Origin: an uncultured bacterium
Lineage (GTDB): Bacteria > Verrucomicrobiota > Kiritimatiellia > CAIKKV01
NCBI GenBank assembly: GCA_938038445.1
Contig: CALHRZ010000010.1
Location: 16,757-80,756 of the forward strand
Direction of reading: 5' to 3'
Length of the DNA stretch: 64,000 nt
Position numbers and translations under genes: made by a program
Notes under the pieces: model-generated
Told to the model about the DNA's origin: nothing
Seen by the model: the letters and a program-made list of their open reading frames with translations, nothing else
The model's database searches: none
In this document: one piece after another, positions 1 through 64,000 of the stretch
Layout: the number at the start of each line of letters is the position of its first letter
Numbering within the stretch: the first letter of the stretch is position 1

Positions 1-307
1 ATTTTTGGGCGCATCATTGCCGCCCATGTCAACGTCAAGGCCGATTTGCGGCGGCTTTACACGGTCGCATCGGGGCATTGTCTTGCGGGCGTTCGTCCGA
101 TTCCGGAAACCATGATTCGTCCTCCCCATGCGCCGCCGGATCCTTTTGAAGCAAATTCTTCCCCGTGATACTTGCTTTCGAGGAAATTCGGCGGCGGGGG
201 AAGAAGGTCTCAAGAAATCTTGCAGGTTCGTCGTGGGCTTTACCGTTTATGCCGGCCAGAGGACGGTGTGGACATGAAGTAATGCCGAACGATAGAGGGG
301 GCCGGGA

Positions 308-1771
308 TCAAGGTATTCCGGAATATGGGCGGGAGGATGCGTGGGAGTCCCGGTTGTTCGAGGGATTTCGGTTTTGAGGCGAGTAAAGCAGGGGAAGGGC
401 GGAAAAAAAGAGGAGGGCTACGGCACCGAGGCTGAGCCAGAGACCACGAAACGAACGGGCGCGGGCTTGCAGGGTCGCGGGCCGCCCCAGCGGCAGTACA
501 TAAACGGTGTTGTTGAAGGCGCCGTGAATGAGCACGGAATAGGAACCGGCTTCCACGACGGCGGGGCTTCCCCAGCGATTCTCCCCTTTATTGATTTTGT
601 CCCAGATCGGTCGTCCGGTGTAGTAGGAGGTGACGATGCGGCCGGTTCGTGCATCCAGCAAATGCAGGTGGTTATCCAGAGCGGCGATTAACAAATGGGG
701 GCGTCCCTCGAGGTGGAAGAACGCTGGGGCAGAGTAGATTTCTCCCCCCAGTGCGCGGCGCCAGATCAAGTGGCCGTCGGCGGCGCGGAGGGCATAGACG
801 TTGTAATCGTGTGAGCCGGCGAATACGACCGGTTCGCCCTCCACGACTCCGATGCAGGCGGAGTTATCGAACCAGTTTCCGGCCATTCGTTTCCATCGTT
901 CGCGGCCGGTGGCGGCATCGAGGGCGATGAGGTTACCGAACTTGGATCCCAGGACGAGAACCGGTTTGTCGTCCTGGTCCCAGACGGCGGGCGCTCCCAT
1001 GACCTCGTGGGGCATCTGGTAAGTCCAACGCAACTGGGGGGTGGCGGTTTCGACTGTGAAACATTGCAGCAAGCCTTTTCGCGCGCAGATTGCGACGTGT
1101 GGGGTGCCGTGAATTCGGAACCCGATCGGTTCGCTGACATAGCCGCGGCTGACTTCGACACGCGCCCGGAGGGTACCGTCTTCGGGATGGAGCACATACA
1201 GCCATCCGCGTTGTTCATTGCGGGCGATCGAGCGATCGTACACAAATCCCCCCACGTAGAGGCGTTCTTCGAACAGCAGCGGTGCGGTCATTTCCGCTTC
1301 TCCGAGCGTTGGCCTTGCCGGCTCTAGTTCTCGAGTCCAGAGTGTTGTACCGGTTTGGGCATCCAGAGCGTAGAGGGTTCGGTCGTTGGAAGCCAGAAAG
1401 ACTGCGAGGCGTCCGCGAATATAACCCACAGCGGGGGGTGCGACGATTTCGGCGTTGGTCATCCGCCGCCAGAGGATGCGGGTGTTGACAAGGTCGAGAG
1501 CGTGGAGGGTTTGGTCATATCCCCCCAGGAAGGCTATGGGTCGGCCGTCGAGCATTGCGAGCGCGGGGGATGCCCAGACCGTCTGGCCGGGTTTGTAGCG
1601 TTGTTTTGCTTTCCATTCGTAATGCCATTCGGGGATTTCGATGGGATGGTTCGACTGCATGGTTGCGTCTCCTGCAGCGGACCGGCGTGCGGCGGGCCAT
1701 GGGTCTTCGGGGCTTGCCGGAAGAACGGTAGGGATGCAGAGGGCGATCGGGAGGAGGAGGGTCAACCGCAT
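308..1771 (-). CDS. Secreted PQQ-like beta-propeller repeat protein (BamB/PQQ_2-type repeats)
   Basis: The translation has repeated motifs (YALDAQTGTTLWTRELE, LYVLHPEDGTLRARVEV, VYALRAADGHLIWRRALGG) typical of PQQ-enzyme-like beta-propeller blades. The start was trimmed to the ATG at 1771 (MRLTLLLPIALCIP..., signal-peptide-like); this overlaps the upstream gene stop (1762-1764) by 10 nt. It is the last gene of the minus-strand operon. Confidence 0.6.
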   Translation of the reverse strand: MRLTLLLPIALCIPTVLPASPEDPWPAARRSAAGDATMQSNHPIEIPEWHYEWKAKQRYKPGQTVWASPALAMLDGRPIAFLGGYDQTLHALDLVNTRILWRRMTNAEIVAPPAVGYIRGRLAVFLASNDRTLYALDAQTGTTLWTRELEPARPTLGEAEMTAPLLFEERLYVGGFVYDRSIARNEQRGWLYVLHPEDGTLRARVEVSRGYVSEPIGFRIHGTPHVAICARKGLLQCFTVETATPQLRWTYQMPHEVMGAPAVWDQDDKPVLVLGSKFGNLIALDAATGRERWKRMAGNWFDNSACIGVVEGEPVVFAGSHDYNVYALRAADGHLIWRRALGGEIYSAPAFFHLEGRPHLLIAALDNHLHLLDARTGRIVTSYYTGRPIWDKINKGENRWGSPAVVEAGSYSVLIHGAFNNTVYVLPLGRPATLQARARSFRGLWLSLGAVALLFFSALPLLYSPQNRNPSNNRDSHASSRPYSGIP

Positions 1772-2826
1772 GGGCGATTCCAATCGTCCACGACCGTCAA
1801 AGCGTTTTGGGGGCAGCGATCGACGCATTTCATGCAGAAATGGCATTCGGCGGGTTCGATATGACCGTTGTGAACGGATTCCACACCGCAGACGCGGTCG
1901 CAAGCGCCGCAGGAGACGCATCGGGAGGGGTCATGCACGATGGTTCGGACGCTGCATCGCCCCGCCCATGCGATTGCAGCCCGCCAGGGGCAGAGGTACC
2001 GGCACCAGACGTGGGGGATCAGAAGAGCGGCGAGAATGACCATGCCGGTTGAAAGCAGCGAGGCGGGGTCGTACACCTTGGCGAAGCCGAGATGGACGGG
2101 AGAGGTCACACGGAGGCTGAGGAAGGATGCGGCGGTTACCAAGCCGAAAGAGACCCAGCGGAGCCTGCGTAAGGGCCGGTCCCAGCGGGCCGTGTTCCAC
2201 GTGACGAGCAGCGTGATCAGAACGAGGACTTCGGACCAATAGATGGAGGCATCTTCGATAAAAAAGAGCCGGGTAACACTGAGGCGGATCATCCAGAGAA
2301 TGAACACGGCCATCAAGACGAGGGCGCCGGCGAAGGCGAGACGGGAGAACGGCCATCCCTGCTCTTTACGCCGGAGGTTCCATCGAGCCGTGAGGGTCCC
2401 GATCCACTCTTGGAGTGCTCCGGTGGGGCAAATCCAGCCGCAGAAGGCGGGTCCGAACAGCATGGAGGTGGTCAGGATGACGGCGGGAACGGAGCAGTAG
2501 TACAGGGCGACGATATTCTCTCGGCCGATTTCGGTTAGTCCGCGATGAAAGTTGCGGATCATGCCGAAGACGCCGAGACAGGTGAAGACCACGAAGATGA
2601 AGACGATCACACCGAGGATCTGGTTGAACATCCGCCATCGCTGGCGATGGCGGGGGGGGAAGAGAATGGGAAGGATAGCGAGAAGGCCGAGTGCCAGGAT
2701 GGTGAGGAGTTCGACGTAACTGCCCTCCATGCCGAGGAGTGCGCGTTCGACGATTTTGATATTGCCCGTTGCGTCTGAGAGGAAGGTTTCCAGCCGATCG
2801 AATGCCGAAGAGGGACCTGTGTTCAT
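1762..2826 (-). CDS. Membrane polyferredoxin, NapH/MauN/CcoG-like 4Fe-4S binding protein
   Basis: Multiple TM segments carry CGWICP and CRYLCP motifs. The C-terminus has two ferredoxin-type clusters (CVSCGACDRVCG ... CHFCMKCVDRCP). The start at ATG 2826 overlaps the upstream ABC ATPase stop (ATGA at 2823-2827). Confidence 0.6.
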   Translation of the reverse strand: MNTGPSSAFDRLETFLSDATGNIKIVERALLGMEGSYVELLTILALGLLAILPILFPPRHRQRWRMFNQILGVIVFIFVVFTCLGVFGMIRNFHRGLTEIGRENIVALYYCSVPAVILTTSMLFGPAFCGWICPTGALQEWIGTLTARWNLRRKEQGWPFSRLAFAGALVLMAVFILWMIRLSVTRLFFIEDASIYWSEVLVLITLLVTWNTARWDRPLRRLRWVSFGLVTAASFLSLRVTSPVHLGFAKVYDPASLLSTGMVILAALLIPHVWCRYLCPWRAAIAWAGRCSVRTIVHDPSRCVSCGACDRVCGVESVHNGHIEPAECHFCMKCVDRCPQNALTVVDDWNRPCG

Positions 2827-3827
2827 GGAGCAGTCTCCTGGCCGAAAAGGTGGAGGTGTTGGGGGTCCCAGCGAACGGAGACGCGGGCGCCCGAAACCAC
2901 GTAATCGGGAAGGGGTTTTCCGAGGTGGGCGATCCATCGCCGATTGGAACCAAGCGAAAGTTCGACTTCATGGAAGGCACCGCGGTCGCGGCAGGCCAGG
3001 ATGGTGGCAAGGCATCCTGTTTGGGGGTTGGGAGAGTCCAGAAGGAGATGTTCCGGGCGGAGCATGGCCAAGGTATCGTTCGGGCAACCGAATTCCCGGG
3101 CGGGGCAAACGTTTTCCGCGCCGAGGAATCGGGCGATTTCGGGGTTGGCCGGGTGGTGGAAGAGTTCCTCGACTGGGGCGAGCTGCCCGAGGCGGCCGTG
3201 AAGGAGAACGCCGCACAGACCGTTAAGGGTCCAAGCTTCCTCGCGGTCGTGTGTAACATGGATGGTGGCGGTTCCCAATTCTTCGTGAACCAGGGTCAGG
3301 CATTCGTGAAGTTCGCGTCGCGAGTTGGGGTCCAACATGCCGAGGGGTTCGTCGAGGAGGAGGAGTTGGGGCTCGATTGCGAGGGCGCGCGCGAGGGCGA
3401 GTCGTCGGCCTTCGCCGCCGGAGAGGAGGCCGGCGCGGTAATGGGCACGGTGCGTGAGGCGGAAAAGGTCGAGAAAGCGGCGGATTCGGGCAAGGCGGTC
3501 GGTTTGGGAGAGGGGGAGGAAGCGGAGTCCGAACGCGATATTTTCCTGCACGGTGAGATGGGGAAAGAGATCATTGGCCTGGGCGACGTAGGCCATCTGA
3601 CGCTGTTCCGGCGGAAGCCGTCCGATGGGGCGGCCGTCGAGTCGGATGGCGGTAGGAGGGGAGCGATAGACCCCGGCGAGGAAGCGGAGCAGGGTCGTCT
3701 TTCCGCAGCCGGAGGGGCCGAGCAATACGAGCCATGCTCGGGCCGGCAGTTCGAAGGAGATGGGACCGAAATGAAATTCGCCCAGTTGTGCTTCCAGTTC
3801 GTGCACTTCCAGGAGGGGGACGCTCAT
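2823..3827 (-). CDS. ABC transporter ATP-binding protein, molybdate/tungstate/sulfate type with C-terminal TOBE-like domain
   Basis: Walker A GPSGCGKTT, signature LSGGEGRRLALARAL and Walker B LLLLDEP are present. The C-terminal ~100 aa resemble a TOBE/ModE-type oxoanion-binding domain. The start ATG (3825-3827) overlaps the permease stop (3824-3826) as ATGA. Confidence 0.7.
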   Translation of the reverse strand: MSVPLLEVHELEAQLGEFHFGPISFELPARAWLVLLGPSGCGKTTLLRFLAGVYRSPPTAIRLDGRPIGRLPPEQRQMAYVAQANDLFPHLTVQENIAFGLRFLPLSQTDRLARIRRFLDLFRLTHRAHYRAGLLSGGEGRRLALARALAIEPQLLLLDEPLGMLDPNSRRELHECLTLVHEELGTATIHVTHDREEAWTLNGLCGVLLHGRLGQLAPVEELFHHPANPEIARFLGAENVCPAREFGCPNDTLAMLRPEHLLLDSPNPQTGCLATILACRDRGAFHEVELSLGSNRRWIAHLGKPLPDYVVSGARVSVRWDPQHLHLFGQETAP

Positions 3828-5194
3828 GGGGAGTCTATTCTCCAGTCATGCAAGGTGGGGATACGGCGGGCGGCGTATTGGAGCAGAAAGAAAAGGGCAA
3901 GTGAGGCGATCAGGAGAAGGGTCACGAAAGGGGTTGTTTCCACCAGTCCTTGCCGTTCGAAACGATAGAAGATTGCGATGGGAGCCACGGGAGGATCGGC
4001 GGTCATGAAGTAGACGGCGCCGAATTCCCCTGCGGCCCGCGCCCAGGCGAGAACGGCGGCAAGGAATAGACCGCGGCGGGCAAGGGGAAGGACGAGAAAC
4101 CGGAACGCCCCCCAGGCATTGGCCCCGAGGTGGCGGGCGGCCAGTTCGAGGTCGGGTGGGACGGCATCGAAAGCCGCAATCGCGGGTTTCACCAGAAAGG
4201 GAAACGCGGTGAACATCTGGGCGATTACGATCCCGGCGACGCTTCCGTCCAGGGCGACACCCCATCGTGATTCGAGCCAAGCGCCGAGGGGTTGGGTCCG
4301 GCTGAAAACGGAGAGGAGGGCGATTCCGGCGGCGGACTGGGGAATGATGATGGGGACATCCATGAGGGCGAGGACGAGGGTTTTGCCGCGAAACGTCAGG
4401 CGGCTGAGGCCGTATGCGAGTGGAATGCCTAGGAGGGCAAGGCCGAGTGTGGAGAGGCAGGCGGTTCCGGCGGTCAGGAGAATCGCGTGGCGGGTTTCTG
4501 CCCGTTCCAATTCGACGGCGAGAGTTGCGGTGGACTGGCTGAGGAGGAGGACCAGGACGGGGAGAAGGACCAGGGCCAACGCGGCAAGTCCGATTCCCAG
4601 GCCGAGCAGAGCGGCGGGATTAGAGGGATGGGCGTGGGCGGTCAGTATGGAGCGGAGAAGAAGGGCCAATAGGATTGCGGATTCCCAGGCGTAGGGCTGG
4701 AAAAGGGTAAAGGCGAGGACGAGGATCCAGAACCATGCGAGGAGGCGGAAATCGCGTCCGGTAGCGCACAACCCCATTACGGCAAGGAGAAAAAGCGGTT
4801 CCGCATGAGGCAGACGGACAATGAAGAGATAAAAGAGCGCCAGGTAGCTCAGGGCGAAAACTATTCCGTAGCGTAGGGGGCGCTGTTCGAAAATGTTCCA
4901 AGCCACATAGACCGTGAGGAGGCTGACGAGAAGCAAGGCGCCACTGGTCAGCGAATCGGGCGCCAACCGATGACCGACAAGAGCATGGGCGGCATTCAGG
5001 AACAGTACGGCGCTTCCCATGAGTTGTGGGATCTGACGGCGTGCCATCCCAACGGACAAAAGGCCGTTGAGCGCAAGGAGTCCGAGGCTGAACGGTTCGA
5101 GGGGATCGAGCCGGCCGGAGGTTCCCAGAGCCAAATGGCCCAGAAGGTGAGCGCCGAGCAATAGGAAAGGTAGCCATGAAAGAAAAGAATTCAT
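3824..5194 (-). CDS. ABC transporter permease (ModB/CysTW/TupB-type) fused to an extra N-terminal ~200-aa polytopic membrane domain
   Basis: The C-terminal half has the classic EAA-loop region (AARHLGANAWGAFRFLVLPLARRGLFLAAVLAWARAAGEFGA). The N-terminal ~200 aa are additional hydrophobic helices. A strong RBS (GGAGGGGA) precedes the ATG at 5194. Confidence 0.65.
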   Translation of the reverse strand: MNSFLSWLPFLLLGAHLLGHLALGTSGRLDPLEPFSLGLLALNGLLSVGMARRQIPQLMGSAVLFLNAAHALVGHRLAPDSLTSGALLLVSLLTVYVAWNIFEQRPLRYGIVFALSYLALFYLFIVRLPHAEPLFLLAVMGLCATGRDFRLLAWFWILVLAFTLFQPYAWESAILLALLLRSILTAHAHPSNPAALLGLGIGLAALALVLLPVLVLLLSQSTATLAVELERAETRHAILLTAGTACLSTLGLALLGIPLAYGLSRLTFRGKTLVLALMDVPIIIPQSAAGIALLSVFSRTQPLGAWLESRWGVALDGSVAGIVIAQMFTAFPFLVKPAIAAFDAVPPDLELAARHLGANAWGAFRFLVLPLARRGLFLAAVLAWARAAGEFGAVYFMTADPPVAPIAIFYRFERQGLVETTPFVTLLLIASLALFFLLQYAARRIPTLHDWRIDSP

Positions 5195-6070
5195 TTACGG
5201 TTCCCCTCCGTAGGCGGCGATATCCGCGAATTGGGCGTAATCTTGGCGGCTGCCAAAAAAGACGGGCTTCAGCCGGCGGAATCCTCGATCGGTCCATTCC
5301 ACGCGGTCGGGGCTGATGAGGTAGCGCAAAAGGGATTCTGCTTCGCGGGGATGGGCGCTATCGGGGGGAATGGTGGCCGCGAATCGGATGGGGGCGGTTT
5401 CGTCCGATTCGGTTGAGAAGTTGATGGCGGAGTCGAGTGCGATGAACCGAATTTCATGCATCAGGGCAGCGGAGCGGAACAGGAAGGCATAATCTACATC
5501 GCCGGTTTTCAGACGGGCGGCCACCGTGCCGATATCGTCGGCGACTAGGAAGGTTTTTTCGCGCAATTCTTCTGCAAGCCCGGGATAGCCTTTTTGTTCC
5601 ATTCGTTTCCACAAGCGGAGTGTATAAAGGCCGGCGGGGCTTTGAATTTCGTCGGTTCGGGCCAGTCGGATACCGGGGGCGCGGAGTGCGGCGACCCAAT
5701 CACGTTCTGCCAGATCGGGATTGGGGGCGCGAAGACCGACGGCCAGGACCATTTCGTCGGAAAGCCAGACGAGATGCCAGCGGAAACGGCCGCGGCCCGT
5801 GGTAGCGAAAAAGGAGGGATCGGCCGACAGGAGGAGATCGCACGGGCGGCCGAGTTCCGTATAGCGACGGATGAGATTTCCGCTGCTGCCGGCTTCGGCG
5901 CGGATGCGGAGGCCGAGGTGTTGGGCCGCTGTGGGATAGAGATCTCGCAAGACAGGCTCGAAAACGGCAGCGTGGAACACTTGCAGAGTGGGAGGGGGTG
6001 GGGTACGGGAACAGCCGGGACACAGAACGGCCGAAACGATCCAAAAGAGGAGCAGTTGGAATCCTTTCAT
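5195..6070 (-). CDS. Periplasmic substrate-binding protein, molybdate/tungstate (ModA/WtpA-like) family
   Basis: The start was trimmed to the ATG at 6070 (MKGFQLLLFWIVSAV..., signal peptide). VFHAA..., EAGSSGNLIRRYTELG and LLLSADPSFF resemble the WtpA/ModA-type PBP family. The start overlaps the upstream stop (ATGA at 6067-6070). Confidence 0.6.
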   Translation of the reverse strand: MKGFQLLLFWIVSAVLCPGCSRTPPPPTLQVFHAAVFEPVLRDLYPTAAQHLGLRIRAEAGSSGNLIRRYTELGRPCDLLLSADPSFFATTGRGRFRWHLVWLSDEMVLAVGLRAPNPDLAERDWVAALRAPGIRLARTDEIQSPAGLYTLRLWKRMEQKGYPGLAEELREKTFLVADDIGTVAARLKTGDVDYAFLFRSAALMHEIRFIALDSAINFSTESDETAPIRFAATIPPDSAHPREAESLLRYLISPDRVEWTDRGFRRLKPVFFGSRQDYAQFADIAAYGGEP

Positions 6071-6867
6071 GGGAGGGGCGAACGTTCCTTGGGGTTTTGG
6101 AACACGGCCAGTGCGGCTCCCAGGGCGACGACGGTCTGGGGCGAAGGTGGGACCCAGATGCGGACGCCGAGATTTTCCTCCAGTGTATCGAGCAACGCGC
6201 GGTTGAGGGCGCCGCCGCCGACGAAGGCGAGAATTTCGCGGGGACCGATTCGGCGCACCATCGCGGCGATGCGATCTGCGATGGCCTGATGGGCGGCGGC
6301 TGCGATATCGGCCTTTGCGACATTCCGGGCGAGGAGTGAGACGACTTCGCTTTCCGCGAAGACGGCGCACGTGGAGTTCATATGGATGGGGACGGTGGAG
6401 GAGCGAGCGGCCTGAATAAATTCCGGCATTGAAAGATCGAGCTTTCGTGCCAGCATTTCAAGGAAACGACCTGTTCCAGCCGCGCATTTGTCGTTCATGG
6501 CAAAATCCTGCACGTCGCCCGTGTCGGCCAGAGCAATGACTTTGGTATCCTGGCCGCCGAGGTCAAGGACGGTTCGGATGGGGCCATGCGGGGAACCGAG
6601 AAATCGGGCACCGAGGGCCGAGGCCCGGATTTCGGTAATGATGAGATCACCCATTCCGGCTAGACGCCGACCGTACCCTGTGACGGCGACGGCCCCGACG
6701 GCTTGAGGGGAGAGATTGGCCTGGGCCAATACTCCGTCCAGCACCTGGCGGGCGCTATCGGCGGGCAGGATGGCGTTTGAGAGGACGACGCCGGCGATCA
6801 GCCGGGTGCCGTCGAAGAGAACGGCTTTGCTGGTGGTGGATCCGATATCGAGCCCGGCGGCGATCAT
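6067..6867 (-). CDS. BadF/BadG/BcrA/BcrD-type ATPase (CoA-substrate-specific enzyme activase, HgdC-like)
   Basis: The N-terminus MIAAGLDIGSTTSKAVLFDG is the acetate/sugar-kinase-fold signature of HgdC/activator ATPases. The later VGGGALN motif also fits. The start overlaps the upstream stop (ATGA at 6864-6867). Confidence 0.7.
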   Translation of the reverse strand: MIAAGLDIGSTTSKAVLFDGTRLIAGVVLSNAILPADSARQVLDGVLAQANLSPQAVGAVAVTGYGRRLAGMGDLIITEIRASALGARFLGSPHGPIRTVLDLGGQDTKVIALADTGDVQDFAMNDKCAAGTGRFLEMLARKLDLSMPEFIQAARSSTVPIHMNSTCAVFAESEVVSLLARNVAKADIAAAAHQAIADRIAAMVRRIGPREILAFVGGGALNRALLDTLEENLGVRIWVPPSPQTVVALGAALAVFQNPKERSPLP

Positions 6868-8114
6868 CTCAGAGTCTCCAAAAAGGCTTCGACCCGTACT
6901 CGGAGCTGTTCGGTGTCTTCGAGACTGTAGTCGGTCCGAAGGGTGAGGAGAGGGATGCCACGGGCCTTGAGGACCCGTTCCAGCCGACCGGTTTCGAGGT
7001 CGAAGGGTTGACAGAGGCGGAGAGCGTAATTGACGACGCCGTGGGCGTTGGAGCGTTCGACGAGATCAAGGATTCGATTGAAACGGTTGATGGAGTCAGT
7101 GAAACAAGGGCAAGGGGATCCGAAGACCGATCGGGCCGCGAGCGCTCGGAGGAGTGCATTCCAGCCGGATTCATCGGTGAGGGCGGGATCCGCGCAGGAT
7201 TGGATACCGGTACAGAGCGTATCGGCTACGAGGTCGGCGCCGGATTCTTCGAGGACTTGGATGGGTTTGAAATTGGGCCAGACGATGGGGGCGCCGGTCA
7301 AAATCAGTCGGGGGCGGAGCCGTTTGCGTTCCGGTTGGAAGGATTCGGCGTAGCGTACGGCTTTTTCGGCTTCCGGTAGCCATTCGGCAAGGGGGGTGGG
7401 AGAGAAGAGCGAAGACTGAATGATGAGGAACGCGTCCTGCAGACTCATGGATTCGGGGTGGGCGATCCGAGCCTCTTGGAGGCGGCGCGACAGGGCGGCG
7501 CGTTGGTTTGAATCATTGATCGCCAGTTGCAAGGCATCTCGTCGGATCCGGCGGCCGGTTCGTCTTGCGATGAAATCGGCAAGGCGATTATATTCATCGG
7601 TCATCGCGTGGGCGTAACGAGTCGGATCGGGGTTGGGAGGGAGCGACAGACTGAAGACCGTCTTGAAATCGGCCAACCATTCGATGAGTTTTCGTTTGGG
7701 GTCACAGGAGGCGGGTACGACCCAGGCGTTGCAGGAATTGGGGAGAGGGTTTCGGCTGGACACGAGGCCGAGCGTTGCCTTGGCGAGTGGGCAGATATCG
7801 CCGACGACGAGTTCTTCACCGGCCAGGAGTGCGGCGCTGCTGCCACAATCGAAGCGGAGGGTTTCGGCGTTGACGGCCCAGAAAAGTTCCGGAGGGGCGA
7901 AATTACAGAGGAGGCCGAACCGGCGAGTTTGAGGGGGAGAAAGGGAGGGGTTGAGGAGTTGTTGTTCGAACCAGGCGATGTTGGGTGGGCGCCGAGGGAT
8001 CTCGTGGAGTCGGCGGCGTTGTTCTTCCAGAACCGCGTGTTGTTTACGGCGGAGGGAAAGCCGGTCGGACCAGATTGGGGGAAGTTGATAGGGATGGTCG
8101 GGTGGGGACGTCAT
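6864..8114 (-). CDS. 2-hydroxyacyl-CoA dehydratase family protein (HgdB/BcrC/double-cubane-cluster-protein-like)
   Basis: The start was trimmed to ATG 8114 (MTSPPDHPYQ...), preceded by a GGAG RBS and overlapping the upstream polyferredoxin stop (ATGA at 8111-8114). Conserved Cys residues (DTLCTGIQSCADP; CPCF) and the overall pattern resemble PF06050 family members that pair with HgdC-like activators. Confidence 0.5.
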   Translation of the reverse strand: MTSPPDHPYQLPPIWSDRLSLRRKQHAVLEEQRRRLHEIPRRPPNIAWFEQQLLNPSLSPPQTRRFGLLCNFAPPELFWAVNAETLRFDCGSSAALLAGEELVVGDICPLAKATLGLVSSRNPLPNSCNAWVVPASCDPKRKLIEWLADFKTVFSLSLPPNPDPTRYAHAMTDEYNRLADFIARRTGRRIRRDALQLAINDSNQRAALSRRLQEARIAHPESMSLQDAFLIIQSSLFSPTPLAEWLPEAEKAVRYAESFQPERKRLRPRLILTGAPIVWPNFKPIQVLEESGADLVADTLCTGIQSCADPALTDESGWNALLRALAARSVFGSPCPCFTDSINRFNRILDLVERSNAHGVVNYALRLCQPFDLETGRLERVLKARGIPLLTLRTDYSLEDTEQLRVRVEAFLETLR

Positions 8115-9616
8115 GGCCACTGGCTCCGAGCGATGGGGCGGCCGGCAAACTCGGCGCGCAAGCAATCGTTTTGGGGGCACCATTCCACGCATTTGAGACA
8201 GTAGAGGCAGGCGGGTTGGGCGACATCTTCTGTTTTCATTTCGGAAGCGACGGTTGAGATATCCATGGGGCAGACTTCGCGACAAATTCCGCAGCGATTG
8301 CAGCGACGAGGTTGTTTGCGGAGGGAGAAGAGTCCCCCTCGGTTGAAGGGGGTAGCGAGCAATCCCATCGGGCAAAAACGGCAGAAAAAGCGGCGCGAGG
8401 CAGCGAAGGAAACGAGGAAAAAAAGCGTGAGAAGAGGGGCGACGATGAGGAAGAAGCCTCCGAGCCATTCCCGTCCTGGCAGGGGAGGGTATGCGGTGAG
8501 TCCGCGGGTTGCGACGGGGCATAGTTGTTGGGCTGGGCAGATTTTGCAGAAGGGGTAGAGAGGAATTTTACATCCGAGGAAGCGGCCATCGGCGTCCAAT
8601 CGTGGGATTGCGGCGGCGAGAAGGAGGCTGAAAGAACCGAAGGAGAGGCCGGCGCCCCAGGCGATCCTTTGACTTCGGGGTGAGGGTTTCCAATGGGGGA
8701 GTCGGAGAAGACGGCGGACGAGGTCGAATCCATCGCCCAAGGTTGCAAGGGGGCAAATCCATCCACACCACCAGCGGCCGGCAAGGAAGAGGGCGATGGT
8801 CACCGAGGCGATTGCTCCCAGAATGATGGCGAGGAGGCCGGTTTCATTCCGTGCGTTGCGGACGATCGTCCGAAAATCGAATTGGAAGAGACGTTGGAGA
8901 AGTTCCATGGGGCAGCCTTGGACGTAGCCGCCGTCTGCGCTGAATCGGCAAGGCGCGGACGGGATGTACGTGAGGCGATCGGGATCGTGAAGCGCGGGAA
9001 TCGTTTCAGAGAAGGCCACGACGTCGTTGCGTAATTGAGCCCGGCGGGCCATGGCGTGTTGCCAATCCGAAGGAGAACGGCGGAAAAGAAAGCCTCCGCC
9101 GAGGAGAAGAATTAGTGCGGTCAAACGGACAGAGGTGCGGAAGGCACGGAGGGGAACGAAGGGGTGGAGGAGAATGAGAATGGAGACGAGGCCGAGGAAC
9201 AGAGGGATAGGAGCGGAAGGCGCTCCCACGAAGCCTCCATCGGGAGGACGGCTCTGTTGCTGCGTTCCGACGTGGAGAATGAAACCGAGGAGAAGGAAGC
9301 AGGGCCAAACGAGAAAAATGCGGTATGCCGGGCGACCGTGCAGAAGAAGCGCAGGCAGGATGAGAAGAAAGAAGGCAGGGACGAGAGGATGCTGAAGGCG
9401 ATAAAGCCAGCGGGACCACCCGGGGTGAGTTTGGGCGAACCCATGGACCATAACGGACAAGAGGAAAACCCAGACAGGCACCATCCATCGAAGAAGGGGT
9501 GAGGAAGAACGGGAGGACGCCTTGAGCGCAAGGGAAGTTGCGAGGGCTACCAGGAGAGATTCCAGGGGGCGGAACCAAAATGCACCGCTTTGAAGAATGG
9601 CATTCAGCGGGTCCAT
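8111..9616 (-). CDS. Membrane polyferredoxin, NapH/MauN-like 4Fe-4S binding protein (second copy)
   Basis: The polytopic membrane protein carries a CGWICPLATLGD motif. Its C-terminus has ferredoxin motifs (CNRCGICREVCP ... CLYCLKCVEWCP). Confidence 0.6.
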   Translation of the reverse strand: MDPLNAILQSGAFWFRPLESLLVALATSLALKASSRSSSPLLRWMVPVWVFLLSVMVHGFAQTHPGWSRWLYRLQHPLVPAFFLLILPALLLHGRPAYRIFLVWPCFLLLGFILHVGTQQQSRPPDGGFVGAPSAPIPLFLGLVSILILLHPFVPLRAFRTSVRLTALILLLGGGFLFRRSPSDWQHAMARRAQLRNDVVAFSETIPALHDPDRLTYIPSAPCRFSADGGYVQGCPMELLQRLFQFDFRTIVRNARNETGLLAIILGAIASVTIALFLAGRWWCGWICPLATLGDGFDLVRRLLRLPHWKPSPRSQRIAWGAGLSFGSFSLLLAAAIPRLDADGRFLGCKIPLYPFCKICPAQQLCPVATRGLTAYPPLPGREWLGGFFLIVAPLLTLFFLVSFAASRRFFCRFCPMGLLATPFNRGGLFSLRKQPRRCNRCGICREVCPMDISTVASEMKTEDVAQPACLYCLKCVEWCPQNDCLRAEFAGRPIARSQWP

Positions 9617-10242
9617 ATCTTATTGATCGCAAGGAGTGCAAACACAACGGCCATGGGGAGGAGATACCACCAGAAATAATAATCGGCGCGGCTGTCCGCG
9701 ATGATGGAAATGGTGCCGAGCCGGGTTTCCTCGCCCGATGGTTCCGAACGGGTCAATGAGAAACGGCGGACTTTTTGAGCGGAAACCGGCGAGAAGGACA
9801 ATCGAGCAACGGTCGGATTGGAGCGTTGAAGAGCGTTCCCCCATTCAATGCGGAGGGGTCCCGCGTCGAGAGATTCCGGTGGCAATTCAAGGGCGAACGT
9901 CAGGCCGACGATTTCCCCGAATTCGCGGGTGAGGGTATTGGTTTCAATTACGAGGGGCAGAGGGCGGCCGAGTCCATCCGTTGCACCGATCCGATCGAGG
10001 GATCCGACAGATAGATGGGGAGGTTGGAAGCGGCCGTACACGATCCAACCCTGAGGGTTATGAGGAACGAACGAGGGGGTCTCCGACAGAGGGATTTCTT
10101 CGGGAGGTTCGGAGGGGGGCGGGTCAAGTTCCAAGAGGTGGATCGAGATTGACGTAGCCGATGTGTCGGCGGGACAAGATGGGCAGGAAAAGAAGAAAAG
10201 GAACGGGAGAGCGCACAGGAGGGCAAGACGGGGCATGGGCAT
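9604..10242 (-). CDS. Hypothetical secreted/membrane-anchored protein
   Basis: It has an N-terminal signal-like segment (MPMPRLALLCALPFLFFFSCPSCPA) and a C-terminal TM anchor (YYFWWYLLPMAVVFALLAINKIW). It overlaps the polyferredoxin start by 13 nt, so it is co-transcribed. Confidence 0.35.
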   Translation of the reverse strand: MPMPRLALLCALPFLFFFSCPSCPADTSATSISIHLLELDPPPSEPPEEIPLSETPSFVPHNPQGWIVYGRFQPPHLSVGSLDRIGATDGLGRPLPLVIETNTLTREFGEIVGLTFALELPPESLDAGPLRIEWGNALQRSNPTVARLSFSPVSAQKVRRFSLTRSEPSGEETRLGTISIIADSRADYYFWWYLLPMAVVFALLAINKIWTR

Positions 10243-10248
10243 ACGGCG

Positions 10249-11187
10249 TCAATCCGGAAGAAGCAGGCGGGCGAACACCAGCGGGTTTTGGTAGGAGGCT
10301 CCGTTTCCGAGCCAGTAGGAGAGGTGTGCGTCGCGTTGACGGGCCACATTGAGGAGGAAGGACTTTTGGATACCGAGGGGCTGAAGGGGAAGGGTCAGCT
10401 CGATGCCGTCGGGTCCTTTGACGGCCCGGGCTCCGGCGGGTGCGTTCTGAAGATCGGCGTTGGCCAGGTTAAGTAGGATCGAAGTCGGGGGAAGGTCCAT
10501 GTCGGAGCTAAGCAAGAGGGTCAGGACATCCGATTCCGCACTGGCGGTTTCGGGTGTGGGGATCATGGCGTAGAGCGTTTCGGCGTCTGCGGCGAGGCGG
10601 AGTCGGGTGCCGCAATTGGAGGGTTGCACCTCCACGTAGCGGCGGCTTTTGGAATCTTGGGAAAAGCTGGTGCAGAGCCAGGCATCGGCCCATTCGTCGC
10701 GGGTGATGGAGCCGTCAATTCGAAGCGAAGGGACTTTGCGGGGAAGCGTGGAGACGTTTATGGCGCGATCGAGTTCGACGGTTTTGAATTCCATGCGAGG
10801 TTGGCGGCCGTTGAAGAGGCGTAAAGCGATTTCGTAGCGGCCATCAGGCACTCCGGGTTTTCGTTTGAGGGTGACCGTGAAATACTCTTTTTTACCGCCG
10901 TGGCGGGTGGTTTGGAGTTGGGGGAAGGACCGCCATTCGGGAGAGGGAGTGACGGTGCTTTCGAAGTCGGGGCTAATCACTTCGAGCCGGATATCGGCGA
11001 TCGCCCGGTCCATGGTATTGAGGAGATGAACTCGGAAGGAAGCTTCCTGATGGATCCGGAGTTGTCCGTCGCGGATATCGACCTTGACGGCCAGATTGTC
11101 GCGGGCTTGTTCGAAAACATCGTTGCAGAGGTGGGACTGAACGTTCGCGAGGGGGAGGAAGAGTACGAGAAGGACGATTCGCTTCAT
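10249..11187 (-). CDS. Hypothetical secreted protein, possible CBM9/DOMON-like C-terminal domain
   Basis: The start was trimmed to ATG 11187 (MKRIVLLVLFLPLANV, signal peptide) with an AAGGA RBS. The motif IDGSITRDEWADAW resembles the CBM9/DOMON-like fold. There is a 7-nt gap to the next gene. Confidence 0.35.
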   Translation of the reverse strand: MKRIVLLVLFLPLANVQSHLCNDVFEQARDNLAVKVDIRDGQLRIHQEASFRVHLLNTMDRAIADIRLEVISPDFESTVTPSPEWRSFPQLQTTRHGGKKEYFTVTLKRKPGVPDGRYEIALRLFNGRQPRMEFKTVELDRAINVSTLPRKVPSLRIDGSITRDEWADAWLCTSFSQDSKSRRYVEVQPSNCGTRLRLAADAETLYAMIPTPETASAESDVLTLLLSSDMDLPPTSILLNLANADLQNAPAGARAVKGPDGIELTLPLQPLGIQKSFLLNVARQRDAHLSYWLGNGASYQNPLVFARLLLPD

Positions 11188-11259
11188 CGAGAGGATTCCT
11201 TGCACAGAGGGGCTTTTATTTATCAGTCTACCGAAAGAGGCGGCGGAAGTCAGGAACAA

Positions 11260-12621
11260 TTATTCATAAAACACATCCCCTTGCTCATTGAGGCGGACGT
11301 GGTAACGTCGCAGAAGATCGGGACCGGGTTCGAAGGGATCGCGGAGTCGGACGAGACGGGTATGAAGCAGGTGGTGCAATTCGGCGATTTGCTCTGGCGG
11401 GGCAGTGGGGAGGAGGTTATGGAGTTGAAAGGGGTCGTGTTGCACATCGTAGAGGAACCACGGGCCATCCGGACGTTCGGCATAGGCGTAGCGGGCGGTT
11501 CGCAAGCCACGGAATTCGAGCACGCGGGGGGGGCTCCGGCGGAGCTCGTGGAAGGGGCAGTAACAGGAGAGGAGGGCGGGTGTATTCGGTTCGTCGGGGG
11601 TGGTGCCAGTAAGGAGGGGGGCGAGGTTACGGCCTTCGGTTTGGGGCGGGATAGGGAGGGCCAAGAGACCGAGAAGGGTCGGCATGATATCCGGGGCGTC
11701 AATTGGGAACTGAACGGTACGGGGTTTGGCACCGAGTTTTTCCGTCCAGCGCAGGAGGAAGGGAACGCGGATGGACTCTTCGAAAGGCCACTGTTTTCTT
11801 AAGAGCCCCTGGGCGCCGAGCATATCGCCGTGATCGGAGGTAAAGACGACGAGGGTGTGATCAGCGATCCCTTGTTCCTCCAGGGTATCGAGAAGGCGGC
11901 CGAAGCATGCATCGAGCGCCGCGCCGTGGGCGTAGTAGCCCGCGAGGTCGTTGCGGGCTATTTCGGCCGTTTCCAGAGGCACGTTGGGGGAGAGTTGGAT
12001 TTTTTCGGGAGAAAAAAGCGATTGATATTGTTCGGGGGCGGTGTGGTAGGGGTTATGAGGGGGACCCCAGGAAAGAAAGAGGGCAAAAGGGCGGGGAGCA
12101 TGCGCGCGGGAGGCGATTTCGGCGCAGGCCAGGTCGGTTTGAGCCTTGGCGTCATATCCTTTCCAGAGAAGGGGTTCAGGGGCATCGGCATAGTACAGGG
12201 AATGGTTGTAGTCGTGGGTGCATTCGAAGCCGCGCCAGATCCGGAAGCCGAGGCGATCTTCGGGAGGGACGTAACGGGTTCTTCCGCCGCCGTGGAGATG
12301 CCATTTGCCGATCCAAAGCGTATCGTAATCCGCGGCGTTGAGATGGTCGGCCAGCGAGCCGCCGGGCACATGTCGGAGAGGCTGATCGTTGACGATGATC
12401 CCGTGGGCAAGGGGGTATCGGCCGGTGAGGAGAGAGGCGCGGTATGGGCTGCAGACCGGACAACCGCTCACCGCGTTGGGAAAAGCGATTGCTTGTGCGG
12501 CGAAGGCATCGGTGCGGGGCGTTTTCGCATTTGGATCTCCGGCGTATCCGAAGGCTTGGGCGCGCCATTGGTCGGAGAAGACGAAGAGGATATGCGGGCG
12601 ACGAAATGCAACATGTGGCAT
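11260..12621 (-). CDS. Sulfatase (arylsulfatase family)
   Basis: HILFVFSDQW ... CPVCSPYRASLLTGRYP carries the formylglycine C-x-P-x-R motif. The start was taken at ATG 12621. No obvious signal peptide is present. Confidence 0.7.
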   Translation of the reverse strand: MPHVAFRRPHILFVFSDQWRAQAFGYAGDPNAKTPRTDAFAAQAIAFPNAVSGCPVCSPYRASLLTGRYPLAHGIIVNDQPLRHVPGGSLADHLNAADYDTLWIGKWHLHGGGRTRYVPPEDRLGFRIWRGFECTHDYNHSLYYADAPEPLLWKGYDAKAQTDLACAEIASRAHAPRPFALFLSWGPPHNPYHTAPEQYQSLFSPEKIQLSPNVPLETAEIARNDLAGYYAHGAALDACFGRLLDTLEEQGIADHTLVVFTSDHGDMLGAQGLLRKQWPFEESIRVPFLLRWTEKLGAKPRTVQFPIDAPDIMPTLLGLLALPIPPQTEGRNLAPLLTGTTPDEPNTPALLSCYCPFHELRRSPPRVLEFRGLRTARYAYAERPDGPWFLYDVQHDPFQLHNLLPTAPPEQIAELHHLLHTRLVRLRDPFEPGPDLLRRYHVRLNEQGDVFYE

Positions 12622-12849
12622 GAACGTATTCTGCCAAAAAGGGGGCAGAGAACGGAAGAAAAACGTCGGAGTAAGACTTGCGCTGGCGTCTAACACCTCC
12701 GAGGGGATTTCTTTGAAGGGCGGGAGCAGATCAGTTGGAGTGTTGAGGGCTGGAGGGGTTGAGGGGGCGGCGTGAGGGAAGAGCGGATGCCAGCGGCGAT
12801 TGCGATGGAAGGTGGCCAAAGCGAGGAAGTCCTCATCGGCTTCGAGGCT

Positions 12850-13700
12850 TCAGAACTGGCCGGTGCGTTTGAAGCGCAGTTGGAATTGGCCGCAAGTTGA
12901 TTTCACGGCGCCGGGGCCATTGGGCTGGCCGAGACGCTTGCCTCTTTTGTTGTCCATGCGCTTCTTGTTGTCGGCGAGGTGGTTGGTTTCGTCCTGCGGG
13001 GTTTTCTTCTGCTTGGCGGTCGGGCGCGCGAGGCTGTCGCGCATCAGTTCGATGGGCTCGATGACGTCGATCGCGCCGTTCTGTTGGCGCTCCAGCCAGC
13101 GTAGCAGGGGCCGGAGCCATCGTCTGGCTTGCGCGGCATCATCGCCATAGATCGCAAGGGCGATGGTCCAGAGGTGTTGCTGGGTGGGCCAGTCGTCCAG
13201 GCGGTGCATGGCGCCCTTGAAGCGGTTCTGCGCCAGTTTCCACATCCAGATGGCCCCATCGGCCAGGAGCAGAACCGTCTGCGCCTGCAGCAGGCCGCGG
13301 AGGATCGCCTCGGTATTAAAGCTGCGCCTCGCCCAATGCCAGAGGGAGAACGCTTCCCCTTTCTGCCGTAGTAGTCGTCGAGTCGGTCCCCTGGCGGCGC
13401 GCTTCCCGATGGATCGTCGCTTGGCCCAACTGTGCTTCCCGTTGACCCGCCGCGCATTTTGCCCAGGTCGATCAGGTGCGTCTTGCCGCCCTTGTTCAAG
13501 GAGAAGTACGGCTGCTTGTTGCGCCCGCCAATCACCACCACGCTGCCGCGCATGACTACGTCAAGTCCGCTCATCTTCCGCTGGAGTTCGCGGAGCCGGG
13601 ACTTGAGGACCTGCAGGTTCTGCGGCTCCATGCGTTTTGGACTCCTCGGCATGGCTCCGCCTTTTTTCATGCGAGACGAGGCTCCTGGCATATACTCATG
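12850..13700 (-). pseudogene. Degenerate transposase-like gene (frameshifted mobile-element remnant)
   Basis: Protein-like segments are split over at least two minus-strand frames. The first has an N-terminal DUF6788-like segment (MSGLDVVMRGSVVVIGGRNKQPYFSLNKGGKTHLIDL). The other has a transposase-like core (EAFSLWHWARRSFNTEAILRGLLQAQTVLLLADGAIWMWKLAQNRF...). No intact ORF is present. An adjacent low-GC patch lies at ~13700-13860. Confidence 0.35.
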
Positions 13701-13932
13701 CAACAAAACGAGCCTCGGACGTGATATGCGCCCCGGAGGATGAAACCACCATAAAATTAGACAGAACCTCGATGGTGGTGGTAGGGTAGTAACGGGATAG
13801 TGTTTATCCTGATGGAACATGGATCAGGCCAGACAGTGAATCGGCAGCTGTGAAGACAATGTGTCGTGTATGTCTGACCCCGATGTTCCGTGCGGTGTTG
13901 GAGGTTTTTGGAACTCAATAGGGAGCACTTGC

Positions 13933-15033
13933 ATGACGGGTGAACTTCTCGGCATAGGGATGAACGCGTTGACGCGGTTGACCAACGAAAAGACTCGGTC
14001 CGTTACAGCAGAAAATGTGTATGGCGAAAAGGGAAGAGGGGGGATGGCGGAAGTATCTCAAACGCCACAAGAAGAGGTCGTCAAGATTGGGCAGCATTGG
14101 GACGGTCCCAATGCATGCGCGCGAGATCTCGGGCGGAAATGGAAGGTTCGGCCTTGTATCACTCTGCCGGCGGGAAAAGTCACTCCCTTGATGGATGTTG
14201 CGGGACCTGGCCGAATTCAGCACATTTGGATCACAGTGGATGCCAAATTCTATCGCGACCTTATTTTGCGAATCTATTGGGACGGGGAAGCCGATCCGAG
14301 CGTCGAGACGCCCTTGGGGGATTTTTTCTGCAACGGATGGAAGACGCGGGTGAACATTATGGCCATTCCGATCAACGCGAATCCTTCGGGCGGGTTCAAT
14401 TGCTATTTTCCCATGCCGTTTCGAACGCATGCGCGGATAACGATAGAGAACAGAAGTCCTAGCTCTGTTGGGGGATTCTTCTACGCGGTGAATTATGCCC
14501 AAGGTTCGGTGGGGCACGAGGAGGTCTACTTCCACGCCCAATTTCGAAGGACCAATCCATTACCCTACAAACAGGACTACGTGATTCTGGACGGCGTGAG
14601 AGGCCAGGGCCATTATGTCGGCACCTATCTGGCGTGGCAGCAAAATAACAGCGGCTGGTGGGGGGAAGGGGAGTTTAAGGTGTTTTTGGATGGCGATGAG
14701 GAGTTTCCCACGATATGTGGAACGGGGACGGAAGATTATTTCGGGGGCGCCTGGTGCTTTGGGCAAAATTACACGGCGCCGTTTCTTGGGTATCCTTTGG
14801 GATCCTGCGACGGTCGGCCCGGTAATCGGCACGGGATGTACCGGTTCCATATCTTGGATCCGATCCGTTTTGAGCAGGACATCCGGGTGACCATGCAGGC
14901 CATCGGATGGCGGAGCGAAGGGAGGTATCTTCCTTTGCAGGACGATATCGCGTCGGTCGCTTATTGGTACCAAACCGAGCCCCACGTTCCCTTTCCGCCT
15001 TTGGGCGATCGTGACGCCCTGGAAGTCATTTAG
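13933..15033 (+). CDS. DUF2961 domain protein (glycoside hydrolase family 172-like)
   Basis: The ATG at 13933 is preceded by a GGGAG RBS. Motifs such as ICGTGTEDYFGGAW and GWWGEGE are typical of DUF2961/GH172. Confidence 0.55.
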   Translation: MTGELLGIGMNALTRLTNEKTRSVTAENVYGEKGRGGMAEVSQTPQEEVVKIGQHWDGPNACARDLGRKWKVRPCITLPAGKVTPLMDVAGPGRIQHIWITVDAKFYRDLILRIYWDGEADPSVETPLGDFFCNGWKTRVNIMAIPINANPSGGFNCYFPMPFRTHARITIENRSPSSVGGFFYAVNYAQGSVGHEEVYFHAQFRRTNPLPYKQDYVILDGVRGQGHYVGTYLAWQQNNSGWWGEGEFKVFLDGDEEFPTICGTGTEDYFGGAWCFGQNYTAPFLGYPLGSCDGRPGNRHGMYRFHILDPIRFEQDIRVTMQAIGWRSEGRYLPLQDDIASVAYWYQTEPHVPFPPLGDRDALEVI

Positions 15034-15219
15034 GGCTTCCGGTCCGTTGGCCCCTTCCTCCGACGCAGCGTGAGAGGGGTGACGGAATTCTTTTTGTTTC
15101 CGTCAATGGGATATGGGGGAGATTCCAGCGGGGAAGGAGCATGGCGCTCCCGTAAAAGGTTTCCGGCGCGGCGGCTTTTCAAAGGGCCAGGCCGGGCGCC
15201 CTGCGGACGCTGGACAGAC

Positions 15220-15248
15220 TTGACGGAATAATCCAGCATACTTATACT
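15220..15248 (+). promoter_or_regulatory. Candidate sigma70-type promoter of the nikR-nik operon (TTGACG-N17-TATACT)
   Basis: TTGACG lies at 15220-15225 and TATACT at 15243-15248 with a 17-nt spacer. The predicted TSS is ~4 nt before the nikR ATG, implying a near-leaderless transcript. An AT-rich ATACTTATACTTA repeat overlaps the -10 box. Confidence 0.35.
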
Positions 15249-15258
15249 TACGAGCGAT

Positions 15259-15768
15259 ATGAATAATAAAGAAAAAAGTAATACGAGTTCTTCCGGGCTT
15301 TGCCGCTTTACCATCTGTATGCCCGAAGAACTGGCCAGACTTTTTGACGCTCTACGGCAGCGGAAGGGATTCGAAAACCGTTCTCAAGCGTTTGCCGAAC
15401 TCGTCCGCCAATGGGTGGTAGACGAGCGGGCACGGACGGGAAAAGGAACGATCGCCGGTTCGATTACGTTGGTCTACGATCATCACAAACCCGGGCTCCA
15501 GTCCCGCTTGACGGCGCTCCAGCACCGCTATGCGGGTGTCATCCTGAGCGTTTTGCACGCCCATCTGGATTCCTGTAACTGCCTGGAAATTATTGCCTTG
15601 CGCGGTGCCGCTCAACCGATTTATCGCCTGGCCGATGCCGTGGGGGCTGTCAAGGGGATCAAACACGCCCGTCTTTCGGTCACCACCGCCGGGCGGGAGT
15701 TTCGACACGGTTTTGGGCATGTATCGCGCCACTCTAATTTGCATGAACAGGACCCCCCCAAACATTGA
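15259..15768 (+). CDS. nikR: Nickel-responsive transcriptional regulator NikR (ribbon-helix-helix + ACT-like metal-binding domain)
   Basis: The RHH region (RFTICMPEELARLFDALRQRKGFENRSQAFAELV) and the high-affinity Ni-site motif (LHAHLDSCNCLEI, compare HxHLDHxNCLE) are present. It sits directly upstream of a CbiMQO-type transporter. Confidence 0.8.
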   Translation: MNNKEKSNTSSSGLCRFTICMPEELARLFDALRQRKGFENRSQAFAELVRQWVVDERARTGKGTIAGSITLVYDHHKPGLQSRLTALQHRYAGVILSVLHAHLDSCNCLEIIALRGAAQPIYRLADAVGAVKGIKHARLSVTTAGREFRHGFGHVSRHSNLHEQDPPKH

Positions 15769-15780
15769 AGGGAGAAATGC

Positions 15781-16560
15781 ATGAACCGTCACATCCTGGT
15801 TGTTGCCGTGGGGCTATTGCTTCCGCTGGCTCTTCGCGCCCATCACGCATTGGAGTATATCGAAATGGAAAGTTATTTCACCCCTCGCCGCGGGGGGGCG
15901 CTCTTTCATGTTCATTACGACTACTATGTCGAGGATGCCGACAATCCCGATGCCGACCACTGGGAATTTACGCCGGGGTTTTCCTACGGTCTCACCGATT
16001 GTCTCATGTTCGATGTGCACACCCATTTTGCGAAGTTTGGCCGGGAACATGTCGTGGAGGCACGGCGCGAGGAATACGGCGAGAGCGGTCCTTCGCCGTT
16101 TTTGGAAGCCGTGGCCTTTTCCCTTCAGTATCGTTTGCCGGATCAATGGCCGATCCAGGCGGGGCTCGCTGGGAAGCTTGAGGTCCCGTTTCGCAGGGCC
16201 CGCCGTCTCCTTGGAAGCGAAGATCATGTGTTCGGCGGCACGTTGATCTTGAATCGAGAATTCGGATCGCACGGCGCGGTCACCCTCAACGTGAACTATG
16301 AGAATGAGGGGGGCGAAGAAGATTGGAGCTGGGCGTTGGGGGTGAGATCGCCGCTTTCCATGGATCCCCATGGGATTGCCGGAGGCGTCGAAATCTCAGG
16401 CGACTTTGAAGGCAATTCATGGGCCGTACTGCCTGGCGTCTATCTTCCGATCCGGGAGGGAACGGTGTTCAAAACGGGGCTTCAGTTGGGACGCCAGAGG
16501 GCGGAAGAGGAATGGGTTGGTACGCTTCGGCTACACACCTCGTTGATGTACAGCTTTTAA
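15781..16560 (+). CDS. Putative outer-membrane beta-barrel/channel protein of the nickel uptake operon
   Basis: It has a signal peptide (MNRHILVVAVGLLLPLALRA), a His-rich mature N-terminus (HHALEYIEMESYF...HVHYDYYVED) and a C-terminal aromatic residue (...LMYSF), as in MetA-pathway-like OM channels. Confidence 0.4.
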   Translation: MNRHILVVAVGLLLPLALRAHHALEYIEMESYFTPRRGGALFHVHYDYYVEDADNPDADHWEFTPGFSYGLTDCLMFDVHTHFAKFGREHVVEARREEYGESGPSPFLEAVAFSLQYRLPDQWPIQAGLAGKLEVPFRRARRLLGSEDHVFGGTLILNREFGSHGAVTLNVNYENEGGEEDWSWALGVRSPLSMDPHGIAGGVEISGDFEGNSWAVLPGVYLPIREGTVFKTGLQLGRQRAEEEWVGTLRLHTSLMYSF

Positions 16561-16564
16561 GGGG

Positions 16565-17242
16565 GTGCATGCAATGCCGCGAATGCTGATCCCGTTGGTG
16601 TTGACCCTTTCGGCATGCGGAGGATCGCGTGTTCTCGCGCACGAAACGTGGCTGTGGGTATCTTCTTATCGGCCGTCTCCAGAAGAACGAGTTACGGTTT
16701 GCGCGGGGAACGGCCATGCCTTTCCCAAGAGCGATATGCGCATCGCTCCGGACTGGCTTCGTCGCCTTCATGTTGTCGAGAACGGGATCCCGCGCGCCGA
16801 TCTATTGCTTCAACCGGACGGGAATGAATATACGGCGGCCATGACGGTGGAACGCGGAGGGGTGTTTCTCTTCGTGTTAGAGCTTCAGCGGGCTTCCATG
16901 TCGGAGCCGAGGGCATGGGTTCGTGCGATCATGGTTTCAGGCGAACGGGATGAGCCAGACTGGTATCGAACGGGGGATGGTTTGGAAATCGTTCCGGAGC
17001 GCGCGGTGTCCCGGCTCACGGAGGGAGAATCCCTTCCCGTGGCGGCATATTGGAAAGGCGAACGGATTGAAAACCGGCTGACGATCCGACTGCCGAAAAG
17101 CGGGCGGGAACTCGTACTGAGCACGACCCCAGAGCGCCCAGCGGTTCTGACGCACCTTGAATCGGGCGTCTATCTGCTGACGGTGTCCTATCTCGGGCGA
17201 ACGGCGACTCTGACCTTTTCGATCGGTGGAGGCCGGCCATGA
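16565..17242 (+). CDS. DUF4198 periplasmic protein (NikK/CbiK-like additional component of Ni/Co ECF-type transporter)
   Basis: It has a lipoprotein-like signal (LTLSACGG) and a mature N-terminus HETWLW typical of DUF4198. It is positioned immediately before nikL/M/Q/O-like genes. Confidence 0.55.
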   Translation: MHAMPRMLIPLVLTLSACGGSRVLAHETWLWVSSYRPSPEERVTVCAGNGHAFPKSDMRIAPDWLRRLHVVENGIPRADLLLQPDGNEYTAAMTVERGGVFLFVLELQRASMSEPRAWVRAIMVSGERDEPDWYRTGDGLEIVPERAVSRLTEGESLPVAAYWKGERIENRLTIRLPKSGRELVLSTTPERPAVLTHLESGVYLLTVSYLGRTATLTFSIGGGRP

Positions 17243-17682
17243 GGTTCGGTGTCTGGCGGAATGGAGTTGTATTGTTCTTTACCGGCGCGGTGTCCTTCGC
17301 TCTGGGCCATGGGATGCATGCAGAGCGAACCGATGCTGCAGGGTTTGTGTTTCGGTATGATGACGGTTCACCGGTTGCGTTTGCCGATATTCGTGTATGG
17401 GGGCCGGGGGATGGGGAGACCCCGGGTCTTCAGGGGACTACGGACGTCCGCGGTGCGTTTGCGTTTTCCGTTTCCACCGTGGGGAGTTGGCGCATTCGGG
17501 TTGATGACGGGCTTGGCCATGCAACGGAGACAACGTTTACGGCGGGGACCGAAGGGGGTCAGTGCGCGAGGGTAGGGCGACCGGATCGGTGGGCACGATG
17601 GCTGGCGGGGATTGGGGTTATCTTTGGATTGGCAGGGGTCTATGTCCTGGTGTCGCGGCCGGTTGGCCAACCGCGGCATTAG
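17239..17682 (+). CDS. Small membrane-anchored protein, NikL-like (transthyretin/carboxypeptidase-regulatory-like fold) accessory component
   Basis: It overlaps the upstream gene by ATGA. It has N- and C-terminal TM segments flanking a beta-rich domain. This position is conserved in nik(K)(L)MQO clusters. Confidence 0.4.
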   Translation: MRFGVWRNGVVLFFTGAVSFALGHGMHAERTDAAGFVFRYDDGSPVAFADIRVWGPGDGETPGLQGTTDVRGAFAFSVSTVGSWRIRVDDGLGHATETTFTAGTEGGQCARVGRPDRWARWLAGIGVIFGLAGVYVLVSRPVGQPRH

Positions 17683-17703
17683 ACCGACAACAGGAGGCAG
17701 GGC

Positions 17704-18321
17704 GTGCATATTGCAGAAGGGGTGTTGAGTCCGGCAGTGGCTGCGAGCGGGTGGCTGGCAAGCGCGGCGGGGATTTACTGGGGATTGCGTTGTATGGAGC
17801 CCGAAGCGATTCCCCGAACGGCGATGATGACGGCGGCTTTTTTTACGGCCTCCCTGATTCAAGTGCCGATCGGCCCTGGCCATACCCACCTCGTTCTGAG
17901 TGGCCTGGCGGGAATCCTGCTGGGGCCGGCCACATTTCCGTCTCTGGCGGTCGCTTTGTTTCTCCAGGCGTTACTGTTTCAATTCGGCGGGCTGAGCTCC
18001 CTGGGAGTCAATCTCCTCATTATGGCGGTTCCGGCTGTCGTATTCGGATTCCTTTTTCAGGGGGGAATGCGTCGGCGGAGCGGGGGACGCGGTCGGCTGT
18101 GGGGGTTTGCGTTTATGGCAGGAATGGGTTCGGTCTGGCTTTCCGCCTTGATGCAAGCCGGCGCGCTCCTGGCGTCTGACCCCACGTTTCGGGTTGCGGG
18201 CATGACGTTGGCGGCGATTCATGCTGTATCGGGTCCAGTGGAAGGACTCATTACGGCATTCACCGTCACGTTTTTGGAGGAACTTCGGCCGGGTCTGGCG
18301 AAACGCGGAGGGATCCGGTGA
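17704..18321 (+). CDS. nikM: CbiM/NikM substrate-capture component of Ni/Co ECF transporter
   Basis: The GTG start gives the N-terminus MHIAEGVLSP, the hallmark CbiM/NikM N-terminus (N-terminal Met-His metal ligands). Confidence 0.8.
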   Translation: MHIAEGVLSPAVAASGWLASAAGIYWGLRCMEPEAIPRTAMMTAAFFTASLIQVPIGPGHTHLVLSGLAGILLGPATFPSLAVALFLQALLFQFGGLSSLGVNLLIMAVPAVVFGFLFQGGMRRRSGGRGRLWGFAFMAGMGSVWLSALMQAGALLASDPTFRVAGMTLAAIHAVSGPVEGLITAFTVTFLEELRPGLAKRGGIR

Positions 18322-19070
18322 GTTGTCTGACTTGGATTCCGGGGCGCTCCTGGATTCACCGCGTGACGCCGGAAGCACGTCTTTTTTCGGCGCTTGTGCT
18401 GATGGTCGCGCTGACCATTGCGGAGGGTCCTTGGGCGGCGATGGGCGGAGGAGTTCTGGCGGTGGTTCTCGTTGGGCTGGCTCGGTTGCCGCTGCGGCTG
18501 TTGGGGCATGTGTTGATTCGGCTGAACCTTGTATTGGGGTTTATGGCGTTACTCCTTCTTCCGGCACTGTGCGGTAGTTCCCTCGTCGAGTCTCCCGCGG
18601 TACGACCTTCTGGGAACGGGTTTTCGCTTTTGGGGCGGATGGTTTGGAAAGGCAATGCGATGGTGATGCTCTATTTGGCCCTTTTGGCTACGATGGACCC
18701 CATGGCGTTGGGGCTGGCGATGCGCGCTCTCCGTCTTCCTTCCCGGCTCGCTCTCCTGTATCTGTTGACGGTTCGGTATGTCGATCTCTTGCATCACGAG
18801 TGGGAGCGCATCCGCCGTGCGATGGGGGTTCGGGGATTCCGTGCCCGAGCGGATCGCCGTACCTTTCGCCTGTATGGCCACGCTCTGGGCCGACTGTTCC
18901 TGCGGTCTCTCGAACGGGCGGAACGGATTGTTTGGGCTATGAAATGCCGGGGTTTCAAGGGGCATTATCCTTTGTCTTCCCGGGGACGGTGGACGACGGA
19001 CTCGATCTTGTTCGCGGTGGGGAGTTGTCTTGCGGCTGTTTTAATATTTGCCTTAGCATGGATCCGATGA
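18318..19070 (+). CDS. nikQ: CbiQ/NikQ transmembrane (T) component
   Basis: The GTG start overlaps the nikM stop (GTGA). The hydrophobic CbiQ-like sequence includes RAMGVRGF. Confidence 0.7.
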   Translation: MSCLTWIPGRSWIHRVTPEARLFSALVLMVALTIAEGPWAAMGGGVLAVVLVGLARLPLRLLGHVLIRLNLVLGFMALLLLPALCGSSLVESPAVRPSGNGFSLLGRMVWKGNAMVMLYLALLATMDPMALGLAMRALRLPSRLALLYLLTVRYVDLLHHEWERIRRAMGVRGFRARADRRTFRLYGHALGRLFLRSLERAERIVWAMKCRGFKGHYPLSSRGRWTTDSILFAVGSCLAAVLIFALAWIR

Positions 19071-19723
19071 ACGCATCTTTCCTTCGTTTTTGGAACTTGT
19101 CTTATGCGTACGAAGAGGGGCGAGCGGTGCTGCGGGAGGTTTCCGGTCGGATCGAACGCGGCGAACGGATTGCGCTGATCGGTCCGAACGGAGCGGGAAA
19201 AAGTACGCTGTTGCTTCTCCTCATGGGGTTGTTGAAGTCTCCGACTGGCGGATTGGAGATATTGGGGCGACGGTGTCGGTTGGAACAGGATTTTGATGAG
19301 GTGCGGGGTCGGATCGGTCTTCTGTTCCAGGACAGCGACGATCAATTGTTCAACCCGACTGTCTGGGACGAGATGATGTTTGGTCCGCTCAATTTGGGGT
19401 GGTCTTTTTCGCGGGCCGAGGCGAAGGCGAAGGAAACGTTGGTGTTGTTTGGAATTGAAAACCAGGCGTCTCGGTTCACGCATCGGCTTTCAGCCGGGGA
19501 GAAACGTCTGGTGGCGCTTGCCTCTCTATGGGTAATGGAACCGGAGGCGTTGTTGCTGGATGAGCCGACGGCCGGTTTGGACGACAGTGCCCGCCAACGG
19601 GTGAAGGCGATTGTGGCGTCTTTTCCGGGTAGCCTGGTCGTTGCGTCACACGATCGGGAATTTTTGGAGGGTGTGACATCACGGCGTTGGAATCTCGTGG
19701 CTGGACATTTGGAAATTGAGTGA
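19055..19723 (+). CDS. nikO: CbiO/NikO ATP-binding component
   Basis: The start was trimmed to ATG 19055 (MDPMNASFLRF...). Walker A GPNGAGKST, LSAGEKRLVALA and LLLDEPTAGLD are present. Confidence 0.75.
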   Translation, partial: SMDPMNASFLRFWNLSYAYEEGRAVLREVSGRIERGERIALIGPNGAGKSTLLLLLMGLLKSPTGGLEILGRRCRLEQDFDEVRGRIGLLFQDSDDQLFNPTVWDEMMFGPLNLGWSFSRAEAKAKETLVLFGIENQASRFTHRLSAGEKRLVALASLWVMEPEALLLDEPTAGLDDSARQRVKAIVASFPGSLVVASHDREFLEGVTSRRWNLVAGHLEIE

Positions 19724-19778
19724 CGCGGCTGGTCGCTTCTGATATCCTTTTCCGCTTTCCAGATCGCGGAAGAGCGGA

Positions 19779-21305
19779 ATGGGAGCGGATCGAATGCGCG
19801 AACCCAGATTGGATTTGCTTGTACTGGCGGATCTTCACTATGCGTTGCCGAATCGGCCGGAAGCTGCGGCGGAACCTCTTCGAAAGATGGCGTGGGGGCG
19901 TTTACTTTTTCGCAAGGTGTTGCGCCGCGTTCGACACATGGGGCGATGGCCGGATGCTCTGGTTTTGCTGGGCGATCTGGTAGAAGATGGAGGAGCGGCG
20001 GATGCGGAATCCCTTCTCAAGGGATTGGCCGCGGAAGCGGAAGAAGCGGGACTTTTCGTCCTGGCGGTTGCGGGCAATCATGATCCAACGGACGATTCGG
20101 TTGCTCGAGTTTTCGACTCTCCGACCGGCTTTCGAGAATTTGGAGGCTATGGATTTCTTCTGATCCGCGACGAGGTGGGGCCGGGGGATTTTGCCGCGCG
20201 CCCCCCCGGCGATCTCGTCTTGCCCGTCCAGGCGGCGCGTGCTCATCCGGATCTTCCCCTGGTTGCGGTTCAGCACAATCCGATCTTCCCTCCCATTGAA
20301 AGTTCCTATCCCTTTTTGCCGACGAATGCGGAAGCGATTGCCGAATGTTATGAGGAGGCGGGGGTAATTCTTTCGCTCAGCGGGCATTATCACTGCGGAA
20401 ATGGGCCGATTCAGCGGGGGCCGACTCTGTACCGCACCACGCCTGCATTATGCGAATCGCCTTTTCGATTCGACTATGTGCGGCTGCGCGGTCGGCGGGT
20501 CGAGGTGGAGACTCATGCGCTCCGTCTGGAGGTGCCAGGACTCACCGACGTGCACTGTCATACCGAACTTGCGTACTGTGCCACGACGGTTCGGGCCGAA
20601 GAGAACGTGGCGATTTCCCGTGCCATGGGTGTTTCCCAGATCTGTTTGACCGAGCATGCCTTTCAGCTTTACATGCCGGAGGAGGAGGCGTGGAGTTTTC
20701 GTTGGCAGACGGACAGGCCGATGGCGGAGCGTTGTTTGGCGGGGCCGACTCGCATGGAGGCGTATCGGGCGTTAGCCGGCGTTTGGCGGGGTGACGCGAG
20801 CGTTCGAATCGGATTGGAAGTGGACTGGCGGGAAGGGGAAGGCTGGCTCCTGCGGCCGGGCGATGCGGACGGTTGGGATTTGTTGGTGGGAGGCGTGCAT
20901 TTGTTACCGGGCTATACTCGCGAGACGGTTCGGAAGGCGAAGCGGGCGGAGTTGGAGCGGCTTTTTATACGGCAAGTCGAAGATTTGCTCTCGAAGGGGA
21001 TTTCGGTTTTGGCCCATCCGTTTCGCATTTTCATCCGCTGGGGGTTGGAAGAACCCACGGCACTTCATGACCGACTGGTCGAAATGCTGAAGGCGGCGGA
21101 CACGGCTGCGGAAATCAATTTTCACGATCATCCCACGAGCGATCGGTTTTATCGCGAATGCCTGGTTCAGGGGGTGCGGTTGGCATTGGGCACAGATTCC
21201 CATGATCTGTCGGAGGTCGGCGAACTGTTTCCTCATTTGGAGGTTCTGAAACGGATTGGAGTGGACCCAACCACTGAGACAGACCGGCTGTTTCGGCTTT
21301 CCTGA
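19779..21305 (+). CDS. Fusion protein: calcineurin-like metallophosphoesterase domain + C-terminal PHP (polymerase/histidinol-phosphatase) domain
   Basis: The N-terminus has LADLHY ... GDLVEDG ... AGNHD metallophosphoesterase motifs. The C-terminus has HCHTELAYC ... TEHAF ... PHP-like motifs. An alternative start lies at 19794 (MREPRLD). Confidence 0.55.
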   Translation: MGADRMREPRLDLLVLADLHYALPNRPEAAAEPLRKMAWGRLLFRKVLRRVRHMGRWPDALVLLGDLVEDGGAADAESLLKGLAAEAEEAGLFVLAVAGNHDPTDDSVARVFDSPTGFREFGGYGFLLIRDEVGPGDFAARPPGDLVLPVQAARAHPDLPLVAVQHNPIFPPIESSYPFLPTNAEAIAECYEEAGVILSLSGHYHCGNGPIQRGPTLYRTTPALCESPFRFDYVRLRGRRVEVETHALRLEVPGLTDVHCHTELAYCATTVRAEENVAISRAMGVSQICLTEHAFQLYMPEEEAWSFRWQTDRPMAERCLAGPTRMEAYRALAGVWRGDASVRIGLEVDWREGEGWLLRPGDADGWDLLVGGVHLLPGYTRETVRKAKRAELERLFIRQVEDLLSKGISVLAHPFRIFIRWGLEEPTALHDRLVEMLKAADTAAEINFHDHPTSDRFYRECLVQGVRLALGTDSHDLSEVGELFPHLEVLKRIGVDPTTETDRLFRLS

Positions 21306-21338
21306 AACGGTGCGTTGAATAAAACGGAGGAAATAACA

Positions 21339-23162
21339 ATGAAAATGATTCAAAATGGCTGGTGGAAGGCTCGGTTTGACGAACGGACGGGCAAGTTGGT
21401 TTGGTTGGAGGAGGCGGAGGGCGGGATTCCGCTGACGGACGCGGTGACGGAGGATGGGACCGACATGAAAGAGGGGGGTGCGGAACCCTATCGTGGGTTG
21501 TCCACCTGGATTAAGACGGGGGATCAACCGGACCCCAATACGGGAGTGCTTATGGCCTTTGCTCCCTTGCACGTTATTCCGCGGCAGGCGGTTTTGGTGG
21601 AGAACGGCATCCGATTTGAATCGGAATTGGACGGCATTCGGTTTCAACAGACATGGACCTTGAAGCCGGGCCAATCGCCGCTGGAGGTGGAAACGGTTTT
21701 GGAAAACATCAACGGGGCACCGGCCCCGTATCAGATTGAATTTTTCTTTGCATGGCATATCCCGCCGGAAGAATGGGGCTGGACGGTTTCCTGGATGCCT
21801 GGAAAAGGATTGAACGTGCTTCCGCCCTTTGGCGATATCCGTTTTGGTCCATCGGAGGGTGTGAACTCGGCGGCCTTTTTTTGTCGTCTCGGATCGTTGA
21901 AGGGGGCGGCATTGCAAGCCGGGGAGGGGATTGCGCGGTATTTTGCCGGAAATCAATCCGGCAGTTTTGTCCTGGGCTTGCTGAGCGTGGCGAAGGCGTT
22001 ATCCCCCGGCATGCGGACGATCTCGCGATTTGAACTGTGGCCTTATGGGAAGGCGCAGGAGGCCGCAAAAGTTCCTCATCCGTCCTGTTTGGCGGAAGAG
22101 GTCAAGGTGTGGGAGCAGCAAACGATGCGGGTTGCCGGCCGGCATCCGGATCTTCGGAGTTTTGCCGGAACTCTGGAACCTATGGCGCTTCCCCGGCGGT
22201 ATTTGCATTTGACCTTCCAGTATGCGCCTGTTCCGGTGGATGAAATTTTAATGTTGTTGGATCGTGTGGTGGCCCCTCTGGGGTTTACGGATCTGATCGC
22301 CGAAATTGGCCGGGCCTTTCCCTATGCCTCACATCCTTCCGTCGGTGCCCGATGGGCCTATTCGCGGGCGGAGTGGAAACGGATTGTCGAGGCGGTTCGG
22401 GCGGTCGGTTTGAATTTCATTCCGGAATACAATGCATTGGGGCATCAACGGGAGTCGGGGCTTGGGGCGGCGTTTCCCGAGATGTGCGAGGATTCGGGAT
22501 GCTGGTGTTTGGACGTCGAACATCCCCAGACGCAGCCTTTTTTGAGGGATCTGATTGGTGAGTTGTGCGATTTCTTTGCGCCGGAAGCCTTCCATGTGGG
22601 GTTGGATGAAGCGGACATTCCGAGTCGGCCCCAGACGTTTGCCTGCCCGCGAAATGGGAGGCCACGGGATGGGGGGTTGTTGCTGGCGGAGCATGTGTTA
22701 GGGCTTCATGCGTTCCTGGCTGACCGCAAAGTGCGGGCGATGATGTGGGCGGATATGTTGCTCTACCGTCCGGAGCATCACACACAGAACGGATTAAGGA
22801 CTGGGTCGTGGCGGGCGATTGAGCGGCTTCCCCGTGATATCGTGATGTTCGATTGGTGTTATTGGCCTGTGAAGGGGTATGACACATCGATCTATTTGAA
22901 GGGCGAAGGATTTTCGGTTGTGGGAGTGACCTGGCATATTCCGAAAGCGGTGGCCGATTTCACGCGGTTTGGGGCCGAGCAAAAGCTTGCCGGCATGTGT
23001 GCCACGACGTGGGCGAACCCGACCTTTCGTTCCATTCCCGTTGTTTGTACCCTCATGGCCGGTAGGCTCTTTCGCCGTCCTTTCGATGGACCATGGGAAG
23101 CGATTCGGGATGAAGCCGAAGCGCAGGCGTTTCGGTTGGCGCGGCAAAAGGATCAGCGATAA
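21339..23162 (+). CDS. Glycoside hydrolase family 20-like (beta-N-acetylhexosaminidase-like) protein
   Basis: The ATG at 21339 (MKMIQNGWWK) has a GGAGGA RBS 7 nt upstream. EYNALGHQRE ... LDVEHPQTQPFLRDLIGELCDFFAPEAFHVGLDEA aligns with the GH20 catalytic region (E.DMPGH ... LD..NP.T..F ... HIGGDE). Confidence 0.5.
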   Translation: MKMIQNGWWKARFDERTGKLVWLEEAEGGIPLTDAVTEDGTDMKEGGAEPYRGLSTWIKTGDQPDPNTGVLMAFAPLHVIPRQAVLVENGIRFESELDGIRFQQTWTLKPGQSPLEVETVLENINGAPAPYQIEFFFAWHIPPEEWGWTVSWMPGKGLNVLPPFGDIRFGPSEGVNSAAFFCRLGSLKGAALQAGEGIARYFAGNQSGSFVLGLLSVAKALSPGMRTISRFELWPYGKAQEAAKVPHPSCLAEEVKVWEQQTMRVAGRHPDLRSFAGTLEPMALPRRYLHLTFQYAPVPVDEILMLLDRVVAPLGFTDLIAEIGRAFPYASHPSVGARWAYSRAEWKRIVEAVRAVGLNFIPEYNALGHQRESGLGAAFPEMCEDSGCWCLDVEHPQTQPFLRDLIGELCDFFAPEAFHVGLDEADIPSRPQTFACPRNGRPRDGGLLLAEHVLGLHAFLADRKVRAMMWADMLLYRPEHHTQNGLRTGSWRAIERLPRDIVMFDWCYWPVKGYDTSIYLKGEGFSVVGVTWHIPKAVADFTRFGAEQKLAGMCATTWANPTFRSIPVVCTLMAGRLFRRPFDGPWEAIRDEAEAQAFRLARQKDQR

Positions 23163-24242
23163 CGTCCGAATCGGCGGGCGGCCTCATACATGGCGAGGAC
23201 GTTTTCCGTTGGAGTATTATCCTGAATCGCATGGGTGGGGGCGAGGCAGTACCCTCCGCCGGGCATCATGACTTCCAGGGTTTGGCGGCAGACTTTCCGG
23301 ACGTCGTCGGGTGTCCCGGTGGCGAGCGGGCCGGCGGTGGAGATGGCGCCATGAAAGGCCAGGCGGTTGCCGAATCTTGATTTGAGGTATGCGGGGGCCA
23401 TCTGGGCGGCTTCGGGTTGAAGCGTATCCACGGCGGCGATACCCATTTCGATGAAGTCTTCGAAGGCCCAGCTGCTGGAACCGCAGGAGTGGATGATGAC
23501 GGGGATTCCATACGCGCGCCCCAGGTCTACGAACCGCTGATGGATGGGGCGGAGGACTCGGCGGTAGAGGTCGAGGCTGATCATGGGACCGATCTGGGTT
23601 CCGAGATCTTCCCCGAGCCAGAGGCCGTCGGCTTTTCCGTCGAGCGCGTCGAGGGTCCGTTCGGCGAGGGCAAACAGGATGTCGGCTCTTCGGCGGGCGA
23701 GGAGGAGGCCGGCCGGGTCATCCGTGGCCAGGTCCACGAGGGTCTGTTCCATGGAGCGAAGCATTCCATTGCCGTTGATGATGTCGGGGACGCCTGGGCC
23801 GCCGACGGTGAGGAAAAGATTGGGCCATTGTTGACGCGCCTGTCTGGCGGTGGCGTAATCGAAATGATCTGGGTTGGGCATTGGCCACCGCGCCACCTCC
23901 TCTTCCGTCGCGTTCAGAAGGGGGAAGTCGCAGTAATCCCAATAACCGCCGGATGGGTGTTCGATCCAGCGTCGTCGGACGCCCCAGCAATCCGTTTTGA
24001 TCCCTCGTTCTGGAATGTCGGCATGGAGTTGGGGTCCGCGGTAGGGCGGCCAAAAGGAGCGGAAATCCACCTCCAGGGCCCGCAGGAGACCTTCGTTGTC
24101 ATCAGGGGCAAGGCCGAAATGTTCTTTGAGGCGCGCGTCAATCCCGGCATTCGCGCTGTAATTGACGGGGACACGGTCGGGTTCGTGCCGTGCCAAGGCG
24201 ATTCGAACGCGTTCGCGAGAGTTCAGCGAGGTCATCGGCATT
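23153..24242 (-). CDS. Uroporphyrinogen decarboxylase (URO-D) family protein (MtaA/CmuA-like methyltransferase fold)
   Basis: The start was trimmed to ATG 24242 (MPMTSLNSRERV...). Its length and motifs (RVPV ... HSCGSSSWAFEDFIEMGIAAVDTLQPEA) match the URO-D family. Its 3' end overlaps the GH20-like gene convergently by 10 nt. Confidence 0.5.
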
Positions 24243-24343
24243 CTTTCTTGTTTATAGTGACCTATTATGCAACATTTCTTTAGTCCAGGGCAACGGGATG
24301 AGGATAGAGGAACGATGAGAAGAAGCGAAGAGGAGAAAAGGGA

Positions 24344-25171
24344 ATGCGGTATTCGATGATGAGTTACACGATCGCTCGCCATGGGCCGAAAGTTTTCGAT
24401 CTCGACCGGATGCTGCGGCTGGCGGTCGAATTGAAGATGGCGGGTGTGGATTTTGTGACATTGCACGGTTTTTCGGCTGCCGAATTGAAGAAGCGATGCG
24501 AGGGATATGGACTTGCAGTTGTGTGCTATACCATTCCGGCGGGGGGGCTGACCAGCGATAGGCGGGAGGAAGTGGAGCGGGCAAAGGAAACGTTGATGCG
24601 CGGGGTGGAGGATGCGGCGGCACTTGGCGCTCCCGTCATAATGGTCGTTACGCCGGGGCGGGATGACGTGCCGCGCGACGAAGCGCGTCGGCGCTACATT
24701 GAGGGGATTGCGCGATGCATCGAAGTGGCGAAGCCCATGAACATTCGGGTAACGGTAGAGAATTTTCCGGGTAAGAGCAGTCCGTTTGTCACGGCGGAGG
24801 ATTTCTTGGCGGCTGCCGTGCAATTACCGGATTTGGGCTTGACGTTTGACAGTGGGAATACGGCGGGCGGCGAGGATCCTGCGGATTCGTTTCGGCGGGT
24901 TGCGGGTCGCGTCGCACATGCCCATTTCAAGGATTGGGTGGTTCTGACCGCGCGGCAAGCGGGCGGGCGGGAAATGTTGAATGGTCTTCGGTATGAACCG
25001 GCGCTGATCGGCGAAGGGATTCTCAATCACAAGGCCGTGCTTGGGGCGATGGGGCAATCGGGATATTGCGGGTGCATTAATATTGAATATGAGGGGCCGA
25101 AGGATCCTTATGAAGCAACTCGGGCGGCGGTAAATTATTTGCGGGCGCTCGAGGTGGAACTCGGCGTTTGA
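24344..25171 (+). CDS. Sugar phosphate isomerase/epimerase (xylose-isomerase-like TIM barrel)
   Basis: Typical motifs are present (GVDFVTLHG ... MVVTPG ... VTVENFPG ... HAHFKD ... INIEYEG). Confidence 0.55.
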   Translation: MRYSMMSYTIARHGPKVFDLDRMLRLAVELKMAGVDFVTLHGFSAAELKKRCEGYGLAVVCYTIPAGGLTSDRREEVERAKETLMRGVEDAAALGAPVIMVVTPGRDDVPRDEARRRYIEGIARCIEVAKPMNIRVTVENFPGKSSPFVTAEDFLAAAVQLPDLGLTFDSGNTAGGEDPADSFRRVAGRVAHAHFKDWVVLTARQAGGREMLNGLRYEPALIGEGILNHKAVLGAMGQSGYCGCINIEYEGPKDPYEATRAAVNYLRALEVELGV

Positions 25172-25176
25172 TCTTC

Positions 25177-25253
25177 TGGCGTACCTGGCAGGAGTCGAAC
25201 CTGCAACCCTCAGATCCGAAGTCTGATGCTCTGTCCAATTGAGCTACAGGTAC
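25177..25253 (-). tRNA. tRNA-Arg (anticodon TCG)
   Basis: The 77-nt cloverleaf (minus strand) is GTACCTG TA GCTC AATTGGACA GAGC A TCAGA CTTCGGA TCTGA GGGTT GCAGG TTCGACT CCTGC CAGGTAC G CCA. A20 in the D-loop is an Arg identity element. The CCA end is encoded. Confidence 0.75.
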
Positions 25254-25276
25254 AGGGAAGGGTGAGGTCAAGGTGC

Positions 25277-25353
25277 TGGCGTACCTGGCAGGAGTCGAAC
25301 CTGCAACCCTCAGATCCGTAGTCTGATGCTCTGTCCAATTGAGCTACAGGTAC
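25277..25353 (-). tRNA. tRNA-Arg (anticodon ACG)
   Basis: It is identical to the neighbouring tRNA except for position 34 (anticodon loop CTACGGA). It lies 23 nt upstream (in transcription order) of the TCG copy. Confidence 0.75.
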
Positions 25354-25356
25354 GCG

Positions 25357-25384
25357 TTGCATATCCATTGCCCTGTACTATAAA
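25357..25384 (+). promoter_or_regulatory. Candidate uvrB promoter (TTGCAT-N16-TATAAA), overlapping the divergent tRNA promoter
   Basis: TTGCAT lies at 25357-25362 and TATAAA at 25379-25384. The -10 boxes of the two divergent promoters overlap. Confidence 0.3.
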
Positions 25385-25405
25385 ATAAGCGTTTAGGAAA
25401 AGCAA
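25377..25405 (-). promoter_or_regulatory. Candidate sigma70-type promoter for the tRNA-Arg pair (TTGCTT-N17-TATAGT on minus strand)
   Basis: Minus-strand TTGCTT lies at 25400-25405 and TATAGT at 25377-25382 with a 17-nt spacer. This places the TSS ~17 nt upstream of the mature tRNA 5' end. Confidence 0.4.
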
Positions 25406-25418
25406 GCGATCCTTGTCT

Positions 25419-27476
25419 ATGTCTCTGTTGTTCCGCCTTGAGTCCCCTTTTGAACCCACCGGCGATCAACCGGCCGCGATTGCGGCGATTGAGGAAGCGT
25501 TCCGGGCGGGGCGGCGCTATCAGGTATTGGAAGGGGTGACCGGTTCCGGTAAAACGTTTACAATGGCGAATGTGATTGCCCGACTGGGCCGTCCGGCTCT
25601 TGTGATCTCCCACAACAAGACGTTGGCGGCGCAGTTGTATGCGGAGTTGAAGAGCTTTTTTCCCGGAAACGCGGTGGAGTATTTCATCAGTTACTACGAT
25701 TATTACCAGCCGGAAGCCTACATTCCTCAGACGGACACTTATATCGAGAAAGATGCCTCGATCAATCGGCAGATCGAGCGGTTTCGTCTATCCGCCACAA
25801 ACGCGCTTCTCGGGCGGCGGGATGTGATTGTGGTGGCCTCTGTGTCGTGCATCTACGGGTTGGGGTCGCCGGAGGACTATCGGGAGATGGTGGTTTCGGT
25901 CCGGCGGGACGCGCCGATGGACCGGGACGAACTGTTGGCGAAATTCGTGGAGATTCAATACGATCGAAATGACGGGGAATTGGAACCGGGCGTCTTTCGG
26001 GTACGGGGGGACGTTGTCGAAGTGGTACCTGCGTGGGAGGAAACGGGAATTCGGCTGTTGTTTTTTGGGGACCGGGTAGAGCGGATCGAGCGATTCGATC
26101 CCTTGACGGGCCGGACCCAGGAGGAGTGTGAGGCCGTCGTATTATCCCCGGCCAATCATTTTGTGACCCCGCGGGACAAGCTGGAATGGGCCATTGCGGC
26201 CATTTTGGAAGAGCTGGAGGAGCGGGTGGCCGAGTTGGAGAAAGCCCGCAAGCTGGTGGAAGCGCAGCGGTTGCGGCAGCGCACGTTGTATGATGTGGAG
26301 ATGCTCCGGACGGCGGGTTATTGTCCGGGGATTGAGAATTATTCGCGGCACTTGACCGGTCGGAGGGCGGGAGCCCCCCCCGCAACGCTGATGGATTATT
26401 TTCCGGCCGATTTTCTCACGATCGTGGATGAGTCTCACGTGACGGTGCCTCAGCTACGGGCGATGTACAACGGCGACCAAGCGCGCAAGACGGTGCTGGT
26501 GGAGCATGGGTTTCGGCTTCCCTCGGCGAAGGACAACCGGCCGCTTAATTTTGATGAATTTCTGGAACGGGCCGGTCCGATTTTATTTGTGTCGGCGACG
26601 CCGGGACCCTTCGAGAGGAGTTTGTCGGATCCCGTTCGGCAGCTCATTCGACCGACGGGGCTCTTGGATCCTCCGGTGGATGTGCGGCCTTTGCGGGGGC
26701 AGGTGGATGATCTAATGGCGGAGGTGCGGGCCCATGCTGCGCGTGGGGAGCGTGTGTTGGCCACGACGTTGACGAAAAAGACGGCGGAGGATCTTGCGCG
26801 TTATCTGCGGGAAGCCGGGTTGCGCGTGCAGTATCTTCATTCCGACATCACGGCGCTGGAACGGGTGGACATTTTGCGACGGTTGCGCCGAAACGAATTT
26901 GACTGCTTGGTGGGTGTCAATTTGCTGCGGGAGGGGCTTGATTTGCCCGAAGTGTCGCTTGTAGCGATTCTGGATGCGGATAAGGAGGGGTTTCTACGGT
27001 CGGACACCTCGCTGATTCAGACGGCGGGTCGTGCGGCCCGGCATGTGAACGGCAAGGTGATTCTGTATGCGGATGAGGTGACGGATTCGATGCGCCGGTT
27101 GATCGAGGTGACGGAGGAACGCCGGGCTGTTCAGATGGAGTTCAATCGCCGCCATGGGATTACGCCCAAGAGCATTCAACGGGAGCGGGACTGGGAGTGG
27201 GCGGCGGGAGCGACGGCTCGGGCGATTGAGGAATCAGTAGTTCGGGAAGCGGGAACGGCGTATGAAACGCGCGATTTGATAGAGACGCTCAAGAAAGAGA
27301 TGTGGGAGGCTGCAGAGGCGCTGGAGTTTGAGCGGGCGGGGCGGTTGAGAGATGAACTGATGGAACTTATGAAAGCGGCGGGGATGACGCCGCCGCGCGA
27401 GTGGCGAAAACCGGGTGGACGCGGGGCTGCCCGGCGTCCACTGGGGAGGCGTCATGCCCGCCCGTTTCGGAGGTGA
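25419..27476 (+). CDS. uvrB: Excinuclease ABC subunit B (UvrB)
   Basis: The conserved UvrB N-terminus ([20 protein letters not shown]), the helicase motif (GVTGSGKTF) and the C-terminal UvrB/UvrC-interaction region are present. The start is ATG 25419, or the TTG at 25413 as in the ORF track. Confidence 0.9.
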
Positions 27477-27480
27477 TAAG

Positions 27481-28002
27481 ATGCCGATCTACGAATTCTA
27501 CTGTCCGAGTTGTCATCGTTTATTTTCCTTTTTATCCCGTCGGGTGGGCGTATCTCGGACGCCTGCTTGCCCGAAGTGCAAAGGGCATCAGATGCGCCGC
27601 GAGGTTTCGCCCTTTGCGGCTCCGAGAAAAAGCGGTGAAACGCGGGGGGCAGAGGAGGGCGGCGAGCCAGGCGGTGAGGAGGAGGTGCCGGTAGAGGAGG
27701 AGCGGGTCGAGCGGGCGTTGGATACGCTGGCGGCCGAGGCGGCCTCCATGGGGGAGAACGAGGATCCCCGGCAGGCGGCGCGGTTGATGCGCCGTTTTTC
27801 CGAGATGACGGGCATGCCGCTGGGGGAAGGGATGGAGGAAGCGATGCGCAGGCTCGAGGCGGGGGAGGATCCCGAGGCGGTTGAAGAGGAATTGGGCGAT
27901 CAAATCGAGCGGGAAGATCCCTTTGAAACACCTCGGCGGCAAGAAATTCGCCGTCGGAGAACGCCTCCTTCCCGCGATCCGACGCTGTATGATTTGGGCT
28001 GA
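27481..28002 (+). CDS. FmdB-family zinc-ribbon protein (putative regulatory protein)
   Basis: MPIYEFYCPSCHRLF ... ACPKCKG, a CxxC-N-CxxC zinc ribbon, is followed by an acidic low-complexity tail. Confidence 0.6.
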   Translation: MPIYEFYCPSCHRLFSFLSRRVGVSRTPACPKCKGHQMRREVSPFAAPRKSGETRGAEEGGEPGGEEEVPVEEERVERALDTLAAEAASMGENEDPRQAARLMRRFSEMTGMPLGEGMEEAMRRLEAGEDPEAVEEELGDQIEREDPFETPRRQEIRRRRTPPSRDPTLYDLG

Positions 28003-28008
28003 GCGCGT

Positions 28009-29694
28009 TTATTTTTCGCCCGTGACGACTTCTGCAATGTTGTAGGCGTGGTCCCGCACGCGCCGGAAGGCGGTGAGCATATCGGTATAGACCAGGCTCA
28101 TCAGCGGATTGTGTTCCTGACGAGCGAAGGTTTCGAGATGTTCGTGACGGAACTCTTTCATGACCTTGAGGACCTTGGCGGCTTCCGGTTGGAAGTCCAC
28201 CATCAACGTGGGATTGGGAATCGTTTCCTCCTGGAGAGGTTGGTGCAGCCGTTTGAGCAAGCCGGCAACGAGCCCATGGAGTTCTCGCAGGTGGCGGCGT
28301 TCTTCCATAGGAAGCTCCAAGCGGTTCTGGACGAGTTTGATGTTCAGTTTGACGAGGTTCATGAAGTAGTCCCCGACGGATTCGTATTCGTGGGCGAGGC
28401 GGAGCTGGCGGCGCCCGACATCCATCACTTCCCCTGGGACCGAATCGGACAGAAGGCGGGACAAAAAGACCGTTACCTCGCGTTGGATATTGTCCAGAAT
28501 CTTCTCCCGTCGGAAGATCTCATCTTCCGACCGTGTATCCCGTTCCGGATAGGGAAGGCTGAGGATTGTATCCAGGGCAGAAACCATTTGGAGGACATGC
28601 TCGGACATGGCGACGATCTCCTTATGGGACTGTTCGACGCCGAGAGCAGGATGGGCGAGAAAACGGACGTTGAGATATTCGAGGCGATAGGCTTCGCCGG
28701 CCTGACGGTCCGGAATCAACCAACTGACCAAGCGGGCGAACGGTTTAAGGAAGGGCAAAAAGACCAACGTGTTGATGACGTTAAACATCGTATGAACCAA
28801 CGCGAGCCGCGTCAAATTAGTCTGGAGCAGGAGCGAGGCTTCACTTCCATGGTTCGGAACCAGACCTTCGATGAATCGACGGTAATGGGGAAAGATGGGA
28901 AGAAGCCAAAGGACGCCGATGACGTTGAAGAGAATGTGGCCGAGGGCAGCCCGCCGGGCGTGGGCGTTTCCTCCGATGGACGCGATCCAGGCGGTGATGG
29001 TTGTGCCGATATTGAGTCCTAATACGATGGATGCGGCGGTTGGGAAATCGAGCAGGTCGGTCTTCAAAAGCCCGATCACGATTCCCAAGGTGGCCGAAGA
29101 GGATTGAATGATTGCCGTGACAATCAAACCGACAAACGCCGCCCGGATGACTCCCGTAAACGTTTCGGCTCGGAGTGTGTGAAACAGGCGGAGGACGGCA
29201 GGTTCCGAGCGCAAAGGCTTGAACCCGTCGCTCATCAGTTCGAGGCCGAAGAAGACCATTCCGATGCCCATAAGGAACATTCCCCAATAGCGGTATCGTT
29301 CCCGCCCGGCGAAAAGGAACACAAGGGAGGAAGCCCCAAGCAAAGGGAGGCCGTAGTGAGAAATTTTGAGCGAGAGAACCCATCCGGTGATTGTTGTGCC
29401 GATATTGGCTCCAAAAATCACACCCAGGGCTTGAAGGAGCGTCATAAAGCCGCTATTCACAAACCCGACAACCATGACGGTGGTAATGGAGCTTGATTGA
29501 ATCAGGGTGGTGACGAAGGTTCCGATTGCGACCGCGAAAATACGGTTATCCGTGACGCTACTGATCATGCGGCGAAGCCGGGGACCTGCGACCGCCTGCA
29601 TGCCTTCGGACATGTACTTCATGCCGAGGAGAAAAATGCCGAGCCCCCCCATTGCCATCATGAGAACCTGGAAATAGCAATTCATGGAATTCAT
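28009..29694 (-). CDS. Na/Pi cotransporter family protein (NptA-like, with PhoU-like C-terminal domain)
   Basis: The N-terminus MAMGGLGIFLLGMKYMSEGMQ and the repeated GANIGTTITGW / GLNIGTTITAW motifs match Na/Pi cotransporters. Confidence 0.75.
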   Translation of the reverse strand: MNSMNCYFQVLMMAMGGLGIFLLGMKYMSEGMQAVAGPRLRRMISSVTDNRIFAVAIGTFVTTLIQSSSITTVMVVGFVNSGFMTLLQALGVIFGANIGTTITGWVLSLKISHYGLPLLGASSLVFLFAGRERYRYWGMFLMGIGMVFFGLELMSDGFKPLRSEPAVLRLFHTLRAETFTGVIRAAFVGLIVTAIIQSSSATLGIVIGLLKTDLLDFPTAASIVLGLNIGTTITAWIASIGGNAHARRAALGHILFNVIGVLWLLPIFPHYRRFIEGLVPNHGSEASLLLQTNLTRLALVHTMFNVINTLVFLPFLKPFARLVSWLIPDRQAGEAYRLEYLNVRFLAHPALGVEQSHKEIVAMSEHVLQMVSALDTILSLPYPERDTRSEDEIFRREKILDNIQREVTVFLSRLLSDSVPGEVMDVGRRQLRLAHEYESVGDYFMNLVKLNIKLVQNRLELPMEERRHLRELHGLVAGLLKRLHQPLQEETIPNPTLMVDFQPEAAKVLKVMKEFRHEHLETFARQEHNPLMSLVYTDMLTAFRRVRDHAYNIAEVVTGEK

Positions 29695-30223
29695 GGAGGG
29701 AATGATAAACTAGGGGGATGTTTGGTTCAAGTTGTGGTTCGCGTCGTGGCCGGGGGGAGCCCTTCACCGCAAAGGGAGGCCGTGAGAGGTGGGATAATAT
29801 CGCGTTATGCTGGGAAAGCTACGATTGTTGTGTGAGCGTGCGCTGTGTTTTGTGACAAGCGGGGGAAACGCCTGGCAGGTGATTTTTCACCTTGAGGAGG
29901 GCCATGAGCGTTTCTGAAGCAGCATGGGGAACGGGTCTCAGCCCTTGGAATGGGGGTCTATGCGAGGCGTGCGGATGGACAATCATTATTTCGCGCGGAC
30001 ACTGCGTGGGAAATTCAATCGCTTCTAGCAGCGCCTCAACACGACCGATGCAGTATTATCGGCATAACGCGGACAGCCGTGGCATGTTATGATTGAGGGG
30101 AGCCGGCTTCCAGGGGGACGATGGCGATGGACGGACCGGGGCGAGCCTTCGCGTAATTGGGCTCTGCATGGCAGGGTAAGCGCAAAAGCCGTTATCATGA
30201 GATGCAAGCGATTTGAGCCCCAG

Positions 30224-30253
30224 GATGAAACCATCGAGGATGAAACGATCGAG
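30224..30253. repeat. Perfect-ish 15-bp tandem direct repeat (GATGAAACCATCGAG / GATGAAACGATCGAG)
   Basis: It is seen directly in the 0.9-kb non-coding gap between nptA and the 861-aa gene; 14 of 15 bases are identical. Confidence 0.6.
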
Positions 30254-30619
30254 ATAAGGCAGAACCTTGATGGCGGTGATCGGGTATGGGCAGGAAGAGT
30301 GTTGATCCGACCCCGATGGATCATTGAGCAGGTCGGACAGCAAGTTGCCGCCGTGAAGAAAGTGTACGGGGCATGTCTGGCCCCGTAGGCAGGGCATGCA
30401 AGAAACTCATATTCTGAAGGGAGGAGTAACGATTGCGAATGTCGCAAAAATAGCGCTTATGGTTGAACAGCACATGAGACTCCATGCTTCGGAACACGGC
30501 CGCGGCCAAGGGAAGGGGCTTCGCTTTTTGGATTTGGCTGTCTGCCGGGTCTTCATGGTTCTGGTTGCGGTTGAATTACAAATCTGCGGACAGAACAGCA
30601 AAACAGAGGAAAAGGATCA

Positions 30620-33205
30620 GTGAAACGAGTCGGCTTGCTTGTGATGACCGTGATAAGCGCCGGAGGAGTGATGTGCGGGGGGCTGGTTGCCGGCCAGGAA
30701 GTGTTGTTTCCACGGTGGACACCTTTCGGACGCAATCTGGCGTTAGGGAAGCCCTACACTCCTGATCAATCCGGATATCCCCTCTGTGCGGATCCTGGGG
30801 ATAAAACCCAGCTAACAGACGGTGCTTATGCGCCGGGCGGGCCAGGGATGTGGCATTTCAAGGAGACGGTCGGTTGGTCGTGTGCCACGATCCCGTTGAT
30901 TGTTGATTTAGGTGAGATCTGTTCGATTGGAGGGCTCAGTTTCAGTTCTGAGACGAGTCCTGAAGCGGGCGTTGGTTTGCCTCGCGCAATCCTGATTTTG
31001 GTGAGCGACGACGGCAAGGCGTACCGAAGGGTAGGGGAACTGATTGCCCTTGCGGCCCGATATGGTGCCCCCCCGGAACGGGGGCGATATACGTTGCGGA
31101 CTGACGGTTTGAACTGCCGGGGGCGGTTTCTTCAACTCGTAATCCAGTCCAGCCTTCACATCTTTGTGGATGAGGTTGAGGTGTACGAAGGTTCGGCGGC
31201 TTTTCTCGATCAGGAGCCTCAGGGCCCGATTATTGATCATCCGGTCCAGCATTTGGAGACGCATGTGACCGGTTATGCCGCTGCGGCCTGGTCGGCGATT
31301 GATGCGGCTCGGGCTCGCGAACGGCTGGCGGCGCTCGGCATATCGCCTACGCTTCGGAACCGGTTGTTCAAACGTTTGGATGACATCCATCGAAAGTCGG
31401 TCCAGATGATGCCGGAGTTAGCGGATCCCGAATTTCGCGCGATCGTACCGATTCATTCGTTGCAGGCCGACGTGCTTTCGGTAATGGCGGAGGGGTATCG
31501 CGCGGCGGGATATCCCGAGCATTGGGTGTGGCATACGAACCGCTGGTTGCGCCTTTCGCATTGGGACATCCCGCCCCCGCCGAAGGGGGGCGGTGGGCCG
31601 GCGTTACGGATGCACCAGATGCAGGAGGAAAGGCGGGGGGAAGTGTTCAGCATAGCCAATTTCAGTCCGATCCCGAAAACGGCGACGGTTCGGTTCCATG
31701 GATTACCCGGCGGGGCAGTTCCAGAATGTATCCGGGTATTGCAGGCGGAATTCGTCGCGCAGCAGTCGCGCTACTGGGACGCCAATGCGTTGCCGGCGGC
31801 GGAGAAGACAGACGGGGGTTGGCGCATAACCCTGCCGGTCGGAATTTCCCGGCAGGTATGGTTGGACGTATGGCCCCGCCGGCCAACGTGCCCGCCTGGC
31901 CTTTACAAGGGTGAAGTTGTTGTGGCGATCGAAGAAGGGGGGACGTTCCGCATTCCCCTTGAATTGAAGGTCAGTTCGATCCGGATGCCCCCGCCTCGCG
32001 AACGCGCCATTGCGATCGGCGTATGGGACTACACGGCCAAAGGAGGCGCGGCCGGATATGGGCTTCACCCCGGCAATGTTCAGGCGGCGATTGCTCACAT
32101 GAAGGGCAGCGGTGTGAACGCGCCATGGGCGATGAACGACTGGGCTTCTCCGAACGTGTTTCCTCCTCATGGAGCGTTGGATTCGGAGGGACGGATGGAT
32201 TTCAGCGCGTTTGACCAGTGGGTGGATCAATGGCCGGACGCGAAATACTACATGATCTACAGCGGCTTTCACTGGGGGCTGATCGGCAAGGAGTGGGGGC
32301 AAACCGATCCGGAAATTCAGCGCCAGTTTGGGGAGCGGATGAAGGCATGGGCCGAACATCTTCGGAACCGCAGGATCAATCCTTCCCGCGTGGCGCTTCT
32401 GTTGGTGGATGAGCCGGGAGGTGGGGATGCCGATGCCCTGACTTTGGCAGGGGCCGCCGTGATCAAGACCGAGACTCCCGAATTCCTCTTGTACATTGAT
32501 CCCGTTCATGGAGCTGCCCAGTATGAGGACCCGGTGACGCGGAAGATGTTTGAACATATGGACATCATTACACCGGGGTGTCCGTTTGTTTGGGGCCAGC
32601 CGTGGGGGGAGGCGACACATGCTTTTTACGATCAATGGCGCCGCAAGGGGAAAATCATGGGGTACTACTCGTGTGCGCAGAATCCCTCCGAAGCCGACGC
32701 CATCGGCTACTATCGGATGCAGCAATGGCATTGTTGGAAGATCAACGGTGGCGGTTCGAACAGTTGGGCCGGCTTTTGGGCGTACGCGGACGTGCGGGGC
32801 AATTCGTCATGGAACCCTCTCGACAGCGGACGCGACAAAAACTGGTCTCCAGTTTACATTGATTCGAAGTCGGTGACCGACAGCAAGCACTGGTTGGCCA
32901 TTTTTGAAGGACAACAGGACTACGAGTATCTGCTGACTCTCAAAAATAAGGTTGAATTGCTGGAGAAATCGAAGGCGCATCCCTCGGTGGCATCTGCGCG
33001 TCGACTGCTGGAGACGGTGGCTGACGAGACCATTGCGGCGGTATATTTTGGCCGGGAGACGGCAGAACGAATGGACTTCGAGCGAACCGACGTTTATGCG
33101 GAGATGCGCCGGTTGGGTCGAGGGCTTTACGATATCGAAGCGTGCGACCGAGGGCGGTTACGGGTGTTGGAAGCGTTGGAGCGATTGGGAGAAGTGGATC
33201 GGTGA
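30620..33205 (+). CDS. Large secreted hypothetical protein (N-terminal galactose-binding/discoidin-like domain; possible glycoside hydrolase)
   Basis: The GTG start has a GAGGAAAAGGA RBS. It has a signal peptide (MKRVGLLVMTVISAGGVMCGG). The N-terminal segment resembles CBM32/F5-8-type lectin domains. The remainder is unassigned. Confidence 0.4.
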   Translation: MKRVGLLVMTVISAGGVMCGGLVAGQEVLFPRWTPFGRNLALGKPYTPDQSGYPLCADPGDKTQLTDGAYAPGGPGMWHFKETVGWSCATIPLIVDLGEICSIGGLSFSSETSPEAGVGLPRAILILVSDDGKAYRRVGELIALAARYGAPPERGRYTLRTDGLNCRGRFLQLVIQSSLHIFVDEVEVYEGSAAFLDQEPQGPIIDHPVQHLETHVTGYAAAAWSAIDAARARERLAALGISPTLRNRLFKRLDDIHRKSVQMMPELADPEFRAIVPIHSLQADVLSVMAEGYRAAGYPEHWVWHTNRWLRLSHWDIPPPPKGGGGPALRMHQMQEERRGEVFSIANFSPIPKTATVRFHGLPGGAVPECIRVLQAEFVAQQSRYWDANALPAAEKTDGGWRITLPVGISRQVWLDVWPRRPTCPPGLYKGEVVVAIEEGGTFRIPLELKVSSIRMPPPRERAIAIGVWDYTAKGGAAGYGLHPGNVQAAIAHMKGSGVNAPWAMNDWASPNVFPPHGALDSEGRMDFSAFDQWVDQWPDAKYYMIYSGFHWGLIGKEWGQTDPEIQRQFGERMKAWAEHLRNRRINPSRVALLLVDEPGGGDADALTLAGAAVIKTETPEFLLYIDPVHGAAQYEDPVTRKMFEHMDIITPGCPFVWGQPWGEATHAFYDQWRRKGKIMGYYSCAQNPSEADAIGYYRMQQWHCWKINGGGSNSWAGFWAYADVRGNSSWNPLDSGRDKNWSPVYIDSKSVTDSKHWLAIFEGQQDYEYLLTLKNKVELLEKSKAHPSVASARRLLETVADETIAAVYFGRETAERMDFERTDVYAEMRRLGRGLYDIEACDRGRLRVLEALERLGEVDR

Positions 33206-33494
33206 GAACCGTTTGCCGTTGGCGAATGAATGCCTTGGAAATTAAAATTCGGTTTTCGCCTGAGCCGCCATGAAGGGCGGCACAGAATGGTCCTCCCTCC
33301 AACGGGGGGCGTTTTCCTCTTTGGGGTCGCTTTTATGCGATTAGCCATTACGCTGGAAATCTTGGGGGGATGCCCGAGATGTTCAATTTAGGCAAAGTGA
33401 GAAAATCATATTATGATGTGATAGGGAGGGATTGTTTGGTTGTACTTTCTGCGCGATGTTTCCGTCAGGTTCGTATTAGTAGGGGAGGTGTCCT

Positions 33495-35333
33495 ATGAAC
33501 GGCTGCTTTGATATCCGAGTTTTGGTGGCGGCGATAGCTGTGGGCATTCTGGGCATGCGGAGCAGCGTATGGAGTGCGACTTGGCATGTCGATGCGCAAG
33601 CCTCCTCCGAGGGGGACGGCACGAGTTGGGCGACGGCGTTTCAGAGCCTGACGAATGCGATCGCGCAGGCTTCGAATGGCGATGAGATCTGGGTGGCACA
33701 AGGCACCTATTTTTGGACCAATGAGAGCGGGCTTTCGGTGAGCCATCATACGCTGGTGGGAGGATATCCGACGGGCGGAGGACTGCGCGATCCTGAGGCG
33801 AACCCGACTATTCTCGATTGCCAGTCCGCACGGCGGGCATTCTATAAGACCGGCGCAGCGGAGCGCTTCACGCTGGACGGGTTCCGCGTGATCAATGGGG
33901 TGGCCATCGGCGATCAAAAGGGTGGCGCCATATACGCGATAGAGGGTCCGCTGACGATCGCCAACTGCGTCTTCAGCAACAACGTTGCAACTTATCACGG
34001 CGGCGCGATCTACACGGAGGCAGCGGGCGTTGAAAACATTTTCTCCACCTGCCGATTCCTTGACAATCGCGCCACCGATGCCTGGAACGGATATGGCGGT
34101 GCCGTTGCGTTCCGATATGCCGGCACGAGCCGCTTCGAGCGCTGCACGTTCACGACGAACAGCGCCGGTTACAACGGCGGGGCCATTGCCGCGGGGCTGT
34201 CGGAAGTCGGCGGACAGTTGTCGATGACCGACTGCGTCTTTTCCAACAATGTCGCCGGAACGTTGGGCGGCGGGATATGGGCAAGGAGCCATCTCGAATG
34301 TTCGCAAGGGACGAATGCGTTCGTGCACAACGTTGCAACTTATTACGGCGGCGCCGTCTGCAGCTCGTACAGCGGCCACAGCAACGCATTTGTCAACTGC
34401 ATATTCGACAACAATCGCACCACCCATGTTGGGGACGGCCAAGGTGGCGCCATCATGATCCAATATGCCGGCACCAGCCGCTTCGAGCATTGTTCGTTCA
34501 CGGCCAATCGTTCGGGGCGCGGGGGAGGCGCGTTAAGGCTTGGGCAGATGGAATCAGGGGGGCTCTATCGCTTAAAGGACTGTCTGTTTGCTAACAACGT
34601 GGCAGCGATTGCCGAGGGCGGCGCGATCGAGTCCTGGGGCGGGCTCGAGTGCGTGCGCGTGGATTTCGACCACAATGAGGCGGAGTACGCCGGCGGCGCG
34701 GTGATTTTGCGCAATACCGCTGGGCAAGAGTGCCGTTTTCAGAACTGTGCGTTTACCGGCAACAGAACGGCCGCCTATCTCGGCGGGGGAGCGATTTATG
34801 CTCATAGTGACTTTACGATGACAACGACCGTGGAAAACTGCACCTTTGTTGGTAACCAGTCGGAGTGTTGGGGCGGGGCCATTCGATGGAACTCGGGATT
34901 GGCCACCCTGACGATCATCAACAGCATTTTTTGGGGGAATATCATTCCCGGGTCATACACCGGCACGAACATTCAAAATGCGGGGACGGTCAAGATCACC
35001 TACAGCGATTTGGACGTCGGCGAGGGTGCTGTGAACGGAGGGACAAAGAACTTGGGAGTCGGTTTGATGCACGTGGATCCCTTGTTGGCGAGTGCGAGCG
35101 CCCCTTATGACGTGCATCTCAAGTCGCGATACGGTCGATGGGATCCGGTCACTCACGGCTGGGTGAACGACGCGGAGCACAGTCCCTGTATAGATGCCGG
35201 AGATCCGGCCAGCGACTGGTCGAACGAACCGACCCGACGAAACGGCGAACGGATCAACTTGGGGCGGTACGGAAACACAGGGGAGGCTTCTCGTTCGTCC
35301 GGACCGACAGGAACCTTAATTTTTGTCCGATAG
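33495..35333 (+). CDS. Secreted right-handed parallel beta-helix (PbH1) repeat protein with choice-of-anchor-Q-like C-terminal cap
   Basis: It has a signal peptide. Repeated NCVFSNNVATYHGGAIY-type PbH1 units are present. The C-terminus is SPCIDAGDP...RINLGRYGNTGEA...GTLIFVR. An RBS GGGGAGG precedes the ATG. Confidence 0.6.
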   Translation: MNGCFDIRVLVAAIAVGILGMRSSVWSATWHVDAQASSEGDGTSWATAFQSLTNAIAQASNGDEIWVAQGTYFWTNESGLSVSHHTLVGGYPTGGGLRDPEANPTILDCQSARRAFYKTGAAERFTLDGFRVINGVAIGDQKGGAIYAIEGPLTIANCVFSNNVATYHGGAIYTEAAGVENIFSTCRFLDNRATDAWNGYGGAVAFRYAGTSRFERCTFTTNSAGYNGGAIAAGLSEVGGQLSMTDCVFSNNVAGTLGGGIWARSHLECSQGTNAFVHNVATYYGGAVCSSYSGHSNAFVNCIFDNNRTTHVGDGQGGAIMIQYAGTSRFEHCSFTANRSGRGGGALRLGQMESGGLYRLKDCLFANNVAAIAEGGAIESWGGLECVRVDFDHNEAEYAGGAVILRNTAGQECRFQNCAFTGNRTAAYLGGGAIYAHSDFTMTTTVENCTFVGNQSECWGGAIRWNSGLATLTIINSIFWGNIIPGSYTGTNIQNAGTVKITYSDLDVGEGAVNGGTKNLGVGLMHVDPLLASASAPYDVHLKSRYGRWDPVTHGWVNDAEHSPCIDAGDPASDWSNEPTRRNGERINLGRYGNTGEASRSSGPTGTLIFVR

Positions 35334-35386
35334 TGCCTCCCGCGCATCATGGGCTCGGGGACATGGGTTCCCCCCATATCAAGGCG

Positions 35387-36262
35387 TTAGCGATGGATGC
35401 TTTTGCGGTACAAGCCAGGCCGCCATCCGGTTTGTCGAAGGAACGCCTGCGAAAAATTGTATGCGTTGCTGTAGCCCACGAGCACCGCAATCGTATCCAG
35501 CTTCTCATGGGAGGTTCTCAGCAGCTCGGCAGCTTTTGCCATTCGAACGCTGCGGATGAGGCAGGCGGGAGGCTGACCATACAATCGGCGGACGGTTCGG
35601 TGGAGATGTCCGACGGACATGTTGAGCGTGTGCGCTAGCATGGGAACGGACCATGGTTGTTCGGGCTGCGCGGCGATGTTATCCAACACGCATGCCATCT
35701 TTTTGCGGAAGTTCCGATCGAAAAAGGATTCGTGAGCACCAAGATGCCGCCGAAGAAAGTGGAAAATAGCGTTGCAGAGGGCGGCGCATGCTTCCCCGGA
35801 GTCCGGGTGTTGTTGCAGGGGCTCGCGGATTAGGACCTCTGTCGCGACCCGAAGCAGTTCCGAATGGGGAAACGGATGGACTTCCACCTGTTGGGGGAGC
35901 GCGAGGTTTTTGCGCAGAGTTCCGTCCGGTAGAAGGTGAATCCAAAGGACGGTCGCAGAACAGCGATGGGTTTCCACTCGCTTCGGAGAATTTTCGGGCA
36001 GTAGCAGGGCTTCCCCTCGTTTGACTAGTATTGGGGGCGCCTTATCGCGTGGGTAGTAGATACGGCCTGCTGCCACGATAAAGATCAGGTAGAGGGAGGT
36101 TTCGCCCCAGCTTTGCCGCGGGGGTCGTTTATCCATTCCCATCATCCGGACCCCCAACTCGCGCAGAGGACGCATGATGGGAATGTCGGATGTCACCCCG
36201 ACGATTCGTGTGAGGTCGTTCAATGGGGGGCGGTGAAAGTCCTTTGACGGATGGGAAGGCAC
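35387..36262 (-). CDS. AraC-family transcriptional regulator
   Basis: The C-terminal HTH_AraC signature is present (HLHRTVRRLYGQPPACLIRSVRMAKAAELL...GYSNAYNFSQAF). Confidence 0.75.
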   Translation of the reverse strand: MPSHPSKDFHRPPLNDLTRIVGVTSDIPIMRPLRELGVRMMGMDKRPPRQSWGETSLYLIFIVAAGRIYYPRDKAPPILVKRGEALLLPENSPKRVETHRCSATVLWIHLLPDGTLRKNLALPQQVEVHPFPHSELLRVATEVLIREPLQQHPDSGEACAALCNAIFHFLRRHLGAHESFFDRNFRKKMACVLDNIAAQPEQPWSVPMLAHTLNMSVGHLHRTVRRLYGQPPACLIRSVRMAKAAELLRTSHEKLDTIAVLVGYSNAYNFSQAFLRQTGWRPGLYRKSIHR

Positions 36263-36287
36263 GCGGCAAGTCGTCGCTTTCGGTAAA

Positions 36288-36376
36288 CCGTTAACCGAAA
36301 CATATCATGTTCTCATATTTCACGCAAGATGGCCCCCCTTGTGGCAAGAGGCGCGATATTCCCAACGGGTTAACGG
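36288..36376. promoter_or_regulatory. Pair of inverted 9-bp sites containing GTTAAC (CCGTTAACC ... GGTTAACGG) in the AraC/hypothetical divergent region
   Basis: CCGTTAACC lies at 36288-36296 and its reverse complement GGTTAACGG at 36368-36376. They are ~70 bp apart between divergently transcribed genes. Confidence 0.3.
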
Positions 36377-36466
36377 CTTATCGCGGGGTAATCCAACCTT
36401 TTTCGTGTTTTGTCCAGGTTTGGATTGAGAAGGACGAGGGGTTTTGCTAAAAAACAGATCTTAGGG

Positions 36467-37780
36467 ATGCGGAAGATTCGTCCAGCCTGGGGTGTGGCCT
36501 TACTGGCTTTCGCGGTTGCGTATAGTATGACCCGCCCCGTGTCCTTGCGGCGGGCTGCCTTGCGGCCACCCCATGAGCCGGACTTGAGTCGGGTGCCTCC
36601 TTCGGTCGCTCTGGTGACCGTCCTATTGGGTGGGTTCCGGGGTTTGGCGGCCGATCTTCTTTGGTTCCGCGCCACGTCGCTTCAAGACGAGGGGCGTTTT
36701 CTGGAAATTGCGCAGTTGGCCGACTGGATTACGCGACTCGAGCCGACCCTTCCGGAGGTTTGGTCCTATCACGCATGGAATATGGCCTATAATATCAGTG
36801 TTCTTTTTCCGAACCCTTTGGACCGCTGGCGGTGGATTTGCAACGGCCGCCGGATTCTTCAGGAGGACGCCATTCGGTTCAATCCCGCCTCGCCCCGGCT
36901 TTATGCAGAATTAAGTTGGCTTTACTATCATAAAATCGGCGGGTATTCCGATCCGGCGTCTGATCATTATCTGGCGTTTTTTTTTCAGGAAGTCGAAGAG
37001 GTGTTACCGGGGGGCAGGATGGAAGGGATCCCGCCTGCGCACCTTTCCCGATTCTTGGAAGTCTTTCGGATAGGGGGGGAGACCGCTCGATTGATGACGG
37101 ATCGTTGGGGGGAAATGGATTGGCGGTTACCGGAAACTCATGCGCTGTATTGGGCGTTGGAAGGCACACAGGCGGCTGGCGAGGCGCCGGACATTCGCGC
37201 GGACCGCCTTCTTTACTTGACCTTGATGGCTTGCTTTTTCCGGGGGCGGATTGCGCTACCCCGGCCAGGCCAATCGCCGATACGGGGGCTTCGACCGGAA
37301 CTGGCTGGGGCCGTTTTGGAGGCTTTGGAAGAAATCGCTCTTCGCCATCCAGACCCGGCATACCGATGGGGGGAGATCATCGCCTATTTCAACAAACGTG
37401 CCGCGTTTTATCTGTATTGTTACGGCCATGACGAGTTGGCGGAGCTTTATTTTGAACGGGCCCGAAGGGCGGGGGCGGCGACCGAAGCAACGCTCTACGA
37501 GATGGCTGTTCGCGCAGCGGAGGAAGCCACAATGGCGGGTGCGGATTACTGGGACCAGACGATGGCGCTTTTTTATGAAGCGGCGCGACGGCGTTTGGGG
37601 GGAGACGAAAAGGGAGGGGCGCGCTGTGCCGAAATGGGGCGTCGTTTTTACGAAGGGGTCAGGGCTCGGCTGGTTGTGATGGGAGTGGATTCGCTTCCGT
37701 CGGCCGATGCCTTGCGAATGGAAGGAGAACGACTGGCCTGTCTGGAGAAGAACGGCGAGGGGGAGGGGGAGGATCCGTGA
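36467..37780 (+). CDS. Hypothetical polytopic membrane protein
   Basis: The track ORF starts with a TTG at 36410. The ATG at 36467 (MRKIRPAWGVALLAFAVA...) is more plausible. No confident family assignment was made. Its 3' end overlaps the apbE start (GTGA). Confidence 0.35.
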   Translation: MRKIRPAWGVALLAFAVAYSMTRPVSLRRAALRPPHEPDLSRVPPSVALVTVLLGGFRGLAADLLWFRATSLQDEGRFLEIAQLADWITRLEPTLPEVWSYHAWNMAYNISVLFPNPLDRWRWICNGRRILQEDAIRFNPASPRLYAELSWLYYHKIGGYSDPASDHYLAFFFQEVEEVLPGGRMEGIPPAHLSRFLEVFRIGGETARLMTDRWGEMDWRLPETHALYWALEGTQAAGEAPDIRADRLLYLTLMACFFRGRIALPRPGQSPIRGLRPELAGAVLEALEEIALRHPDPAYRWGEIIAYFNKRAAFYLYCYGHDELAELYFERARRAGAATEATLYEMAVRAAEEATMAGADYWDQTMALFYEAARRRLGGDEKGGARCAEMGRRFYEGVRARLVVMGVDSLPSADALRMEGERLACLEKNGEGEGEDP

Positions 37781-38808
37781 AGAGGCGCTTTTTCTTTGTT
37801 TGGATTTTATCGGCGGTTGGGCTTATGACCGGCTGTTTGCCTTCTCGACCTCGGCTTGTGGTTCGCGAATATCCGGGCATGGGGACCTTGGGCAGTGTGA
37901 CGGCGTTGTCGGACGAGGAGGCTTTTTCGTGGGCAGCCCGGTGCGCTCAGATCACGCGGGAATGGGAAGAGCGGCTCAGTGTTTTTCTTCCGAATTCCGA
38001 CTTGGCGCGGATCAATGCTGCCGCCGGCAAAGGAGTGGTGGCAATTTCTCCCGAGACACGCTGGGTACTGGAACATGCGATTCGTCTTGCCCGAGAGAGC
38101 GGAGGTGCTTTCGATCCCACGGTGGGTCCTTTAATGGATTTGTGGGGATTCCGTCGCCAGGGTTTGGCACGCAAACCCATGTTGGATGAGATTGCGGCGT
38201 CACGTGAACGGGTGGGTTATCACAAGCTTGTGATTTCAACGGAAGGCTGTGGGTTGGAACGGGAGGGGATGGCATTGGATTTAGGGGGGATTGGCAAAGG
38301 GGTTGCGGTGGACCGCTGCTGGGAAGAGTTACGAAGGGAAGCCAAAGGGCGGCCGTTTCTGGTCAATCTGGGAGGCAACATTCGCGCGTCGGGACGTTTG
38401 CCGACGGGGCGGGAGTGGTCCATCGGCATCCGGGATCCGTTCGATCCTGGCCGGATTGTCGCCACGATTTCGTTGGAAGATGGAAAAGCGGTGGCGACCT
38501 CGGGTCACTACGAACGGTTTGTGGTGCTGGACGGAGAGCGCTGGGCACACATTATGGATCCCCGGACGGGTATGCCGGTGCGGGGGATGGCTTCTGTGAC
38601 GGTAGTGGCCGACAGTGCGGAGGATGCCGATGGTCTCTCAACCACGCTTTTTGTGATGGGGCGTGAGGAAGGAGAGGCATTTCTGCGACAGACGGGAAGA
38701 AATGCTGCTGTTTTGTACATTCCTGACCAGAAGCCTCTTCATCTGTTTCCCAACGCTTCCATGAAAAAAATCATAAAAATTGACAGCCGCGATCCTAGCC
38801 TATTATAA
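37777..38808 (+). CDS. apbE: FAD:protein FMN transferase ApbE (lipoprotein)
   Basis: The GTG start has a GGAGGA RBS. A lipobox-like LMTGC is present. ApbE motifs match (AFDPTVGPLMDLWGF; DLGGIGKGVAVD; TSGHYERF). Confidence 0.75.
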   Translation: MKRRFFFVWILSAVGLMTGCLPSRPRLVVREYPGMGTLGSVTALSDEEAFSWAARCAQITREWEERLSVFLPNSDLARINAAAGKGVVAISPETRWVLEHAIRLARESGGAFDPTVGPLMDLWGFRRQGLARKPMLDEIAASRERVGYHKLVISTEGCGLEREGMALDLGGIGKGVAVDRCWEELRREAKGRPFLVNLGGNIRASGRLPTGREWSIGIRDPFDPGRIVATISLEDGKAVATSGHYERFVVLDGERWAHIMDPRTGMPVRGMASVTVVADSAEDADGLSTTLFVMGREEGEAFLRQTGRNAAVLYIPDQKPLHLFPNASMKKIIKIDSRDPSLL

Positions 38809-38873
38809 TGTAACTATGTTTTTGGTTTGCGTGTGAATACTATTTAGACAAACACGCAGATACGGAGGGTGCC

Positions 38874-41800
38874 ATGACATTTCGATGCTGTTCGGGTAGG
38901 TTGTTCCAGCTTTTGGGCGTTCTTTGCAGTTTTTTTCTTTCTGAAGTGGGATGGGGGCAGACGTGGACGTTCAATGTGCCCGAACGGGTAGTGGAAACCG
39001 GCACGAATTGGTTGACGGGTGCCGGTGTGGTCAGTAAAACGGGGATTGGAACCCTCTGGCTGATTCCGACAGGGGCCACCAACGTCTATACGGGACCGAC
39101 CTATGTTTTGGATGGGGTTCTGAGGGCCGACGAGGGGCGAGGCTTGCCGTTTGCGTCCACCTTATATCTCAACGGTCAGAATGTTGCAACTCGGTCAACA
39201 GGGGTTTTGGAAACCCGTGGAACGTTTTCCCGGGATGTGGGAACCGCGGCAGGGCAAGTTTATTGGAACGGGACTTATGGCGGATTTGCCGCACGTGGGG
39301 GTGATCTTATTGTGACTCTGAACGGTGGGGCTCCGTTGCTTTGGGGCGCAGCCAACGGCTTTAATGCGAAAAGTCTTTCCTTGAGCAGCCTGACCGCGGA
39401 CGGAGCGGTCGAGATTCGGAATGACATCGGATTGGGGGCAAACCGGGCTGTTTTCATCGAGCTGAATACGAATAATGCGAACAATTTAGCGGTTCTTTCG
39501 GGTGTGATCAGCAATGGTGCTGCAAGCGCGTTCGGACTGACCGTAAATGGTCGTGGCACCTTGTGGTTGCGTAACACCAATACATTTACGGGTGCGCTCA
39601 CTTTTGGCGGGGGGACAGTGCGCGCAGTGGATGGCGTGGGGCTTCCAACGACGGCACTGGTGACATTCAACAATACGGCTACGCATGGGATACTGGAATC
39701 CTCCGGCTCATTTACTCGAACGATTGGGAGTGGGGCGGGGCAAATTTCATGGCAATCGTCGAGTGTCGGAGGAGGATTTGCAGCGTGGGGAGGGCCGTTG
39801 AATGTGAGTCTTAACGGGGGTGGGGTCATCAATTGGGCGAGCGGCACGGATGGTTTTAATGGGCGGGTTCTGGTGTTGAACAGTTTTACCGCGAACGACC
39901 GAGTCATCCTTGAAAATTCGATCGAACTTGGGGCGGCTCGCACCATTTATGTTTATGACAATCCTTTTTCTGAGAATGATGCCGCCGAGATCCGTGGTGA
40001 ACTTCGGGGAAATAATACAGGCTATAACCTTACTAAAAGCGGGCCAGGGATCTTGGAGTTGAGTGGGTTTAATTCTTATCGTGGCAATACATTTGTTGGG
40101 GAGGGAACACTGCGGGTTAATGGGACAATTGCGAGCAACAACTATATTCAGGTGAATGTTCCGGCCATGCTGAGCGGGACGGGTCGAGTGATCAGTGTCG
40201 CTGCGAATGGTCTTTTGAATTATGGGACCGTATCGCCCCAGGATGGGACAGCGGCGGGCGTTTTACGGTACACGGGGCATGGGACGCTCTATACCAACTC
40301 TCGTTTGGAGGTGGTGCTGGGACCTGGGACCCAGGTGGGGCGATTGGAGATCAGTGGGAACGTGACGATTCAAACCAACTTTATCGTGCGGTTTCGGGAT
40401 TTTGGGGGTTCATGCAAAGCAGAGGATGAGTTAACGGTTTTGACGTATGGGACCAATTGCATGTCATTTCCGACGAACAGCTGGTCTTTCGACGCCTCGC
40501 TGGTGCAACATTCAGGGCGGTGGAATTGGACGAATGCGGTGTTGGTGCACGATCCGGCGGGCAAGCGGGTTTATGTGACCGGTTTGCGGGTGGATCCGCA
40601 GACTCCGAGCACATGGGTGACTTGGAATGGAGGGGCGGGAAATTGGACGGACTGGAACTGGGATGGCCCTGAGCCGGTTCCGACCATCGAGACGGAGGCT
40701 TTGGTGCTTTCCTCCGATTCCGATATTCAGGTCACGGGGGAGCAAGAAGCCCATACGCTGACGCTTTCCAATGGGGTGGTGCAAATTGAATCGGGTGGTG
40801 AGTTGGAAAGCTATTATGTGGAGATAGGGGGTGGGGAACTGAATGTGGAGGGAGTGCTCAAAGGGTTTGAGCGGGTTCGGGTGGCTCCGGCGGGTTCCTT
40901 GCGAATTTCGGGTACGCTGCAAGGGGCCGATTTGATCATCGAAGGGACGAATGTATTGGAATCGGGCGCAGACCTACGGGTGAGGCAATGGGTGTTTGGG
41001 GCGGATCAGACGCTGGGAAGCAATGTGTCCATCGCCGCCGATCGTGTAAGCGTTCCGCCTGCTCTGTTTTTGGAATCGGGCAGTGTGCTCAGTGCGGGGA
41101 CGTGGAGTGTAAAGGGGAATGTGGATGTGGCAGCGAGCGCGCAGGTGGCGGGGCAAGTTCGGCTGGCTACGGATGGGGATATGACCATTCACGGGGAGGC
41201 GGCATCGGGTGCTGTTATAGTGATGGATGGGGGCACGTTGCGCGCTTCGGAAGCGACCAGGGTGGGCGGATTGGATTTTACCTTGGGTGGTGTTTTGATC
41301 CGGGATGGGGCAACGGATCCGTTGCAAGTGGCAGGTCCGTTGATTGTACAGGGGGTTAATTTGGATTTGGATGGGTTGAAGCTGGACACATCAGAGGCTG
41401 CCATTGTGGCGACGAATGGGTATTGGCTGAGTACGACCGGGGATTTAAATGCGGCTTCGCTCCGAATGGTCGGTCCTATGCTCCGTGTGGGAGGAATGGT
41501 TTCGATCAGCAACGTGCTGTCCCTGGAAGATGTGACGATCACCAATCCGATCACAGGAGACACGATGGTTCTGGTGGGTGAAGGGCGCACACGGGATCAA
41601 CTTGTTTGGTTGGCCGCCTCCAACTCATTTCGGGGTAAAGTTCAGATTGAGCGGGGTACTTTGAGAGCCATTCCGGGAATCGGGTTGCCTGATGATCCAG
41701 GTGCTGGGGCATTTGATTTTTCCGCCGATACTGCCGGATGGCATGCTCTCTTGGAAGGCAACGGGGTTTTTGCCCGTTCCATTGGTGAGGGGAGCGGCGA

Positions 41801-44800
41801 TGTGTTTTGGAGTGGACATGGGGGGTTTGCGGCCTGGGGGGGAGATTTGGATGTGACGCTAAGGGGTGGAGATTTGATCACATGGGGAGCCACGAATGGA
41901 TTTCGCGGTTTCAACCTTTATTTGAGCAGCACGTCCGCTACGCATGTCGTAACGCTTCACAATCCCCTATTGGTCAATGGCACACATATTTTGCGGGTTT
42001 TTGACAATCCGTTCACCAACTCCGATTATGCGCGAATTACCGGTACGATTTCCATGGATACAGCGGGGCGGATCTTACAAAAAGCCGAACCGGGCATGGT
42101 CTGGCTGACGGGAACGAACACGTTTGGGGGCCGATTGCAAATTGATGATGGGGTTGTGCGAGCGATCGACGGGGCAGGACTTCCCGCTTCCGCCACTCTC
42201 TATCTGAACGGATCACTGCCAGGGACTCGCGCGTGTGGCGTGTTGGAGAGCAGCGGGGTGTTTGCCCGTAATATTGGGACAGGCGCAGGTCAAGTCTATT
42301 GGAATAATGCCGGAGGTTTTTCGGCTTTTGGTGGGCCGTTGGAGGTCCTTCTGAACGGTGGCGCAACCATCAGCTGGGGCGCAGCCAATGGATTTAATTC
42401 CAAGATCCTTGTCTCGGGCGGTCCGACCGCCGATGAAGTCGTGACGCTAGTCAATCCGGTCGATTTGGGGGCAAATCGTTCCATCTATGTCTGGGACAAT
42501 ACGAACTCACCGTCTGATGCGTTCAAGATGGCGGGAACCCTTGCCAACGGGGGTGCAGGCCATTTTGGGATTTGGAAATATGGGGATGGTGTCCTTTGGG
42601 TGACGGGAACCAACACCTTTACCGGAGGGATCACGAACTTCAACGGCGTTGTCCGTTTTGGGGACGGCATTGGGATTTCCGCCTCCGCATCGATGCGGCT
42701 AAGCGGCGGCAATATCACGCCCTGTGTGTTTGAGACGAGTGGAACACTGACGCGGAACCTGGGCACCGAAGCCGGGCAGATCCACTGGGGAGGGAGCGGC
42801 GGTTTTGCGGCATGGGGCGGGGATCTCGACTTGGTGTTCCATGGCGGTTCGAATATTGTCTGGTCCGCGCTTTCGGGCGGATTCAACGGCCAAGTTTTGC
42901 ATTTGGGATCGCGAACGGCGAACGGACGAGTGGATCTTAAAAACGACATCGCGCTCAATGGGCACCGAACCATTTATGTGTGGGACAATCCATTCTCCAC
43001 CAGCGATTATGCCCGCATTTCCGGAACGATTTCGAACGGTCCTACAGCCGGTTCGCAATTTCTTCGGTACGGTGATGGGTTGCTGGAACTGACGGCGACC
43101 AATAGTTACACGGGGCAGACTTCTCTCTATGACGGTGATACCCGCGTGATGGGAGTTATTTCGGGACCGGTGGTAGTGGCCGTAAACCACACGAATGGGC
43201 CTCGTACGATCCTTTCGGGTATAGGACGCGTGGGTAACCTCACCGTGCAGGCCAATGGCATTGTGGCGCCGGGGGCGGGGGGTGTCGGCACCCTGACGGT
43301 GAACGGAAATGCGACAATTCAACGCGGTGCGGCCTTGGAGTGGGAGATTGGGTTGGACCAACAGTCTGATCGAATCCATATCATATCGAACGTCACCTTT
43401 AATGCGGAATGGGTTCTTCGGGTTCGGGATGGTGGAGGCTGTCCGACGAAGGAGGATCGGTATCCGGTGGTGACGTTTGGCGGTTTTCTGGCCAGCAACA
43501 CCACAACGGTATTGGATTTTTCGCTCTTGGATGAGGAGGTATGGGATGTTTCGGAGGCGCGCGTTTATTACGATCCGACCAACAAGCAGGTCGGGATCAC
43601 GGGATTGGGATACACGGGACCGCGGGTGCTGGTATCGGATGCAACCGTTGCCGAGACGGATTCGGGCGAAGTGGAGTTGGTCTTTGATGTGACGCTTTTT
43701 GATGGGTTTATGGGAGATGTGGACCTTTACTTTGCGACAGCCGATGGGACAGCGGAGGCCGGCAGTGATTACACGGCGACGTCCGGGGTGGTGACCCTGA
43801 CGATGGATTGGCCGAGCACAACGATCGTTGTAAAAGTTCAGGGGGACACGGTTCCGGAATGGCCGAGCGAATATTTCCTGTTGAGTCTCGCCGTGACCGG
43901 GGGAAACGCGCGGTTGGTGCGTTCGACGGCGGTTGGGAAAATTGCGGATGATGATGGAAGCGCGCGCTACAAGATGCCGATCGTGTTGAGCGGTTACACC
44001 GGAACAGAGACCTTGATCAACTTTCCGGCCCTTGTTACGTTCCGTGAGGGGGATGGGGGTTTCAGTTACGGGCAAATGGGGCACACAAACGGGTGGGACT
44101 TGCGGTTTCTCAATGCGGAAGAGACCGAGGAGTTGGCATACGAAATCGAGCAGTGGAATCGGGCCGGAACCTCGTATGTTTGGGTTCGGATTCCCCGATT
44201 GAGCGGCACGAACACCCTGATCTGGGCGGTATGGGGTGATGCGACGGTGACCGAACCGCCGGTGTATAGCACGAATGGAACAGTATGGTCCGAAGGGTTT
44301 GTGACGGTCCATCATTTCACACCCCCCGTTGGAGGGCTTTATCGGGATTCGGGGCCAAGAAATTTCCATGGCGTCAATGAAGGAGGCCGGATGGCATCCG
44401 GTGCAATCGGGGTCGGTTTGGATCTCAATGGGCCGACCAACAACGTCAACATGACCGGAGTGGCGTCCTCTGAACAAAGCTTCACGTTCGAGATGTGGGT
44501 TCGCACTCCCAGTTTAGTTTTGAACCGTTATTTATTTGATGCATTGAACGGCCGCCATCTGATTGCCATTAACTATCCCACCGTGGGAACGATTGCATAT
44601 TATGATGGCACATGGCGGTATTTCCCAGGGGCTCAGGGGTTGAACAATGGCGAGTGGAACCACGTGGTCGTGGTGGTTGATCGTGACGCCGGCCGTTCTG
44701 CTGTATATCTCAACGGCGAATTTGTGGGCACGAATACCTATAATCCCCGCGTGCTGGGTGGACAGGCGAGGATTGGGTCCCAATACAATGCGCCGGCAAC

Positions 44801-47800
44801 CCAGCATTATGATGGGCAGATGGATGAATTTCGCATTTCGGATCGTGCGCGTTCCGCCGATTGGATACGGGCGAACAGTCAGACCCAGAGCCGACCGGAT
44901 GAATTTGCCCGTAAAGGGAATGTCTTCACGGCTCGGGGGGGTGCGCTTGCGGAGGGGGTGTTAGCCGTGGGCAACCGTGCGGCCACCGGCGTACGCGACG
45001 GTAAGGCGACACTGAATGGAATCTTGGTTGGAACAGGCGGGGAAGCGACGGCGGGTTTGATGGTTTGCTGGGGGACGGCCGATGGGGGTACGGGGGCGAC
45101 GGGGGATTGGGAATATGCCGCTTCGCTGGGGACGGGGATTGAGCCTGCGTCATGGGTATCCTTTGAAGTTGACGGGTTGACGCCGGGTCAAAGTTATGCG
45201 TATCGGTTTTTTGCCACCAACGCAGCGGGTGAGGCGTGGGCGTCTCCGGCCGAATGGTTTGTGGTGCCTCGGGGGTGGTATGTGGCCACGACGGGTGATG
45301 GGAGCGACGGACAGAGTTGGGCCACGGCCTATACGAATATTCAGCAGGCGCTGGATGCGGCGCAACCGGGAGATGAAATCTTTCTCAAAGGGGAGCGGTT
45401 CAATATATGCAGTGATCCGACAGAAAACAACCAGCTCCTTGTCACCACGCCCAATCTCCGGATTCGCGGTGGGTACGAGGGGGTGGGGACGCCCGGGGCG
45501 AATGATCCTTCCGTATGGGTCACCATTATCACGCGCAGTGCGGGAACCAACCGGTTGATGCTCATTGATGGTGCCGACAATGTGGAGCTGTATGGACTGA
45601 TGTTTACCAATGGGTTACCCCGTGCACGTGCCAACCCTGTTCATCCTGATTCGAGTGGGGCGGGTCTCTTTATCCGAAATGCGAACGGAATCCGGATCGA
45701 ACGATGCGTCTTTCAACAGAATTGGGGCTACGGTCCGTTTGTGAACGGCGGCTATGTCTATGGCGGTGGAATTTGCGCCGTGACCTCCCGGTTGGAAATC
45801 GTTGCGAGTCGGTTTGTTTCGAACCGCGTCACCAGTTTGAGCTCGGCAAATATCCAGAATGGTTCTGGCGGCGGCATTGCCGTTGTGGATGGCGAATTGA
45901 CCATCGAGGATTCTGAAATTCTTGACAACTGGGTGGCTGGGGATTACCTGCATGGTTATGTGGATGGGGGAGGGCTTTCGATTCGGGGACTTTTTACAGC
46001 TCGGCGTGTTGTCGTGGCGCGAAACGATGTCGGAGAACCGTCGAATGATGCACGCCAATTCGGGGATGGAATTTACCTCTGGGGTGCAGGGAAGATTGAG
46101 AATGGGCTTTTCTTCAGGAATGGGCAATTCGCTCCGGGCACATCGGGAACATCGAACTTTGCGGTATATGTGGCCGGCGGGTATCTGACGATGGATCGGT
46201 GCACGGTAACCGATCACAAGCAGGCGGGTCTCTATCGAATCGGGGGGTCGGTTGTTATTTCCAATAGCATATTCTGGAACAACAACTTCTTGGATATATA
46301 CGAAAATGTGGCCGGAAACGTCATTCCCTTCTACACGCTGACCCAGCAGGGCTTTTACGATGGAGTTAATGGATGTTTTTCAGCGAATCCGTTGTTTGCC
46401 GATACCAACACCTTCCATCTGAAATCCGCCTATGGGACCTATACGGGGGGTTGGTTCAGCGGAGGCACGTGGGAGAATGCCGATGCGAACAGCCCGGCGA
46501 TTGATGCGGGCGATCCTTTATTCCGGGCCGACTTGGAGCCGTTCCCGAACGGGGGGCGGTTAAACTTGGGCGCATATGGCGGAACGATGGTAGCCTCCAA
46601 ATCGCCTCCGATTGCCGTCAGCAATGAACCGGCTTCGGGGGTGTCGCCGACGATGGCTCGGTTGAATGGGCGAATTGTGTCGGTGGGAGGCTACGGGACG
46701 GAAGCATGGTTTCTGTGGGATACAGAGGATCGAGGTGGCGATGTGGGGGCGTGGTCGAATCGTACCTTTGTTTCCACCTATGATGCGGCGGGTCCAGTGA
46801 CGTTGTTCTTGACGGGGCTAACACCGGAGACGGTTTATTATTATCGCTTGATGGCCACGAATTCGGCCGGTGGGTATGCTCTTGCCGAACCGTCCGAAAG
46901 CTTTGAAACCGTTCTTTCGAAACCTGAAGTGGCAAATCGAGGGGTGGAAAACGAAGCGGGCCCCACCGTGGTTTTGAAAGGCGAGGTGGTATTGACAGGT
47001 GGGGAAGACCCTGGGGTTTACGTCGTATGGGGTGAGGTTCCTGGTGGAAAGGCAACTGGGAGCTGGGAAAACGTGGTTTATGCCGGTTTTCAGGGAGGAA
47101 CGTTCAGCGTCGAGGTCGCGACGGCACCGGGACGCAGCTATTATTACACCTGTTATGCGACGAACAGTGGGGGAGAGGATTGGGCGTGGCCTCCCATTCA
47201 TTTTGGAGTCTCCAACTTATTCTATGTGTCAGCCGATGCGGTGGGAGAAGGCACAGGTCAGGGGTGGGTCAATGCTTTCAGCAACCTGCAAGATGCGCTC
47301 AATGCGGTGCTCTCGGACAAACCCACGGAAATCTATATCAAAGGAGGCGGCGGCAAGGAGCTGCAAGCGGCTGCGGAAGTCGGGTGGAATCGGTCCAACG
47401 TGCGGATTCTGGGCGGTTATGAAGGGGTAGGCTGGCCTGGGAATCGTGATCCGGAGGTTTGGCCGACCGTTTTGACTCGTCGCCCTGCCAACTTCATTCG
47501 GATCCTTTCGATACAGGGTGTTACGAACGGCTTACTGGATGGCGTGACCATACGCCATGGCAATCTGGCCGATTTCGGGGGTGGGATTCGGATTGTGAAT
47601 TCGACGAATCTAACGATTGCAAACTGCCGGATCGAGCGGAACAAGGGAGAGAATGCGACGGGAGGAACGACGGGGGGTGGCGGGGTGTATGCGGTCGATT
47701 CGTTCGGGGTGATTACGAACTGTTTGTTTGAGCGTAACGCGGTGACCAACACGGCTGGAGGCGGGTTTGCGTTGGGCGGCGGATTGATGATTTCGAATGG

Positions 47801-49619
47801 GCAGTGGACGATCCGCGACAGTCAGTTTATCTACAATACGGTGAATGCCAGCGGAAGCGGCTCGCGTGGGCGTGGTGCGGGCGTATATATTCATGGCGGC
47901 CAGCATGCGATCCGAAACTGCCTCTTTACCCAGAACTATCCTGCCGGAGCGGTGGATCAAGCGACGATGGCGCAAGGCGGGGCAGCCTACTTGACCAATA
48001 CCGTTGTTGCGTTCGATTACGTGACGGTGGCCGGCAATGTGCATGAGGGAATTCATGGCGCACAATTTGCCGAAATCCGGCATTCGATCCTGTGGCACAA
48101 TGGGAAAGACCTTGTCGGAACGCCGGGCGTATTGGCATACAACTCCATCAGTGACGGGGATGGGGTGGGGACCAATGGAAACGTGGTGACGGATCCTCGG
48201 TTTGAATATGGGTTCTATCTTGGTGATGGGAGTGGGTGTCGGGATGCGGCTTCGGAGACCGCTGCAGCGGCTGGGTTGGGCGGGATGTCGACCCGAGCGG
48301 ATGGGGCTTTGGATGAGGGTATGGCGGATCTTGGGTATCATGCGGCGCGTGGGATTGGGCCTTGGCACACTCTCTATGTGGCGACGGACGGCAATGACGC
48401 AAATGCCGGAACGAATTCTGCGGCCCCCTTGCGATCGCTGACAAGGGCTCTTGAAAAGGCGCTGATGGGGACGCGCGTCCTTGTTGCCGAGGGGCTCTAT
48501 GACAAAACGGTGGAAACATTCCCACTGATTGTGGACAAGGCGGGAATTCAACTTCTCGGTACGAATTTCGAAACCACAATTGTTTCCGCTTTGAATGCCA
48601 CGAGCCGGGTATTTCACGTCTTTGAGGCTCCGTGGGTTGTGTTGAGGGGAATGACCATAAGGGATGGCGTTCAGACGACTTATCGGTACTATCAGCAGGG
48701 CGGTGGGTTGTGGATTCGTCATTCGACTGATCTGCTGTTGGATCGCTGCGGGGTCGTCAACAATCTCAATCAGGGCGCAGTCAACGAGAATCGTTATGGG
48801 GGCGGTATCTATGCAGAAAATGCGGCGTTTGCTCGGGCGATCAACACTCGTTTTGTCAGCAACACCGTGTTTGCGAGTGCCGGACTATGGTCTGGTCTTG
48901 GGCATGGTGGGGGATTATACTTGTTGCGGGGAAGCTGGACCTTCGAGCGGTGTGTCTTTTCGGGCAATCTGGCCCGTGGGTACAATAATGAAGGTGCCTT
49001 GGGAGGCGCGGTGGCCATCTTGGGGGGAACCCATGAGTTTCGCAATTCCTTGATCGTCTCCAACAGTCTCGAATCCCGGGGTTATGGAGGGGATGGCGTG
49101 TATTCCCAGAACGCGACCACCCGCGTGGTAAACTGCACGGTTGCGGACAATGGGTGGCATCCGACGAAACCTGCGGGCTATTTTCGCGATGGATTGAGGC
49201 AAGTCGGAACGGGATACTTTGAAGTGCGCAACAGCATTGTGTATGGAAATCAGACGAACGATTTGGCGGGATTCACCACGAATGAGGTGGGCGAGTTGAT
49301 TAATGTTTACTACACGTGCATCGGAGACGGCCAAAACAACGGCGTGCAAGGATGCTTCCAGGCTGATCCGTTGTTTGCGGACCGTATTCATTATCATGAG
49401 CTATCCCGGAAAGGCTATTACAGCGGGGGCTTCTGGACAGGTGGGGAATGGCTCCTGGGCGGGGAAACAAGCTCTTGCATTGATGCGGGGGATCCCAATG
49501 ACGCGTATGAACATGAACCGGAACCCAACGGGAAGCGGATCAATCTCGGCGCATATGGCAACACGGAGACCGCCAGCAAGACGGCACGGCCGGGAGGAAC
49601 ACTCATCATTGTTCGGTAA
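38874..49619 (+). CDS. Giant (3581 aa) secreted multidomain surface/adhesin-like protein: PATR (autotransporter-associated beta-strand) repeats, Calx-beta, DUF2341-LamG, FN3 modules and three PbH1 beta-helix modules with choice-of-anchor-Q-like caps
   Basis: It has a signal peptide and a strong RBS (GGAGGG). Repeated GTLWL...NTFTG...GGTVRA units occupy the N-terminal ~1400 aa. The Calx-beta signature is VSDATVAETDSGEVELVFDVTL...DYTATSG. The LamG region is GEWNHVVVVVDRDAGRSAVYLNGEF. The repeated caps are DAGDP...NGGRLNLGAYGGT and CIDAGDPNDAYEHEPEPNGKRINLGAYGNT. Confidence 0.7.
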   Translation: MTFRCCSGRLFQLLGVLCSFFLSEVGWGQTWTFNVPERVVETGTNWLTGAGVVSKTGIGTLWLIPTGATNVYTGPTYVLDGVLRADEGRGLPFASTLYLNGQNVATRSTGVLETRGTFSRDVGTAAGQVYWNGTYGGFAARGGDLIVTLNGGAPLLWGAANGFNAKSLSLSSLTADGAVEIRNDIGLGANRAVFIELNTNNANNLAVLSGVISNGAASAFGLTVNGRGTLWLRNTNTFTGALTFGGGTVRAVDGVGLPTTALVTFNNTATHGILESSGSFTRTIGSGAGQISWQSSSVGGGFAAWGGPLNVSLNGGGVINWASGTDGFNGRVLVLNSFTANDRVILENSIELGAARTIYVYDNPFSENDAAEIRGELRGNNTGYNLTKSGPGILELSGFNSYRGNTFVGEGTLRVNGTIASNNYIQVNVPAMLSGTGRVISVAANGLLNYGTVSPQDGTAAGVLRYTGHGTLYTNSRLEVVLGPGTQVGRLEISGNVTIQTNFIVRFRDFGGSCKAEDELTVLTYGTNCMSFPTNSWSFDASLVQHSGRWNWTNAVLVHDPAGKRVYVTGLRVDPQTPSTWVTWNGGAGNWTDWNWDGPEPVPTIETEALVLSSDSDIQVTGEQEAHTLTLSNGVVQIESGGELESYYVEIGGGELNVEGVLKGFERVRVAPAGSLRISGTLQGADLIIEGTNVLESGADLRVRQWVFGADQTLGSNVSIAADRVSVPPALFLESGSVLSAGTWSVKGNVDVAASAQVAGQVRLATDGDMTIHGEAASGAVIVMDGGTLRASEATRVGGLDFTLGGVLIRDGATDPLQVAGPLIVQGVNLDLDGLKLDTSEAAIVATNGYWLSTTGDLNAASLRMVGPMLRVGGMVSISNVLSLEDVTITNPITGDTMVLVGEGRTRDQLVWLAASNSFRGKVQIERGTLRAIPGIGLPDDPGAGAFDFSADTAGWHALLEGNGVFARSIGEGSGDVFWSGHGGFAAWGGDLDVTLRGGDLITWGATNGFRGFNLYLSSTSATHVVTLHNPLLVNGTHILRVFDNPFTNSDYARITGTISMDTAGRILQKAEPGMVWLTGTNTFGGRLQIDDGVVRAIDGAGLPASATLYLNGSLPGTRACGVLESSGVFARNIGTGAGQVYWNNAGGFSAFGGPLEVLLNGGATISWGAANGFNSKILVSGGPTADEVVTLVNPVDLGANRSIYVWDNTNSPSDAFKMAGTLANGGAGHFGIWKYGDGVLWVTGTNTFTGGITNFNGVVRFGDGIGISASASMRLSGGNITPCVFETSGTLTRNLGTEAGQIHWGGSGGFAAWGGDLDLVFHGGSNIVWSALSGGFNGQVLHLGSRTANGRVDLKNDIALNGHRTIYVWDNPFSTSDYARISGTISNGPTAGSQFLRYGDGLLELTATNSYTGQTSLYDGDTRVMGVISGPVVVAVNHTNGPRTILSGIGRVGNLTVQANGIVAPGAGGVGTLTVNGNATIQRGAALEWEIGLDQQSDRIHIISNVTFNAEWVLRVRDGGGCPTKEDRYPVVTFGGFLASNTTTVLDFSLLDEEVWDVSEARVYYDPTNKQVGITGLGYTGPRVLVSDATVAETDSGEVELVFDVTLFDGFMGDVDLYFATADGTAEAGSDYTATSGVVTLTMDWPSTTIVVKVQGDTVPEWPSEYFLLSLAVTGGNARLVRSTAVGKIADDDGSARYKMPIVLSGYTGTETLINFPALVTFREGDGGFSYGQMGHTNGWDLRFLNAEETEELAYEIEQWNRAGTSYVWVRIPRLSGTNTLIWAVWGDATVTEPPVYSTNGTVWSEGFVTVHHFTPPVGGLYRDSGPRNFHGVNEGGRMASGAIGVGLDLNGPTNNVNMTGVASSEQSFTFEMWVRTPSLVLNRYLFDALNGRHLIAINYPTVGTIAYYDGTWRYFPGAQGLNNGEWNHVVVVVDRDAGRSAVYLNGEFVGTNTYNPRVLGGQARIGSQYNAPATQHYDGQMDEFRISDRARSADWIRANSQTQSRPDEFARKGNVFTARGGALAEGVLAVGNRAATGVRDGKATLNGILVGTGGEATAGLMVCWGTADGGTGATGDWEYAASLGTGIEPASWVSFEVDGLTPGQSYAYRFFATNAAGEAWASPAEWFVVPRGWYVATTGDGSDGQSWATAYTNIQQALDAAQPGDEIFLKGERFNICSDPTENNQLLVTTPNLRIRGGYEGVGTPGANDPSVWVTIITRSAGTNRLMLIDGADNVELYGLMFTNGLPRARANPVHPDSSGAGLFIRNANGIRIERCVFQQNWGYGPFVNGGYVYGGGICAVTSRLEIVASRFVSNRVTSLSSANIQNGSGGGIAVVDGELTIEDSEILDNWVAGDYLHGYVDGGGLSIRGLFTARRVVVARNDVGEPSNDARQFGDGIYLWGAGKIENGLFFRNGQFAPGTSGTSNFAVYVAGGYLTMDRCTVTDHKQAGLYRIGGSVVISNSIFWNNNFLDIYENVAGNVIPFYTLTQQGFYDGVNGCFSANPLFADTNTFHLKSAYGTYTGGWFSGGTWENADANSPAIDAGDPLFRADLEPFPNGGRLNLGAYGGTMVASKSPPIAVSNEPASGVSPTMARLNGRIVSVGGYGTEAWFLWDTEDRGGDVGAWSNRTFVSTYDAAGPVTLFLTGLTPETVYYYRLMATNSAGGYALAEPSESFETVLSKPEVANRGVENEAGPTVVLKGEVVLTGGEDPGVYVVWGEVPGGKATGSWENVVYAGFQGGTFSVEVATAPGRSYYYTCYATNSGGEDWAWPPIHFGVSNLFYVSADAVGEGTGQGWVNAFSNLQDALNAVLSDKPTEIYIKGGGGKELQAAAEVGWNRSNVRILGGYEGVGWPGNRDPEVWPTVLTRRPANFIRILSIQGVTNGLLDGVTIRHGNLADFGGGIRIVNSTNLTIANCRIERNKGENATGGTTGGGGVYAVDSFGVITNCLFERNAVTNTAGGGFALGGGLMISNGQWTIRDSQFIYNTVNASGSGSRGRGAGVYIHGGQHAIRNCLFTQNYPAGAVDQATMAQGGAAYLTNTVVAFDYVTVAGNVHEGIHGAQFAEIRHSILWHNGKDLVGTPGVLAYNSISDGDGVGTNGNVVTDPRFEYGFYLGDGSGCRDAASETAAAAGLGGMSTRADGALDEGMADLGYHAARGIGPWHTLYVATDGNDANAGTNSAAPLRSLTRALEKALMGTRVLVAEGLYDKTVETFPLIVDKAGIQLLGTNFETTIVSALNATSRVFHVFEAPWVVLRGMTIRDGVQTTYRYYQQGGGLWIRHSTDLLLDRCGVVNNLNQGAVNENRYGGGIYAENAAFARAINTRFVSNTVFASAGLWSGLGHGGGLYLLRGSWTFERCVFSGNLARGYNNEGALGGAVAILGGTHEFRNSLIVSNSLESRGYGGDGVYSQNATTRVVNCTVADNGWHPTKPAGYFRDGLRQVGTGYFEVRNSIVYGNQTNDLAGFTTNEVGELINVYYTCIGDGQNNGVQGCFQADPLFADRIHYHELSRKGYYSGGFWTGGEWLLGGETSSCIDAGDPNDAYEHEPEPNGKRINLGAYGNTETASKTARPGGTLIIVR

Positions 49620-49622
49620 ATC

Positions 49623-50993
49623 ATGAGAAAAATCGCACGGCTCAATCAGGAATGGAAAAAAATCTCCAAAGTTATTCAGGCATGGGAAGGGGCGATCGAC
49701 CCTCTTTTCATGACCCCTACGGAGGAATTTAAACGCCGGCAGACGGCTGTTTGGAAATCATTGGAGCAAGGGGGATACGACGCCGGGTTTGTCTTTTCGG
49801 ACGAACATTACTGCGGCGACGTGCCGTATCTGGGAGGCAATACCAATATTTCCATTGAGCAAGTAGCGGGGCTGATCGGGTCGACGGGTTTTCATTTGAT
49901 TGCCGGTTTGGAAGGGGGATATGTCGCCGAACAGCTTGCCTACCGTTCCGGTTGCACGGTTCATAAGGCCGAGCTGTTGCAACTTGCCGACGAAAAATAT
50001 CCCGTTGCAGCGGAAAAGTTGGGCGATATTTTGCAAGCGGCGGCCGGAAAACCGTTGCCAGCGATACGGAAGATTGGGTTGCTATCGCCCCGGCAGGTGA
50101 TTCCGTCCAGTCTCATCGAGCATTTGCATCATCTCCTCGGGCCGGAGCGTGTCGAGGATGCGCAGGAGCGGTATTTTCGGATCAAATACGAAAAATCGGA
50201 TGTTGAGATGCGATTGATCGCCGATGCCTGCAAGGTGGCCGATGCCATGATGCGGGGAATGTTGGCGGTTTTGAGGCCGGGCATGTTGGAAACGGAGGTC
50301 GCGGCCTGGGCGTCATTCCTAGGGAAAGCATTGGGCTGTGAGGATTGCGGCTTTAAGGTCATGGTGGGGGCCAATGAAGCGAACCGGACTCTGATTGGGA
50401 AGGCCCTTAATCGCCCGATTCAGAAAGGGGATTGGGTCCATTTGGGCGTGGCGCCGACGAGAGACGGGCTCAACTCGTGCATTCGCCGGTCGGTTATTGC
50501 GGTCGAATCGCCGGAAGAGGTCACATCGGATCAACGATATTGGTTCCGGTTCATCGAGCAAGCCTATCGCGTGGGGCATCGAAAATATGTGGAAGTGGCA
50601 AAAAACAATCTACCGGCCAGGCTTCAAGAGCAAGCGCTGGTGGATTTTTTTGCGTCGAAAGCGGAGGAAGTTTCCCGGCGGGTGGGAAAACCTATTCCCC
50701 TCGCGCAACTGAAGCCGTATACGGGAACCCACAATGCGGGGTATACGGAATGCCAGGAGTTTTTTGGCGCCATCACCTTGGAGTCCGAAGAGCCGCTTGG
50801 CCGTCAGATTGTCACCATGTTGGATGTCGCACTTCGGGGGTTTGGAAGCAAGTGGCATGAGGTGGTCATTCCGGGTTTTGACTACATCGTCATTGAAAAC
50901 ACGTTGGGGAAATACGATTCGACGATCAAAACCCTCACCCAGATGCCGTTGAACGTGCAGCGGTTGGTGGGGAATGTGGACGAATTGAAATAG
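49623..50993 (+). CDS. Hypothetical protein (possible creatinase/M24-peptidase-like fold), co-transcribed with the giant gene
   Basis: It starts 3 nt after the giant gene stop. The weak resemblance to Xaa-Pro aminopeptidase/creatinase architecture is not a confident assignment. Confidence 0.3.
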   Translation: MRKIARLNQEWKKISKVIQAWEGAIDPLFMTPTEEFKRRQTAVWKSLEQGGYDAGFVFSDEHYCGDVPYLGGNTNISIEQVAGLIGSTGFHLIAGLEGGYVAEQLAYRSGCTVHKAELLQLADEKYPVAAEKLGDILQAAAGKPLPAIRKIGLLSPRQVIPSSLIEHLHHLLGPERVEDAQERYFRIKYEKSDVEMRLIADACKVADAMMRGMLAVLRPGMLETEVAAWASFLGKALGCEDCGFKVMVGANEANRTLIGKALNRPIQKGDWVHLGVAPTRDGLNSCIRRSVIAVESPEEVTSDQRYWFRFIEQAYRVGHRKYVEVAKNNLPARLQEQALVDFFASKAEEVSRRVGKPIPLAQLKPYTGTHNAGYTECQEFFGAITLESEEPLGRQIVTMLDVALRGFGSKWHEVVIPGFDYIVIENTLGKYDSTIKTLTQMPLNVQRLVGNVDELK

Positions 50994-51003
50994 GCGGAAA
51001 CCC

Positions 51004-51363
51004 TTAGGGGAGGGGAATCTTGTTCCCTTCCGCATCCACCCGCACGAGGGTGACGGTGGTGGAAAACATGGGTTCATCGGCCGCGCGTCCCGGTGCTCTT
51101 CGAAATACCGTCACGTCGTACTGAACGGACGTATTGCCTTTGGTCTTCTGGACGCATTCGAAGCGCAGGATATCTCCATTGCCGGATCGTTTTTTGAATA
51201 CGACGTGATCCAGGGCGACGGTGACGAACGCGCAGTCGGGGAACTCCCGGGTTGCGGCAATCCACGCTGTTTCATCGACCCAGCGGAGCAAGTTTCCGCC
51301 GAAAAGAAAGCCGAAATGGTTCAGGTGTTCCGGCATCACCAGTTTGTAGGTCGTCGTGCTCAT
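51004..51363 (-). CDS. Acyl-CoA thioesterase (hotdog fold, YciA-like)
   Basis: The start was trimmed to ATG 51363 (MSTTTYKLVMPEHLNHFGFLFGGNLLRWVDETAWIAA...), a hotdog thioesterase pattern of 119 aa. Confidence 0.55.
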   Translation of the reverse strand: MSTTTYKLVMPEHLNHFGFLFGGNLLRWVDETAWIAATREFPDCAFVTVALDHVVFKKRSGNGDILRFECVQKTKGNTSVQYDVTVFRRAPGRAADEPMFSTTVTLVRVDAEGNKIPLP

Positions 51364-51390
51364 GCGCGCATTGTGAGAGATCGCCCAGCG

Positions 51391-51434
51391 CGCTTCAACC
51401 TTTTTTGACGCGTCAAAAAGCGGGTTGAAAGCCG
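51391..51434. promoter_or_regulatory. Extended near-perfect palindrome (core TTTTTGACGCGTCAAAAA flanked by TTCAACC/GGTTGAA) in the thioesterase/polA divergent promoter region
   Basis: The 18-bp perfect palindrome lies at 51402-51419, with outer 7-bp inverted arms at 51393-51399 and 51425-51431. It is ~40 bp upstream of both divergent start codons. Confidence 0.4.
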
Positions 51435-51459
51435 GTACGGAATCGGGCAATCTGTCTAC

Positions 51460-54180
51460 ATGGATGAGACGCCCCGGCTTTTTGTGGTGGATGTGATGCC
51501 TTTTCTGTATCGGGGGTACTTTGTCTTTCTGCGAAACCCCCGGATTACCTCGACCGGACTGAACACTTCTGCGTTGTATGGATTTGCCTCGAGTCTGGTC
51601 TCGATCCTCGAGGACCAGAAACCCACCCATGTAGCCTTGGCGCTTGATTCGGAAGGACCCTCATTCCGGCATCAGGTGTATGCGCCGTATAAAGCCCAAC
51701 GACAGAAGGCGCCGGAGGATCTCAAGGCGGCCATTCCCATGGCAATTGAGTTGGCCCGGGCGCTACGGATTCCTATTTTGCAGGTTGAGGGTTATGAGGC
51801 GGACGATCTGATGGGGATGTTAGCTCGCAAAGGACGGGACGCGGGGTGGAGGGTGTATTTGGTCACACCGGACAAGGACGCGGCTCAATTGGTGGAGGAA
51901 GGGGTTTTTCTCGTTCGTCCGGGCAAAAAAGGAGATGCGTTGGAGATTTTGGGTCCGGAAGAGGTGGCTTCTCGTTGGGGGCTTAAGCATCCCAGGCAAA
52001 TGGTAGACTATTTGGCGTTAGCGGGCGATACGTCCGACAATCTGCCTGGAATACCGGGCGTAGGCGAAAAGACGGCCAGAATCCTTTTGGAAAAATATGG
52101 CTCGCTGGATAACATTTTAGCTCATGCAGGAGAGATCACCGGCCGACTGGCGGAGCGTGTGCGGGAAGGACGCGAATCGGCGCTCCTTAGCCGAAGACTG
52201 GCCACCATTCGGGCCGATGTGCCCCTGGCCGTTGCGTTGGACGACCTGAGGCGGAGGGAGCCGGACCGGAATGCCTTGCAACAGGTTCTCAGTAAATATG
52301 AGTTGCAACAGGTTGGGCGGCGGTTGTTGGGGGAACTGTTTGAGATCAAGCCTGCGGCAAGGCGGGAATCGCTTCAAAGCGTTCCCCACGAGTATCGGCT
52401 GGCGGATACGGAGGAGGAACGCCATCGCCTTTTGGAAGCGCTACGGCAGGCGCCGGTGTGGTCGTTCGACACCGAAACCACGGGACTCGACCCTTGGAAG
52501 GCGAGGCTGGTTGGAGTATCGTTTGCCGTAGCGCCGGGGCGTGCCTGGTATCTCCCGGTTCCATCGGGGAAAGAGGAGTCCCTTCGCTGGTTGGCACCCT
52601 TTCAACCGCTCTTCGGCGATTCCACCCGCGTGCGCGTTGCGCATAATGCAAAATTCGATCTCACCATTCTTCGCCGCTATGGGCTCCTGCTGAAGGGGCG
52701 TGTGCACGACACGATGCTTGCGCATTATGTGCTCGACATGGGCGATCGTCATTCGTTGGACCATCTTGCGCAGACGTACTTGAATTATGAACCCATCCCG
52801 ATTCGGGTTTTGATCGGAGAGCGTGGGGCGGAGCAAGGAAACATGGGGGATCTCGATCCGCGCCAGATTGTGGATTATGCGGCGGAGGATGCCGATCTGA
52901 CTCTCCGGCTGCATGAAATCCTGCGCCCCGAAGTATTGCAGAAAGGCGCGCTGCCGGCCTTGGAAGAGTGCGAGGAGCCGTTGGTCGAGGTTCTGATCGC
53001 GATGGAGGAGACGGGGGTACGGATTGATCCCGGGGTTCTTCGGGCATACGGCCGCGAGTTGAACCGCGAACTGCTCGAATTGGAGCAGAAAATCGTCGAA
53101 GCCGCTGGAACGGCCTTTAACGTCAATTCCCCCAAGCAACTCGGTGAAGTGCTTTTTGATCGGCTGAAGCTGGATCCTCATGCGGGACTTACGGCGACTG
53201 GGCAGCAGTATGCGACGAGTGAAGAGGTGTTGCAGAAACTCGTGGACCGTCATCCCATTGTCCCCCTTATCCTCGAACACCGGACCTGCAGCAAGCTTAA
53301 GTCTACCTATGTGGACAAACTGCCGGAATGCATTGATTCCGCCACGGGGCGTGTCCATACACGGTTCAGCCAGACGCTGACGGAGACCGGCCGGCTTTCC
53401 TCTTCCGATCCCAACCTCCAAAATATTCCTGTGCGGACGGAACGAGGCAAGCGCATTCGGCAAGCCTTTGTGGCGCGCGACGACCGTCACGTGTTGCTTT
53501 CGGCCGACTATTCCCAGATCGAGCTTCGGGTGATGGCGGCCCTCAGTGGCGATCCGGCGATGCGGGAGGCGTTTGCGCGCGGGGCGGATATTCATGTGGA
53601 GACGGCGGCGCGGGTCTATGGCGTGATGCCGTCCCTGGTGACGCCTGAGATGCGAAACCGCTGCAAGATGGTGAATTTCGGAATCATTTATGGGATCTCG
53701 GCCTTTGGACTTTCCCAGCGGCTGGGCATTTCCCGCAAGCAGGCGCAGGAGCTGATCGACGCCTATTTTACCCAATATCCTGGAGTGAAAGCATATATGG
53801 AGAAAACCATTGCCGAGGCGCGGCGGCTGGGGTATGTGCAAACCGTCTTGGGCCGTCGGCGTTATCTAAGGGACATTCAGTCGCGCAACGCCACGGTGAG
53901 GCAGGCGGCGGAGCGGAATGCGATCAACACCCCAATTCAGGGTACGGCGGCCGATTTGATCAAGCTGGCGATGATTCGCATTCATCGGTTGTTTCTGGAG
54001 AAGGGGTGGAAGGCCCGAATGGTGTTGCAGATTCACGACGAGTTGCTGTTTGATGTTCCGAGGGAGGAAGTGGAGGAGGTGCGGGATGTGGTCCGGAAAT
54101 GCATGCTTGAGGCGATGGATCTTGGGGTTCCGCTGGCGGTTGAACTGGGTGTGGGGTGCAATTGGTTAGAGGCCCACTGA
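51460..54180 (+). CDS. polA: DNA polymerase I
   Basis: The 5'-3' exonuclease N-terminus, the 3'-5' exo region and the polymerase motifs (RQAFVARDDRHVLLSADYSQIELRVMA; KMVNFGIIYGISAFGL; QIHDELLFDV) are present. Confidence 0.9.
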   Translation: MDETPRLFVVDVMPFLYRGYFVFLRNPRITSTGLNTSALYGFASSLVSILEDQKPTHVALALDSEGPSFRHQVYAPYKAQRQKAPEDLKAAIPMAIELARALRIPILQVEGYEADDLMGMLARKGRDAGWRVYLVTPDKDAAQLVEEGVFLVRPGKKGDALEILGPEEVASRWGLKHPRQMVDYLALAGDTSDNLPGIPGVGEKTARILLEKYGSLDNILAHAGEITGRLAERVREGRESALLSRRLATIRADVPLAVALDDLRRREPDRNALQQVLSKYELQQVGRRLLGELFEIKPAARRESLQSVPHEYRLADTEEERHRLLEALRQAPVWSFDTETTGLDPWKARLVGVSFAVAPGRAWYLPVPSGKEESLRWLAPFQPLFGDSTRVRVAHNAKFDLTILRRYGLLLKGRVHDTMLAHYVLDMGDRHSLDHLAQTYLNYEPIPIRVLIGERGAEQGNMGDLDPRQIVDYAAEDADLTLRLHEILRPEVLQKGALPALEECEEPLVEVLIAMEETGVRIDPGVLRAYGRELNRELLELEQKIVEAAGTAFNVNSPKQLGEVLFDRLKLDPHAGLTATGQQYATSEEVLQKLVDRHPIVPLILEHRTCSKLKSTYVDKLPECIDSATGRVHTRFSQTLTETGRLSSSDPNLQNIPVRTERGKRIRQAFVARDDRHVLLSADYSQIELRVMAALSGDPAMREAFARGADIHVETAARVYGVMPSLVTPEMRNRCKMVNFGIIYGISAFGLSQRLGISRKQAQELIDAYFTQYPGVKAYMEKTIAEARRLGYVQTVLGRRRYLRDIQSRNATVRQAAERNAINTPIQGTAADLIKLAMIRIHRLFLEKGWKARMVLQIHDELLFDVPREEVEEVRDVVRKCMLEAMDLGVPLAVELGVGCNWLEAH

Positions 54181-54373
54181 GCGTGTGGGAGTTGCCCTGA
54201 ATTCCGCGAAGGAAGCGCGGCACGGCCGATAATAATTTTCTCGTGAAACCGGATTGGCCCCCCAATGGATCTTGACGTTCTGAACCAAAAGAGGCAGCAT
54301 AACCATTTTGCACGAGGTTGTTGTGGCTGTTTTTAAACCGGCCAATCGAATTTGGAATCCGACATACGAATGC

Positions 54374-55645
54374 ATGCCGCGCCCTGCACTTGACGCGCTT
54401 CAAGTCGAACGGCTGCGGGACCGGCTTGAGCGCGTCTGCCGTTCGGTACCCTGGTATGCGGAAAAGATGCGGTCGGCGGGGATCCGTCCCGCTTCGATCC
54501 GCTCGCTTGAGGATGTTCGACGACTTCCTTTCACGACGAAGGACGATTTACGGAAGAGCTATCCGTATGGGGCATTTGCCGTGCCGATGCGCGAAATCGT
54601 TCGCATCCATGCGTCGACCGGCACCACGGGTAAACCGACAGTCGTCGGTTATACGCGGCGGGACATGGAGACGTGGATGGAAGTGGTCGCGCGGTTTCTC
54701 ATTTCCGGCGGGTTGACGGAAGACGACATTGTGCAGATCGCATTTGGGTATGGGCTTTTCACGGGCGGGTTTGGCCTTCACTATGGAGTGGAAAAAATCG
54801 GTGCGGCCGTCATTCCCGCCTCTTCCGGCAACACGGAACGGCAGATTCTCTTGCTGCGCGATTTCGGCACCACCGCTTTGGTGTGCACCCCGACTTATGC
54901 CGTCCACCTGGGTGAGGAGCTTCAGAAGACGGGAGAAGAGTTATCCCGTTTGCGCCTTCGGTTGGGTTTTTTTGGCGGGGAGTTCTGGACAAATGAAATC
55001 AGGGAAAAGATCCAAGCATTGCTCGGTATCTTCGCGACCGACAACTATGGTCTTTCAGAGGTCATGGGGCCTGGGGTCAGCGGGGAGTGCGTGGAGCAGC
55101 GGGGCATGCATGTGCAAGAGGATCATTTTTTGTTTGAGATTGTACATCCAGGGACATTGGAGCCTGTTCCGGACGGCGAAACAGGAGAGGTGGTTCTCAC
55201 GACCCTCACCAAGGAGGGGATGCCGGTCATACGGTATCGGACGCGCGATATCACCCGCGTCATTCCCGAGCCGTGTCCTTGTGGGCGGACGACCCGCCGG
55301 ATGGAGAAAGTGACGGGGCGGACGGACGACATGCTGATCATTCGGGGGGTCAACATTTTTCCCTCGCAAGTGGAGGAGGTTTTACTGCGGTTTCAAGGGA
55401 CGGCGCCCCACTATTTACTGGTGGCCTCGCGTGAGGGGGCGCTGGACCGTCTCGAAGTCAAGGTGGAGATGTCCGAAGCTCTTTTCACGGACGAAATGAA
55501 AAAGCTGACGGAGGTCAAGGAAGCACTTCAACATCGACTCGACAGTGCTCTGGGCATACGGGTTAAGCTGACGCTGGTTGAGCCTGGTTCCCTGGAGCGA
55601 TTTATCGGAAAAGCGAAACGGGTGATTGACACCCGGCGATTCTAA
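54374..55645 (+). CDS. Phenylacetate-CoA ligase family adenylating enzyme (PaaK / coenzyme F390 synthetase-like)
   Basis: The ATG at 54374 gives [21 protein letters not shown]...; the motifs TKDDLR, SGTTGKPT and the PaaK-type C-terminal domain are present. Confidence 0.7.
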
Positions 55646-55654
55646 TATCCGATC

Positions 55655-56512
55655 ATGAGCGAGATCGCACAGATTCAGAAGCAACATGGCATTGTGGGCC
55701 GGGAACGGGAGATGCGTCTTGCGTTGGCGATTCTGCAATGTGGGCGGCATCTGTTGCTCGAGGGTCCTGTGGGGGTGGGTAAAACGACGGTTGCGCTGGC
55801 GGTATGTGCCCATCTGGGTCGGCGCGTTTGGCGGGTGGATGGGGACGACCGGTTCACGGAGCAAAAACTGACCGGGTGGTTTGATCCGCCCTTGGTGCTC
55901 AAGGCGGGGTATGGGGATGAATCCTTTACGCCGGGACCTCTGCTCGAAGCGATGGAGGTCGGGGGCGTTTTGTTCATCAATGAGTTGAACCGGATGCCGG
56001 AGTCAGTTCAGAACGTTCTTCTCCCCGCGTTGGATGAAGGGGTTCTTCAGATTCCTCACCTCGGAGAGCGCCGAGCGCGCCCCGGCTTTCAGGTCGTGGC
56101 AACTCAGAATCCGATTGAATATGTGGCCACCGGACATCTTTCCGAAGCGTTGCGGGATCGATTTGAGCATGTGGGGTTATCCTATCAGAGCGAGGAAGAG
56201 GAGATTGCGATTGTTCGGCGCCATGTTCCGGATGCGCCGCTCGAGCTTGCAGAGGAGGCGGTTCGCTTGACGCGCGCGACACGGCAGCATACGGCCTTTC
56301 GACGGGGCGCTTCGGTGCGGGCGGCCATTGCCATCGCGCAGATCGCGATGGCAATTGGGGGCCCTTCCGCCTTGTCGCAGGCGGCGGAAGCTGCTCTGAC
56401 GACTCGGGTGGAGGTGAACGAGACGGACGGATCGGGGTTAAGCGGCGTTATTCAGGCGATTCTGGCTGAAAAAAAAAAGAGCTGTTCGAATTACGCCCCG
56501 TCCCTGATCTGA
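55655..56512 (+). CDS. MoxR/CbbQ-NorQ-type AAA+ ATPase
   Basis: Walker A LLEGPVGVGKTT, Walker B VLFINELNR and the short (~285 aa) CbbQ/NirQ/NorQ-like size fit. It starts 9 nt after the paaK-like gene. Confidence 0.75.
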   Translation: MSEIAQIQKQHGIVGREREMRLALAILQCGRHLLLEGPVGVGKTTVALAVCAHLGRRVWRVDGDDRFTEQKLTGWFDPPLVLKAGYGDESFTPGPLLEAMEVGGVLFINELNRMPESVQNVLLPALDEGVLQIPHLGERRARPGFQVVATQNPIEYVATGHLSEALRDRFEHVGLSYQSEEEEIAIVRRHVPDAPLELAEEAVRLTRATRQHTAFRRGASVRAAIAIAQIAMAIGGPSALSQAAEAALTTRVEVNETDGSGLSGVIQAILAEKKKSCSNYAPSLI

Positions 56513-56607
56513 GTTTTTCGACCTCCCAATCCTTCCCGCAACTTCCATGCAAGCCGGAGGAACGTCGCCGGAGGGTCTGTCAGCATTATGGCCAGAACGA
56601 AACGCGA

Positions 56608-57390
56608 TTGGACGGCTGGAAACTGGCGGAGACCGTTTCCGAACTCGGGTATGAAACGACAAATCCAGCCATCCGGGAGGAAGCGGTTCGGCTGGCGGCC
56701 TGGGCGGTGCTACGCCGGGCATGCCGTTTGGTCGGGCCGTTAAGGCTCAGCCGACGCAAGCGGCGGGAGGTGATGCGGGAATCGTTTCGGGGGGAGCTTG
56801 AAGTCGAGTTGACGTTGGACAATATATTGGGTAAAGAGATGCCTGAACCTCACGATTGGATGGCCGTATTGCCGGAGGAGCATGCACGGGCGGTCTGTCT
56901 GATGATGGATGTGTCCCTCAGCATGTCGGGACGTAATCTCGCATTGGCGGCATTGGCGTGCGCCGTACTGGCGCTCAAGATTCCCCCGGGCGACCTGGCG
57001 TTGGTGGCCTTTGACAGCGTGGCGCGTCGGTTGGTGGCGTTGGGGGAAAAGGTTTCGGCAGAGGAAGTGATTCGGCGAATATTGCGGTTGCCGGCTCGTG
57101 GTTATACGAATCTTAAGGATGCGTTACAGACCGGAGGAAAAGAATTGAGCCGTGCCCGGAGCGGAAAGCGTGTCGGCGTGTTGGTGACCGATGGGGTTGC
57201 GACGGTTGGGGAAGATCCTCTGTCGGAGACAAGGCGTTTTCCGCGGCTTCATGTCTTGATGACGGAAGATGGGAAAACGAACGAAGTTCTATGCCGGAAG
57301 ATGGCAAGCGGGGGACAAGGGCAACTGCTCCGGATCCGTCGGTTGGAAGAGATGCCGGCACGGTTATTGGAACTGGCGAATCGGCTATGA
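56608..57390 (+). CDS. von Willebrand factor A (vWA) domain protein, partner of the MoxR ATPase
   Basis: The MIDAS motif DVSLSMSG lies in a VWA fold (...VLVTDGVAT...). A start further upstream via a non-ATG codon is possible. Confidence 0.6.
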   Translation: MDGWKLAETVSELGYETTNPAIREEAVRLAAWAVLRRACRLVGPLRLSRRKRREVMRESFRGELEVELTLDNILGKEMPEPHDWMAVLPEEHARAVCLMMDVSLSMSGRNLALAALACAVLALKIPPGDLALVAFDSVARRLVALGEKVSAEEVIRRILRLPARGYTNLKDALQTGGKELSRARSGKRVGVLVTDGVATVGEDPLSETRRFPRLHVLMTEDGKTNEVLCRKMASGGQGQLLRIRRLEEMPARLLELANRL

Positions 57391-57406
57391 AAGGACGGGC
57401 GTTTCG

Positions 57407-58393
57407 ATGATGACAGCGCGAGAGATCATTTTGGCGAATGCGAAATCTGACGGCGCGGACCGGCCGGGGTTCGACTTTGATGGCGGGCGGCGCCGAGACA
57501 TTCTGTGGGCGGGGCTGTCACCCTCTCGGCGTTGGAAAGAGCGGCGATGGAGAGAAGGAGGGTTCGAGTATTATGACGATGCCTGGGGAAACATCTGGCA
57601 TCGGAAACCGGATATGTCTGCGACGGGGGAGGTTTGGAAACCGGTGTTGGAGGATTGGGGAAAGCTGGATGCGCTCGTTCTGCCCGATTTCGATCATTCA
57701 GAACGATATGAGGATATGGCCAAGGCATTCCGAACAGATCCGGACGACCGGTTTCACATGGCCTTTTTGCCGATGTGGATATTTGCCGTCAGCCGTTATT
57801 TGAGGAAGATGGAAATTTATCTCACCGATTTGATCGAGTATCCGGAGGAGATTGACGCCTTACACGGGAAAGTGGCCGATTTGGCCGAACGGGTAATCCG
57901 GCAATGTGCGGAGGCGGGAGCGCATGGGGTGTTTTTCTGCGAGGATTGGGGAGTTCAGGATCGGCCGTTGGTATCGCCGGCCATGTTTCGAGAACGGTTC
58001 GCACCGCATTACCGGCGGCTGACGGCCGCGGCTCATGATCGCGGGCTTCTCGTGTTCATGCATTCGTGTGGGAACAATACCCAGCTGCTGGAGGATTTTG
58101 CCGATACTGGTTTGGACTGTTTTCAATTTGATCAGCCGGCGGTTTATGATATGCCCGCTCTGGCGGCTTGGATGCGAAAACGGAAGATCGGACTTCATGC
58201 CCCGCTGGATATTCAACGGTTTCTCCCTACGGGCGACCGGGCGCTGATCGTACGCGAGGCCCGGCGCATGGTCGAACTATTTCGCGGCGGATTGATCCTC
58301 AAGAACTACCCTGATCTGAAGGGAATCGGGGTTCAACCCGAATGGGACCAGTGGGCCTATGAAGAATTTCTGTCGGCCGCCGATCTGTCCTAA
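57407..58393 (+). CDS. Uroporphyrinogen decarboxylase (URO-D) family protein, second paralog
   Basis: The start was trimmed to ATG 57407 (MMTAREIILANAKSDGADRP...). The URO-D-like length and motifs (FMHSCGNNTQLLEDFADTGLDCFQFDQP) match. It starts 16 nt after the vWA gene. Confidence 0.5.
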   Translation: MMTAREIILANAKSDGADRPGFDFDGGRRRDILWAGLSPSRRWKERRWREGGFEYYDDAWGNIWHRKPDMSATGEVWKPVLEDWGKLDALVLPDFDHSERYEDMAKAFRTDPDDRFHMAFLPMWIFAVSRYLRKMEIYLTDLIEYPEEIDALHGKVADLAERVIRQCAEAGAHGVFFCEDWGVQDRPLVSPAMFRERFAPHYRRLTAAAHDRGLLVFMHSCGNNTQLLEDFADTGLDCFQFDQPAVYDMPALAAWMRKRKIGLHAPLDIQRFLPTGDRALIVREARRMVELFRGGLILKNYPDLKGIGVQPEWDQWAYEEFLSAADLS

Positions 58394-58401
58394 AAACACG
58401 A

Positions 58402-58428
58402 GGCAAAAGTTTCTTGCTTTTTTCCGAT
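58402..58428 (+). terminator. Weak candidate intrinsic terminator after the URO-D-like gene
   Basis: A short GCAA/TTGC stem is followed by a TTTTTT run (ggcaaaagtttcttgcttttttcc). Low confidence. Confidence 0.2.
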
Positions 58429-58467
58429 TCGATTATTATCATTTCATTATAACTAGGAGGGATCCAC

Positions 58468-60561
58468 ATGAAAAAGAAGGTGTTCGTCATTCTGCTTTTT
58501 TCGGGTCTGATTGAAATCTGCGTGGGGGGATCGGTCTGGGACGGAGGAGGGGCTGATGCTTCTTGGGGGACGCCGGAGAACTGGAATTCTGATACGTTGC
58601 CGGCTTTTGATGGCACGGAAACCATTACGTTTTCCGGATTGTCAAGCGGGACCAACTTGACGCTGGACGGCGACCGGCGGATTCGTTCCATTACCCTTCC
58701 AACCGGAAACGACATTTCCATTAGGTCGGGCACGCCGTCGGGAAGTCGGTTGGAAATCCAGGGGGGCAGCATCTCTCTTTCCGCTAACACCCGAAGGCAT
58801 GCTTTTGATTGTCCGATTTTACTTTTGGGAAACGTTGCCGTCACAAACGCCGGCGCCTCCGGAGCATTTATTCGATTTCAGGGGCCCATTTTGGATGAAG
58901 GGGAGGGGTACGGGCTGAGCGTGGCGGGATTGCGAAATACAACGCTCAGTGCCAGCAACGATTTTCGGGGACCTGTCCTCTTGATGGCAGGCGTTCTCTA
59001 TGTGGCGGACGATTTTGCCCTCGGGCATGGGACATTGATCTACAGAGGCGGTGCCCTTTTCGCGAGCGGGAACCGCACAGTGACCAACAGCTTGGATATC
59101 GAAGCCACTCCATTCAATTTTGGAAATAATGGGGGCTCTGGGATGTATTTTACAGCCCCCGGCATTGTCTCGCTGAAGACCAATGTAGAATTCAAGTTAA
59201 CCCAGGCGACAGGCGCCGGATCTGAATTGCGATTTATGAACGGCATTCGGGAAGATATTCCCGGTTGTTCCATGACCCATAACCATAATCGAACCATGTG
59301 GCTTTATGGCACGAGCACCTTTACCGGACCGGTTATTCTTCAATCCGGCACCCTACGTTTTGGCGGCACGTTGATGGCCTCTTCGGTCCAGCAAAGCGGT
59401 GGAACCATTGAGATTGCTGCGCATAATCCGCTGGGCACGGGAACGTTATTTTTGGCGGGCGGGCGGTTTTCATCTGCGGGGACGCGATGGCAATTGGACA
59501 ACGACGCGTTTTGGAGCGGGACTCATGGCATTATGGTCAATGGCGGGTCCCACATTGACTTTAATCTCGACGGAGGGGCTGCGATTCTGACGGATCATAT
59601 GGTGTTTGATCATCGAGGGACCTCCTCCGATCCGGCAACATCCCCTAAATTCCATCGGGGCTTTCAGGAGACCAACGGGTCGTTTGGGATCACATGGAAA
59701 GGCAGTCCGTCGCGATACATCCGGTTGGCCGGCACCAGCACCTATACGGGACCGACCATTGTCACCGACCTGATTGTTCGGGTTGAAGCCGAGAATGCGC
59801 TTCCCACGAATACGGCACTGTCGGTTTTCAGCACGGTCCAAATGCTGGGTAATGCGACCACGATCGGAAGCCTGCAAGGCAATGGAGCGGTGGATACGGG
59901 GGGAGGGCTTTTGACCCTTGGGGGCGACGGAACCGCGTCGTATGAAGGAAGAATCATGGGCGCAGGGGGACGGCTGCTTAAGGTCGGGTCGGGCGTGCAG
60001 CGGTTGGCATGGACCAATCTTCAGAGCTATACCGGATGGACGCGCATTGAAGGCGGTATTCTTCGGTTGGACGATGGTTTGACGTCTCAAATCAGTCTTG
60101 TGGAAGTTGTGGGCGGCTGTCTGGGGGGGACCGGTCTCGTCAACCGTCCTGTACGAGTTTATGGCGGCGGACGGTTGGGCGCCCATGGGGTGACGGTGCC
60201 GGAAGGAGGAATGCTGAGAATTCCACGCACGGTGACGCTGGAGGACGAGGCGGCCCTGGTTTGGACAGTCGCGGCCGATAGTCAGGATCGGATTGCGGTT
60301 TCCGATCTCGTTCAGCAAGGGGCCGTGACCCTTTATTTGCGTAATTACGGACGTGCGATTCAACCGGAAGACACTTTCGAAGTTGTTCCCTACACCGGTT
60401 CGCTCACGGGGTTCGAACCGGGACAATGGACGTTGGATACTTCCGAGTCGCCCATTCCGATTTCCGTTCGGTCGGCGCAAATCGAGAATACAGGTGCTGC
60501 GATTGTAATATCTGGGCTTCGATCGCCGGTTGCTCCTGGAACGGTCATACAGATTCGCTAA
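58468..60561 (+). CDS. Secreted autotransporter-associated beta-strand (PATR) repeat protein
   Basis: It has a signal peptide (MKKKVFVILLFSGLIEICVGG) and a strong RBS (AGGAGGG). Repeated GTL...GGxL...G units are present. It ends ...VAPGTVIQIR. Confidence 0.5.
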   Translation: MKKKVFVILLFSGLIEICVGGSVWDGGGADASWGTPENWNSDTLPAFDGTETITFSGLSSGTNLTLDGDRRIRSITLPTGNDISIRSGTPSGSRLEIQGGSISLSANTRRHAFDCPILLLGNVAVTNAGASGAFIRFQGPILDEGEGYGLSVAGLRNTTLSASNDFRGPVLLMAGVLYVADDFALGHGTLIYRGGALFASGNRTVTNSLDIEATPFNFGNNGGSGMYFTAPGIVSLKTNVEFKLTQATGAGSELRFMNGIREDIPGCSMTHNHNRTMWLYGTSTFTGPVILQSGTLRFGGTLMASSVQQSGGTIEIAAHNPLGTGTLFLAGGRFSSAGTRWQLDNDAFWSGTHGIMVNGGSHIDFNLDGGAAILTDHMVFDHRGTSSDPATSPKFHRGFQETNGSFGITWKGSPSRYIRLAGTSTYTGPTIVTDLIVRVEAENALPTNTALSVFSTVQMLGNATTIGSLQGNGAVDTGGGLLTLGGDGTASYEGRIMGAGGRLLKVGSGVQRLAWTNLQSYTGWTRIEGGILRLDDGLTSQISLVEVVGGCLGGTGLVNRPVRVYGGGRLGAHGVTVPEGGMLRIPRTVTLEDEAALVWTVAADSQDRIAVSDLVQQGAVTLYLRNYGRAIQPEDTFEVVPYTGSLTGFEPGQWTLDTSESPIPISVRSAQIENTGAAIVISGLRSPVAPGTVIQIR

Positions 60562-60794
60562 ATGTTCGCGGCGCTCAAGATGGGAAGGTGAGGGTGGGCT
60601 TTGGCTTCGCTCCTCGGTGATGAAACAGAAACACGATGTTTCGTTGAGAGCGTTTCGGAACATCAACGAGTGGAGTTTTGGGGTAATCTTGGTTGGACGT
60701 TGACTGGTGAAAATGGGATGGGCTTGTCGGTGGCTCGGTTTTGGGCTAGAGTAAAAGGCGTTTTTGATGCAGGGGCCCCTTTTGAGGAGCGGAC

Positions 60795-62378
60795 ATGGCG
60801 AAAAAGAAAGTGTTGATTCCGACCAAGCTGGACAAAATCGCAGCAGAGATTTTGGAGGGGCATGGAGGGTATGAGGTCGTCCAAGACGACAAGACGGAGT
60901 TGCACGCGCTGGCTTGTCTTCATCCGGATGCGCATGCGCTGATCGTGCGAAGCGAGAAAGTGACGGCCGTTGTTCTCGACGCTCTCCCATCGCTCAAAGT
61001 GGTGATTCGTGCCGGCGCTGGTTACGATACGATTGACATTCGCCATGCCCGGCGGCGAGGGGTGGACGTCATGAATACGCCGGGAGCAAACTCCAACGCC
61101 GTCGCGGAAGAGGTGATTGCGATGATGTTGTCCGATGCCCGGCACATTGTGAGGGCGGATACGGACACGCGGGCAGGCGGATGGGAAAAGAAAGCCTTTA
61201 TGGGGCGGGAAATTGCGGGCAAGACGATTGGGATTGTCGGGCTGGGCAATATTGGCAGGCTGGTGGCGAAACGCCTATCCGGATTCGATTGTCGTTTTTT
61301 GGGCTACGATCCGCTGATCGCGCCTCAGCGTGCAGAAGAGTATGGCGTGACGCTGACGACGTTGGAAGTGCTGTTTTCGGAGTCGGATTATGTTACGCTC
61401 CACGTTCCCCTGAGTCCGGAGACCCGGGCAATGGTGAATGAAACTCTGCTCATGCGGATGAAGCGTGGCGCGACGCTGATCAACTGTGCTCGGCATGGGA
61501 TTGTGGACATGGCGGCGTTGCGGAAGGTGAAACCGCAGAAGGGACTTCGTTTTTTGAATGACGTTTACGAAAGGGACGAACCCGGGCCGAAACCGGACGC
61601 CGATTTGATGGATCTGATGCTTCCCCATTTGGGCGCCAACACGCACGAGGCCAATTGGAATGCCGCTCGTCGTGCGGCCGAGCAGTTGATCGAATACGAG
61701 GAAAAGGGGATTACTTCCTATGTGGTCAATCGGGACATTCCGGAGGGGCTCGATCCAGCTTATGGAGAATTGACGTTTATGCTGTCAAAACTTGCGCGGG
61801 CCCTGGTGGGCCGGGAGAGCAAGCTGACGCGGATCGAGACGAGTTTTTATGGAACGCTCGAACCGTTTGCGGACTGGTTATTGGTTCCGCTGGTTTCGGC
61901 GATCTGGAACGAGTTTGACCGCTCGATGGATGCGGGTGCCGCGCGCCATTTCCTGAAGGAGCGGGGAATTGAGTACCAAAATCGCAAAGGGGATCCAAAG
62001 AAAGGCTTTGCCAATTCGATTACGGTGGACATGACGGCGAGCATGGGGGGACAATCCCTTACGGCGGTGAGTGTGCGGGGAACCGTGGCGGAAAGCGCGC
62101 TGATGATCTCGCGGATTGACGAATTTGATCGGCTGTATTTCGAGCCGAAGGGGTTCACGGTTTATTTTCAATACGATGATCGGCCAGGGGTGGTGGGTGC
62201 GATCGGAATGGCGTTGGCGGCGGCGGAGATCAACATCGAGGATGTTCGCCATTCGCACAGCGAACGGAGCGGGCAATCGCTGGTCATGATGCGGGTCAAC
62301 AAACCCGTTTCGCCTGCGATGATTCGTCAGATCGGCGAAGAGATCCGCGCGTCGCGCGCTATTGCGCTTAGTTTTTAA
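60795..62378 (+). CDS. serA: D-3-phosphoglycerate dehydrogenase (SerA) with C-terminal ASB/ACT regulatory domains
   Basis: The NAD-binding motif GIVGLGNIGRLVAKR, the catalytic-domain pattern of 2-hydroxyacid dehydrogenases and a ~527 aa length with a C-terminal ACT-like region are present. Confidence 0.8.
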   Translation: MAKKKVLIPTKLDKIAAEILEGHGGYEVVQDDKTELHALACLHPDAHALIVRSEKVTAVVLDALPSLKVVIRAGAGYDTIDIRHARRRGVDVMNTPGANSNAVAEEVIAMMLSDARHIVRADTDTRAGGWEKKAFMGREIAGKTIGIVGLGNIGRLVAKRLSGFDCRFLGYDPLIAPQRAEEYGVTLTTLEVLFSESDYVTLHVPLSPETRAMVNETLLMRMKRGATLINCARHGIVDMAALRKVKPQKGLRFLNDVYERDEPGPKPDADLMDLMLPHLGANTHEANWNAARRAAEQLIEYEEKGITSYVVNRDIPEGLDPAYGELTFMLSKLARALVGRESKLTRIETSFYGTLEPFADWLLVPLVSAIWNEFDRSMDAGAARHFLKERGIEYQNRKGDPKKGFANSITVDMTASMGGQSLTAVSVRGTVAESALMISRIDEFDRLYFEPKGFTVYFQYDDRPGVVGAIGMALAAAEINIEDVRHSHSERSGQSLVMMRVNKPVSPAMIRQIGEEIRASRAIALSF

Positions 62379-63522
62379 GTGAGGGGGCGTCCGAAGAGGC
62401 CAGACAGACGCGAAGTGCGGCGGAGAAATCGGCCAGAAAGCGGGGGATGGAGAACTGTTCCGCTCGGCGGCGGATTGCGGCGGGGTCCCAAGGGATTGTT
62501 TCGGCTTTTTCAATCGCTTCGCGGAGGCATTCTTCCGTTTGGTATTCGAACAGCAGCCCGGAGACGCCTGGAAGGACGGTTTCGGTCGCACCGCCCCGGC
62601 CGAAGGCGATGACGGGGCGTCCGCAGGCCATGACTTCCAGCGGGATGATTCCAAAATCTTCCTCGCCGGGAAAGAGGAGGGCCCGGCACCGTTGGTAGAG
62701 ACGGCGCAGTTCGGCGTCGGATACCCGGCCGAGAAATTGGATTGTGGGTCCGGCCATCTGTTCCAGGCGGGGACGTTCGCTGCCCTCTCCGACGACACGG
62801 AGCGGCAGATGGAACCGCGTGCAGGTGCGGACGGCGAGATCGATTTTCTTATAGGGTACAAGGGCGGATGCCGCGAGATAGTACTCGGCGGGTGCTTCAT
62901 TTGAGGGGTGCCAGTAGGCGGTATCGGCGGGCGGATAGACGCAGAGTGAGTTCTGCCCGTAGAAACGGCGAATACGGTCCTGGACGTGGCGGCTGATGGC
63001 GACGAAGGTATCCACCGAGGCATTGGTCTGGCGGTCCCAGTGGCGTAGAAGCGCGATAGCGGGGGAGGCGAGCAATCGTCGAAGGGGTGACCTTCCGAAA
63101 TATTCCTCCCGGAAAAGCCAGGCGTATCGCATGGGGGTGAAACAGTAGCAGAGGTGTCGGCCTCCGGAAGGGCGGGGAAGTCCCTTGATCACGCAATGGC
63201 TTGTGGTGATCAGGAGGTCTCCGGTTGGGCGTGGCAGTGTTCGAACGGCGGAGGGGAAAAGCGGAAGAAGGTGACGGTACTGGGTTGCGACGTTGGGCCA
63301 CCGTTGCAGCCAGGAGGTGCGAATGGGGTGTTGACGGAGGCGATCCGAGATTGCGGAGGGGTTACAGAAAAGGGTGAGAATCGGCGCGCCGGGAAAGCCA
63401 TCGGCCAGCAATTCCAGGACCCGTTCGCCGCCGCGCATGCCGGTCAGCCAATCGTGGCCGAGCGTGACGCGCAGCCCGCGGGGCCAATCGGTGGGAAAAG
63501 TAAGGGAAAATGGCTCCATCAT
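62368..63522 (-). CDS. Glycosyltransferase family 4 (GT-B, GT1/GT4-like)
   Basis: The C-terminal motif is LLFPGEEDFGIIPLEVMACGRPVIAFGRGGATETV. The start at ATG 63522 overlaps the upstream GT stop (ATGA). Confidence 0.7.
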   Translation of the reverse strand: MMEPFSLTFPTDWPRGLRVTLGHDWLTGMRGGERVLELLADGFPGAPILTLFCNPSAISDRLRQHPIRTSWLQRWPNVATQYRHLLPLFPSAVRTLPRPTGDLLITTSHCVIKGLPRPSGGRHLCYCFTPMRYAWLFREEYFGRSPLRRLLASPAIALLRHWDRQTNASVDTFVAISRHVQDRIRRFYGQNSLCVYPPADTAYWHPSNEAPAEYYLAASALVPYKKIDLAVRTCTRFHLPLRVVGEGSERPRLEQMAGPTIQFLGRVSDAELRRLYQRCRALLFPGEEDFGIIPLEVMACGRPVIAFGRGGATETVLPGVSGLLFEYQTEECLREAIEKAETIPWDPAAIRRRAEQFSIPRFLADFSAALRVCLASSDAPSLKN

Positions 63523-64000
63523 TCGGGATTTTCCTGCGCGGAACACGCCGATTCGTATGCTTCGAGTGTGGCGGAAGCGGTTCGATCCCAATGGAAAGCC
63601 GCCGCTTGTCGAAGACCTGCGGAAGACATGCGTTCGGCGAGTTGGGGATCGAGCAACGGTTTGAGCAGGAGCCTGGCAAAATCGGCGGTATCCGACGGAT
63701 CGCCGTAGAGAGCGGCATTTCCGGCAATTTCCCGGAGTGCGGGAGCTGGGCCACAGAGGACCGGTGTACCGCAGGCCATGGCTTCGGCCACGGGAAGGCC
63801 GAATCCTTCGTAACGGGAGGGGAGTACGACCAAATCGGCGCGTTGGTAGGCGTCAAGCAACTCTTCGTCGGTGAGGTATCCTGCCCAGTGCACCGAATGA
63901 CCGAGTCCGAGGGACGCGGCGAGGAGGTGGGCCTCCGGATATCGGGGATCGGGTGGTCCGGCGATGCGAAGGAGGAGGGGGAACGGGGCTTCTTTTTGCG
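63519..64000 (-). CDS. Glycosyltransferase family 4, C-terminal part (gene continues beyond window end)
   Basis: The motif LVVLPSRYEGFGLPVAEAMACGTPVLCGPAPALREIAG is present. The reading frame is open to the window edge. Confidence 0.6.
   Translation of the reverse strand, partial: QKEAPFPLLLRIAGPPDPRYPEAHLLAASLGLGHSVHWAGYLTDEELLDAYQRADLVVLPSRYEGFGLPVAEAMACGTPVLCGPAPALREIAGNAALYGDPSDTADFARLLLKPLLDPQLAERMSSAGLRQAAAFHWDRTASATLEAYESACSAQENPE

What the first reader, a model, noticed from the sequence alone, without database searches (positions are those of the whole stretch)
15220..19723. Complete NikR-controlled nickel uptake module with an outer-membrane component
nikR is followed without gaps by an OM-like protein, a DUF4198 (NikK-like) protein, a NikL-like protein, CbiM/NikM (MHIAEG N-terminus), CbiQ and CbiO. 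Overlapping stops and starts (ATGA at 17239, GTGA at 18318, 16-nt overlap at 19055) indicate one transcript. This is a seven-gene, envelope-spanning Ni acquisition system under an autoregulated repressor.
Basis: partly seen in the sequence, partly recalled or inferred. Interest (0 to 1): 0.5.

Follow-up and report, generated by a model that had tools for sequence, protein, structure and literature searches.

The report
Nickel uptake operon with new outer-membrane barrel
This is a real seven-gene nickel-import operon of a known type (NikR regulator plus NikK/L/M/Q/O transporter). Its second gene encodes a previously undescribed, histidine-lined outer-membrane barrel that travels with nickel-uptake genes in many bacterial phyla and may be a dedicated nickel gate in the outer membrane.

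Summary
Seven tightly packed + strand genes occupy 15259-19723: nikR, a 259-aa unknown gene ("OMx"), nikK (DUF4198), nikL, nikM (MHIAEG), nikQ and nikO. Gaps are at most 21 nt, and there are three stop/start overlaps.

NikR keeps all four high-affinity Ni ligands. NikM keeps Met1-His2 and the His67 equivalent. The window has no B12 riboswitch. The NikR + NikKLMQO part is therefore an ordinary member of a known nickel ECF system.

OMx is the interesting gene.
- It has no Pfam, NCBIfam or PDB sequence match.
- It models with high confidence (pLDDT 90-96) as a 12-stranded outer-membrane beta-barrel, closest in fold to FapF and COG4313 channels.
- It has a signal peptide, a predicted mature His-His N-terminus, an invariant C-terminal Phe, and a conserved polar strand face rich in His/Asp/Glu.

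In 53 related loci from at least 10 phyla, OMx is nearly always followed by nikK and usually by nikLMQO. Canonical NikR boxes lie upstream, including where only OMx+nikK occur.

In the window itself the NikR box is degenerate, so autoregulation is inferred rather than shown. No nickel enzyme lies in the window.

Most likely OMx is a TonB-independent, nickel-specific outer-membrane channel that feeds NikK.

The parts
15220..15248 (+). Sigma-70-like promoter candidate, TTGACG-17 nt-TATACT. The -10 hexamer ends 10 nt before the nikR ATG and no Shine-Dalgarno sequence follows, so nikR probably has a very short leader or none.
   Evidence: the only + strand match in 14900-19900, 10/12. The count is not above shuffles; the support is its position. 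Searches show the sequence and the absence of an RBS.
15257..15284 (.). Degenerate NikR-box candidate, ATATGAA-N14-GTAATAC. The right half-site is perfect and the left half has 3 mismatches. It overlaps the nikR start codon.
   Evidence: It sits at the position, relative to the NikR ribbon-helix-helix (RHH) strand, where relatives L005 and L002 carry GTGTTAC/GTGCTAC-N14-GTAACAC. Seven sites of this quality with N13/14 spacing occur in the 64-kb window, so chance within a 60-nt target is about 0.007. This is weak evidence on its own.
15259..15768 (+). nikR, 169 aa. RHH DNA-binding strand R16-F-T18-I-C20; Ni ligands H89, H100, H102 and C108 (equivalent to E. coli H76, H87, H89, C95); His-rich C-terminal tail.
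   Evidence: The shorter start at 15319 used by a public gene caller would delete the RHH beta-strand.
15781..16560 (+). OMx, 259 aa: a new family of 12-stranded outer-membrane beta-barrel. Signal peptide of 20 residues, predicted mature N-terminus HHALEYIEMESY, lumen-facing His/Asp/Glu, C-terminal ...LMYSF.
16574..17242 (+). nikK, a DUF4198 periplasmic metal-binding protein. Alternative GTG start at 16565. Predicted cleavage is VLA|HETW, giving an N-terminal His. G-H at mature positions 25-26 and E116 are invariant.
   Evidence: The function of the N-terminal His in a DUF4198 protein is from PMC12537917.
17239..17682 (+). nikL-like, 147 aa. Signal/anchor peptide, predicted mature N-terminus HGMH, Ig-like (CarboxypepD_reg-like) domain, C-terminal transmembrane helix.
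   Evidence: NF058648 NikL 2.8e-10, below cutoff; |HG conserved in about 45 loci.
17704..18321 (+). nikM (CbiM family), the S component of the ECF transporter. GTG start, N-terminus MHIAEG. H62 aligns with His67 of the nickel-binding NikM2.
18318..19070 (+). nikQ (CbiQ), the T component.
19067..19723 (+). nikO (CbiO), the ATPase. Walker A GPNGAGKS, signature LSAGE, Walker B LLLDEP. Alternative ATG at 19058.

Best explanation
One operon, probably transcribed from a promoter at about 15220-15248, encodes the nickel sensor/repressor NikR and a complete envelope-spanning nickel importer. The inner-membrane part is a group-I ECF transporter of the NikK/L/M/Q/O type. NikM binds Ni(II) with its Met1-His2 N-terminus and His62. 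NikQ and NikO couple this to ATP hydrolysis. NikK (DUF4198) and NikL are periplasm-facing accessory proteins that capture Ni(II) with their processed N-terminal histidines.

The second gene, OMx, is a 12-stranded outer-membrane beta-barrel of a family not described before. I propose that it is a TonB-independent, nickel-selective channel. Ni(II) would enter a lumen lined by invariant His, Asp and Glu residues and be bound by the barrel's own mature N-terminal His-His segment together with the H80-x-H82 motif. The N-terminal segment would be inserted in the barrel as in COG4313 channels. Ni(II) would then pass to the nanomolar-affinity NikK, which acts as a periplasmic sink, and onward to NikL/NikM.

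Shown here: gene content, domain identities, conserved ligands, the predicted barrel fold, the conserved OMx-nikK linkage, and NikR boxes in relatives.

Inferred: channel function, Ni selectivity, insertion of the N-terminus into the lumen, hand-over to NikK, and repression by NikR in this particular organism.
For: Genes and domains.

NikR and NikM ligands: NikR has all four E. coli Ni ligands. NikM has Met-His and the His67 equivalent and matches only the Ni-type NikM2 among solved structures. No cobalamin riboswitch is present.

OMx fold and conservation:
- pLDDT 90.3, and 95.8 without the signal peptide. Residues 11-20 of the mature N-terminal segment have mean pLDDT 95.
- COG4313 has an N-terminal segment that occludes the lumen (PMC4493636).
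- Strand alternation places H43, H45, D47, H60, E62, D78, H80, H82, E134, N170, E204 and Y221 on the conserved polar face.
- H21, H22, H80, H82, E134, N170, E204 and Y221 are invariant even in subfamilies only 22-30% identical.
- The C-terminal Phe is invariant in the close family.

Linkage:
- 29 of 36 loci with enough downstream DNA carry nikL+nikM+nikO after OMx.
- nikK follows OMx in 38 of 49 loci by tblastn, and a divergent nikK fills the gap in 8 more.
- nikR is adjacent in 24 of 45 loci.

NikR boxes:
- Boxes with at most 1 mismatch lie upstream of nikR in 12 loci and directly upstream of OMx in 5 loci without an adjacent nikR. These include the OMx+nikK-only loci L024 and L037.
- That is 17 of the 22 such sites in 604 kb.
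- A 25%-identical barrel next to cbiM+PDGLE has a perfect box.

N-terminal His: a DUF4198 N-terminal His binds Ni with Kd 18 nM (PMC12537917). Predicted N-terminal His residues in NikK and NikL are conserved across loci.
Against: No experiment exists on any member of the OMx family.

Model coordinates could not be inspected. The lumen location of the His cluster rests on strand periodicity, and the inserted N-terminus rests on pLDDT and analogy.

The window's own NikR box is degenerate: 3 mismatches, overlapping the start codon.

The closest structural relatives carry hydrophobic molecules (COG4313) or unfolded protein (FapF), not ions.

One subgroup of the wider barrel family (N-terminus HHGKDF; Lysobacter, Nevskiaceae) has neither nickel-gene neighbours nor NikR boxes.

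NCBIfam names the M component 'cobalt transporter CbiM'. The NikL HMM match is below its cutoff.

Two loci are labelled Clostridia.

Window NikK has a lipobox-like LSAC motif upstream of the conserved cleavage site.
Confidence: 0.62

Rival explanations
1. OMx is an outer-membrane channel or receptor for a chelated form of nickel, such as Ni-(His)2 or a nickelophore, rather than for the free ion. The His/Asp/Glu residues would recognise the complex.
For: The barrel fold and the conserved polar lumen fit any small hydrophilic solute. From established knowledge, several nickel importers take up chelates: E. coli NikA binds Ni-(L-His)2, and the known outer-membrane nickel routes are TonB-dependent transporters (TBDTs), which take up metal-chelate complexes (PMC11247825).
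Against: No chelator-biosynthesis gene is conserved next to OMx. NikK-type DUF4198 binds bare Ni(II) directly through its N-terminal His (PMC12537917). An N-terminal His-His plus H-x-H is a typical direct ion-binding set.
Confidence: 0.13
2. OMx does not conduct nickel. It is an outer-membrane-anchored nickel-binding, buffering or docking protein. For example, it could hold Ni at the inner face of the outer membrane or tether NikK, while Ni crosses through general porins.
For: The periplasmic turns carry conserved His residues (H164 and the S-x-D-P-H197-G motif), and the N-terminus of a 12-stranded barrel faces the periplasm. A 12-stranded barrel occluded by its N-terminus may have a very narrow pore, as in Pput2725 (PMC4493636). 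The DUF4198 protein Zcp buffers zinc rather than importing it (PMC12663993).
Against: Most invariant residues sit on the lumen face in mid-barrel rather than on the periplasmic rim. A membrane barrel is a costly scaffold for a simple binding site.
Confidence: 0.12
3. The module imports cobalt, or both metals, rather than nickel.
For: The NCBIfam best hit is named 'cobalt transporter CbiM' (NF004905, above cutoff). Zhang et al. found a few NikK1ML1QO operons next to B12 genes or riboswitches (PMC2667541). IsDUF4198 is also stabilised by Co and Zn (PMC12537917).
Against: nikR is in the operon with a complete Ni site. The 64-kb window has no cobalamin riboswitch and no cbi/cob genes. NikR boxes lie upstream of orthologous operons. 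K/L accessory subunits mark the nickel branch (PMC2667541).
Confidence: 0.08
4. OMx is an outer-membrane enzyme, an LpxR- or OMPLA-like hydrolase, whose conserved His/Asp/Glu residues are catalytic. It would merely be co-regulated with nickel uptake.
Against: They match much less well than the channels. Strict adjacency to nikK across at least 10 phyla, and NikR boxes directly upstream, point to metal handling. An invariant mature His-His N-terminus is a metal-binding feature, not a hydrolase feature.
Confidence: 0.04

Closest known systems
NikKMLQO-type nickel ECF transporters with NikR (Rodionov et al. 2004/2006; Zhang et al. 2009: PMC545781, PMC2667541)
   Same: The subunit set K, L, M, Q, O is the same. 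There is no NikN or CbiN. NikR is adjacent. The GT[GA]TTAC-N13/14-GTAA[CT]AC operator appears in relatives. NikM has the MH N-terminus.
   Different: The gene order here is K-L-M-Q-O. An extra gene for an outer-membrane barrel sits between nikR and nikK. The papers read here mention no outer-membrane component other than TonB-dependent receptors.
COG4313 outer-membrane channel Pput2725 (PDB 4RL8) and FapF (PDB 5O65)
   Different: There is no detectable sequence relationship: 10-18% identity, and no Pfam hit even at E = 1. The substrates are hydrophobic molecules or unfolded amyloid subunits. Neither has the His-His N-terminus or the H-x-H lumen motif, and neither has a nickel-gene context.
PcoB/CopB copper outer-membrane barrel (PDB 7PGE; PMC12509749)
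   Same: A small outer-membrane barrel dedicated to one transition metal, encoded in the metal's operon. Its N-terminal His-containing region is needed for function.
TonB-dependent nickel receptors (FrpB4, FecA3, NikH and others) paired with DUF4198 or NikR
   Same: An outer-membrane component under NikR control. DUF4198 genes are often next to TonB receptor genes (PMC12537917, PMC11247825). Here the OMx barrel occupies that place next to DUF4198.
   Different: OMx has 12 strands rather than 22, no plug domain and no TonB box. Any transport must therefore be passive and driven by periplasmic binding.
DUF4198 proteins with solved structures: IsDUF4198, probably the entry deposited as 'NikK' (PDB 9GCB; entry-to-paper link inferred), and Zcp, probably 9MHI-9MHO (PMC12537917, PMC12663993)
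   Same: Window NikK matches Pfam DUF4198 above threshold. It keeps the predicted N-terminal His and a second invariant His (G-H at mature positions 25-26). A profile of the NikK homologues reaches 9MHI at 4e-6 and 9GCB at 0.27.
   Different: The sequences are very divergent. The single sequence finds no PDB relative. The metal preference of this NikK is untested.

Membership tests
NikR (nickel-responsive ribbon-helix-helix (RHH) repressor) | N-terminal RHH domain plus C-terminal NikR_C (ACT-like) domain | tested here: met
   Pfam RHH_1 at residues 16-53 and NikR_C at 66-142 (2.3e-27). NCBIfam NF003381 136.4 bits against a cutoff of 105. The RHH domain is present only if the start is the ATG at 15259.
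NikR (nickel-responsive ribbon-helix-helix (RHH) repressor) | High-affinity square-planar Ni site: His76', His87, His89, Cys95 (E. coli numbering) | tested here: met
   The alignment to 1Q5V puts H89, H100, H102 and C108 of the window protein on these four residues.
NikR (nickel-responsive ribbon-helix-helix (RHH) repressor) | Palindromic operator at the regulated promoter | tested here: inconclusive
   The window has only ATATGAA-N14-GTAATAC at 15257-15284, with 3 mismatches. Orthologous loci have boxes with 0-1 mismatch.
Group-I ECF transporter NikKLMQO | S component of the CbiM/NikM family with an N-terminal Met-His and the His67 equivalent | tested here: met
   PF01891 4.5e-50. M1-H2 and H62 align to M1-H2 and H67 of NikM2, PDB 4M58/4M5B.
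Group-I ECF transporter NikKLMQO | Dedicated T (CbiQ) and A (CbiO) components in the same operon | tested here: met
   PF02361 6.5e-27. TIGR01166 cbiO 4.3e-47 (below its curated cutoff) and PF00005. Walker A, signature and Walker B motifs are present.
Group-I ECF transporter NikKLMQO | NikK and NikL accessory proteins in place of NikN/CbiN | tested here: met
   NikK: DUF4198 42.6 bits against a gathering score of 34. NikL: NF058648 E 2.8e-10 but 40.5 bits against a cutoff of 100, supported by position, signal peptide, C-terminal TM helix and the conserved |HG motif. No CbiN or PDGLE gene is present.
Group-I ECF transporter NikKLMQO | Nickel rather than cobalt as substrate | not testable with these tools
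   Context favours Ni: NikR is present, and there is no B12 riboswitch and no cob genes. A transport assay is needed.
DUF4198 (PF10670) periplasmic metal-binding proteins | Signal peptide followed by an N-terminal His, plus a second conserved His | tested here: met
   VLA|HETW...GNGH. H1, W4, G25-H26 and E116 (mature numbering) are invariant in 39 homologues. The cleavage site itself is predicted, not shown.
COG4313 / FapF outer-membrane channels | Sequence membership (a Pfam or profile match to the family) | tested here: not met
   No Pfam family at E <= 0.01 for OMx, and none of relevance at E <= 1 for ten distant relatives. A profile search against PDB sequences finds nothing.
COG4313 / FapF outer-membrane channels | [quoted passage not shown] | tested here: inconclusive
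Outer-membrane beta-barrel proteins (BAM substrates) | Sec signal peptide, even number of amphipathic strands, C-terminal aromatic beta-signal | tested here: met
   Signal peptide MNRHILVVAVGLLLPLALRA. 12 strands with alternating hydrophobic and polar faces. The C-terminal F is invariant in the 50-sequence alignment A1.
TonB-dependent receptors | 22-stranded barrel with plug domain and TonB box | tested here: not met
   The mature protein has 239 residues and 12 strands, and no Plug or TonB_dep_Rec Pfam hit.

The most novel reading that the evidence does not exclude
OMx founds a new family of TonB-independent, metal-selective outer-membrane channels. Its processed His-His N-terminus plugs a 12-stranded barrel and, together with a lumenal H-x-H motif, forms a Ni(II) site. 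Nickel would then cross the whole envelope along a relay of proteins that each present a free N-terminal histidine: OMx (HH-), NikK (HE-), NikL (HG-) and NikM (MH-).
Probability: 0.35. Interest if true: 0.8.

Novelty: new variant of a known kind. Interest (0 to 1): 0.58.

Why it matters
How nickel crosses the outer membrane is known only for TonB-dependent receptors in a few bacteria. Elsewhere it is assumed to leak through general porins.

A small barrel family that is NikR-box controlled, fused into the nik operon, and conserved from Kiritimatiellae and Verrucomicrobiota to Acidobacteriota, WOR-3, Krumholzibacteriota and Neomarinimicrobiota would be a second, energy-independent solution.

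The protein is short and should lend itself to refolding, lipid-bilayer recording and crystallography, so the question becomes directly testable.

The finding also extends the recently recognised N-terminal-histidine metal-binding theme (DUF4198, NikM) to an integral outer-membrane protein. It gives about 170 unannotated 'hypothetical proteins' a testable function.

The NikR/NikKLMQO core itself is ordinary.

Tried and rejected
- Pfam and NCBIfam scans of OMx and of ten distant relatives found nothing usable. A profile search of PDB sequences also found nothing.
- Single-sequence PDB searches with NikK and NikL found nothing. Only a 39-sequence NikK profile reached DUF4198 structures.
- A generic inverted-repeat search upstream of nikR gave only short repeats that look like chance. 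The operator was found only by comparison with related loci.
- I considered the shorter nikR start at 15319 used by a gene caller. I rejected it because it removes the RHH beta-strand (R16-T18-C20) that aligns to E. coli R3-T5-T7.
- I considered cobalt specificity and rejected it as the leading reading.
- The window contains no hydrogenase, urease, CODH, Ni-SOD or similar nickel enzyme.
- Literature searches found no report of a small barrel in nik operons. Rodionov 2006 could not be opened.
- The terminator scan was uninformative: fewer hits than in shuffles.

Full report
**Observation.** The region holds seven + strand ORFs in a row.
- nikR 15259-15768
- a 259-aa ORF, here called OMx, 15781-16560
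- a DUF4198 gene, 16565/16574-17242
- a 147-aa ORF, 17239-17682
- a CbiM gene, 17704-18321, starting GTG and reading MHIAEG
- CbiQ, 18318-19070
- an ABC ATPase ending at 19723

Pfam and NCBIfam confirm NikR (NikR_C 2.3e-27; NF003381 above cutoff), DUF4198 (PF10670, 42.6 bits against 34), CbiM (4.5e-50), CbiQ (6.5e-27) and CbiO/ABC_tran. The 147-aa protein gives a weak NikL match (NF058648, 2.8e-10, below cutoff). OMx matches nothing.

The ATGA overlap at 17239 and the GTGA overlap at 18318 are exact. For nikO, the ATGs are at 19058 and 19067, not 19055. The second gives an ATGA overlap with the nikQ stop and is the start a public gene caller chose. Gaps never exceed 21 nt, and good Shine-Dalgarno sequences precede OMx, nikK (ATG 16574), nikL, nikM and nikQ. 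The only + strand sigma-70-like site in 14900-19900 is TTGACG-17-TATACT at 15220-15248. It ends 10 nt before the nikR ATG, which has no RBS. A single transcript, nearly leaderless at nikR, is the simplest reading. This is inferred, not shown.

**The known part.** The window NikR aligns over its whole length to P. horikoshii, E. coli and H. pylori NikR structures. The four ligands of the E. coli high-affinity site (H76, H87, H89, C95) correspond to H89, H100, H102 and C108. The DNA-contacting strand R-x-T-x-T corresponds to R16-F-T18-I-C20. The longer start at 15259 is therefore required.

NikM aligns from residue 1 to the nickel-binding NikM2 of Thermoanaerobacter (4M58/4M5B), with Met1-His2 and His62 (equivalent to His67) conserved. 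No other solved S component reached E <= 10. Rfam finds no cobalamin riboswitch in the window, only two tRNAs.

The comparative-genomics literature defines NikK and NikL as the accessory components that replace NikN in nickel ECF transporters. It treats CbiN as the cobalt marker (PMC545781, PMC2667541). By these criteria this is a NikKLMQO nickel system.

**The new part: OMx is an outer-membrane barrel.** A search of 5.8 billion proteins returned 173 homologues at 47-63% identity. All are unnamed or 'hypothetical', none has a Pfam domain, and they come from Kiritimatiellae, Verrucomicrobiota, Eisenbacteria, Acidobacteriota and others. A profile search of 1.84 billion cluster representatives found only 97 clusters, so the family is compact. 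Neither the profile against PDB sequences nor Pfam scans of distant members gave a real match.

AlphaFold2 with a 50-sequence alignment gave pLDDT 90.3 and twelve beta-strands. With the signal peptide removed and 65 sequences it gave pLDDT 95.8 and pTM 0.89. In that model the first ten mature residues average 78 and residues 11-20 average 95. The segment before strand 1 is therefore placed with confidence rather than left floppy.

OMx also has a typical signal peptide, alternating hydrophobic and polar strand faces, and an invariant C-terminal Phe in the close family.

**Conserved chemistry.** In the 50-sequence alignment, nine histidines are at least 96% conserved: H21, H22, H43, H45, H60, H80, H82, H164 and H197. 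Strand periodicity puts H43/H45/D47, H60/E62/T64, D78/H80/H82, E134, N170, E204, Y221, K231 and R250 on the conserved polar face. I take this face to be the lumen. H164 and the S-x-D-P-H197-G motif lie in turns that should face the periplasm.

Predicted signal-peptide cleavage (ALRA|HHALEY) leaves His-His as the mature N-terminus. Across subfamilies only 22-30% identical, the invariant set shrinks to H21, H22, H80, H82, E134, N170, E204 and Y221. An N-terminal His-His, an H-x-H motif and two carboxylates make a plausible transition-metal site.

I could not open the coordinates. The geometry is therefore inferred.

**Genomic linkage.** A scan of 185,579 species genomes returned 53 loci, all MAGs. 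They come from PVC phyla, Elusimicrobia, Gemmatimonadota, Eisenbacteria, Krumholzibacteriota, Acidobacteriota/Aminicenantes, WOR-3, Neomarinimicrobiota, Planctomycetota, Spirochaetota and Chromatiales, plus two labelled Clostridia.

tblastn with the window proteins gave these counts.
- nikL+nikM+nikO follow OMx in 29 of 36 loci with at least 4.2 kb downstream.
- nikK follows OMx in 38 of 49 loci.
- nikR lies directly upstream in 24 of 45 loci.

In eight loci where nikK was 'missing', the gap holds a divergent DUF4198-like ORF with the same |H[DE]xW...GH motifs. In L016, L024 and L049 the downstream neighbours were scanned and are unrelated. L037 likewise shows only OMx+nikK by tblastn. The conserved core is therefore the OMx-NikK pair.

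**Regulation.** Upstream of nikR in the related loci, the box GT[GA]TTAC-N13/14-GTAA[CT]AC described for NikR (PMC545781) occurs with at most 1 mismatch in 12 loci. In loci without an adjacent nikR it lies directly upstream of OMx: 0 mismatches in L015, L019, L034 and L037, and 1 mismatch in L024. L024 and L037 are OMx+nikK-only loci.

These 17 sites are most of the 22 such sites found in 604 kb of locus DNA. A barrel only about 25% identical (P0154) sits between a divergent nikR and cbiM+PDGLE, a NikN-like gene. It has a perfect box 22 nt before its ATG. The family is thus tied to the NikR regulon independently of the ECF subtype.

A gammaproteobacterial subgroup (N-terminus HHGKDF; Lysobacter fragariae, Nevskiaceae) has no such context and may handle something else.

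In the window itself, the best candidate is ATATGAA-N14-GTAATAC at 15257-15284. It lies at the position seen in L002 and L005 but has a decayed left half that contains the nikR ATG. Autoregulation here is plausible but unproven.

**Mechanism proposed.** DUF4198 proteins have recently been shown to bind Ni(II) through a processed N-terminal His plus a second His (IsDUF4198, Kd 18 nM; PMC12537917). Another member, Zcp, is a periplasmic zinc-capture protein (PMC12663993).

Window NikK keeps H1, W4, G25-H26 and E116 (mature numbering), which are invariant in 39 homologues. A profile of these homologues reaches the DUF4198 structures 9MHI (4e-6) and 9GCB, which was deposited as 'NikK' (0.27). NikL homologues all show |HG after the signal peptide, and NikM begins MH. 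Every extracytoplasmic component, OMx included, is therefore predicted to expose an N-terminal histidine.

I propose the following path. OMx lets Ni(II) through the outer membrane passively and selectively. NikK acts as the high-affinity periplasmic sink. NikL/NikM receive the ion. NikQO power import. NikR shuts the operon down when nickel is sufficient.

The rivals are a chelate-specific channel, a non-conducting nickel-binding or docking barrel, cobalt specificity, and an outer-membrane hydrolase. Each is listed with its evidence.

**Comparison and novelty.** The NikR + NikKLMQO core is a new member of a well-known kind. The papers I could search or read describe outer-membrane nickel passage only through TonB-dependent receptors (PMC11247825) and list no barrel in nik operons. 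OMx fails sequence membership in COG4313/FapF, although it shares their architecture. I therefore rate the whole as a new variant of a known kind.

**Context.** Flanking genes are GH172/DUF2961, a metallophosphoesterase-PHP fusion, a GH20-like protein, a sulfatase, UvrB, PolA and others. They are unrelated to nickel and are not conserved next to the operon. No nickel enzyme lies in the window. The organism is probably a member of the PVC superphylum, judging from best hits. No name could be recovered.

Noticed in passing
window 15694-15765: NikR carries a 24-residue C-terminal extension beyond the NikR_C domain, with six histidines (REFRHGFGHVSRHSNLHEQDPPKH). It could be an extra nickel-binding or buffering tail. 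Conservation was not examined.
   Followed up: no
window 16574-16640: Window NikK has a lipobox-like LSAC motif in its signal peptide, upstream of the conserved VLA|HETW cleavage site. If it were lipidated at that Cys, the family-wide N-terminal His would be lost. Homologues lack the Cys.
   Followed up: partly
L016, L024, L037, L049 (about 7950-9500 in each): The barrel and DUF4198 genes occur as a stand-alone pair with no ECF transporter nearby. L024 and L037 have canonical NikR boxes directly upstream. The pair therefore looks like an autonomous module.
   Followed up: partly
L057 5459-7699: A barrel only about 25% identical (N-terminus HHAKEY) sits between a divergent nikR and cbiM + PDGLE (NikN-like). 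A perfect GTATTAC-N14-GTAATAC box lies at 5952-5979. The barrel superfamily therefore also serves NikMN-type systems.
   Followed up: partly
L055 6001-6711, L056 6001-6672, L058 6001-6681: A subgroup of the barrel family with N-terminus HHGKDF (Lysobacter fragariae, Nevskiaceae and others) has no nickel genes or NikR boxes nearby. In L056 it follows an Fe/Mn superoxide dismutase gene. Its substrate is unknown.
   Followed up: partly
L043, L045: Two loci carrying the outer-membrane barrel are labelled 'Clostridia bacterium'. This may be a binning error or a diderm lineage. L043 and L045 also show two tandem NikL-like segments.
   Followed up: no
window 38874-49619: A giant 3581-aa ORF with PATR, Laminin_G_3, right-handed beta-helix, Calx-beta, DUF2341 and DUF1565 domains. 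It is probably a huge surface adhesin or autotransporter-like protein. A PATR-containing 697-aa ORF lies at 58468-60561, and a Chlamydia-PMP-repeat protein at 33495-35333.
   Followed up: partly
window 1-64000: GC skew (G over C on the + strand) is positive in every 2-kb bin (0.09-0.30), including 308-12819 where the genes are on the - strand. There is no skew switch, so no origin or terminus lies in the window.
   Followed up: no
window 25180-25353: Two adjacent tRNA genes on the - strand are the only Rfam matches in the window.
   Followed up: no
window 1762-9616: A - strand cluster: an ABC importer (SBP_bac_11, BPD_transp_1, ABC_tran+TOBE_2; 2823-6370) flanked by two multi-[4Fe-4S] proteins and a 2-hydroxyglutaryl-CoA-dehydratase D-like protein (6864-8522). 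It may be an anion (molybdate/tungstate/sulfate-type) uptake unit plus a redox unit.
   Followed up: no
window 37777-38808 and 36410-37780: An ApbE flavin transferase gene (1.2e-82) overlaps the end of a 456-aa ORF that has no Pfam match, just upstream of the giant ORF.
   Followed up: no
PDB 9MHI-9MHO: The solved chains that best match the NikK profile are deposited under the name 'Phosphoribosylglycinamide formyltransferase'. That looks like an inherited misannotation of a DUF4198 (Zcp-like) protein.
   Followed up: no

Follow-up and report, generated by a model that had tools for sequence, protein, structure and literature searches.

The 64-kb stretch of DNA analysed here (the window) contains exactly two tRNA genes, which ARAGORN called as tRNA-Arg(TCG) at 25177–25253 and tRNA-Arg(ACG) at 25277–25353. 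Both lie on the minus strand, are 77 nt long with the encoded CCA and gave a full-model match (1–71) to Rfam RF00005, scoring 71.1 bits (TCG) and 68.3 bits (ACG) against a gathering score of 29. Between them lies a pyrimidine-rich spacer of 23 nt at 25254–25276 (minus strand; GCACCTTGACCTCACCCTTCCCT when read in the orientation of the tRNAs). Pairwise alignment, which took in 20 nt of flank on each side, gave an identity of 76/77, the sole difference being position 34 (A versus T), and the 20-nt flanks of the two genes were dissimilar to each other. A repeat finder returned one 78-nt direct repeat with a period of 100 nt, i.e. the tRNA plus one base, and therefore a spacer of 23 nt. Chance does not explain a near-perfect repeat of 78 nt whose two copies each score fully as a tRNA. 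The original prediction had described two 77-nt tRNA-Arg genes that differ only at the wobble base and are spaced 23 nt apart; ARAGORN, the alignment and the repeat finder reproduced this description to the exact coordinate, and ARAGORN confirmed the arginine assignment of both anticodons. The minus strand had been omitted from it, and the order along transcription is ACG, spacer, TCG.

Identity elements and expression of the tRNA pair

The identity elements of ArgRS are A20, C35, position 36 and A/G73 (PMC9976931). The ACG gene has the anticodon loop CUACGGA (C32 U33 A34 C35 G36 G37 A38) together with A20, G73 and the encoded CCA, and the TCG gene retains A20, C35, G36, G73 and CCA with T at position 34. 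In both genes the A at position 20 was placed by the D-loop AAUUGGACA and a discriminator G precedes the CCA. The determinant set (A20, C35, G/U36, A/G73) is thus complete and identical in both, and therefore both tRNAs should be charged with arginine. Judged by cloverleaf score and identity elements, the two genes are predicted to encode functional-type arginine tRNAs. The upstream gene has A34 in a loop of the tRNA-Arg(ACG) type, and the tRNA encoded at 25277–25353 is presumed to be a TadA substrate in which A34 is converted to I34. The downstream gene has T34 and therefore cannot be a TadA substrate.

A promoter-like site lies upstream of the ACG gene at 25377–25405 on the minus strand (TTGCTT at 25405–25400, a 17-nt gap and TATAGT at 25382–25377), read from the sequence and an alignment, and ends 23 nt before the 5′ end of that gene. 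In an alignment of 8 loci, four outgroups among them, the TTGC and TA...T elements were invariant and equally spaced although the surrounding sequence had diverged. An automatic promoter scan did not list the 25377–25405 site, since its −35 hexamer fits only 3/6 consensus bases. The 23-nt spacer is too short to hold a promoter of its own. With one conserved promoter-like site and no room for another in the spacer, the ACG and TCG genes are probably co-transcribed, and the two tRNAs would be processed from one transcript in equal amounts. Folding of the dicistronic transcript gave z = −1.36, with a minimum-energy structure that pairs the two identical copies with each other.

Genomic neighbourhood and source organism

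The pair is bordered by two protein-coding genes from the open reading frame list. A sugar-phosphate isomerase/AP_endonuc_2-type gene (24344–25171, plus strand; PF01261 on its orthologues) is convergent with the tRNAs, its stop codon and the 3′ end of the TCG gene lying 5 nt apart, and is 75–76% identical to its counterparts in the contigs L121, L123, L124, L131 and L136 (tblastn). On the other side, uvrB (25419–27476, plus strand) is divergent from the pair. The isomerase-type gene and uvrB served as synteny anchors and uvrB as the phylogeny anchor. The UvrB protein of the window matched P0001 at 100% and P0002 at 87%, and its best named matches were Kiritimatiellia MAGs, by which the window probably derives from a Kiritimatiellia-like bacterium. 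The GC content of the 64-kb window is 58%, short of the very GC-rich genome that had been supposed.

Several other features of the region were recorded. An ORF of the Zn_ribbon_8 (PF09723) type at 27415–28002 (plus strand) overlaps the 3′ end of uvrB by ∼60 nt, and the uvrB–Zn-ribbon pairing is kept in the sister clade described below and in several outgroup loci (L142, L143, L144). A giant ORF of 3581 aa occupies 38874–49619 (plus strand); its sister-clade counterpart has 3577 aa and Pfam matches to PATR, Calx-beta, Laminin_G_3 and beta-helix/DUF1565, which suggests a large surface or adhesin-like protein. The window has a GC skew, (G−C)/(G+C), of +0.19 that is positive in every 4-kb bin regardless of gene orientation. 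The skew was ∼0.12 in the sister clade (L148, L152 and L155 looked at) and ∼0.01–0.02 in the syntenic outgroups L130, L142 and L143, with magnitudes up to ∼0.1 at other distant loci. Third-position skew in the window was +0.23 for plus-strand genes and −0.38 for minus-strand genes. The tRNA pair is on the C-rich strand and, if the G-rich strand is the leading one, would be transcribed against the replication fork, an unusual orientation for tRNA genes.

Origin of the tRNA-Arg(TCG) gene

A metagenome scan with a 54-nt tRNA pattern gave 20 loci and UvrB-anchored look-ups gave 16 more. Four of these loci are syntenic outgroups (L130, L139, L142 and L143), with UvrB proteins 68–71% identical to that of the window; each has a single tRNA-Arg(ACG) gene, which differs from the window ACG gene by 1–3 nt, in the order tRNA(−)–nadA(+)–uvrB(+). 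The outgroups include the MAGs GCA_964609905.1 and GCA_046484345.1. Another seven metagenome contigs, whose acceptor stems (GTACCTG or GTGCCTG) match exactly or almost so, likewise had a lone ACG gene. In total, 11 more distantly related contigs, 4 of them syntenic, have a single ACG gene, and the orthologous loci among them hold only the parental anticodon.

The window TCG gene and its ACG neighbour have in common the lineage-specific acceptor stem GTACCTG and the T-loop TTCGACT. Single TCG genes that matched the pattern elsewhere have the acceptor stems GCACCTG or GCGCCTG, and those with the GCACCTG stem adjoin a tRNA-Ser(GGA), including in a Lentisphaerota MAG. Since its stem and T-loop are those of the neighbour, the window TCG gene is a paralogue of the ACG gene rather than an orthologue of the other TCG genes. 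The single ACG gene of the outgroups together with the shared acceptor stem therefore indicates that TCG arose from ACG by duplication plus an A34-to-T change. On this comparison the upstream ACG gene is the parental copy and the downstream TCG gene the derived one, with the direction ACG to TCG by way of an A-to-T transversion at position 34. This agrees with the duplication and anticodon switch that the original prediction proposed. The 54-nt pattern had no match in viral contigs and so gave no sign of a phage-borne origin.

The interval between the tRNA genes and uvrB also differs among relatives. The nadA gene is directly upstream of uvrB in distant relatives (L130 773–1925, L142 2308–3333, L143 4973–5998 and L146 4804–5832) and sits between tRNA-Arg(ACG) and uvrB in L130, L139, L142 and L143. 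It is missing from this interval in the window and the sister clade, where the tRNAs abut uvrB.

Age and retention of the pair

A sister clade shares with the window the gene order isomerase, tRNAs, uvrB, Zn-ribbon gene and Na/Pi cotransporter. Between window and sister clade, UvrB identity is 88% at the protein level and 76% at the DNA level, and 57% of the four-fold degenerate sites of uvrB differ, i.e. they are about saturated. Ten sister-clade contigs carry the ACG–spacer–TCG arrangement, with a 26-nt spacer. They come from lineage A (L123, L124, L131 and L152–L155; tandem in 6 of 7, with a single ACG gene in L153) and lineage B (L136 and L148–L151; tandem in 4 of 5, with a single ACG gene in L151); lineage C, represented by L121, has a single ACG gene in its one contig. 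Both tRNA bodies in lineage B are identical to those of the window, and lineage A adds a single substitution, T16C, in its TCG copy. The window ACG gene is identical to the single ACG gene of L121. Across UvrB identities of 68–88%, the tRNA bodies have 0–3 differences.

The sequences around the tRNA bodies behave differently. The flanks of the pair are unrelated between the window and the sister clade while the bodies are still identical. Similarity between the window spacer and the 26-nt sister-clade spacer was not significant, as 829/5000 shuffles scored as well (P ∼ 0.17), and no similarity was found between the spacer and either flank of the window pair. Loss of spacer similarity is expected at 57% four-fold divergence even with common descent. 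Since spacer homology is not demonstrable, a single shared origin rests on parsimony and on the identical architecture, and a tandem pair ancestral to the window and the sister clade is the simplest reading of these sequences.

The presence of the pair across a saturated uvrB divergence means that the duplication is old. The original prediction had called it recent; instead, the pair predates a split at which 57% of four-fold uvrB sites differ and after which neither spacer nor flanks retain similarity. T34 and an intact tRNA body occur in the window and in lineages A and B. Intact bodies and T34 on both sides of such a divergence show purifying selection on both genes, T34 included. Indeed, gene conversion without selection would erase T34, so that its retention points to selection. 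The near-identity of the copies is thus a product of purifying selection, possibly helped by gene conversion.

Single-copy contigs and alternative explanations

Within the sister clade, a single ACG gene was seen in L121 (ERZ27245902), L151 (SRR7048214) and L153 (ERZ27247266). Over 3 kb, the sequence of L153 (a k141-labelled contig) matches tandem contigs without a mismatch, and L151, from a Logan assembly, shows two mismatches; in a further contig, L156, the contig end (positions 1–2) coincides exactly with the 5′ edge of the ACG gene. Rooting on the window placed L121 with lineage A, with 28 informative sites for this grouping versus 8 and 12 for the alternatives. The best reading of the three contigs is repeat collapse during assembly or a recent deletion of one unit between the 77-nt repeats. 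Should they be real, some cells can do without the TCG gene. We considered the single ACG gene of L121 as a sign of recent duplication and rejected it, given the grouping of L121 with a tandem lineage; this use of L121 is also undercut by the single-copy contigs inside lineages otherwise identical to tandem contigs.

The explanation we favour, and consider probable with good confidence, is an ancient duplication of a single ACG gene with an A34-to-T34 change, followed by retention as a two-gene arginine operon. A recent duplication and switch within the window genome would account for the identical copies (76/77), and a close relative with the same flanks, L121, does have a single ACG gene; nevertheless, the probability we give it is slight, because the duplicated block is the tRNA plus 1 nt with a spacer matching neither flank, the same pair is found in a clade beyond saturated synonymous divergence, the single state of L121 within lineage A is secondary or a collapse, and tRNA bodies that barely vary between lineages give no date by their identity. 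Somewhat less improbable, though still distinctly unlikely, are two independent duplications and switches, in the window lineage and in the sister-clade ancestor, that converged on the same architecture. Such convergence would fit the lack of significant similarity between the spacers and their unequal lengths (23 versus 26 nt), and an unrelated ACG–TCG pair in another phylum (L079, below) proves that recurrence is possible. It would also have to explain the same order with ACG upstream, the same two bordering genes and the near-equal spacer length; the lost spacer similarity is expected under common descent, and one gain is more parsimonious than two.

Assemblers struggle with short near-identical tandem repeats, and the one-copy contigs in otherwise identical lineages (L151 from Logan, L153 from k141), along with the break of L156 at the tRNA boundary, show the kind of trouble that could make the second copy, or its T34, a mis-assembled or collapsed variant of a single gene. 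We find this hardly credible for the window, because the pair with T34 is present in independent related assemblies: ten further contigs, assembled from several samples by two or more assemblers, JGI assemblies included, and among them L148 with 125x coverage by its contig name. Moreover, the errors seen go toward collapse into one copy and not toward spurious duplication. The possibility of an artefact, raised when the pair was first noticed, is answered by this recurrence. A non-functional, decaying TCG copy, or one kept identical solely by conversion from the ACG gene, might be suspected from the apparent lack of TCG in three contigs and from the plausibility of gene conversion between 77-nt repeats. 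We judge it highly improbable: a neutral copy should have many changes by saturation and the TCG copy has 0–1, unselected conversion would overwrite the T34 that is kept in the window and in lineages A and B, and the gene scores as a full tRNA at 71.1 bits.

Under the favoured history of ancient duplication and retention, an ancestral single tRNA-Arg(ACG) gene would have been tandemly duplicated and the downstream copy would have undergone the A34-to-T34 transversion, giving a UCG isoacceptor whose tRNA body is otherwise unaltered. Its origin would fall after the split from relatives with ∼70% UvrB identity and before the split from the sister clade at 88%, and both genes would have been preserved by selection since then.

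Distribution of tRNA-Arg(UCG) and parallel cases

A scan of one genome per species with a 27-nt tRNA-Arg core, in which position 34 was left as N, returned at least 120 loci. The core runs from the 3′ strand of the D stem through the anticodon arm and variable loop, and its sequence, GAGCATCAGACTNCGGATCTGAGGGTT, is identical across many bacterial phyla. The wobble base among the matches listed gave TCG in 107/123 and ACG in 16/123, and those matches included Pelagibacterales, Campylobacterota, Acidobacteriota, Gemmatimonadota, Ignavibacteria/Bacteroidota, Nitrospirota, Planctomycetota and Binatia, among others. By these matches, tRNA-Arg(UCG) on essentially the scaffold of the window genes is widespread. 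The ‘non-target’ inosine-box tRNAs are absent from most species that have inosine modification (PMC6063277), and therefore UCG and ACG in one genome are the less usual state. The initial view that tRNA-Arg(UCG) is uncommon in bacteria is thus only partly right: it stands for most inosine-modifying species, as reported in PMC6063277, but TCG was found in 107 of the 123 matches listed and in many phyla.

One parallel case was found in a Thermoanaerobaculia MAG (Acidobacteriota), where L079 has its own tandem pair at 3905–4071, with ACG and TCG genes 13 nt apart. These genes have in common an unusual acceptor stem, GCAGCC, and carry several T-arm and acceptor differences. The L079 pair appears to be an older, parallel instance of such an event and, being unrelated to the window pair, indicates that ACG/TCG duplications of this type recur. 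Separately, L014 (2284–2310) and L100 (1574–1600) each have a second exact 27-nt core ∼300–400 nt from a complete tRNA-Arg(TCG). ARAGORN called no tRNA at these second cores, which may be tRNA fragments, e.g. integration-site duplicates.

Arginine codon usage and decoding

In ∼18,700 codons from the long ORFs of the window, arginine was encoded by CGT (14%), CGC (29%), CGA (16%), CGG (34%), AGA (3%) and AGG (5%). The genome had been described as CGG-rich, and CGG is indeed the commonest arginine codon; CGA and CGG together make up 50%. As a result of the skew, the preferred codon depends on the strand of the gene, with CGG at 43% of arginine codons in plus-strand genes and CGC at 43% in minus-strand genes. 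Codon usage differed little between the tandem clade and the outgroups, with a weak trend to more CGG that is confounded by strand skew. By established decoding rules (PMC3711424), an ACG tRNA, once TadA has deaminated it to ICG, serves CGU, CGC and CGA; a UCG tRNA serves CGA and CGG, and perhaps the whole CGN box where U34 lacks modification. CGA and CGG, half of the arginine codons, are thus read well by a U34 tRNA, while an I34 tRNA would decode them poorly if at all.

We propose that one promoter upstream of the ACG gene drives both genes, and that RNase P and 3′ processing would release the two tRNAs. Both would be charged by ArgRS, whose determinants A20, C35, G36 and G73 are untouched. 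TadA would turn A34 of the first tRNA into inosine, for reading CGU, CGC and, poorly, CGA, and the second tRNA, with U34, would read CGA by Watson–Crick pairing and CGG by wobble, the added decoding capacity being the likely selective benefit. The lineage probably reads CGA and CGG by a dedicated U34 tRNA besides the inosine tRNA.

No (H/C)AE...PCxxC motif of cytidine/adenosine deaminases turned up when the 64-kb window was scanned in six frames, and ARAGORN called no tRNA-Arg(CCG) within it. A different role for the UCG gene is possible, if on balance unlikely: it may substitute for a lost CCG isoacceptor or for an older UCG isoacceptor with a different body, or be a first step away from TadA and inosine of the kind proposed for Mollicutes, with copy number as a real on/off polymorphism. 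Possible drivers would then be the strong G-over-C strand skew and the CGG-rich leading-strand genes, and the single and tandem contigs could represent a polymorphism generated by recombination between the 77-nt repeats.

Comparison with known systems

The tRNA-Arg(UCG) of Mollicutes has been proposed to derive from duplication of an ACG gene followed by an A34-to-U34 change (Yokobori et al. 2013, PMC3711424). Mollicutes and the window have in common the codon box, the parent and product anticodons and the proposed mechanism, and in both U34 would ease the reading of A- and G-ending CGN codons that are hard for an A34 or I34 tRNA. For Mollicutes, phylogenetic analysis could not resolve the origin, which is linked to the disappearance of tadA and tRNA-Arg(CCG) from reduced genomes of high AT content. 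In contrast, parent and daughter in the window lie side by side with identical bodies, in a PVC-type genome of 58% GC that has kept the ACG gene.

Tandem tRNA operons are familiar from E. coli, in the argQ–argZ–argY–argV run of ACG genes and the glnU/W–glnV/X operon. Those operons resemble the window pair in being co-transcribed tandem tRNAs with short spacers, isoacceptors related by duplication, whereas their copies have either the same anticodon or several body differences and the window pair differs in the wobble base alone. In yeast, anticodon switching after loss of a tRNA gene was reportedly described by Yona and colleagues in 2013 in eLife. In the study of Ayan et al. (2020, PMC7661048), a bacterial tRNA gene was born experimentally by tandem duplication; the duplications were large (‘large-scale’ in the title) and left the anticodon unchanged. 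In these two systems, as in the window, the tRNA set adapts to decoding demand via duplication and/or a single anticodon mutation, but they are laboratory events triggered by tRNA gene deletion, whereas the duplicated block of the window is ∼100 nt, natural and ancient. Anticodon shifts and gene remolding of tRNAs have also been surveyed in eukaryotic genomes (Rogers & Griffiths-Jones 2014, PMC3923123). The likeness lies in substitution of the anticodon on a kept body, detected by synteny with relatives that have the old anticodon; unlike those cases, the window pair is a bacterial isoacceptor shift in a tandem operon that leaves the amino-acid identity unchanged.

The window pair exemplifies a known way in which tRNA sets evolve, tandem duplication followed by an isoacceptor anticodon shift, and not a new mechanism. 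The practical consequence is modest, namely the probable use of a dedicated U34 tRNA for CGA and CGG alongside the inosine tRNA, and neither the molecules nor the mechanism are of a new kind. The locus carries a caution for the dating of tRNA genes, namely that identity between paralogues need not mean a young duplication. It is also an unusually clean natural case of isoacceptor gain, in which the neighbours are one base apart and the outgroups still have the single parent, and it provides direct genomic support for a route to tRNA-Arg(UCG) that the Mollicutes study could only hypothesise.

What the first reader, a model, noticed from the sequence alone, without database searches (positions are those of the whole stretch)
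38874..49619. 3581-aa modular giant: PATR array plus Calx-beta, LamG, FN3 and three capped beta-helix modules, co-transcribed with ApbE and an M24-like protein
It is the largest gene (10.7 kb) in the window and sits between apbE (64 nt upstream) and a creatinase-like gene (3 nt downstream). It combines adhesion-type modules (PATR, Calx-beta, FN3, LamG) with three pectate-lyase-like PbH1 beta-helices, each followed by a CIDAGDP…LGAYG cap. This suggests a polysaccharide-binding or -degrading cell-surface megaprotein.
Basis: partly seen in the sequence, partly recalled or inferred. Interest (0 to 1): 0.5.

Follow-up and report, generated by a model that had tools for sequence, protein, structure and literature searches.

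The report
Giant modular secreted surface protein
This is a real, conserved 3581-residue secreted protein of an uncultured Kiritimatiellia-type bacterium, built from common adhesion-type and beta-helix building blocks; it most likely acts as a surface fibre that binds glycans or particles rather than as a proven polysaccharide-cutting enzyme.

The parts
38780..38809 (+). Perfect sigma-70 consensus promoter, TTGACA-18 nt-TATAAT. It overlaps the apbE stop codon.
   Evidence: 12/12 matches; the only match in 64 kb, and 0 of 100 shuffles gave one. It is not evident in the ortholog's intergenic region.
38864..38869 (+). Shine-Dalgarno GGAGGG, 4 nt before the ATG at 38874.
   Evidence: The ortholog has AGGAGG at the same place.
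38874..38957 (+). Sec-type signal peptide, aa 1-28 (MTFRCCSGRLFQLLGVLCSFFLSEVGWG|QT).
   Evidence: Read from the sequence. The ortholog keeps an n-h-c signal peptide despite only 40% identity. No predictor was run.
38958..40598 (+). PATR beta-solenoid block A, aa 29-575: two ~165-aa super-repeats plus a ~180-aa terminal module.
   Evidence: Pfam PATR E 2.4e-16. TIGR02601. PDB 8e7f autotransporter passenger E 6e-7. Self-similarity.
40599..41573 (+). Lineage-specific middle region, aa 576-900. It starts with the W-x-G-G-x-G-N-W-x-D-W-N-W motif.
   Evidence: No Pfam family and no homologs found. It is the least conserved part versus the ortholog (59%, dN/dS 0.2). The solenoid reading is inferred from the sequence pattern only.
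41574..43613 (+). PATR beta-solenoid block B, aa 901-1580: three ~165-aa super-repeats plus a terminal module paralogous to that of block A.
43614..43973 (+). Calx-beta domain, aa 1581-1700.
   Evidence: Pfam E 1e-9, above cutoff.
43974..44948 (+). DUF2341 plus LamG_3 (concanavalin-A-like lectin fold), aa 1701-2025. Together with the next FN3 it forms a cassette that recurs in relatives.
   Evidence: Pfam. Cassette in P0001-P0008, P0027 and P0043. Foldseek to the carbohydrate-binding domain 4 of AbnA and to pentraxins.
44949..45278 (+). FN3-like beta-sandwich 1, aa 2026-2135.
   Evidence: Pfam fn3 / Pur_ac_phosph_N hits are sub-threshold. AF2 gives 7-8 strands at pLDDT ~85. Ig/FN3 Foldseek hits.
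45279..46604 (+). Beta-helix module 1 (aa 2136-2480) plus cap 1 (aa 2481-2577, AIDAGDP...LNLGAYG).
   Evidence: Pfam Beta_helix E 1e-8. Paralog alignment. Cap 1 is the best conserved part versus the ortholog (84.5%).
46605..47228 (+). FN3-like beta-sandwiches 2 and 3, aa 2578-2785.
   Evidence: Self-similarity to FN3-like 1. Sub-threshold Pfam hits.
47229..48368 (+). Beta-helix module 2 with a degenerate cap, aa 2786-3165.
   Evidence: Pfam Beta_helix E 5e-11. Alignment.
48369..49580 (+). Beta-helix module 3 (DUF1565 N-cap, aa 3166-3489) plus cap 3 (aa 3490-3569, CIDAGDP...INLGAYGNT..ASK).
49581..49619 (+). C-terminal tail, aa 3570-3581 (...ARPGGTLIIVR), plus the stop codon. Candidate sorting or retention tag.
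   Evidence: Same tail type on the window ORFs 33495-35333 and 58468-60561, encoded with different codons. Conserved in the ortholog P0288 (GGTLIIIR). Also present on LamG-, PATR- and beta-helix-terminated proteins of relatives.
36410..38808 (+). Upstream conserved pair: unk456 (36410-37780, no family) and ApbE (37777-38808). Syntenic backbone, not a demonstrated functional partner.
49623..50993 (+). Downstream M24-family (prolidase-like) gene. It starts 3 nt after the giant's stop and has no Shine-Dalgarno sequence of its own.
   Evidence: It is 63-78% identical across many phyla and lies directly after ApbE in L002.

Best explanation
The gene encodes a Sec-exported, extracellular or cell-surface fibre protein of an uncultured Kiritimatiellia-type (PVC group) bacterium. 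It looks like a fusion of cassettes that also exist as separate secreted proteins in related organisms.

Proposed parts and roles:
- Two PATR beta-solenoid bodies, about 1550 aa together, form a long rigid shaft.
- A Calx-beta plus DUF2341-LamG lectin-fold unit and FN3-like spacers follow.
- Three right-handed beta-helix heads follow. Each has a regular GGGxY / CxIxxN rung pattern like polymorphic-membrane-protein repeats, and each ends in a conserved cap.

Proposed mechanism (inferred): after signal-peptide cleavage the protein crosses the outer membrane by an unidentified route. It stays on or near the cell through its short C-terminal G-T-hydrophobic(4)-R tail. It binds glycans or particles multivalently through the LamG unit and the beta-helix faces.

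What is shown: the domain architecture, the fold of module 3, conservation and purifying selection, absence of the gene from the otherwise syntenic block in L002, and the shared tail. What is inferred: surface location, the role of the tail, and binding rather than catalysis.
For: - The ORF and its domains are confirmed.
- The signal peptide is conserved in the ortholog.
- The full-length ortholog P0288 is 72.2% identical over 3573 aligned positions with about 12 gap positions. pN is 0.19 against a saturated pS of 0.73.
- The cassettes occur as stand-alone or differently combined secreted proteins. Beta-helix-cap-tail proteins of 300-740 aa. DUF2341-LamG-FN3 and Calx proteins of 1400-3000 aa, often in tandem gene arrays. 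The cap is present in 6215 representative proteins, up to 13 copies in ~6000-aa proteins.
- Module 3 is a high-confidence right-handed beta-helix.
- The helix body conserves only ladder residues and no charged ones.
- The window paralog 33495-35333 hits Chlam_PMP at E 3e-28.
- The LamG part matches carbohydrate-binding and lectin domains.
- The tail is independent of the domain before it and is conserved at protein level, not DNA level.
- Homologs elsewhere carry dockerin, T9SS CTD or FlgD-Ig modules at the same position.
- The tail is not packed in the AF2 model: pLDDT ~70 and no strand.
Against: - There is no direct evidence for localisation, ligand or secretion route.
- The best structural neighbours of module 3 are enzymes (PL9, PL6, GH and epimerases), so catalysis cannot be excluded.
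- The MAFFT alignment of repetitive rungs may blur a real active site.
- The giant itself does not reach Pfam Chlam_PMP at E<=1.
- The tail could simply be a structural terminal strand.
- No machinery that recognises the tail was identified.
Confidence: 0.5

Rival explanations
1. One or more of the three beta-helix modules is an active polysaccharide lyase or hydrolase. The protein would then be a cell-surface depolymerase, with the LamG, Calx and FN3 parts acting as carbohydrate-binding and spacer modules.
For: - The family profile hits PL6 alginate lyase at E 1e-14 and 5olq at 8e-6.
- The cap weakly matches Pfam Disaggr_assoc (E 0.039; E 1.8e-6 for the paralog), a family named after the Methanosarcina disaggregatase.
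- A relative's beta-helix-cap gene lies next to an alpha-L-fucosidase.
- Cultured Kiritimatiellales are polysaccharide degraders (established knowledge).
Against: - No PL or GH Pfam or NCBIfam family hits any module.
- Module 3 alone has no significant PDB sequence hit.
- No charged residue is conserved in the helix body among 49 homologs or among the four window paralogs.
- Most solved beta-helices are enzymes, so fold hits are biased towards them.
Confidence: 0.25
2. It is a structural envelope or cell-cell contact protein: an S-layer or sheath component, or an adhesin for attachment to other cells such as algae, cyanobacteria or prey. It would not be a glycan-capture device.
For: - The long beta-solenoid shaft and the PMP-like rungs are typical of adhesins.
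- Giant proteins are generally linked to cell-surface adhesion (bioRxiv 10.1101/2023.11.21.568195).
- Constraint is strong across the whole length.
Against: - Nothing specific points to a cellular rather than a polysaccharide target.
- There are lectin-fold domains and PL-fold heads.
- The gene is absent from the compared locus in L002, which argues against an essential envelope role.
Confidence: 0.15
3. It is a type V autotransporter or Pmp-type adhesin that exports itself through a C-terminal beta-barrel.
For: PATR repeats (Pfam, TIGR02601) and a match to an autotransporter passenger in PDB 8e7f. PMP-like rungs in the beta-helix modules.
Against: There is no autotransporter beta-barrel domain anywhere. 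The C-terminus is a beta-helix cap plus a 12-residue tail.
Confidence: 0.03
4. It forms a functional operon with ApbE and the M24 protein, for example as an extracytoplasmic flavinylated redox protein or as a substrate of the peptidase.
For: Same strand with short gaps: 65 nt and 3 nt. The order unk456-ApbE-giant is conserved in L082. There is one D-G-G-T-G-A-T motif at aa 2070-2076.
Against: - L002 has unk456-ApbE-M24 contiguous with no giant gene.
- The M24 gene is 63-78% identical across many phyla in unrelated contexts.
- The motif reads TGST in the ortholog, and about 0.4 occurrences are expected by chance (my own estimate from residue frequencies).
- The giant has its own consensus promoter.
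Confidence: 0.03

Closest known systems
PATR-containing proteins ('autotransporter-associated beta strand repeat-containing proteins', Pfam PF12951 / TIGR02601)
   Same: The N-terminal ~1550 aa consist of the same ~165-aa super-repeats carrying PATR motifs, behind a signal peptide. The giant is large and secreted. One search shows a 2322-aa PATR protein next to related cassette genes.
   Different: There is no autotransporter barrel. Two complete PATR bodies are fused in tandem and then fused to lectin-type and beta-helix cassettes.
Stand-alone DUF1565 / Beta_helix / Disaggr_assoc secreted proteins (300-740 aa), and the multi-module giants with up to 13 capped beta-helices
   Same: Modules 1-3 and the window paralog 33495-35333 belong to this family at 26-40% identity. 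They share the GGGxY / CxIxxN rungs and the DP-LF...SPCIDAGDP...EPxPNGxRINLGAYGNT..AS cap. Many members end in the same tail.
   Different: Here only three modules are present, and they are combined with PATR, Calx, DUF2341-LamG and FN3 parts. The family has no characterised member that I could find.
PL9 pectate lyase Pel9A (PDB 1ru4) and PL9 rhamnogalacturonan lyase (5olq)
   Different: Identity is only 17%. There is no sequence-family match. No conserved acidic cluster or Lys is detectable in the family. This is a resemblance of fold, not membership.
Chlamydial polymorphic membrane proteins (Pmp; Pfam Chlam_PMP)
   Same: The repetitive GG[AG][ILV] / [FC]xxN beta-helix rungs. The adjacent paralog hits Chlam_PMP at E 3e-28, as do several homologs. 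Pmps are adhesins (established knowledge).
   Different: The giant itself does not reach the Pfam model at E<=1. It has no autotransporter barrel.
Rhombotarget A (RbtA, PDB 9cdu), a GlyGly-CTERM protein
   Different: The tags differ: GlyGly-CTERM with a transmembrane helix, against a 7-8-residue G-T-hydrophobic-R tail. RbtA has a single module.

Membership tests
Type V autotransporter / Pmp adhesin | C-terminal beta-barrel translocator domain (Pfam Autotransporter PF03797 or equivalent) | tested here: not met
   No such hit in whole-protein or per-segment Pfam scans. The C-terminal 422 aa fold as a beta-helix plus cap.
Type V autotransporter / Pmp adhesin | Passenger with PATR or PMP repeats behind a signal peptide | tested here: met
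   PATR E 1.3e-17 and TIGR02601 E 1.3e-20. The signal peptide was read from the sequence. Chlam_PMP itself is met only by the paralog 33495-35333, not by the giant.
PL9 pectate / rhamnogalacturonan lyase | Right-handed parallel beta-helix fold similar to Pel9A | tested here: met
PL9 pectate / rhamnogalacturonan lyase | Sequence-family membership | tested here: not met
   No PL Pfam family at E<=1. Module 3 alone has no significant PDB hit. The family profile reaches 5olq only at 8e-6, behind PL6 and RbtA. dbCAN/CAZy was not available.
PL9 pectate / rhamnogalacturonan lyase | Ca2+-binding Asp cluster plus catalytic Lys on the helix face (Pel9A D209/D233/D234/D237 and K273, recalled from memory) | tested here: inconclusive
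   No conserved acidic or basic column in the helix body in A1 or A3. No residue-level structural superposition could be made.
Pfam Beta_helix (PF13229) / DUF1565 (PF07602) | Score above the gathering cutoff | tested here: met
   Beta_helix 52.7 bits against a cutoff of 25.9. DUF1565 35.3-39 bits against 20.3.
LamG_3 / DUF2341 / Calx-beta | Score above the gathering cutoff | tested here: met
   72.8 against 27.6, 26.5-30.2 against 23.4, and 35.3-38.9 against 27 bits. The LamG fold is supported by Foldseek.
Fibronectin type III | Pfam fn3 above cutoff, or an FN3 beta-sandwich fold | tested here: inconclusive
   fn3 scores 15-18 bits against a cutoff of 25. AF2 predicts a 7-8-strand sandwich at pLDDT ~85, and Foldseek hits Ig/FN3 chains.
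RTX / T1SS giant adhesins (LapA, SiiE type) | RTX nonapeptide repeats and a C-terminal T1SS signal, with no N-terminal Sec signal | tested here: not met
   No HemolysinCabind hit. A Sec-type signal peptide is present.
T9SS cargo / cellulosomal protein | C-terminal Por_Secre_tail (PF18962) or dockerin (PF00404) | tested here: not met
   Absent from the giant. Present at the equivalent position in homologs from other lineages.
ApbE flavinylation substrate | Conserved Dxx[ST]GA[ST] motif in an FMN-binding domain | tested here: not met
   A single chance-level motif at aa 2070-2076 inside an FN3-like loop. It reads TGST in the ortholog.
Disaggregatase-related (PF08480) | Score above the gathering cutoff | tested here: not met
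   Cap 3 scores 14.3 bits against a cutoff of 22.6. The paralog 33495-35333 does pass, at 28.5 bits.

The most novel reading that the evidence does not exclude
The C-terminal tail (consensus P/G-G-T followed by four or five hydrophobic residues and a terminal Arg, less often His, Gln or Lys) may be a previously undescribed C-terminal sorting or retention signal of Kiritimatiellia- and Lentisphaeria-type bacteria.

Evidence that fits this reading:
- It sits on large secreted proteins with unrelated C-terminal domains: beta-helix cap, LamG and PATR.
- It occupies the position where homologs in other phyla carry dockerin, T9SS CTD or FlgD-Ig modules.
- It is conserved at protein level but not at DNA level.
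- It matches no NCBIfam model.
- Three full-text literature searches found no description of it.

If this is right, the giant would be one cargo of an unknown surface-display system.
Probability: 0.3. Interest if true: 0.6.

Novelty: new member of a known kind. Interest (0 to 1): 0.33.

Why it matters
Kiritimatiellia and their relatives are abundant but mostly uncultured degraders of complex glycans, and how they hold on to substrates is poorly known. This protein is a clean, conserved example of how these bacteria build very large surface proteins by fusing a small set of cassettes: the PATR shaft, the DUF2341-LamG-FN3 unit and the capped beta-helix.

The capped beta-helix family is very large, with more than 6000 representative clusters and up to 13 copies per protein. 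I found no characterised member. The shared C-terminal tail gives a concrete, testable handle on an unknown secretion or anchoring route in the PVC group.

The protein itself is not surprising for this lineage.

Tried and rejected
- Whole-protein homolog search timed out.
- The word-indexed protein database returned no self-hit and no protein longer than ~1740 aa. It probably lacks very long proteins, so 'no close homolog' there means nothing. The ortholog came instead from the metagenome scan and the representative search.
- Middle region, aa 560-920: no Pfam family and no homolog.
- ApbE-substrate idea: the motif is at chance level and not conserved.
- Conserved operon with ApbE and M24: rejected by synteny in L002 and L004.
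- Autotransporter: no barrel.
- The tail as a DNA-level repeat or terminator remnant: rejected, because the codons and the downstream DNA differ.
- NCBIfam scan of tails and the cap at E<=10: no relevant model, only one spurious SppA hit.
- Literature searches for the tail and for Kiritimatiellia surface proteins: nothing relevant. The rhombotarget papers show that the RbtA peptide complex is a designed binder, so they say nothing about function.
- Module 3 alone against PDB sequences: only noise.
- The afdb50 fold library was unavailable.
- The consensus promoter is not recognisably conserved in the ortholog's intergenic region, so it remains suggestive only.
- Taxon names for tail-bearing proteins: only 'Kiritimatiellae/Kiritimatiellia bacterium' was recovered.
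Full report
**Observation**

The window holds one uninterrupted ORF at 38874-49619 on the + strand. It starts with ATG, encodes 3581 aa and is the largest ORF in the 64 kb. A GGAGGG Shine-Dalgarno lies 4 nt upstream of the ATG.

ApbE (37777-38808, Pfam E 1e-82) ends 65 nt upstream. An M24-family gene (49623-50993) begins 3 nt after the stop. By PDB sequence search the M24 protein is nearest to Xaa-Pro dipeptidases, not creatinase.

The gene is not an assembly artefact. An independent Logan assembly (ERR9287890, locus L001) calls the identical 3581-aa product in the same context. A JGI metagenome contig (L082) and a representative protein (P0288, 3577 aa) give an ortholog that is 72.2% identical over 3573 aligned positions with about 12 gap positions. 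Non-synonymous divergence is pN 0.19 against saturated synonymous divergence of pS 0.73. That puts dN/dS at or below about 0.1 in most modules (about 0.2 in the middle region; two had saturated dS).

**Anatomy**

Self-comparison, Pfam and NCBIfam scans and two AlphaFold models give the following layout:
- aa 1-28: signal peptide.
- aa 29-575: PATR block A.
- aa 576-900: a lineage-specific, solenoid-like region with no family and no detectable homolog.
- aa 901-1580: PATR block B.
- aa 1581-1700: Calx-beta.
- aa 1701-2025: DUF2341 plus LamG_3.
- aa 2026-2135: FN3-like sandwich.
- aa 2136-2577: beta-helix 1 with cap.
- aa 2578-2785: two more FN3-like sandwiches.
- aa 2786-3165: beta-helix 2 with a degenerate cap.
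- aa 3166-3569: beta-helix 3, with a DUF1565 N-cap and an intact cap.
- aa 3570-3581: a 12-residue tail ending GGTLIIVR.

The PATR part is made of five ~165-aa super-repeats. Each of the two blocks ends in a paralogous ~180-aa terminal module, as if two complete PATR proteins had been fused.

FN3 is below the Pfam cutoff. The model supports it with 7-8 strands at pLDDT ~85, and Foldseek returns Ig/FN3 hits. The LamG part matches carbohydrate-binding domain 4 of the arabinanase AbnA, pentraxins and neurotoxin or sialidase lectin domains.

**The beta-helix modules**

At sequence level no PL or GH family is hit, and module 3 alone finds nothing in the PDB. A family profile reaches PL6 lyases, a PMP-like ciliate protein and RbtA through the generic GGG...N rungs.

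In the 49-sequence alignment the conserved positions of the helix body are only G, N, C, T and Y, forming GGGxY / CxIxxN rungs. Every conserved charged residue lies in the cap: D3498, D3503, H3508, D3537, D3540, E3548, R3555 and K3569. The four window paralogs share no invariant charged residue.

The adjacent paralog 33495-35333 is a strong Chlam_PMP match (E 3e-28).

Nothing supports an active lyase site. A repetitive, adhesin-type helix is the more economical reading.

**Family context**

The cassettes are common currency in these lineages.
- About 200 stand-alone proteins of 300-740 aa share the DUF1565, Beta_helix and cap arrangement at 26-40% identity.
- The DUF2341-LamG-FN3 and Calx-DUF2341-LamG units build 1400-3000-aa proteins, often in tandem gene arrays. 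These arrays sit next to PATR proteins and, in one case, a fucosidase.
- The cap alone is found in 6215 representative clusters (1305 at E<=1e-10). It occurs up to 13 times in ~6000-aa proteins.

So the giant is a new combination within a very large family. I could find no characterised member of that family.

**Genomic context**

The M24-like gene is 63-78% identical across Kiritimatiellia, Asgard archaea, Acidobacteriota and others. The best matches are Kiritimatiellia MAGs, which places the window in that group.
- In L002 the order is unk456-ApbE-M24 with about 100 bp between ApbE and M24 and no giant gene.
- L004 continues M24-thioesterase-PolA-AMP-ligase-AAA, as in the window.
- In L082 the order is Na/Pi transporter-unk456-ApbE-giant.

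The 10.7-kb gene is therefore absent from an otherwise conserved block in L002. It is shared by the window organism and the L082 lineage. L082's ApbE is 69.5% identical to the window's, against 51.6% for L002, so L082 is the closer relative. A lineage-specific insertion, or a loss in L002, would explain this.

A perfect TTGACA-18-TATAAT promoter overlaps the apbE stop. It is the only such site in the window, and none appeared in 100 shuffles. It is not recognisable in L082.

No terminator-like site separates the giant from M24, so co-transcription of those two genes is plausible.

The single flavinylation-like motif (aa 2070-2076) is at chance level (my own estimate from residue frequencies) and not conserved in the ortholog.

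**The C-terminal tail**

Three signal-peptide-bearing ORFs in the window end alike...PGGTLIIVR...PTGTLIFVR and ...APGTVIQIR. Different codons and different downstream DNA encode them.

The ortholog ends GGTLIIIR. The same tail type closes several other kinds of protein:
- beta-helix-cap proteins;
- LamG-terminated proteins (PGTLLLVR, GPTLFILR);
- PATR proteins;
- other large secreted proteins in Kiritimatiellia and Lentisphaerales loci.

Among 1510 long ORFs from 81 loci of many phyla, the strict pattern occurred only in the window and in those two groups.

After the cap, homologs do one of three things. They stop, they carry this tail (the last residue is mostly R, sometimes H, Q, K or an aromatic), or they carry a dockerin, T9SS CTD or FlgD-Ig module. 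The tail is unpacked in the model. It matches no NCBIfam model. My literature searches found no mention of it.

I read it as a candidate sorting or retention tag. This is an inference only.

**Mechanism and verdict**

The most likely reading (about 0.5) is a Sec-exported surface fibre. A PATR solenoid shaft presents lectin-type domains and beta-helix heads that bind glycans or particles multivalently. The protein is sorted or retained through the tail.

A depolymerase function for one or more helices remains a serious rival (about 0.25), because the nearest solved folds are enzymes. An autotransporter mechanism, an ApbE-linked function and an assembly artefact are effectively excluded.

It is an ordinary kind of protein for PVC bacteria: a new member of a known, uncharacterised kind. 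The shared tail is the one element that could be new.

Noticed in passing
window 49581-49616, 35298-35330 and 60535-60558; L014 1097-4801; L067 11023-13401; L088 811-18829; L090 1-5351: Large secreted proteins with unrelated last domains share a short C-terminal tail: G-T-hydrophobic(4-5)-R, for example GGTLIIVR, TGTLIFVR, PGTVIQIR, PGTLLLVR, AGTVVFIR and RGTIVTVR. Among the loci held, the strict pattern occurred only in the window and in a Kiritimatiellae and a Lentisphaerales MAG locus. No NCBIfam model matches, and the library searches found no description.
   Followed up: partly
window 49623-50993; loci L002-L081: The M24-family (prolidase-like) protein is 63-78% identical over its full length across Kiritimatiellia, Asgard archaea (Promethearchaeota, Helarchaeota), Acidobacteriota, Armatimonadota and Chloroflexota. 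That is unusually high cross-domain conservation. Pfam M24 covers only aa 198-315, and the function is unknown.
   Followed up: no
window 30620-36262, compared with L082 5830-7600: Relative to the ortholog locus L082, the window has an extra ~6.7-kb segment between the Na/Pi cotransporter and unk456. It encodes an 861-aa secreted protein with no Pfam family, the 612-aa Chlam_PMP/beta-helix paralog carrying the tail, and a divergently oriented AraC regulator. This is a second indel of surface-protein genes in the same neighbourhood.
   Followed up: partly
L083 13435-13441, compared with L082 15422-15427: L083 comes from the same population as L082 (99.8% identical). It has G7 instead of G6 in the ortholog, which frameshifts the gene at about aa 1822. 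This could be a sequencing error or a slipped-strand off-variant. The window has no G-run at that site, but it has G7 runs at 41836 and 44935.
   Followed up: partly
proteins P0244-P0283: A class of ~5000-6400-aa proteins carries 11-14 tandem copies of the same beta-helix cap. Most of them end in a different shared C-terminal motif, such as ...GGDFxYEDxxSTNxxxRLYRV... or ...RFYRVxV. This may be a second tail type.
   Followed up: no
window 36410-37780: A 456-aa protein with an N-terminal membrane or signal segment has no Pfam or NCBIfam family. It is conserved immediately upstream of ApbE in L002, L003 and L082 (39-69% identity). It may be a partner or substrate of ApbE, although it has no [ST]GA[ST] motif.
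   Followed up: partly
window 1-64000: GC skew is positive in every 2-kb bin (0.09-0.30). This includes bins 1-13 kb, where the long ORFs lie on the minus strand.
   Followed up: no

Follow-up and report, generated by a model that had tools for sequence, protein, structure and literature searches.

A conserved seven-residue C-terminal tail as a candidate sorting or retention tag of signal-peptide repeat proteins in Kiritimatiellia

Three large repeat proteins, referred to below as proteins 1, 2 and 3, are encoded on the forward strand of the window, which is the whole 64-kb stretch of DNA that was analysed, and each of them ends in a closely similar heptapeptide. The genes and their parts are as follows.

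33495..35333, + strand: protein 1 (612 aa); ORF call, translation, Pfam and AlphaFold2
33495..33578, + strand: putative Sec signal peptide of protein 1, MNGCFDIRVLVAAIAVGILGMRSSVWSA; hydrophobicity heuristic only
35034..35291, + strand: pre-anchor domain of protein 1 (HVDPL...SPCIDAGDP...NGERINLGRYGNT..AS); BLASTP to the end of protein 2, and PF08480
35310..35330, + strand: tail of protein 1, GTLIFVR; stop codon TAG at 35331-35333
38874..49619, + strand: protein 2 (3581 aa); ORF call, translation, NCBIfam and Pfam profiles
38874..38957, + strand: putative Sec signal peptide of protein 2, MTFRCCSGRLFQLLGVLCSFFLSEVGWG; hydrophobicity heuristic only
49320..49577, + strand: pre-anchor domain of protein 2 (ADPLF...SSCIDAGDP...NGKRINLGAYGNT..AS); homology to the protein 1 domain
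49596..49616, + strand: tail of protein 2, GTLIIVR; stop codon TAA at 49617-49619
58468..60561, + strand: protein 3 (697 aa); translation, Pfam and fold match
58468..58530, + strand: putative Sec signal peptide of protein 3, MKKKVFVILLFSGLIEICVGG; hydrophobicity heuristic only
60538..60558, + strand: tail of protein 3, GTVIQIR; stop codon TAA at 60559-60561

Protein 1 consists of the signal peptide, a right-handed beta-helix built of Chlamydia PMP repeats (Pfam Chlam_PMP, 3e-28), a Disaggr_assoc-like pre-anchor domain (1.8e-6) and the tail. Protein 2 is composed of the signal peptide, PATR repeats, Calx-beta, DUF2341, LamG, FN3-like, beta-helix and DUF1565 segments, a pre-anchor domain and the tail, and the gene on its 3' side, an M24 peptidase, starts at 49623. 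In protein 3 the signal peptide is followed by PATR repeats in an autotransporter-passenger-like beta-helix that has no barrel (fold match to the Ssp passenger 8e7f, E=2e-4), and then by the tail. Proteins 1 and 3 are right-handed beta-helices in the AlphaFold2 models, with a pLDDT of about 90 for the helix of protein 1. Hydrophobic, signal-peptide-like segments are present at all three N-termini, as the preliminary description of this DNA had stated.

Re-translation yields the ends NLGRYGNTGEASRSSGPTGTLIFVR (33495-35333), NLGAYGNTETASKTARPGGTLIIVR (38874-49619) and SPVAPGTVIQIR (58468-60561), each closed by its stop codon, in exact agreement with the C-termini given earlier, and there is no in-frame continuation beyond the stop codon at any of the three tails. 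When the window was scanned for stop-to-stop frames with a length of 60 aa or more (n=582), the form [LVI][IVL]x[IVL]R-COOH, or its G[TS]... form, was present in three frames, namely these three ORFs only. They are the large repeat proteins of the window; the tail is absent from its other signal-peptide proteins, and the rest of the window consists of ordinary chromosomal genes. The tail codons (gga acc tta att ttt gtc cga in protein 1, gga aca ctc atc att gtt cgg in protein 2 and gga acg gtc ata cag att cgc in protein 3) differ at synonymous sites. Therefore, the conservation is at the protein level, and a DNA repeat or an insertion-sequence end is ruled out as the source of the tail.

It had also been proposed that the three proteins share no other domain at the very end, and this does not hold. 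The last 150 aa of proteins 1 and 2 are 37% identical (BLASTP, E=1e-20) and match Pfam Disaggr_assoc (PF08480), so the tails of these two proteins are not independent. Protein 3 has only the tail in common with them and is the single independent case within the window. Its relatives include an exact copy (P0035) and an ortholog at 39% (P0036); orthologs at about 40% identity keep the tail as GTVISIR, GTVFYVR or GTLILIQ, with G and T invariant and the neighbouring residues diverging. Homologues of the pre-anchor domain of protein 1 are partly tailed and partly tail-less.

Among 96 retrieved relatives, 27 end in G-x-x-Phi-x-Phi-x (23 distinct tails), compared with about 1% expected. The motif occurs at a rate of 0.24 per protein at the C-terminus and 1.9e-4 per internal position, which is an enrichment of about 1200-fold at the exact C-terminus. 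Their tails take the form G-[T/A]-[L/V/I]-Phi-x-Phi-[R>N,W,Q,Y]-COOH, and in the 23 distinct tails positions outside the filter are conserved too: T at -6 in 15, I at -4 in 13 and R at -1 in 17, with residues -10 to -8 rich in P/A/S/G. The consensus first put forward, G-T-[LV]-I-x-[VI]-R, is too strict and has to be relaxed to G-[T/A]-[L/V/I/A]-[I/L/F]-x-[I/V/F/L]-[R, rarely Q/N/W/Y] in the relatives.

At least six unrelated domains precede the tail. These are Disaggr_assoc; choice-of-anchor Q (NF041518, above cut-off in P0045, P0052 and P0055, where the match stops 10-12 residues short of the C-terminus); LamG/DUF2341 in P0056 and P0066; PATR in the orthologous group of protein 3; and DUF285 and PKD at loci added by a scan of metagenome contigs that was seeded with the DNA pattern of the motif alone. 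The carriers are beta-rich throughout, and 17 of the 22 long ones have signal-peptide-like N-termini, the remaining five being 5'-truncated gene calls. On the one hand, the idea of a conserved C-terminal tag gains from this modularity, from the specific position and from the occurrence on signal-peptide proteins; on the other hand, it loses by the homology of proteins 1 and 2.

The restriction of the tail to signal-peptide proteins of one lineage is visible in several comparisons. Tail-bearing proteins come mostly from Kiritimatiellia, the class to which the NCBI-named carriers and the carrier genome loci belong. A homologue search that used the C-terminal 1000 aa of protein 2 as its query shows the tail on 12 of the 13 best matches and on few of the remainder, and tail presence tracks closeness to the query. 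Of 150 PATR representatives listed, 148 were newly retrieved; about 55 of these 148 have autotransporter-barrel-like ends and at least 32 have PEP-CTERM, and the tail is restricted to the orthologs of protein 3. Planctomycetota relatives of the pre-anchor domain are tail-less or dockerin-ended, and the homologues from other phyla have PEP-CTERM, an autotransporter barrel or a dockerin at the position of the tail. The C-termini of the lineage's putative outer-membrane proteins read ...YSF and ...MSF, and the tail is therefore not simply the lineage's own beta-signal; since outer-membrane-type proteins are encoded, the organism appears to be diderm.

None of the NCBIfam or Pfam sorting models matches the tail, and NCBIfam gives no such match either with the complete sequences (E<=1) or with their last 60 aa alone (E<=10), which upholds the initial view that it is distinct from PEP-CTERM, LPXTG and the T9SS C-terminal domain (CTD). 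The matches that were obtained, NF041518, which is above cut-off in P0049 as well, and, for protein 1 and many relatives, PF08480, classify the preceding domain and not the tail. PEP-CTERM was rejected on the signature, which here is P-x-G-T and not PEP, and on the membrane helix with its Arg/Lys cluster, as the stop is preceded by no more than 4-5 hydrophobic residues and a single basic one. An LPXTG/sortase substrate was rejected because there is no LPXTG-like motif, helix or model match and the organism is apparently diderm. The T9SS CTD, a beta-sandwich of ~70-100 aa (TIGR04183 or type B), is likewise not matched, and the preceding domains vary. Protein 3 has the passenger-like beta-helix of a classical (type Va) autotransporter but no 12-strand barrel, ending 7 residues past a short linker. 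Transmembrane beta-barrels as carriers were dismissed in view of the beta-helices of proteins 1 and 3 (AlphaFold2) and the Pfam matches to LamG, PKD, Calx-beta and others. An exosortase-like gene, one of the partners suggested earlier as worth looking for, was not seen in the 64 kb of the window or in the carrier flanks, nor were a recurrent gene family or a partner gene in the carrier neighbourhoods.

The tail is similar to PEP-CTERM (TIGR02595), PGF-CTERM, GlyGly-CTERM and MYXO-CTERM in its location at the very end of surface proteins exported by Sec, in its lineage restriction, in the many substrates per genome, in the passengers before the signal (PATR, choice-of-anchor Q and PGF-pre-PGF domains) and in the succession of motif, hydrophobic stretch and basic residue. 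It differs in being 7-9 residues long, with a hydrophobic part of 4-5 residues instead of a membrane helix of roughly 20, and a single basic residue instead of a cluster, as well as in the lack of a model match and of an exosortase gene in the DNA searched. The T9SS CTD (TIGR04183) and the autotransporter barrel are also C-terminal export or anchoring modules with beta-helix, PKD and PATR passengers, and the barrel of PATR homologues stands where the tail would; they are folded modules of 70-300 residues, compared with 7 in the tail, and their models give no match.

Another parallel is the beta-signal of outer-membrane proteins, which is read by BamA strand 1 and has the consensus zeta-x-G-x-x-[aromatic/Phi]-x-[aromatic/Phi] (PMC10945584). 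Both are C-terminal and strand-forming, and the tail has G at -7 and Phi at -4 and -2, so that G-x-x-Phi-x-Phi is in register; however, the dyad is rarely aromatic, one more residue follows (R in 17/23) in place of the terminal Phe/Trp, and the carriers have soluble beta-helix or lectin-type folds and are not barrels. A precedent for beta-signal-like tails on non-barrel proteins is provided by soluble lectin-like bacteriocins, in which a short C-terminal peptide pairs with BamA strand 1 (bioRxiv 10.64898/2026.09.25.754295). The peptides of LlpA and pyocin L are likewise short and sit at the C-terminus of a soluble, non-barrel protein; in them, too, the Phi-x-Phi dyad stops short of the last residue, and beta-augmentation to a barrel strand is a feature of these bacteriocins. 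Unlike the tail, which is conserved, aliphatic and borne by the cell's own adhesin-like proteins, they are hypervariable, rarely contain glycine, are rich in aromatic residues and poison the BAM complex of another cell.

Judged from sequence comparison, the tail could be an ultrashort sorting or retention tag specific to the class Kiritimatiellia, a candidate function to which we give about even standing. It has the form of a Pro/Ala/Ser/Gly-rich linker of 4-8 residues and G-[T/A]-[L/V/I]-[I/L/F]-x-[I/V/F/L]-[R, rarely Q/N/W/Y]-COOH. Its carriers are adhesin-like surface proteins that are Sec-exported and not barrels (PMP and pectate-lyase-type beta-helices, PATR passenger-like helices, LamG/DUF2341, PKD, DUF285), and it occupies the slot of the PEP-CTERM, autotransporter barrel, dockerin or PGF-CTERM signal of homologues from other phyla. 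After Sec export the tail may form a terminal beta-strand, whose Gly and hydrophobic dyad share the beta-signal register with an extra, usually basic, residue. This strand would pair by beta-augmentation, aided by the free carboxylate and Arg, with a putative receptor in the outer membrane (an Omp85-type protein is plausible) or in the periplasm, and the receptor would move the protein across the outer membrane or retain it at the cell surface. A more specific version is tentative and, in our estimation, on the unlikely side: the seven-residue, beta-signal-like strand with its obligatory free Arg-COOH might be the address label of a new Kiritimatiellia export or surface-retention route, on which soluble, non-barrel giant adhesins engage an Omp85-family or other outer-membrane receptor; as part of the same conjecture, this would amount to a 'barrel-less autotransporter' pathway that takes the place of PEP-CTERM, T5SS or T9SS anchoring in the class.

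Work on C-terminal sorting tags (such as LPXTG, PEP-CTERM, the T9SS C-terminal domain and MYXO-CTERM) has uncovered a dedicated machine for secretion or anchoring in each case, and the tags serve in surface-proteome prediction. Kiritimatiellia are abundant polysaccharide degraders of sediments, mats and guts, and they display very large adhesin-like proteins. By its sequence, the tail, which related bacteria carry on dozens of unrelated surface proteins, looks like an undescribed, ultrashort tag. If this is true, a tag of seven residues, with neither a membrane helix nor a folded domain, would be shorter than any other signal of this kind and would escape profile-based annotation. It would offer a simple handle for tracing the machine through phylogenetic profiling and for listing Kiritimatiellia surface proteins.

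The main rival to the tag is a structural one. The tail could be a generic hydrophobic edge strand that packs on the carrier's own last domain as a cap for an exposed beta-edge, or that pairs between molecules so that surface adhesins self-associate or stack, with no sorting machinery involved, and we consider this unlikely while taking it seriously. In the AlphaFold2 model of a protein 3 fragment, the tail is a strand at residues 292-296 (TVIQI, pLDDT about 80) that comes after two long strands; we interpret it as the final strand in the C-terminal sheet of protein 3 itself, the model contacts not being readable. The linkers are short (4-8 residues) and fairly constant in length, which permits packing on the same protein, and all carriers are beta-rich. 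Furthermore, the same heptapeptide is the conserved last strand of an unrelated YkuD L,D-transpeptidase family, and thus the motif alone is not diagnostic. The modelled strand, the linkers and the transpeptidases speak at the same time against a tag, as do the lack of a partner gene or recurrent family in the carrier neighbourhoods, the last residue, which is Arg and not aromatic as in canonical beta-signals, and the count of just four good carriers in about 677 kb of Kiritimatiellia DNA flanking polA. However, a cap would have no reason to keep the Gly-Thr start, the Arg end and the distance to the carboxylate over at least six unrelated folds. Many same-domain homologues (for instance P0010, P0012 and P0023, on long contigs) are complete proteins yet tail-less, the last 19 residues of protein 1 are a low-confidence coil outside the fold (AlphaFold2, pLDDT 50-58), and lineage, not fold, limits the distribution. 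Even if it were merely a structural strand, the tail would still be of use in marking out a large family of hypothetical proteins.

Three further explanations have to be weighed against the tag. It is improbable that the tail is a miniaturised sortase-type signal, a shrunken PEP-CTERM/PGF-CTERM (P-x-G-T, hydrophobic stretch, basic end) that a transpeptidase or protease would cleave, attaching the protein covalently to a glycan or lipid of the cell envelope. The three-part design is mimicked, preceding domains are named 'PGF-pre-PGF' (P0007) and 'choice-of-anchor Q' by NCBI, PATR homologues have PEP-CTERM ends and glycosyltransferase clusters adjoin two carriers; but exosortase and archaeosortase substrates need a membrane-spanning segment, for which 4-5 hydrophobic residues are too few, no CTERM model matches, an exosortase-like gene was not seen in the window and carrier flanks, and about 700 kb of Kiritimatiellia loci contain no convincing PEP-CTERM ORFs. 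A tag for periplasmic quality control or turnover, by which a tail-specific or PDZ protease or chaperone would read the C-terminus and hold or degrade very large exported proteins before their secretion by a general route, would fit the strict dependence on a free C-terminus and the fact that hydrophobic C-terminal peptides are ligands of PDZ-type tail readers. We regard it as quite improbable: such proteases favour a hydrophobic last residue, Arg ends 17 of the 23 tails, and the tail is confined to adhesin-like proteins, the window's other signal-peptide proteins being free of it. The least probable explanation, and one already disfavoured, is that the tail has no function, being either a coincidental similarity or a short module that domain shuffling has spread and descent alone has preserved. 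The homology of proteins 1 and 2 agrees with it, and some matches to the pattern are plainly unrelated (cytoplasmic proteins, spurious frames), whereas the C-terminal enrichment, the 23 distinct tails after unrelated domains and the invariant G and T of the orthologs disagree, and the strict motif would arise by chance on a third window protein with a probability of ~1e-5, as estimated from typical amino-acid frequencies.

The preliminary description of this DNA singled out three secreted repeat proteins that share a motif at the extreme C-terminus, here called the tail: roughly G-[T/A]-[L/V/I]-Φ-x-Φ-[R, rarely Q/N/W/Y]-COOH, where Φ is a hydrophobic residue. Translation of the window (G+C content 58%) confirms the motif, and among 582 stop-to-stop frames of at least 60 amino acids these three alone end in it:

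33495-35333, plus strand: protein 1, 612 aa, PMP-repeat beta-helix, C-terminus ...SSGPTGTLIFVR
38874-49619, plus strand: protein 2, the giant protein, 3581 aa, mosaic of PATR, Calx-beta, DUF2341, LamG, FN3-like and beta-helix modules, C-terminus ...TARPGGTLIIVR
58468-60561, plus strand: protein 3, 697 aa, PATR protein, C-terminus ...SPVAPGTVIQIR

Each protein begins with a hydrophobic, signal-peptide-like segment, in agreement with the signal peptides assigned to all three. The 21 tail nucleotides of the three ORFs differ at synonymous sites and the sequences downstream are unrelated, which indicates that the similarity was selected at the protein level and is not the end of a DNA repeat or mobile element. 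The claim that no other domain is shared at the end holds for protein 3 and fails for proteins 1 and 2, whose last 150 residues are 37% identical (E=1e-20) and match Pfam Disaggr_assoc (the pre-anchor domain). Therefore, protein 3 is the sole independent occurrence of the tail in the window.

Three other explanations of the ending were rejected. An insertion-sequence or DNA-repeat origin was suggested by three ORFs of 456 aa each:

3824-5194: ABC permease
36410-37780: no Pfam match
49623-50993: M24 peptidase, starting 4 nt after the giant protein 2 gene

These ORFs are unrelated, and this origin is ruled out by that and by the synonymous differences in the tail DNA. Read-through into a hidden membrane helix past the stop codon is ruled out because the in-frame downstream sequence is short and not hydrophobic, and ApbE flavinylation because the G-T of the tail is not the S-G-A-T flavinylation motif, which is also missing from the ORFs adjoining apbE.

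When the last 1000 residues of protein 2 were used as the query, 12 of the 13 best homologues were found to carry a tail (GGMAIMFR, GTVITIR, GTLLMLR, GAVILIN, GTSFLFR, GTLYMFR, GPIFILR, GSILSIR, GALITLY, GACIIVW, GTVILVR and GTLIRVW); among the more distant matches, few carry one. Homologues of the pre-anchor domain either stop right after ...GAYGGT..ASKSP, continue into a dockerin-like module, or end in tails such as PGTLLMIN, EGAVMILR, GGTLVTFQ, SGTAIMFR and NGALILIR. The domain just before the tail varies as well, being Disaggr_assoc, choice-of-anchor Q, LamG/DUF2341 (P0056, P0066) or FN3-like (P0050); the NCBIfam choice-of-anchor Q match, above cut-off in P0045, P0052 and P0055, stops 10-12 residues before the C-terminus. 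An ortholog of protein 3 (39% identical) ends in SPASPGTVISIR, and two further orthologs end in AGTVFYVR and SGTLILIQ. Altogether 27 of the 96 retrieved proteins, with 23 distinct tails, end in G-x-x-Φ-x-Φ-x, where about 1% would be expected, and the motif occurs at 0.24 per protein at the C-terminus versus 1.9e-4 per internal position. Residues outside this filter are also conserved among the distinct tails (T in 15/23 at -6, L/V/I in 19/23 at -5, I in 13/23 at -4, R in 17/23 at -1), and positions -10 to -8 are rich in P, A, S and G.

Apparent frameshifts in the assemblies split giant tail-bearing genes, so that gene callers yield incomplete products lacking the signal peptide or the tail. 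At one locus (L190, 1-14734) three consecutive ORFs with Disaggr_assoc matches share a single tail; at another (L059, 10-2869) the last 150 aa lie in a different frame.

Carriers with an NCBI name (P0047, P0056) come from metagenome-assembled genomes assigned to Kiritimatiellae or Kiritimatiellia. A 287-kb control set (Bacteroidota and other loci) yielded no carrier, and roughly 677 kb of Kiritimatiellia sequence around polA yielded four:

L059: frameshifted PATR protein, end SPLGTLMLFR
L023: two signal-peptide proteins, ends PPGLLIILR and NQGLLIIVR
L021: PATR protein, end KGGFFLVIQ

A profile search with protein 3 gave 150 listed representatives. Of the 148 that were newly retrieved, about 55 have autotransporter-barrel-like ends and at least 32 have PEP-CTERM; among them the tail is confined to the orthologous group of protein 3. 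Considered together with the control loci, these ends indicate that the tail occupies the position taken by a known anchor in other lineages and that it is rare outside Kiritimatiellia.

A profile of 7-10 columns cannot reach significance among 1.8 billion proteins, and metagenome contigs were therefore scanned for DNA encoding P-G-T-[L/V]-I-x-[I/V/M]-R and then a TAA or TAG stop codon. The scan gave at least 120 loci, many chance matches included. Among the matches listed, 30 end a long ORF in frame, versus 5 and 13 in the other two frames, and about 16 of these 30 are surface-type proteins, including:

L117, L070, L100: PATR
L076: DUF285
L080, L118: PKD plus beta-helix, with the ...D.GCYE pre-anchor ending
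L072, L151, L158: LamG
L135, L136: no Pfam match
L114: lipoprotein with a metallo-beta-lactamase fold

All surface-type matches with an intact ORF start (L117, L076, L080, L072, L135, L114) have a signal peptide or lipoprotein signal. The unrelated in-frame matches listed are YkuD L,D-transpeptidases, a high-G+C reading frame that recurs and may be spurious, and a few cytoplasmic proteins, so the motif is not diagnostic alone. The YkuD family accounts for eight of the loci listed, all ending in EPGTLIRVR:

L108, L089, L181, L184, L169, L160, L075, L125: high-G+C metagenome contigs, conserved end ...LPT.YEPGTLIRVR

This heptapeptide has the same form as the tail and lies beyond the Pfam YkuD domain of enzymes that are likewise exported; it may be a coincidence or may reflect a shared reader.

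The tail was described as distinct from the PEP-CTERM, LPXTG and T9SS signals, and this is borne out: no NCBIfam or Pfam model covers the tail, whether the query is the whole protein or, at E<=10, just its final 60 residues, and full-text literature searches found no prior description. PEP-CTERM, PGF-CTERM and LPXTG-type signals have a membrane helix and a basic cluster, whereas the tail has neither; type IX signals are a folded domain and autotransporters have a barrel, both of which are lacking here. There is also a likeness to the beta-signal, the terminal strand motif of outer-membrane proteins recognised by BamA strand 1, with the consensus zeta-x-G-x-x-[aromatic/Φ]-x-[aromatic/Φ] (PMC10945584). 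The register is common to both, but the tail adds one residue, usually basic, and its carriers are not barrels. In this lineage, putative outer-membrane proteins have the C-termini ...YSF and ...MSF. A precedent for soluble proteins with a short strand-pairing peptide is provided by lectin-like bacteriocins, in which a C-terminal peptide pairs with BamA strand 1 (bioRxiv 10.64898/2026.09.25.754295).

The window encodes at 15781-16560 a 259-aa signal-peptide protein without a Pfam match, which ends in ...TLRLHTSLMYSF, a canonical Phe-terminal beta-signal, and is probably a small outer-membrane barrel; it serves here solely for comparison with the tail.

What function could so short an ending perform? 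The distribution of the tail is modular, position-fixed, fold-independent and lineage-dependent, and known anchors replace it in homologues. We therefore favour, at about an even chance of being correct, an ultrashort, lineage-specific tag for sorting or retention: the tail would form a terminal beta-strand read by a putative receptor. AlphaFold2 models suggest that it is strand-prone. In protein 3 (6-sequence alignment, mean pLDDT 86) TVIQI is modelled as a strand (pLDDT ~80) after two long strands, and the modelled part, 297 residues at the C-terminus, is similar to autotransporter passengers (Ssp 8e7f, E=2e-4; EspC, EspP, Hbp), but the protein has no barrel. Protein 1 (36-sequence alignment, mean pLDDT 79) is modelled as a confident beta-helix with its last 19 residues in coil (pLDDT 50-58). 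According to these models, some carriers may have the tail packed against their own fold, which keeps alive the explanation as a structural or self-association strand, unlikely as we consider it.

A miniaturised sortase-type processing signal appears improbable. The preliminary description suggested looking for a co-occurring sortase/exosortase-like or protease gene, and no partner turned up in the neighbourhoods covered: the 64-kb window has no sortase, exosortase, rhombosortase or obvious secretion gene, and when the ORFs around 17 carriers were compared all against all by BLASTP, no neighbour family recurred apart from the carriers themselves. A periplasmic quality-control tag is quite improbable, and we give very little credence to an ending with no function, given the C-terminal enrichment. 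The idea of a conserved C-terminal tag thus stands as to its modular, position-fixed and distinct character, and is weakened by the missing partner gene and the plausible structural alternative. On sequence grounds, the tail is a credible candidate for a new C-terminal tag.

The window is an ordinary chromosomal region, with Pfam matches to sulfatase, ABC transporters, UvrB, DNA polymerase I, SerA, ApbE, an AraC regulator and a MoxR/VWA pair, and two tRNA-Arg genes. The latter form a tandem pair at 25177-25353 (minus strand, anticodons TCG and ACG, 24 nt between) adjoining uvrB. The DNA polymerase I reaches at most 66% identity with its counterparts in metagenome-assembled genomes of Kiritimatiellia; the relatives ranking next also belong to Kiritimatiellia, some of them mislabelled. 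The three tail genes are not conserved in the polA neighbourhoods of 63 genomes, and the flanks of the metagenome matches contain no further tail-bearing ORF.

Directly upstream of protein 1, at 30620-33205, lies an 861-aa signal-peptide protein without a Pfam match; it ends in ...LERLGEVDR, so the tail is not present on every large exported protein of the cluster. The interval between proteins 1 and 2 (35387-38808) encodes a 291-aa regulator of the AraC type on the minus strand, a membrane-anchored protein of 456 aa without a Pfam match, and ApbE, the apbE start overlapping the stop of the 456-aa protein gene by 4 nt. The contig of the carrier P0045 has a similar layout, in which the carrier is immediately preceded by an AraC regulator of 295 aa and, before that, by a 461-aa protein without a Pfam match; this may represent a conserved regulatory pairing. 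Protein 3 is directly preceded by a MoxR AAA ATPase (55655-56512), a VWA protein (56608-57390) and a URO-D-like ORF (uroporphyrinogen decarboxylase/methyltransferase family; 57269-58393), a second URO-D-like ORF being at 23153-24823 (minus strand).

Related giant surface proteins have a second recurrent ending, an aromatic-aromatic-basic-aliphatic strand 2-7 residues from the C-terminus (...TSFYRLKL, ...AAFYRVKSE, ...VYQFYKAVITP, ...AVFFKVTVEK, ...TGYYRIRAERR), which probably represents the final strand of an Ig-like domain at the C-terminus, or else a different type of tail:

P0060, P0062, P0037, P0236: retrieved proteins
L070 1991-7252; L015 15003-20576; L024/L066; L034 16894-19623: metagenome or genome loci

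Two carrier beta-helix proteins (P0045 contig; L191, 2748-12670) adjoin glycosyltransferase genes, one beside a single GT2 gene and the other beside an 8-gene glycosyltransferase/acetyltransferase/methyltransferase cluster, a setting that recalls the link of PEP-CTERM with exopolysaccharide loci.
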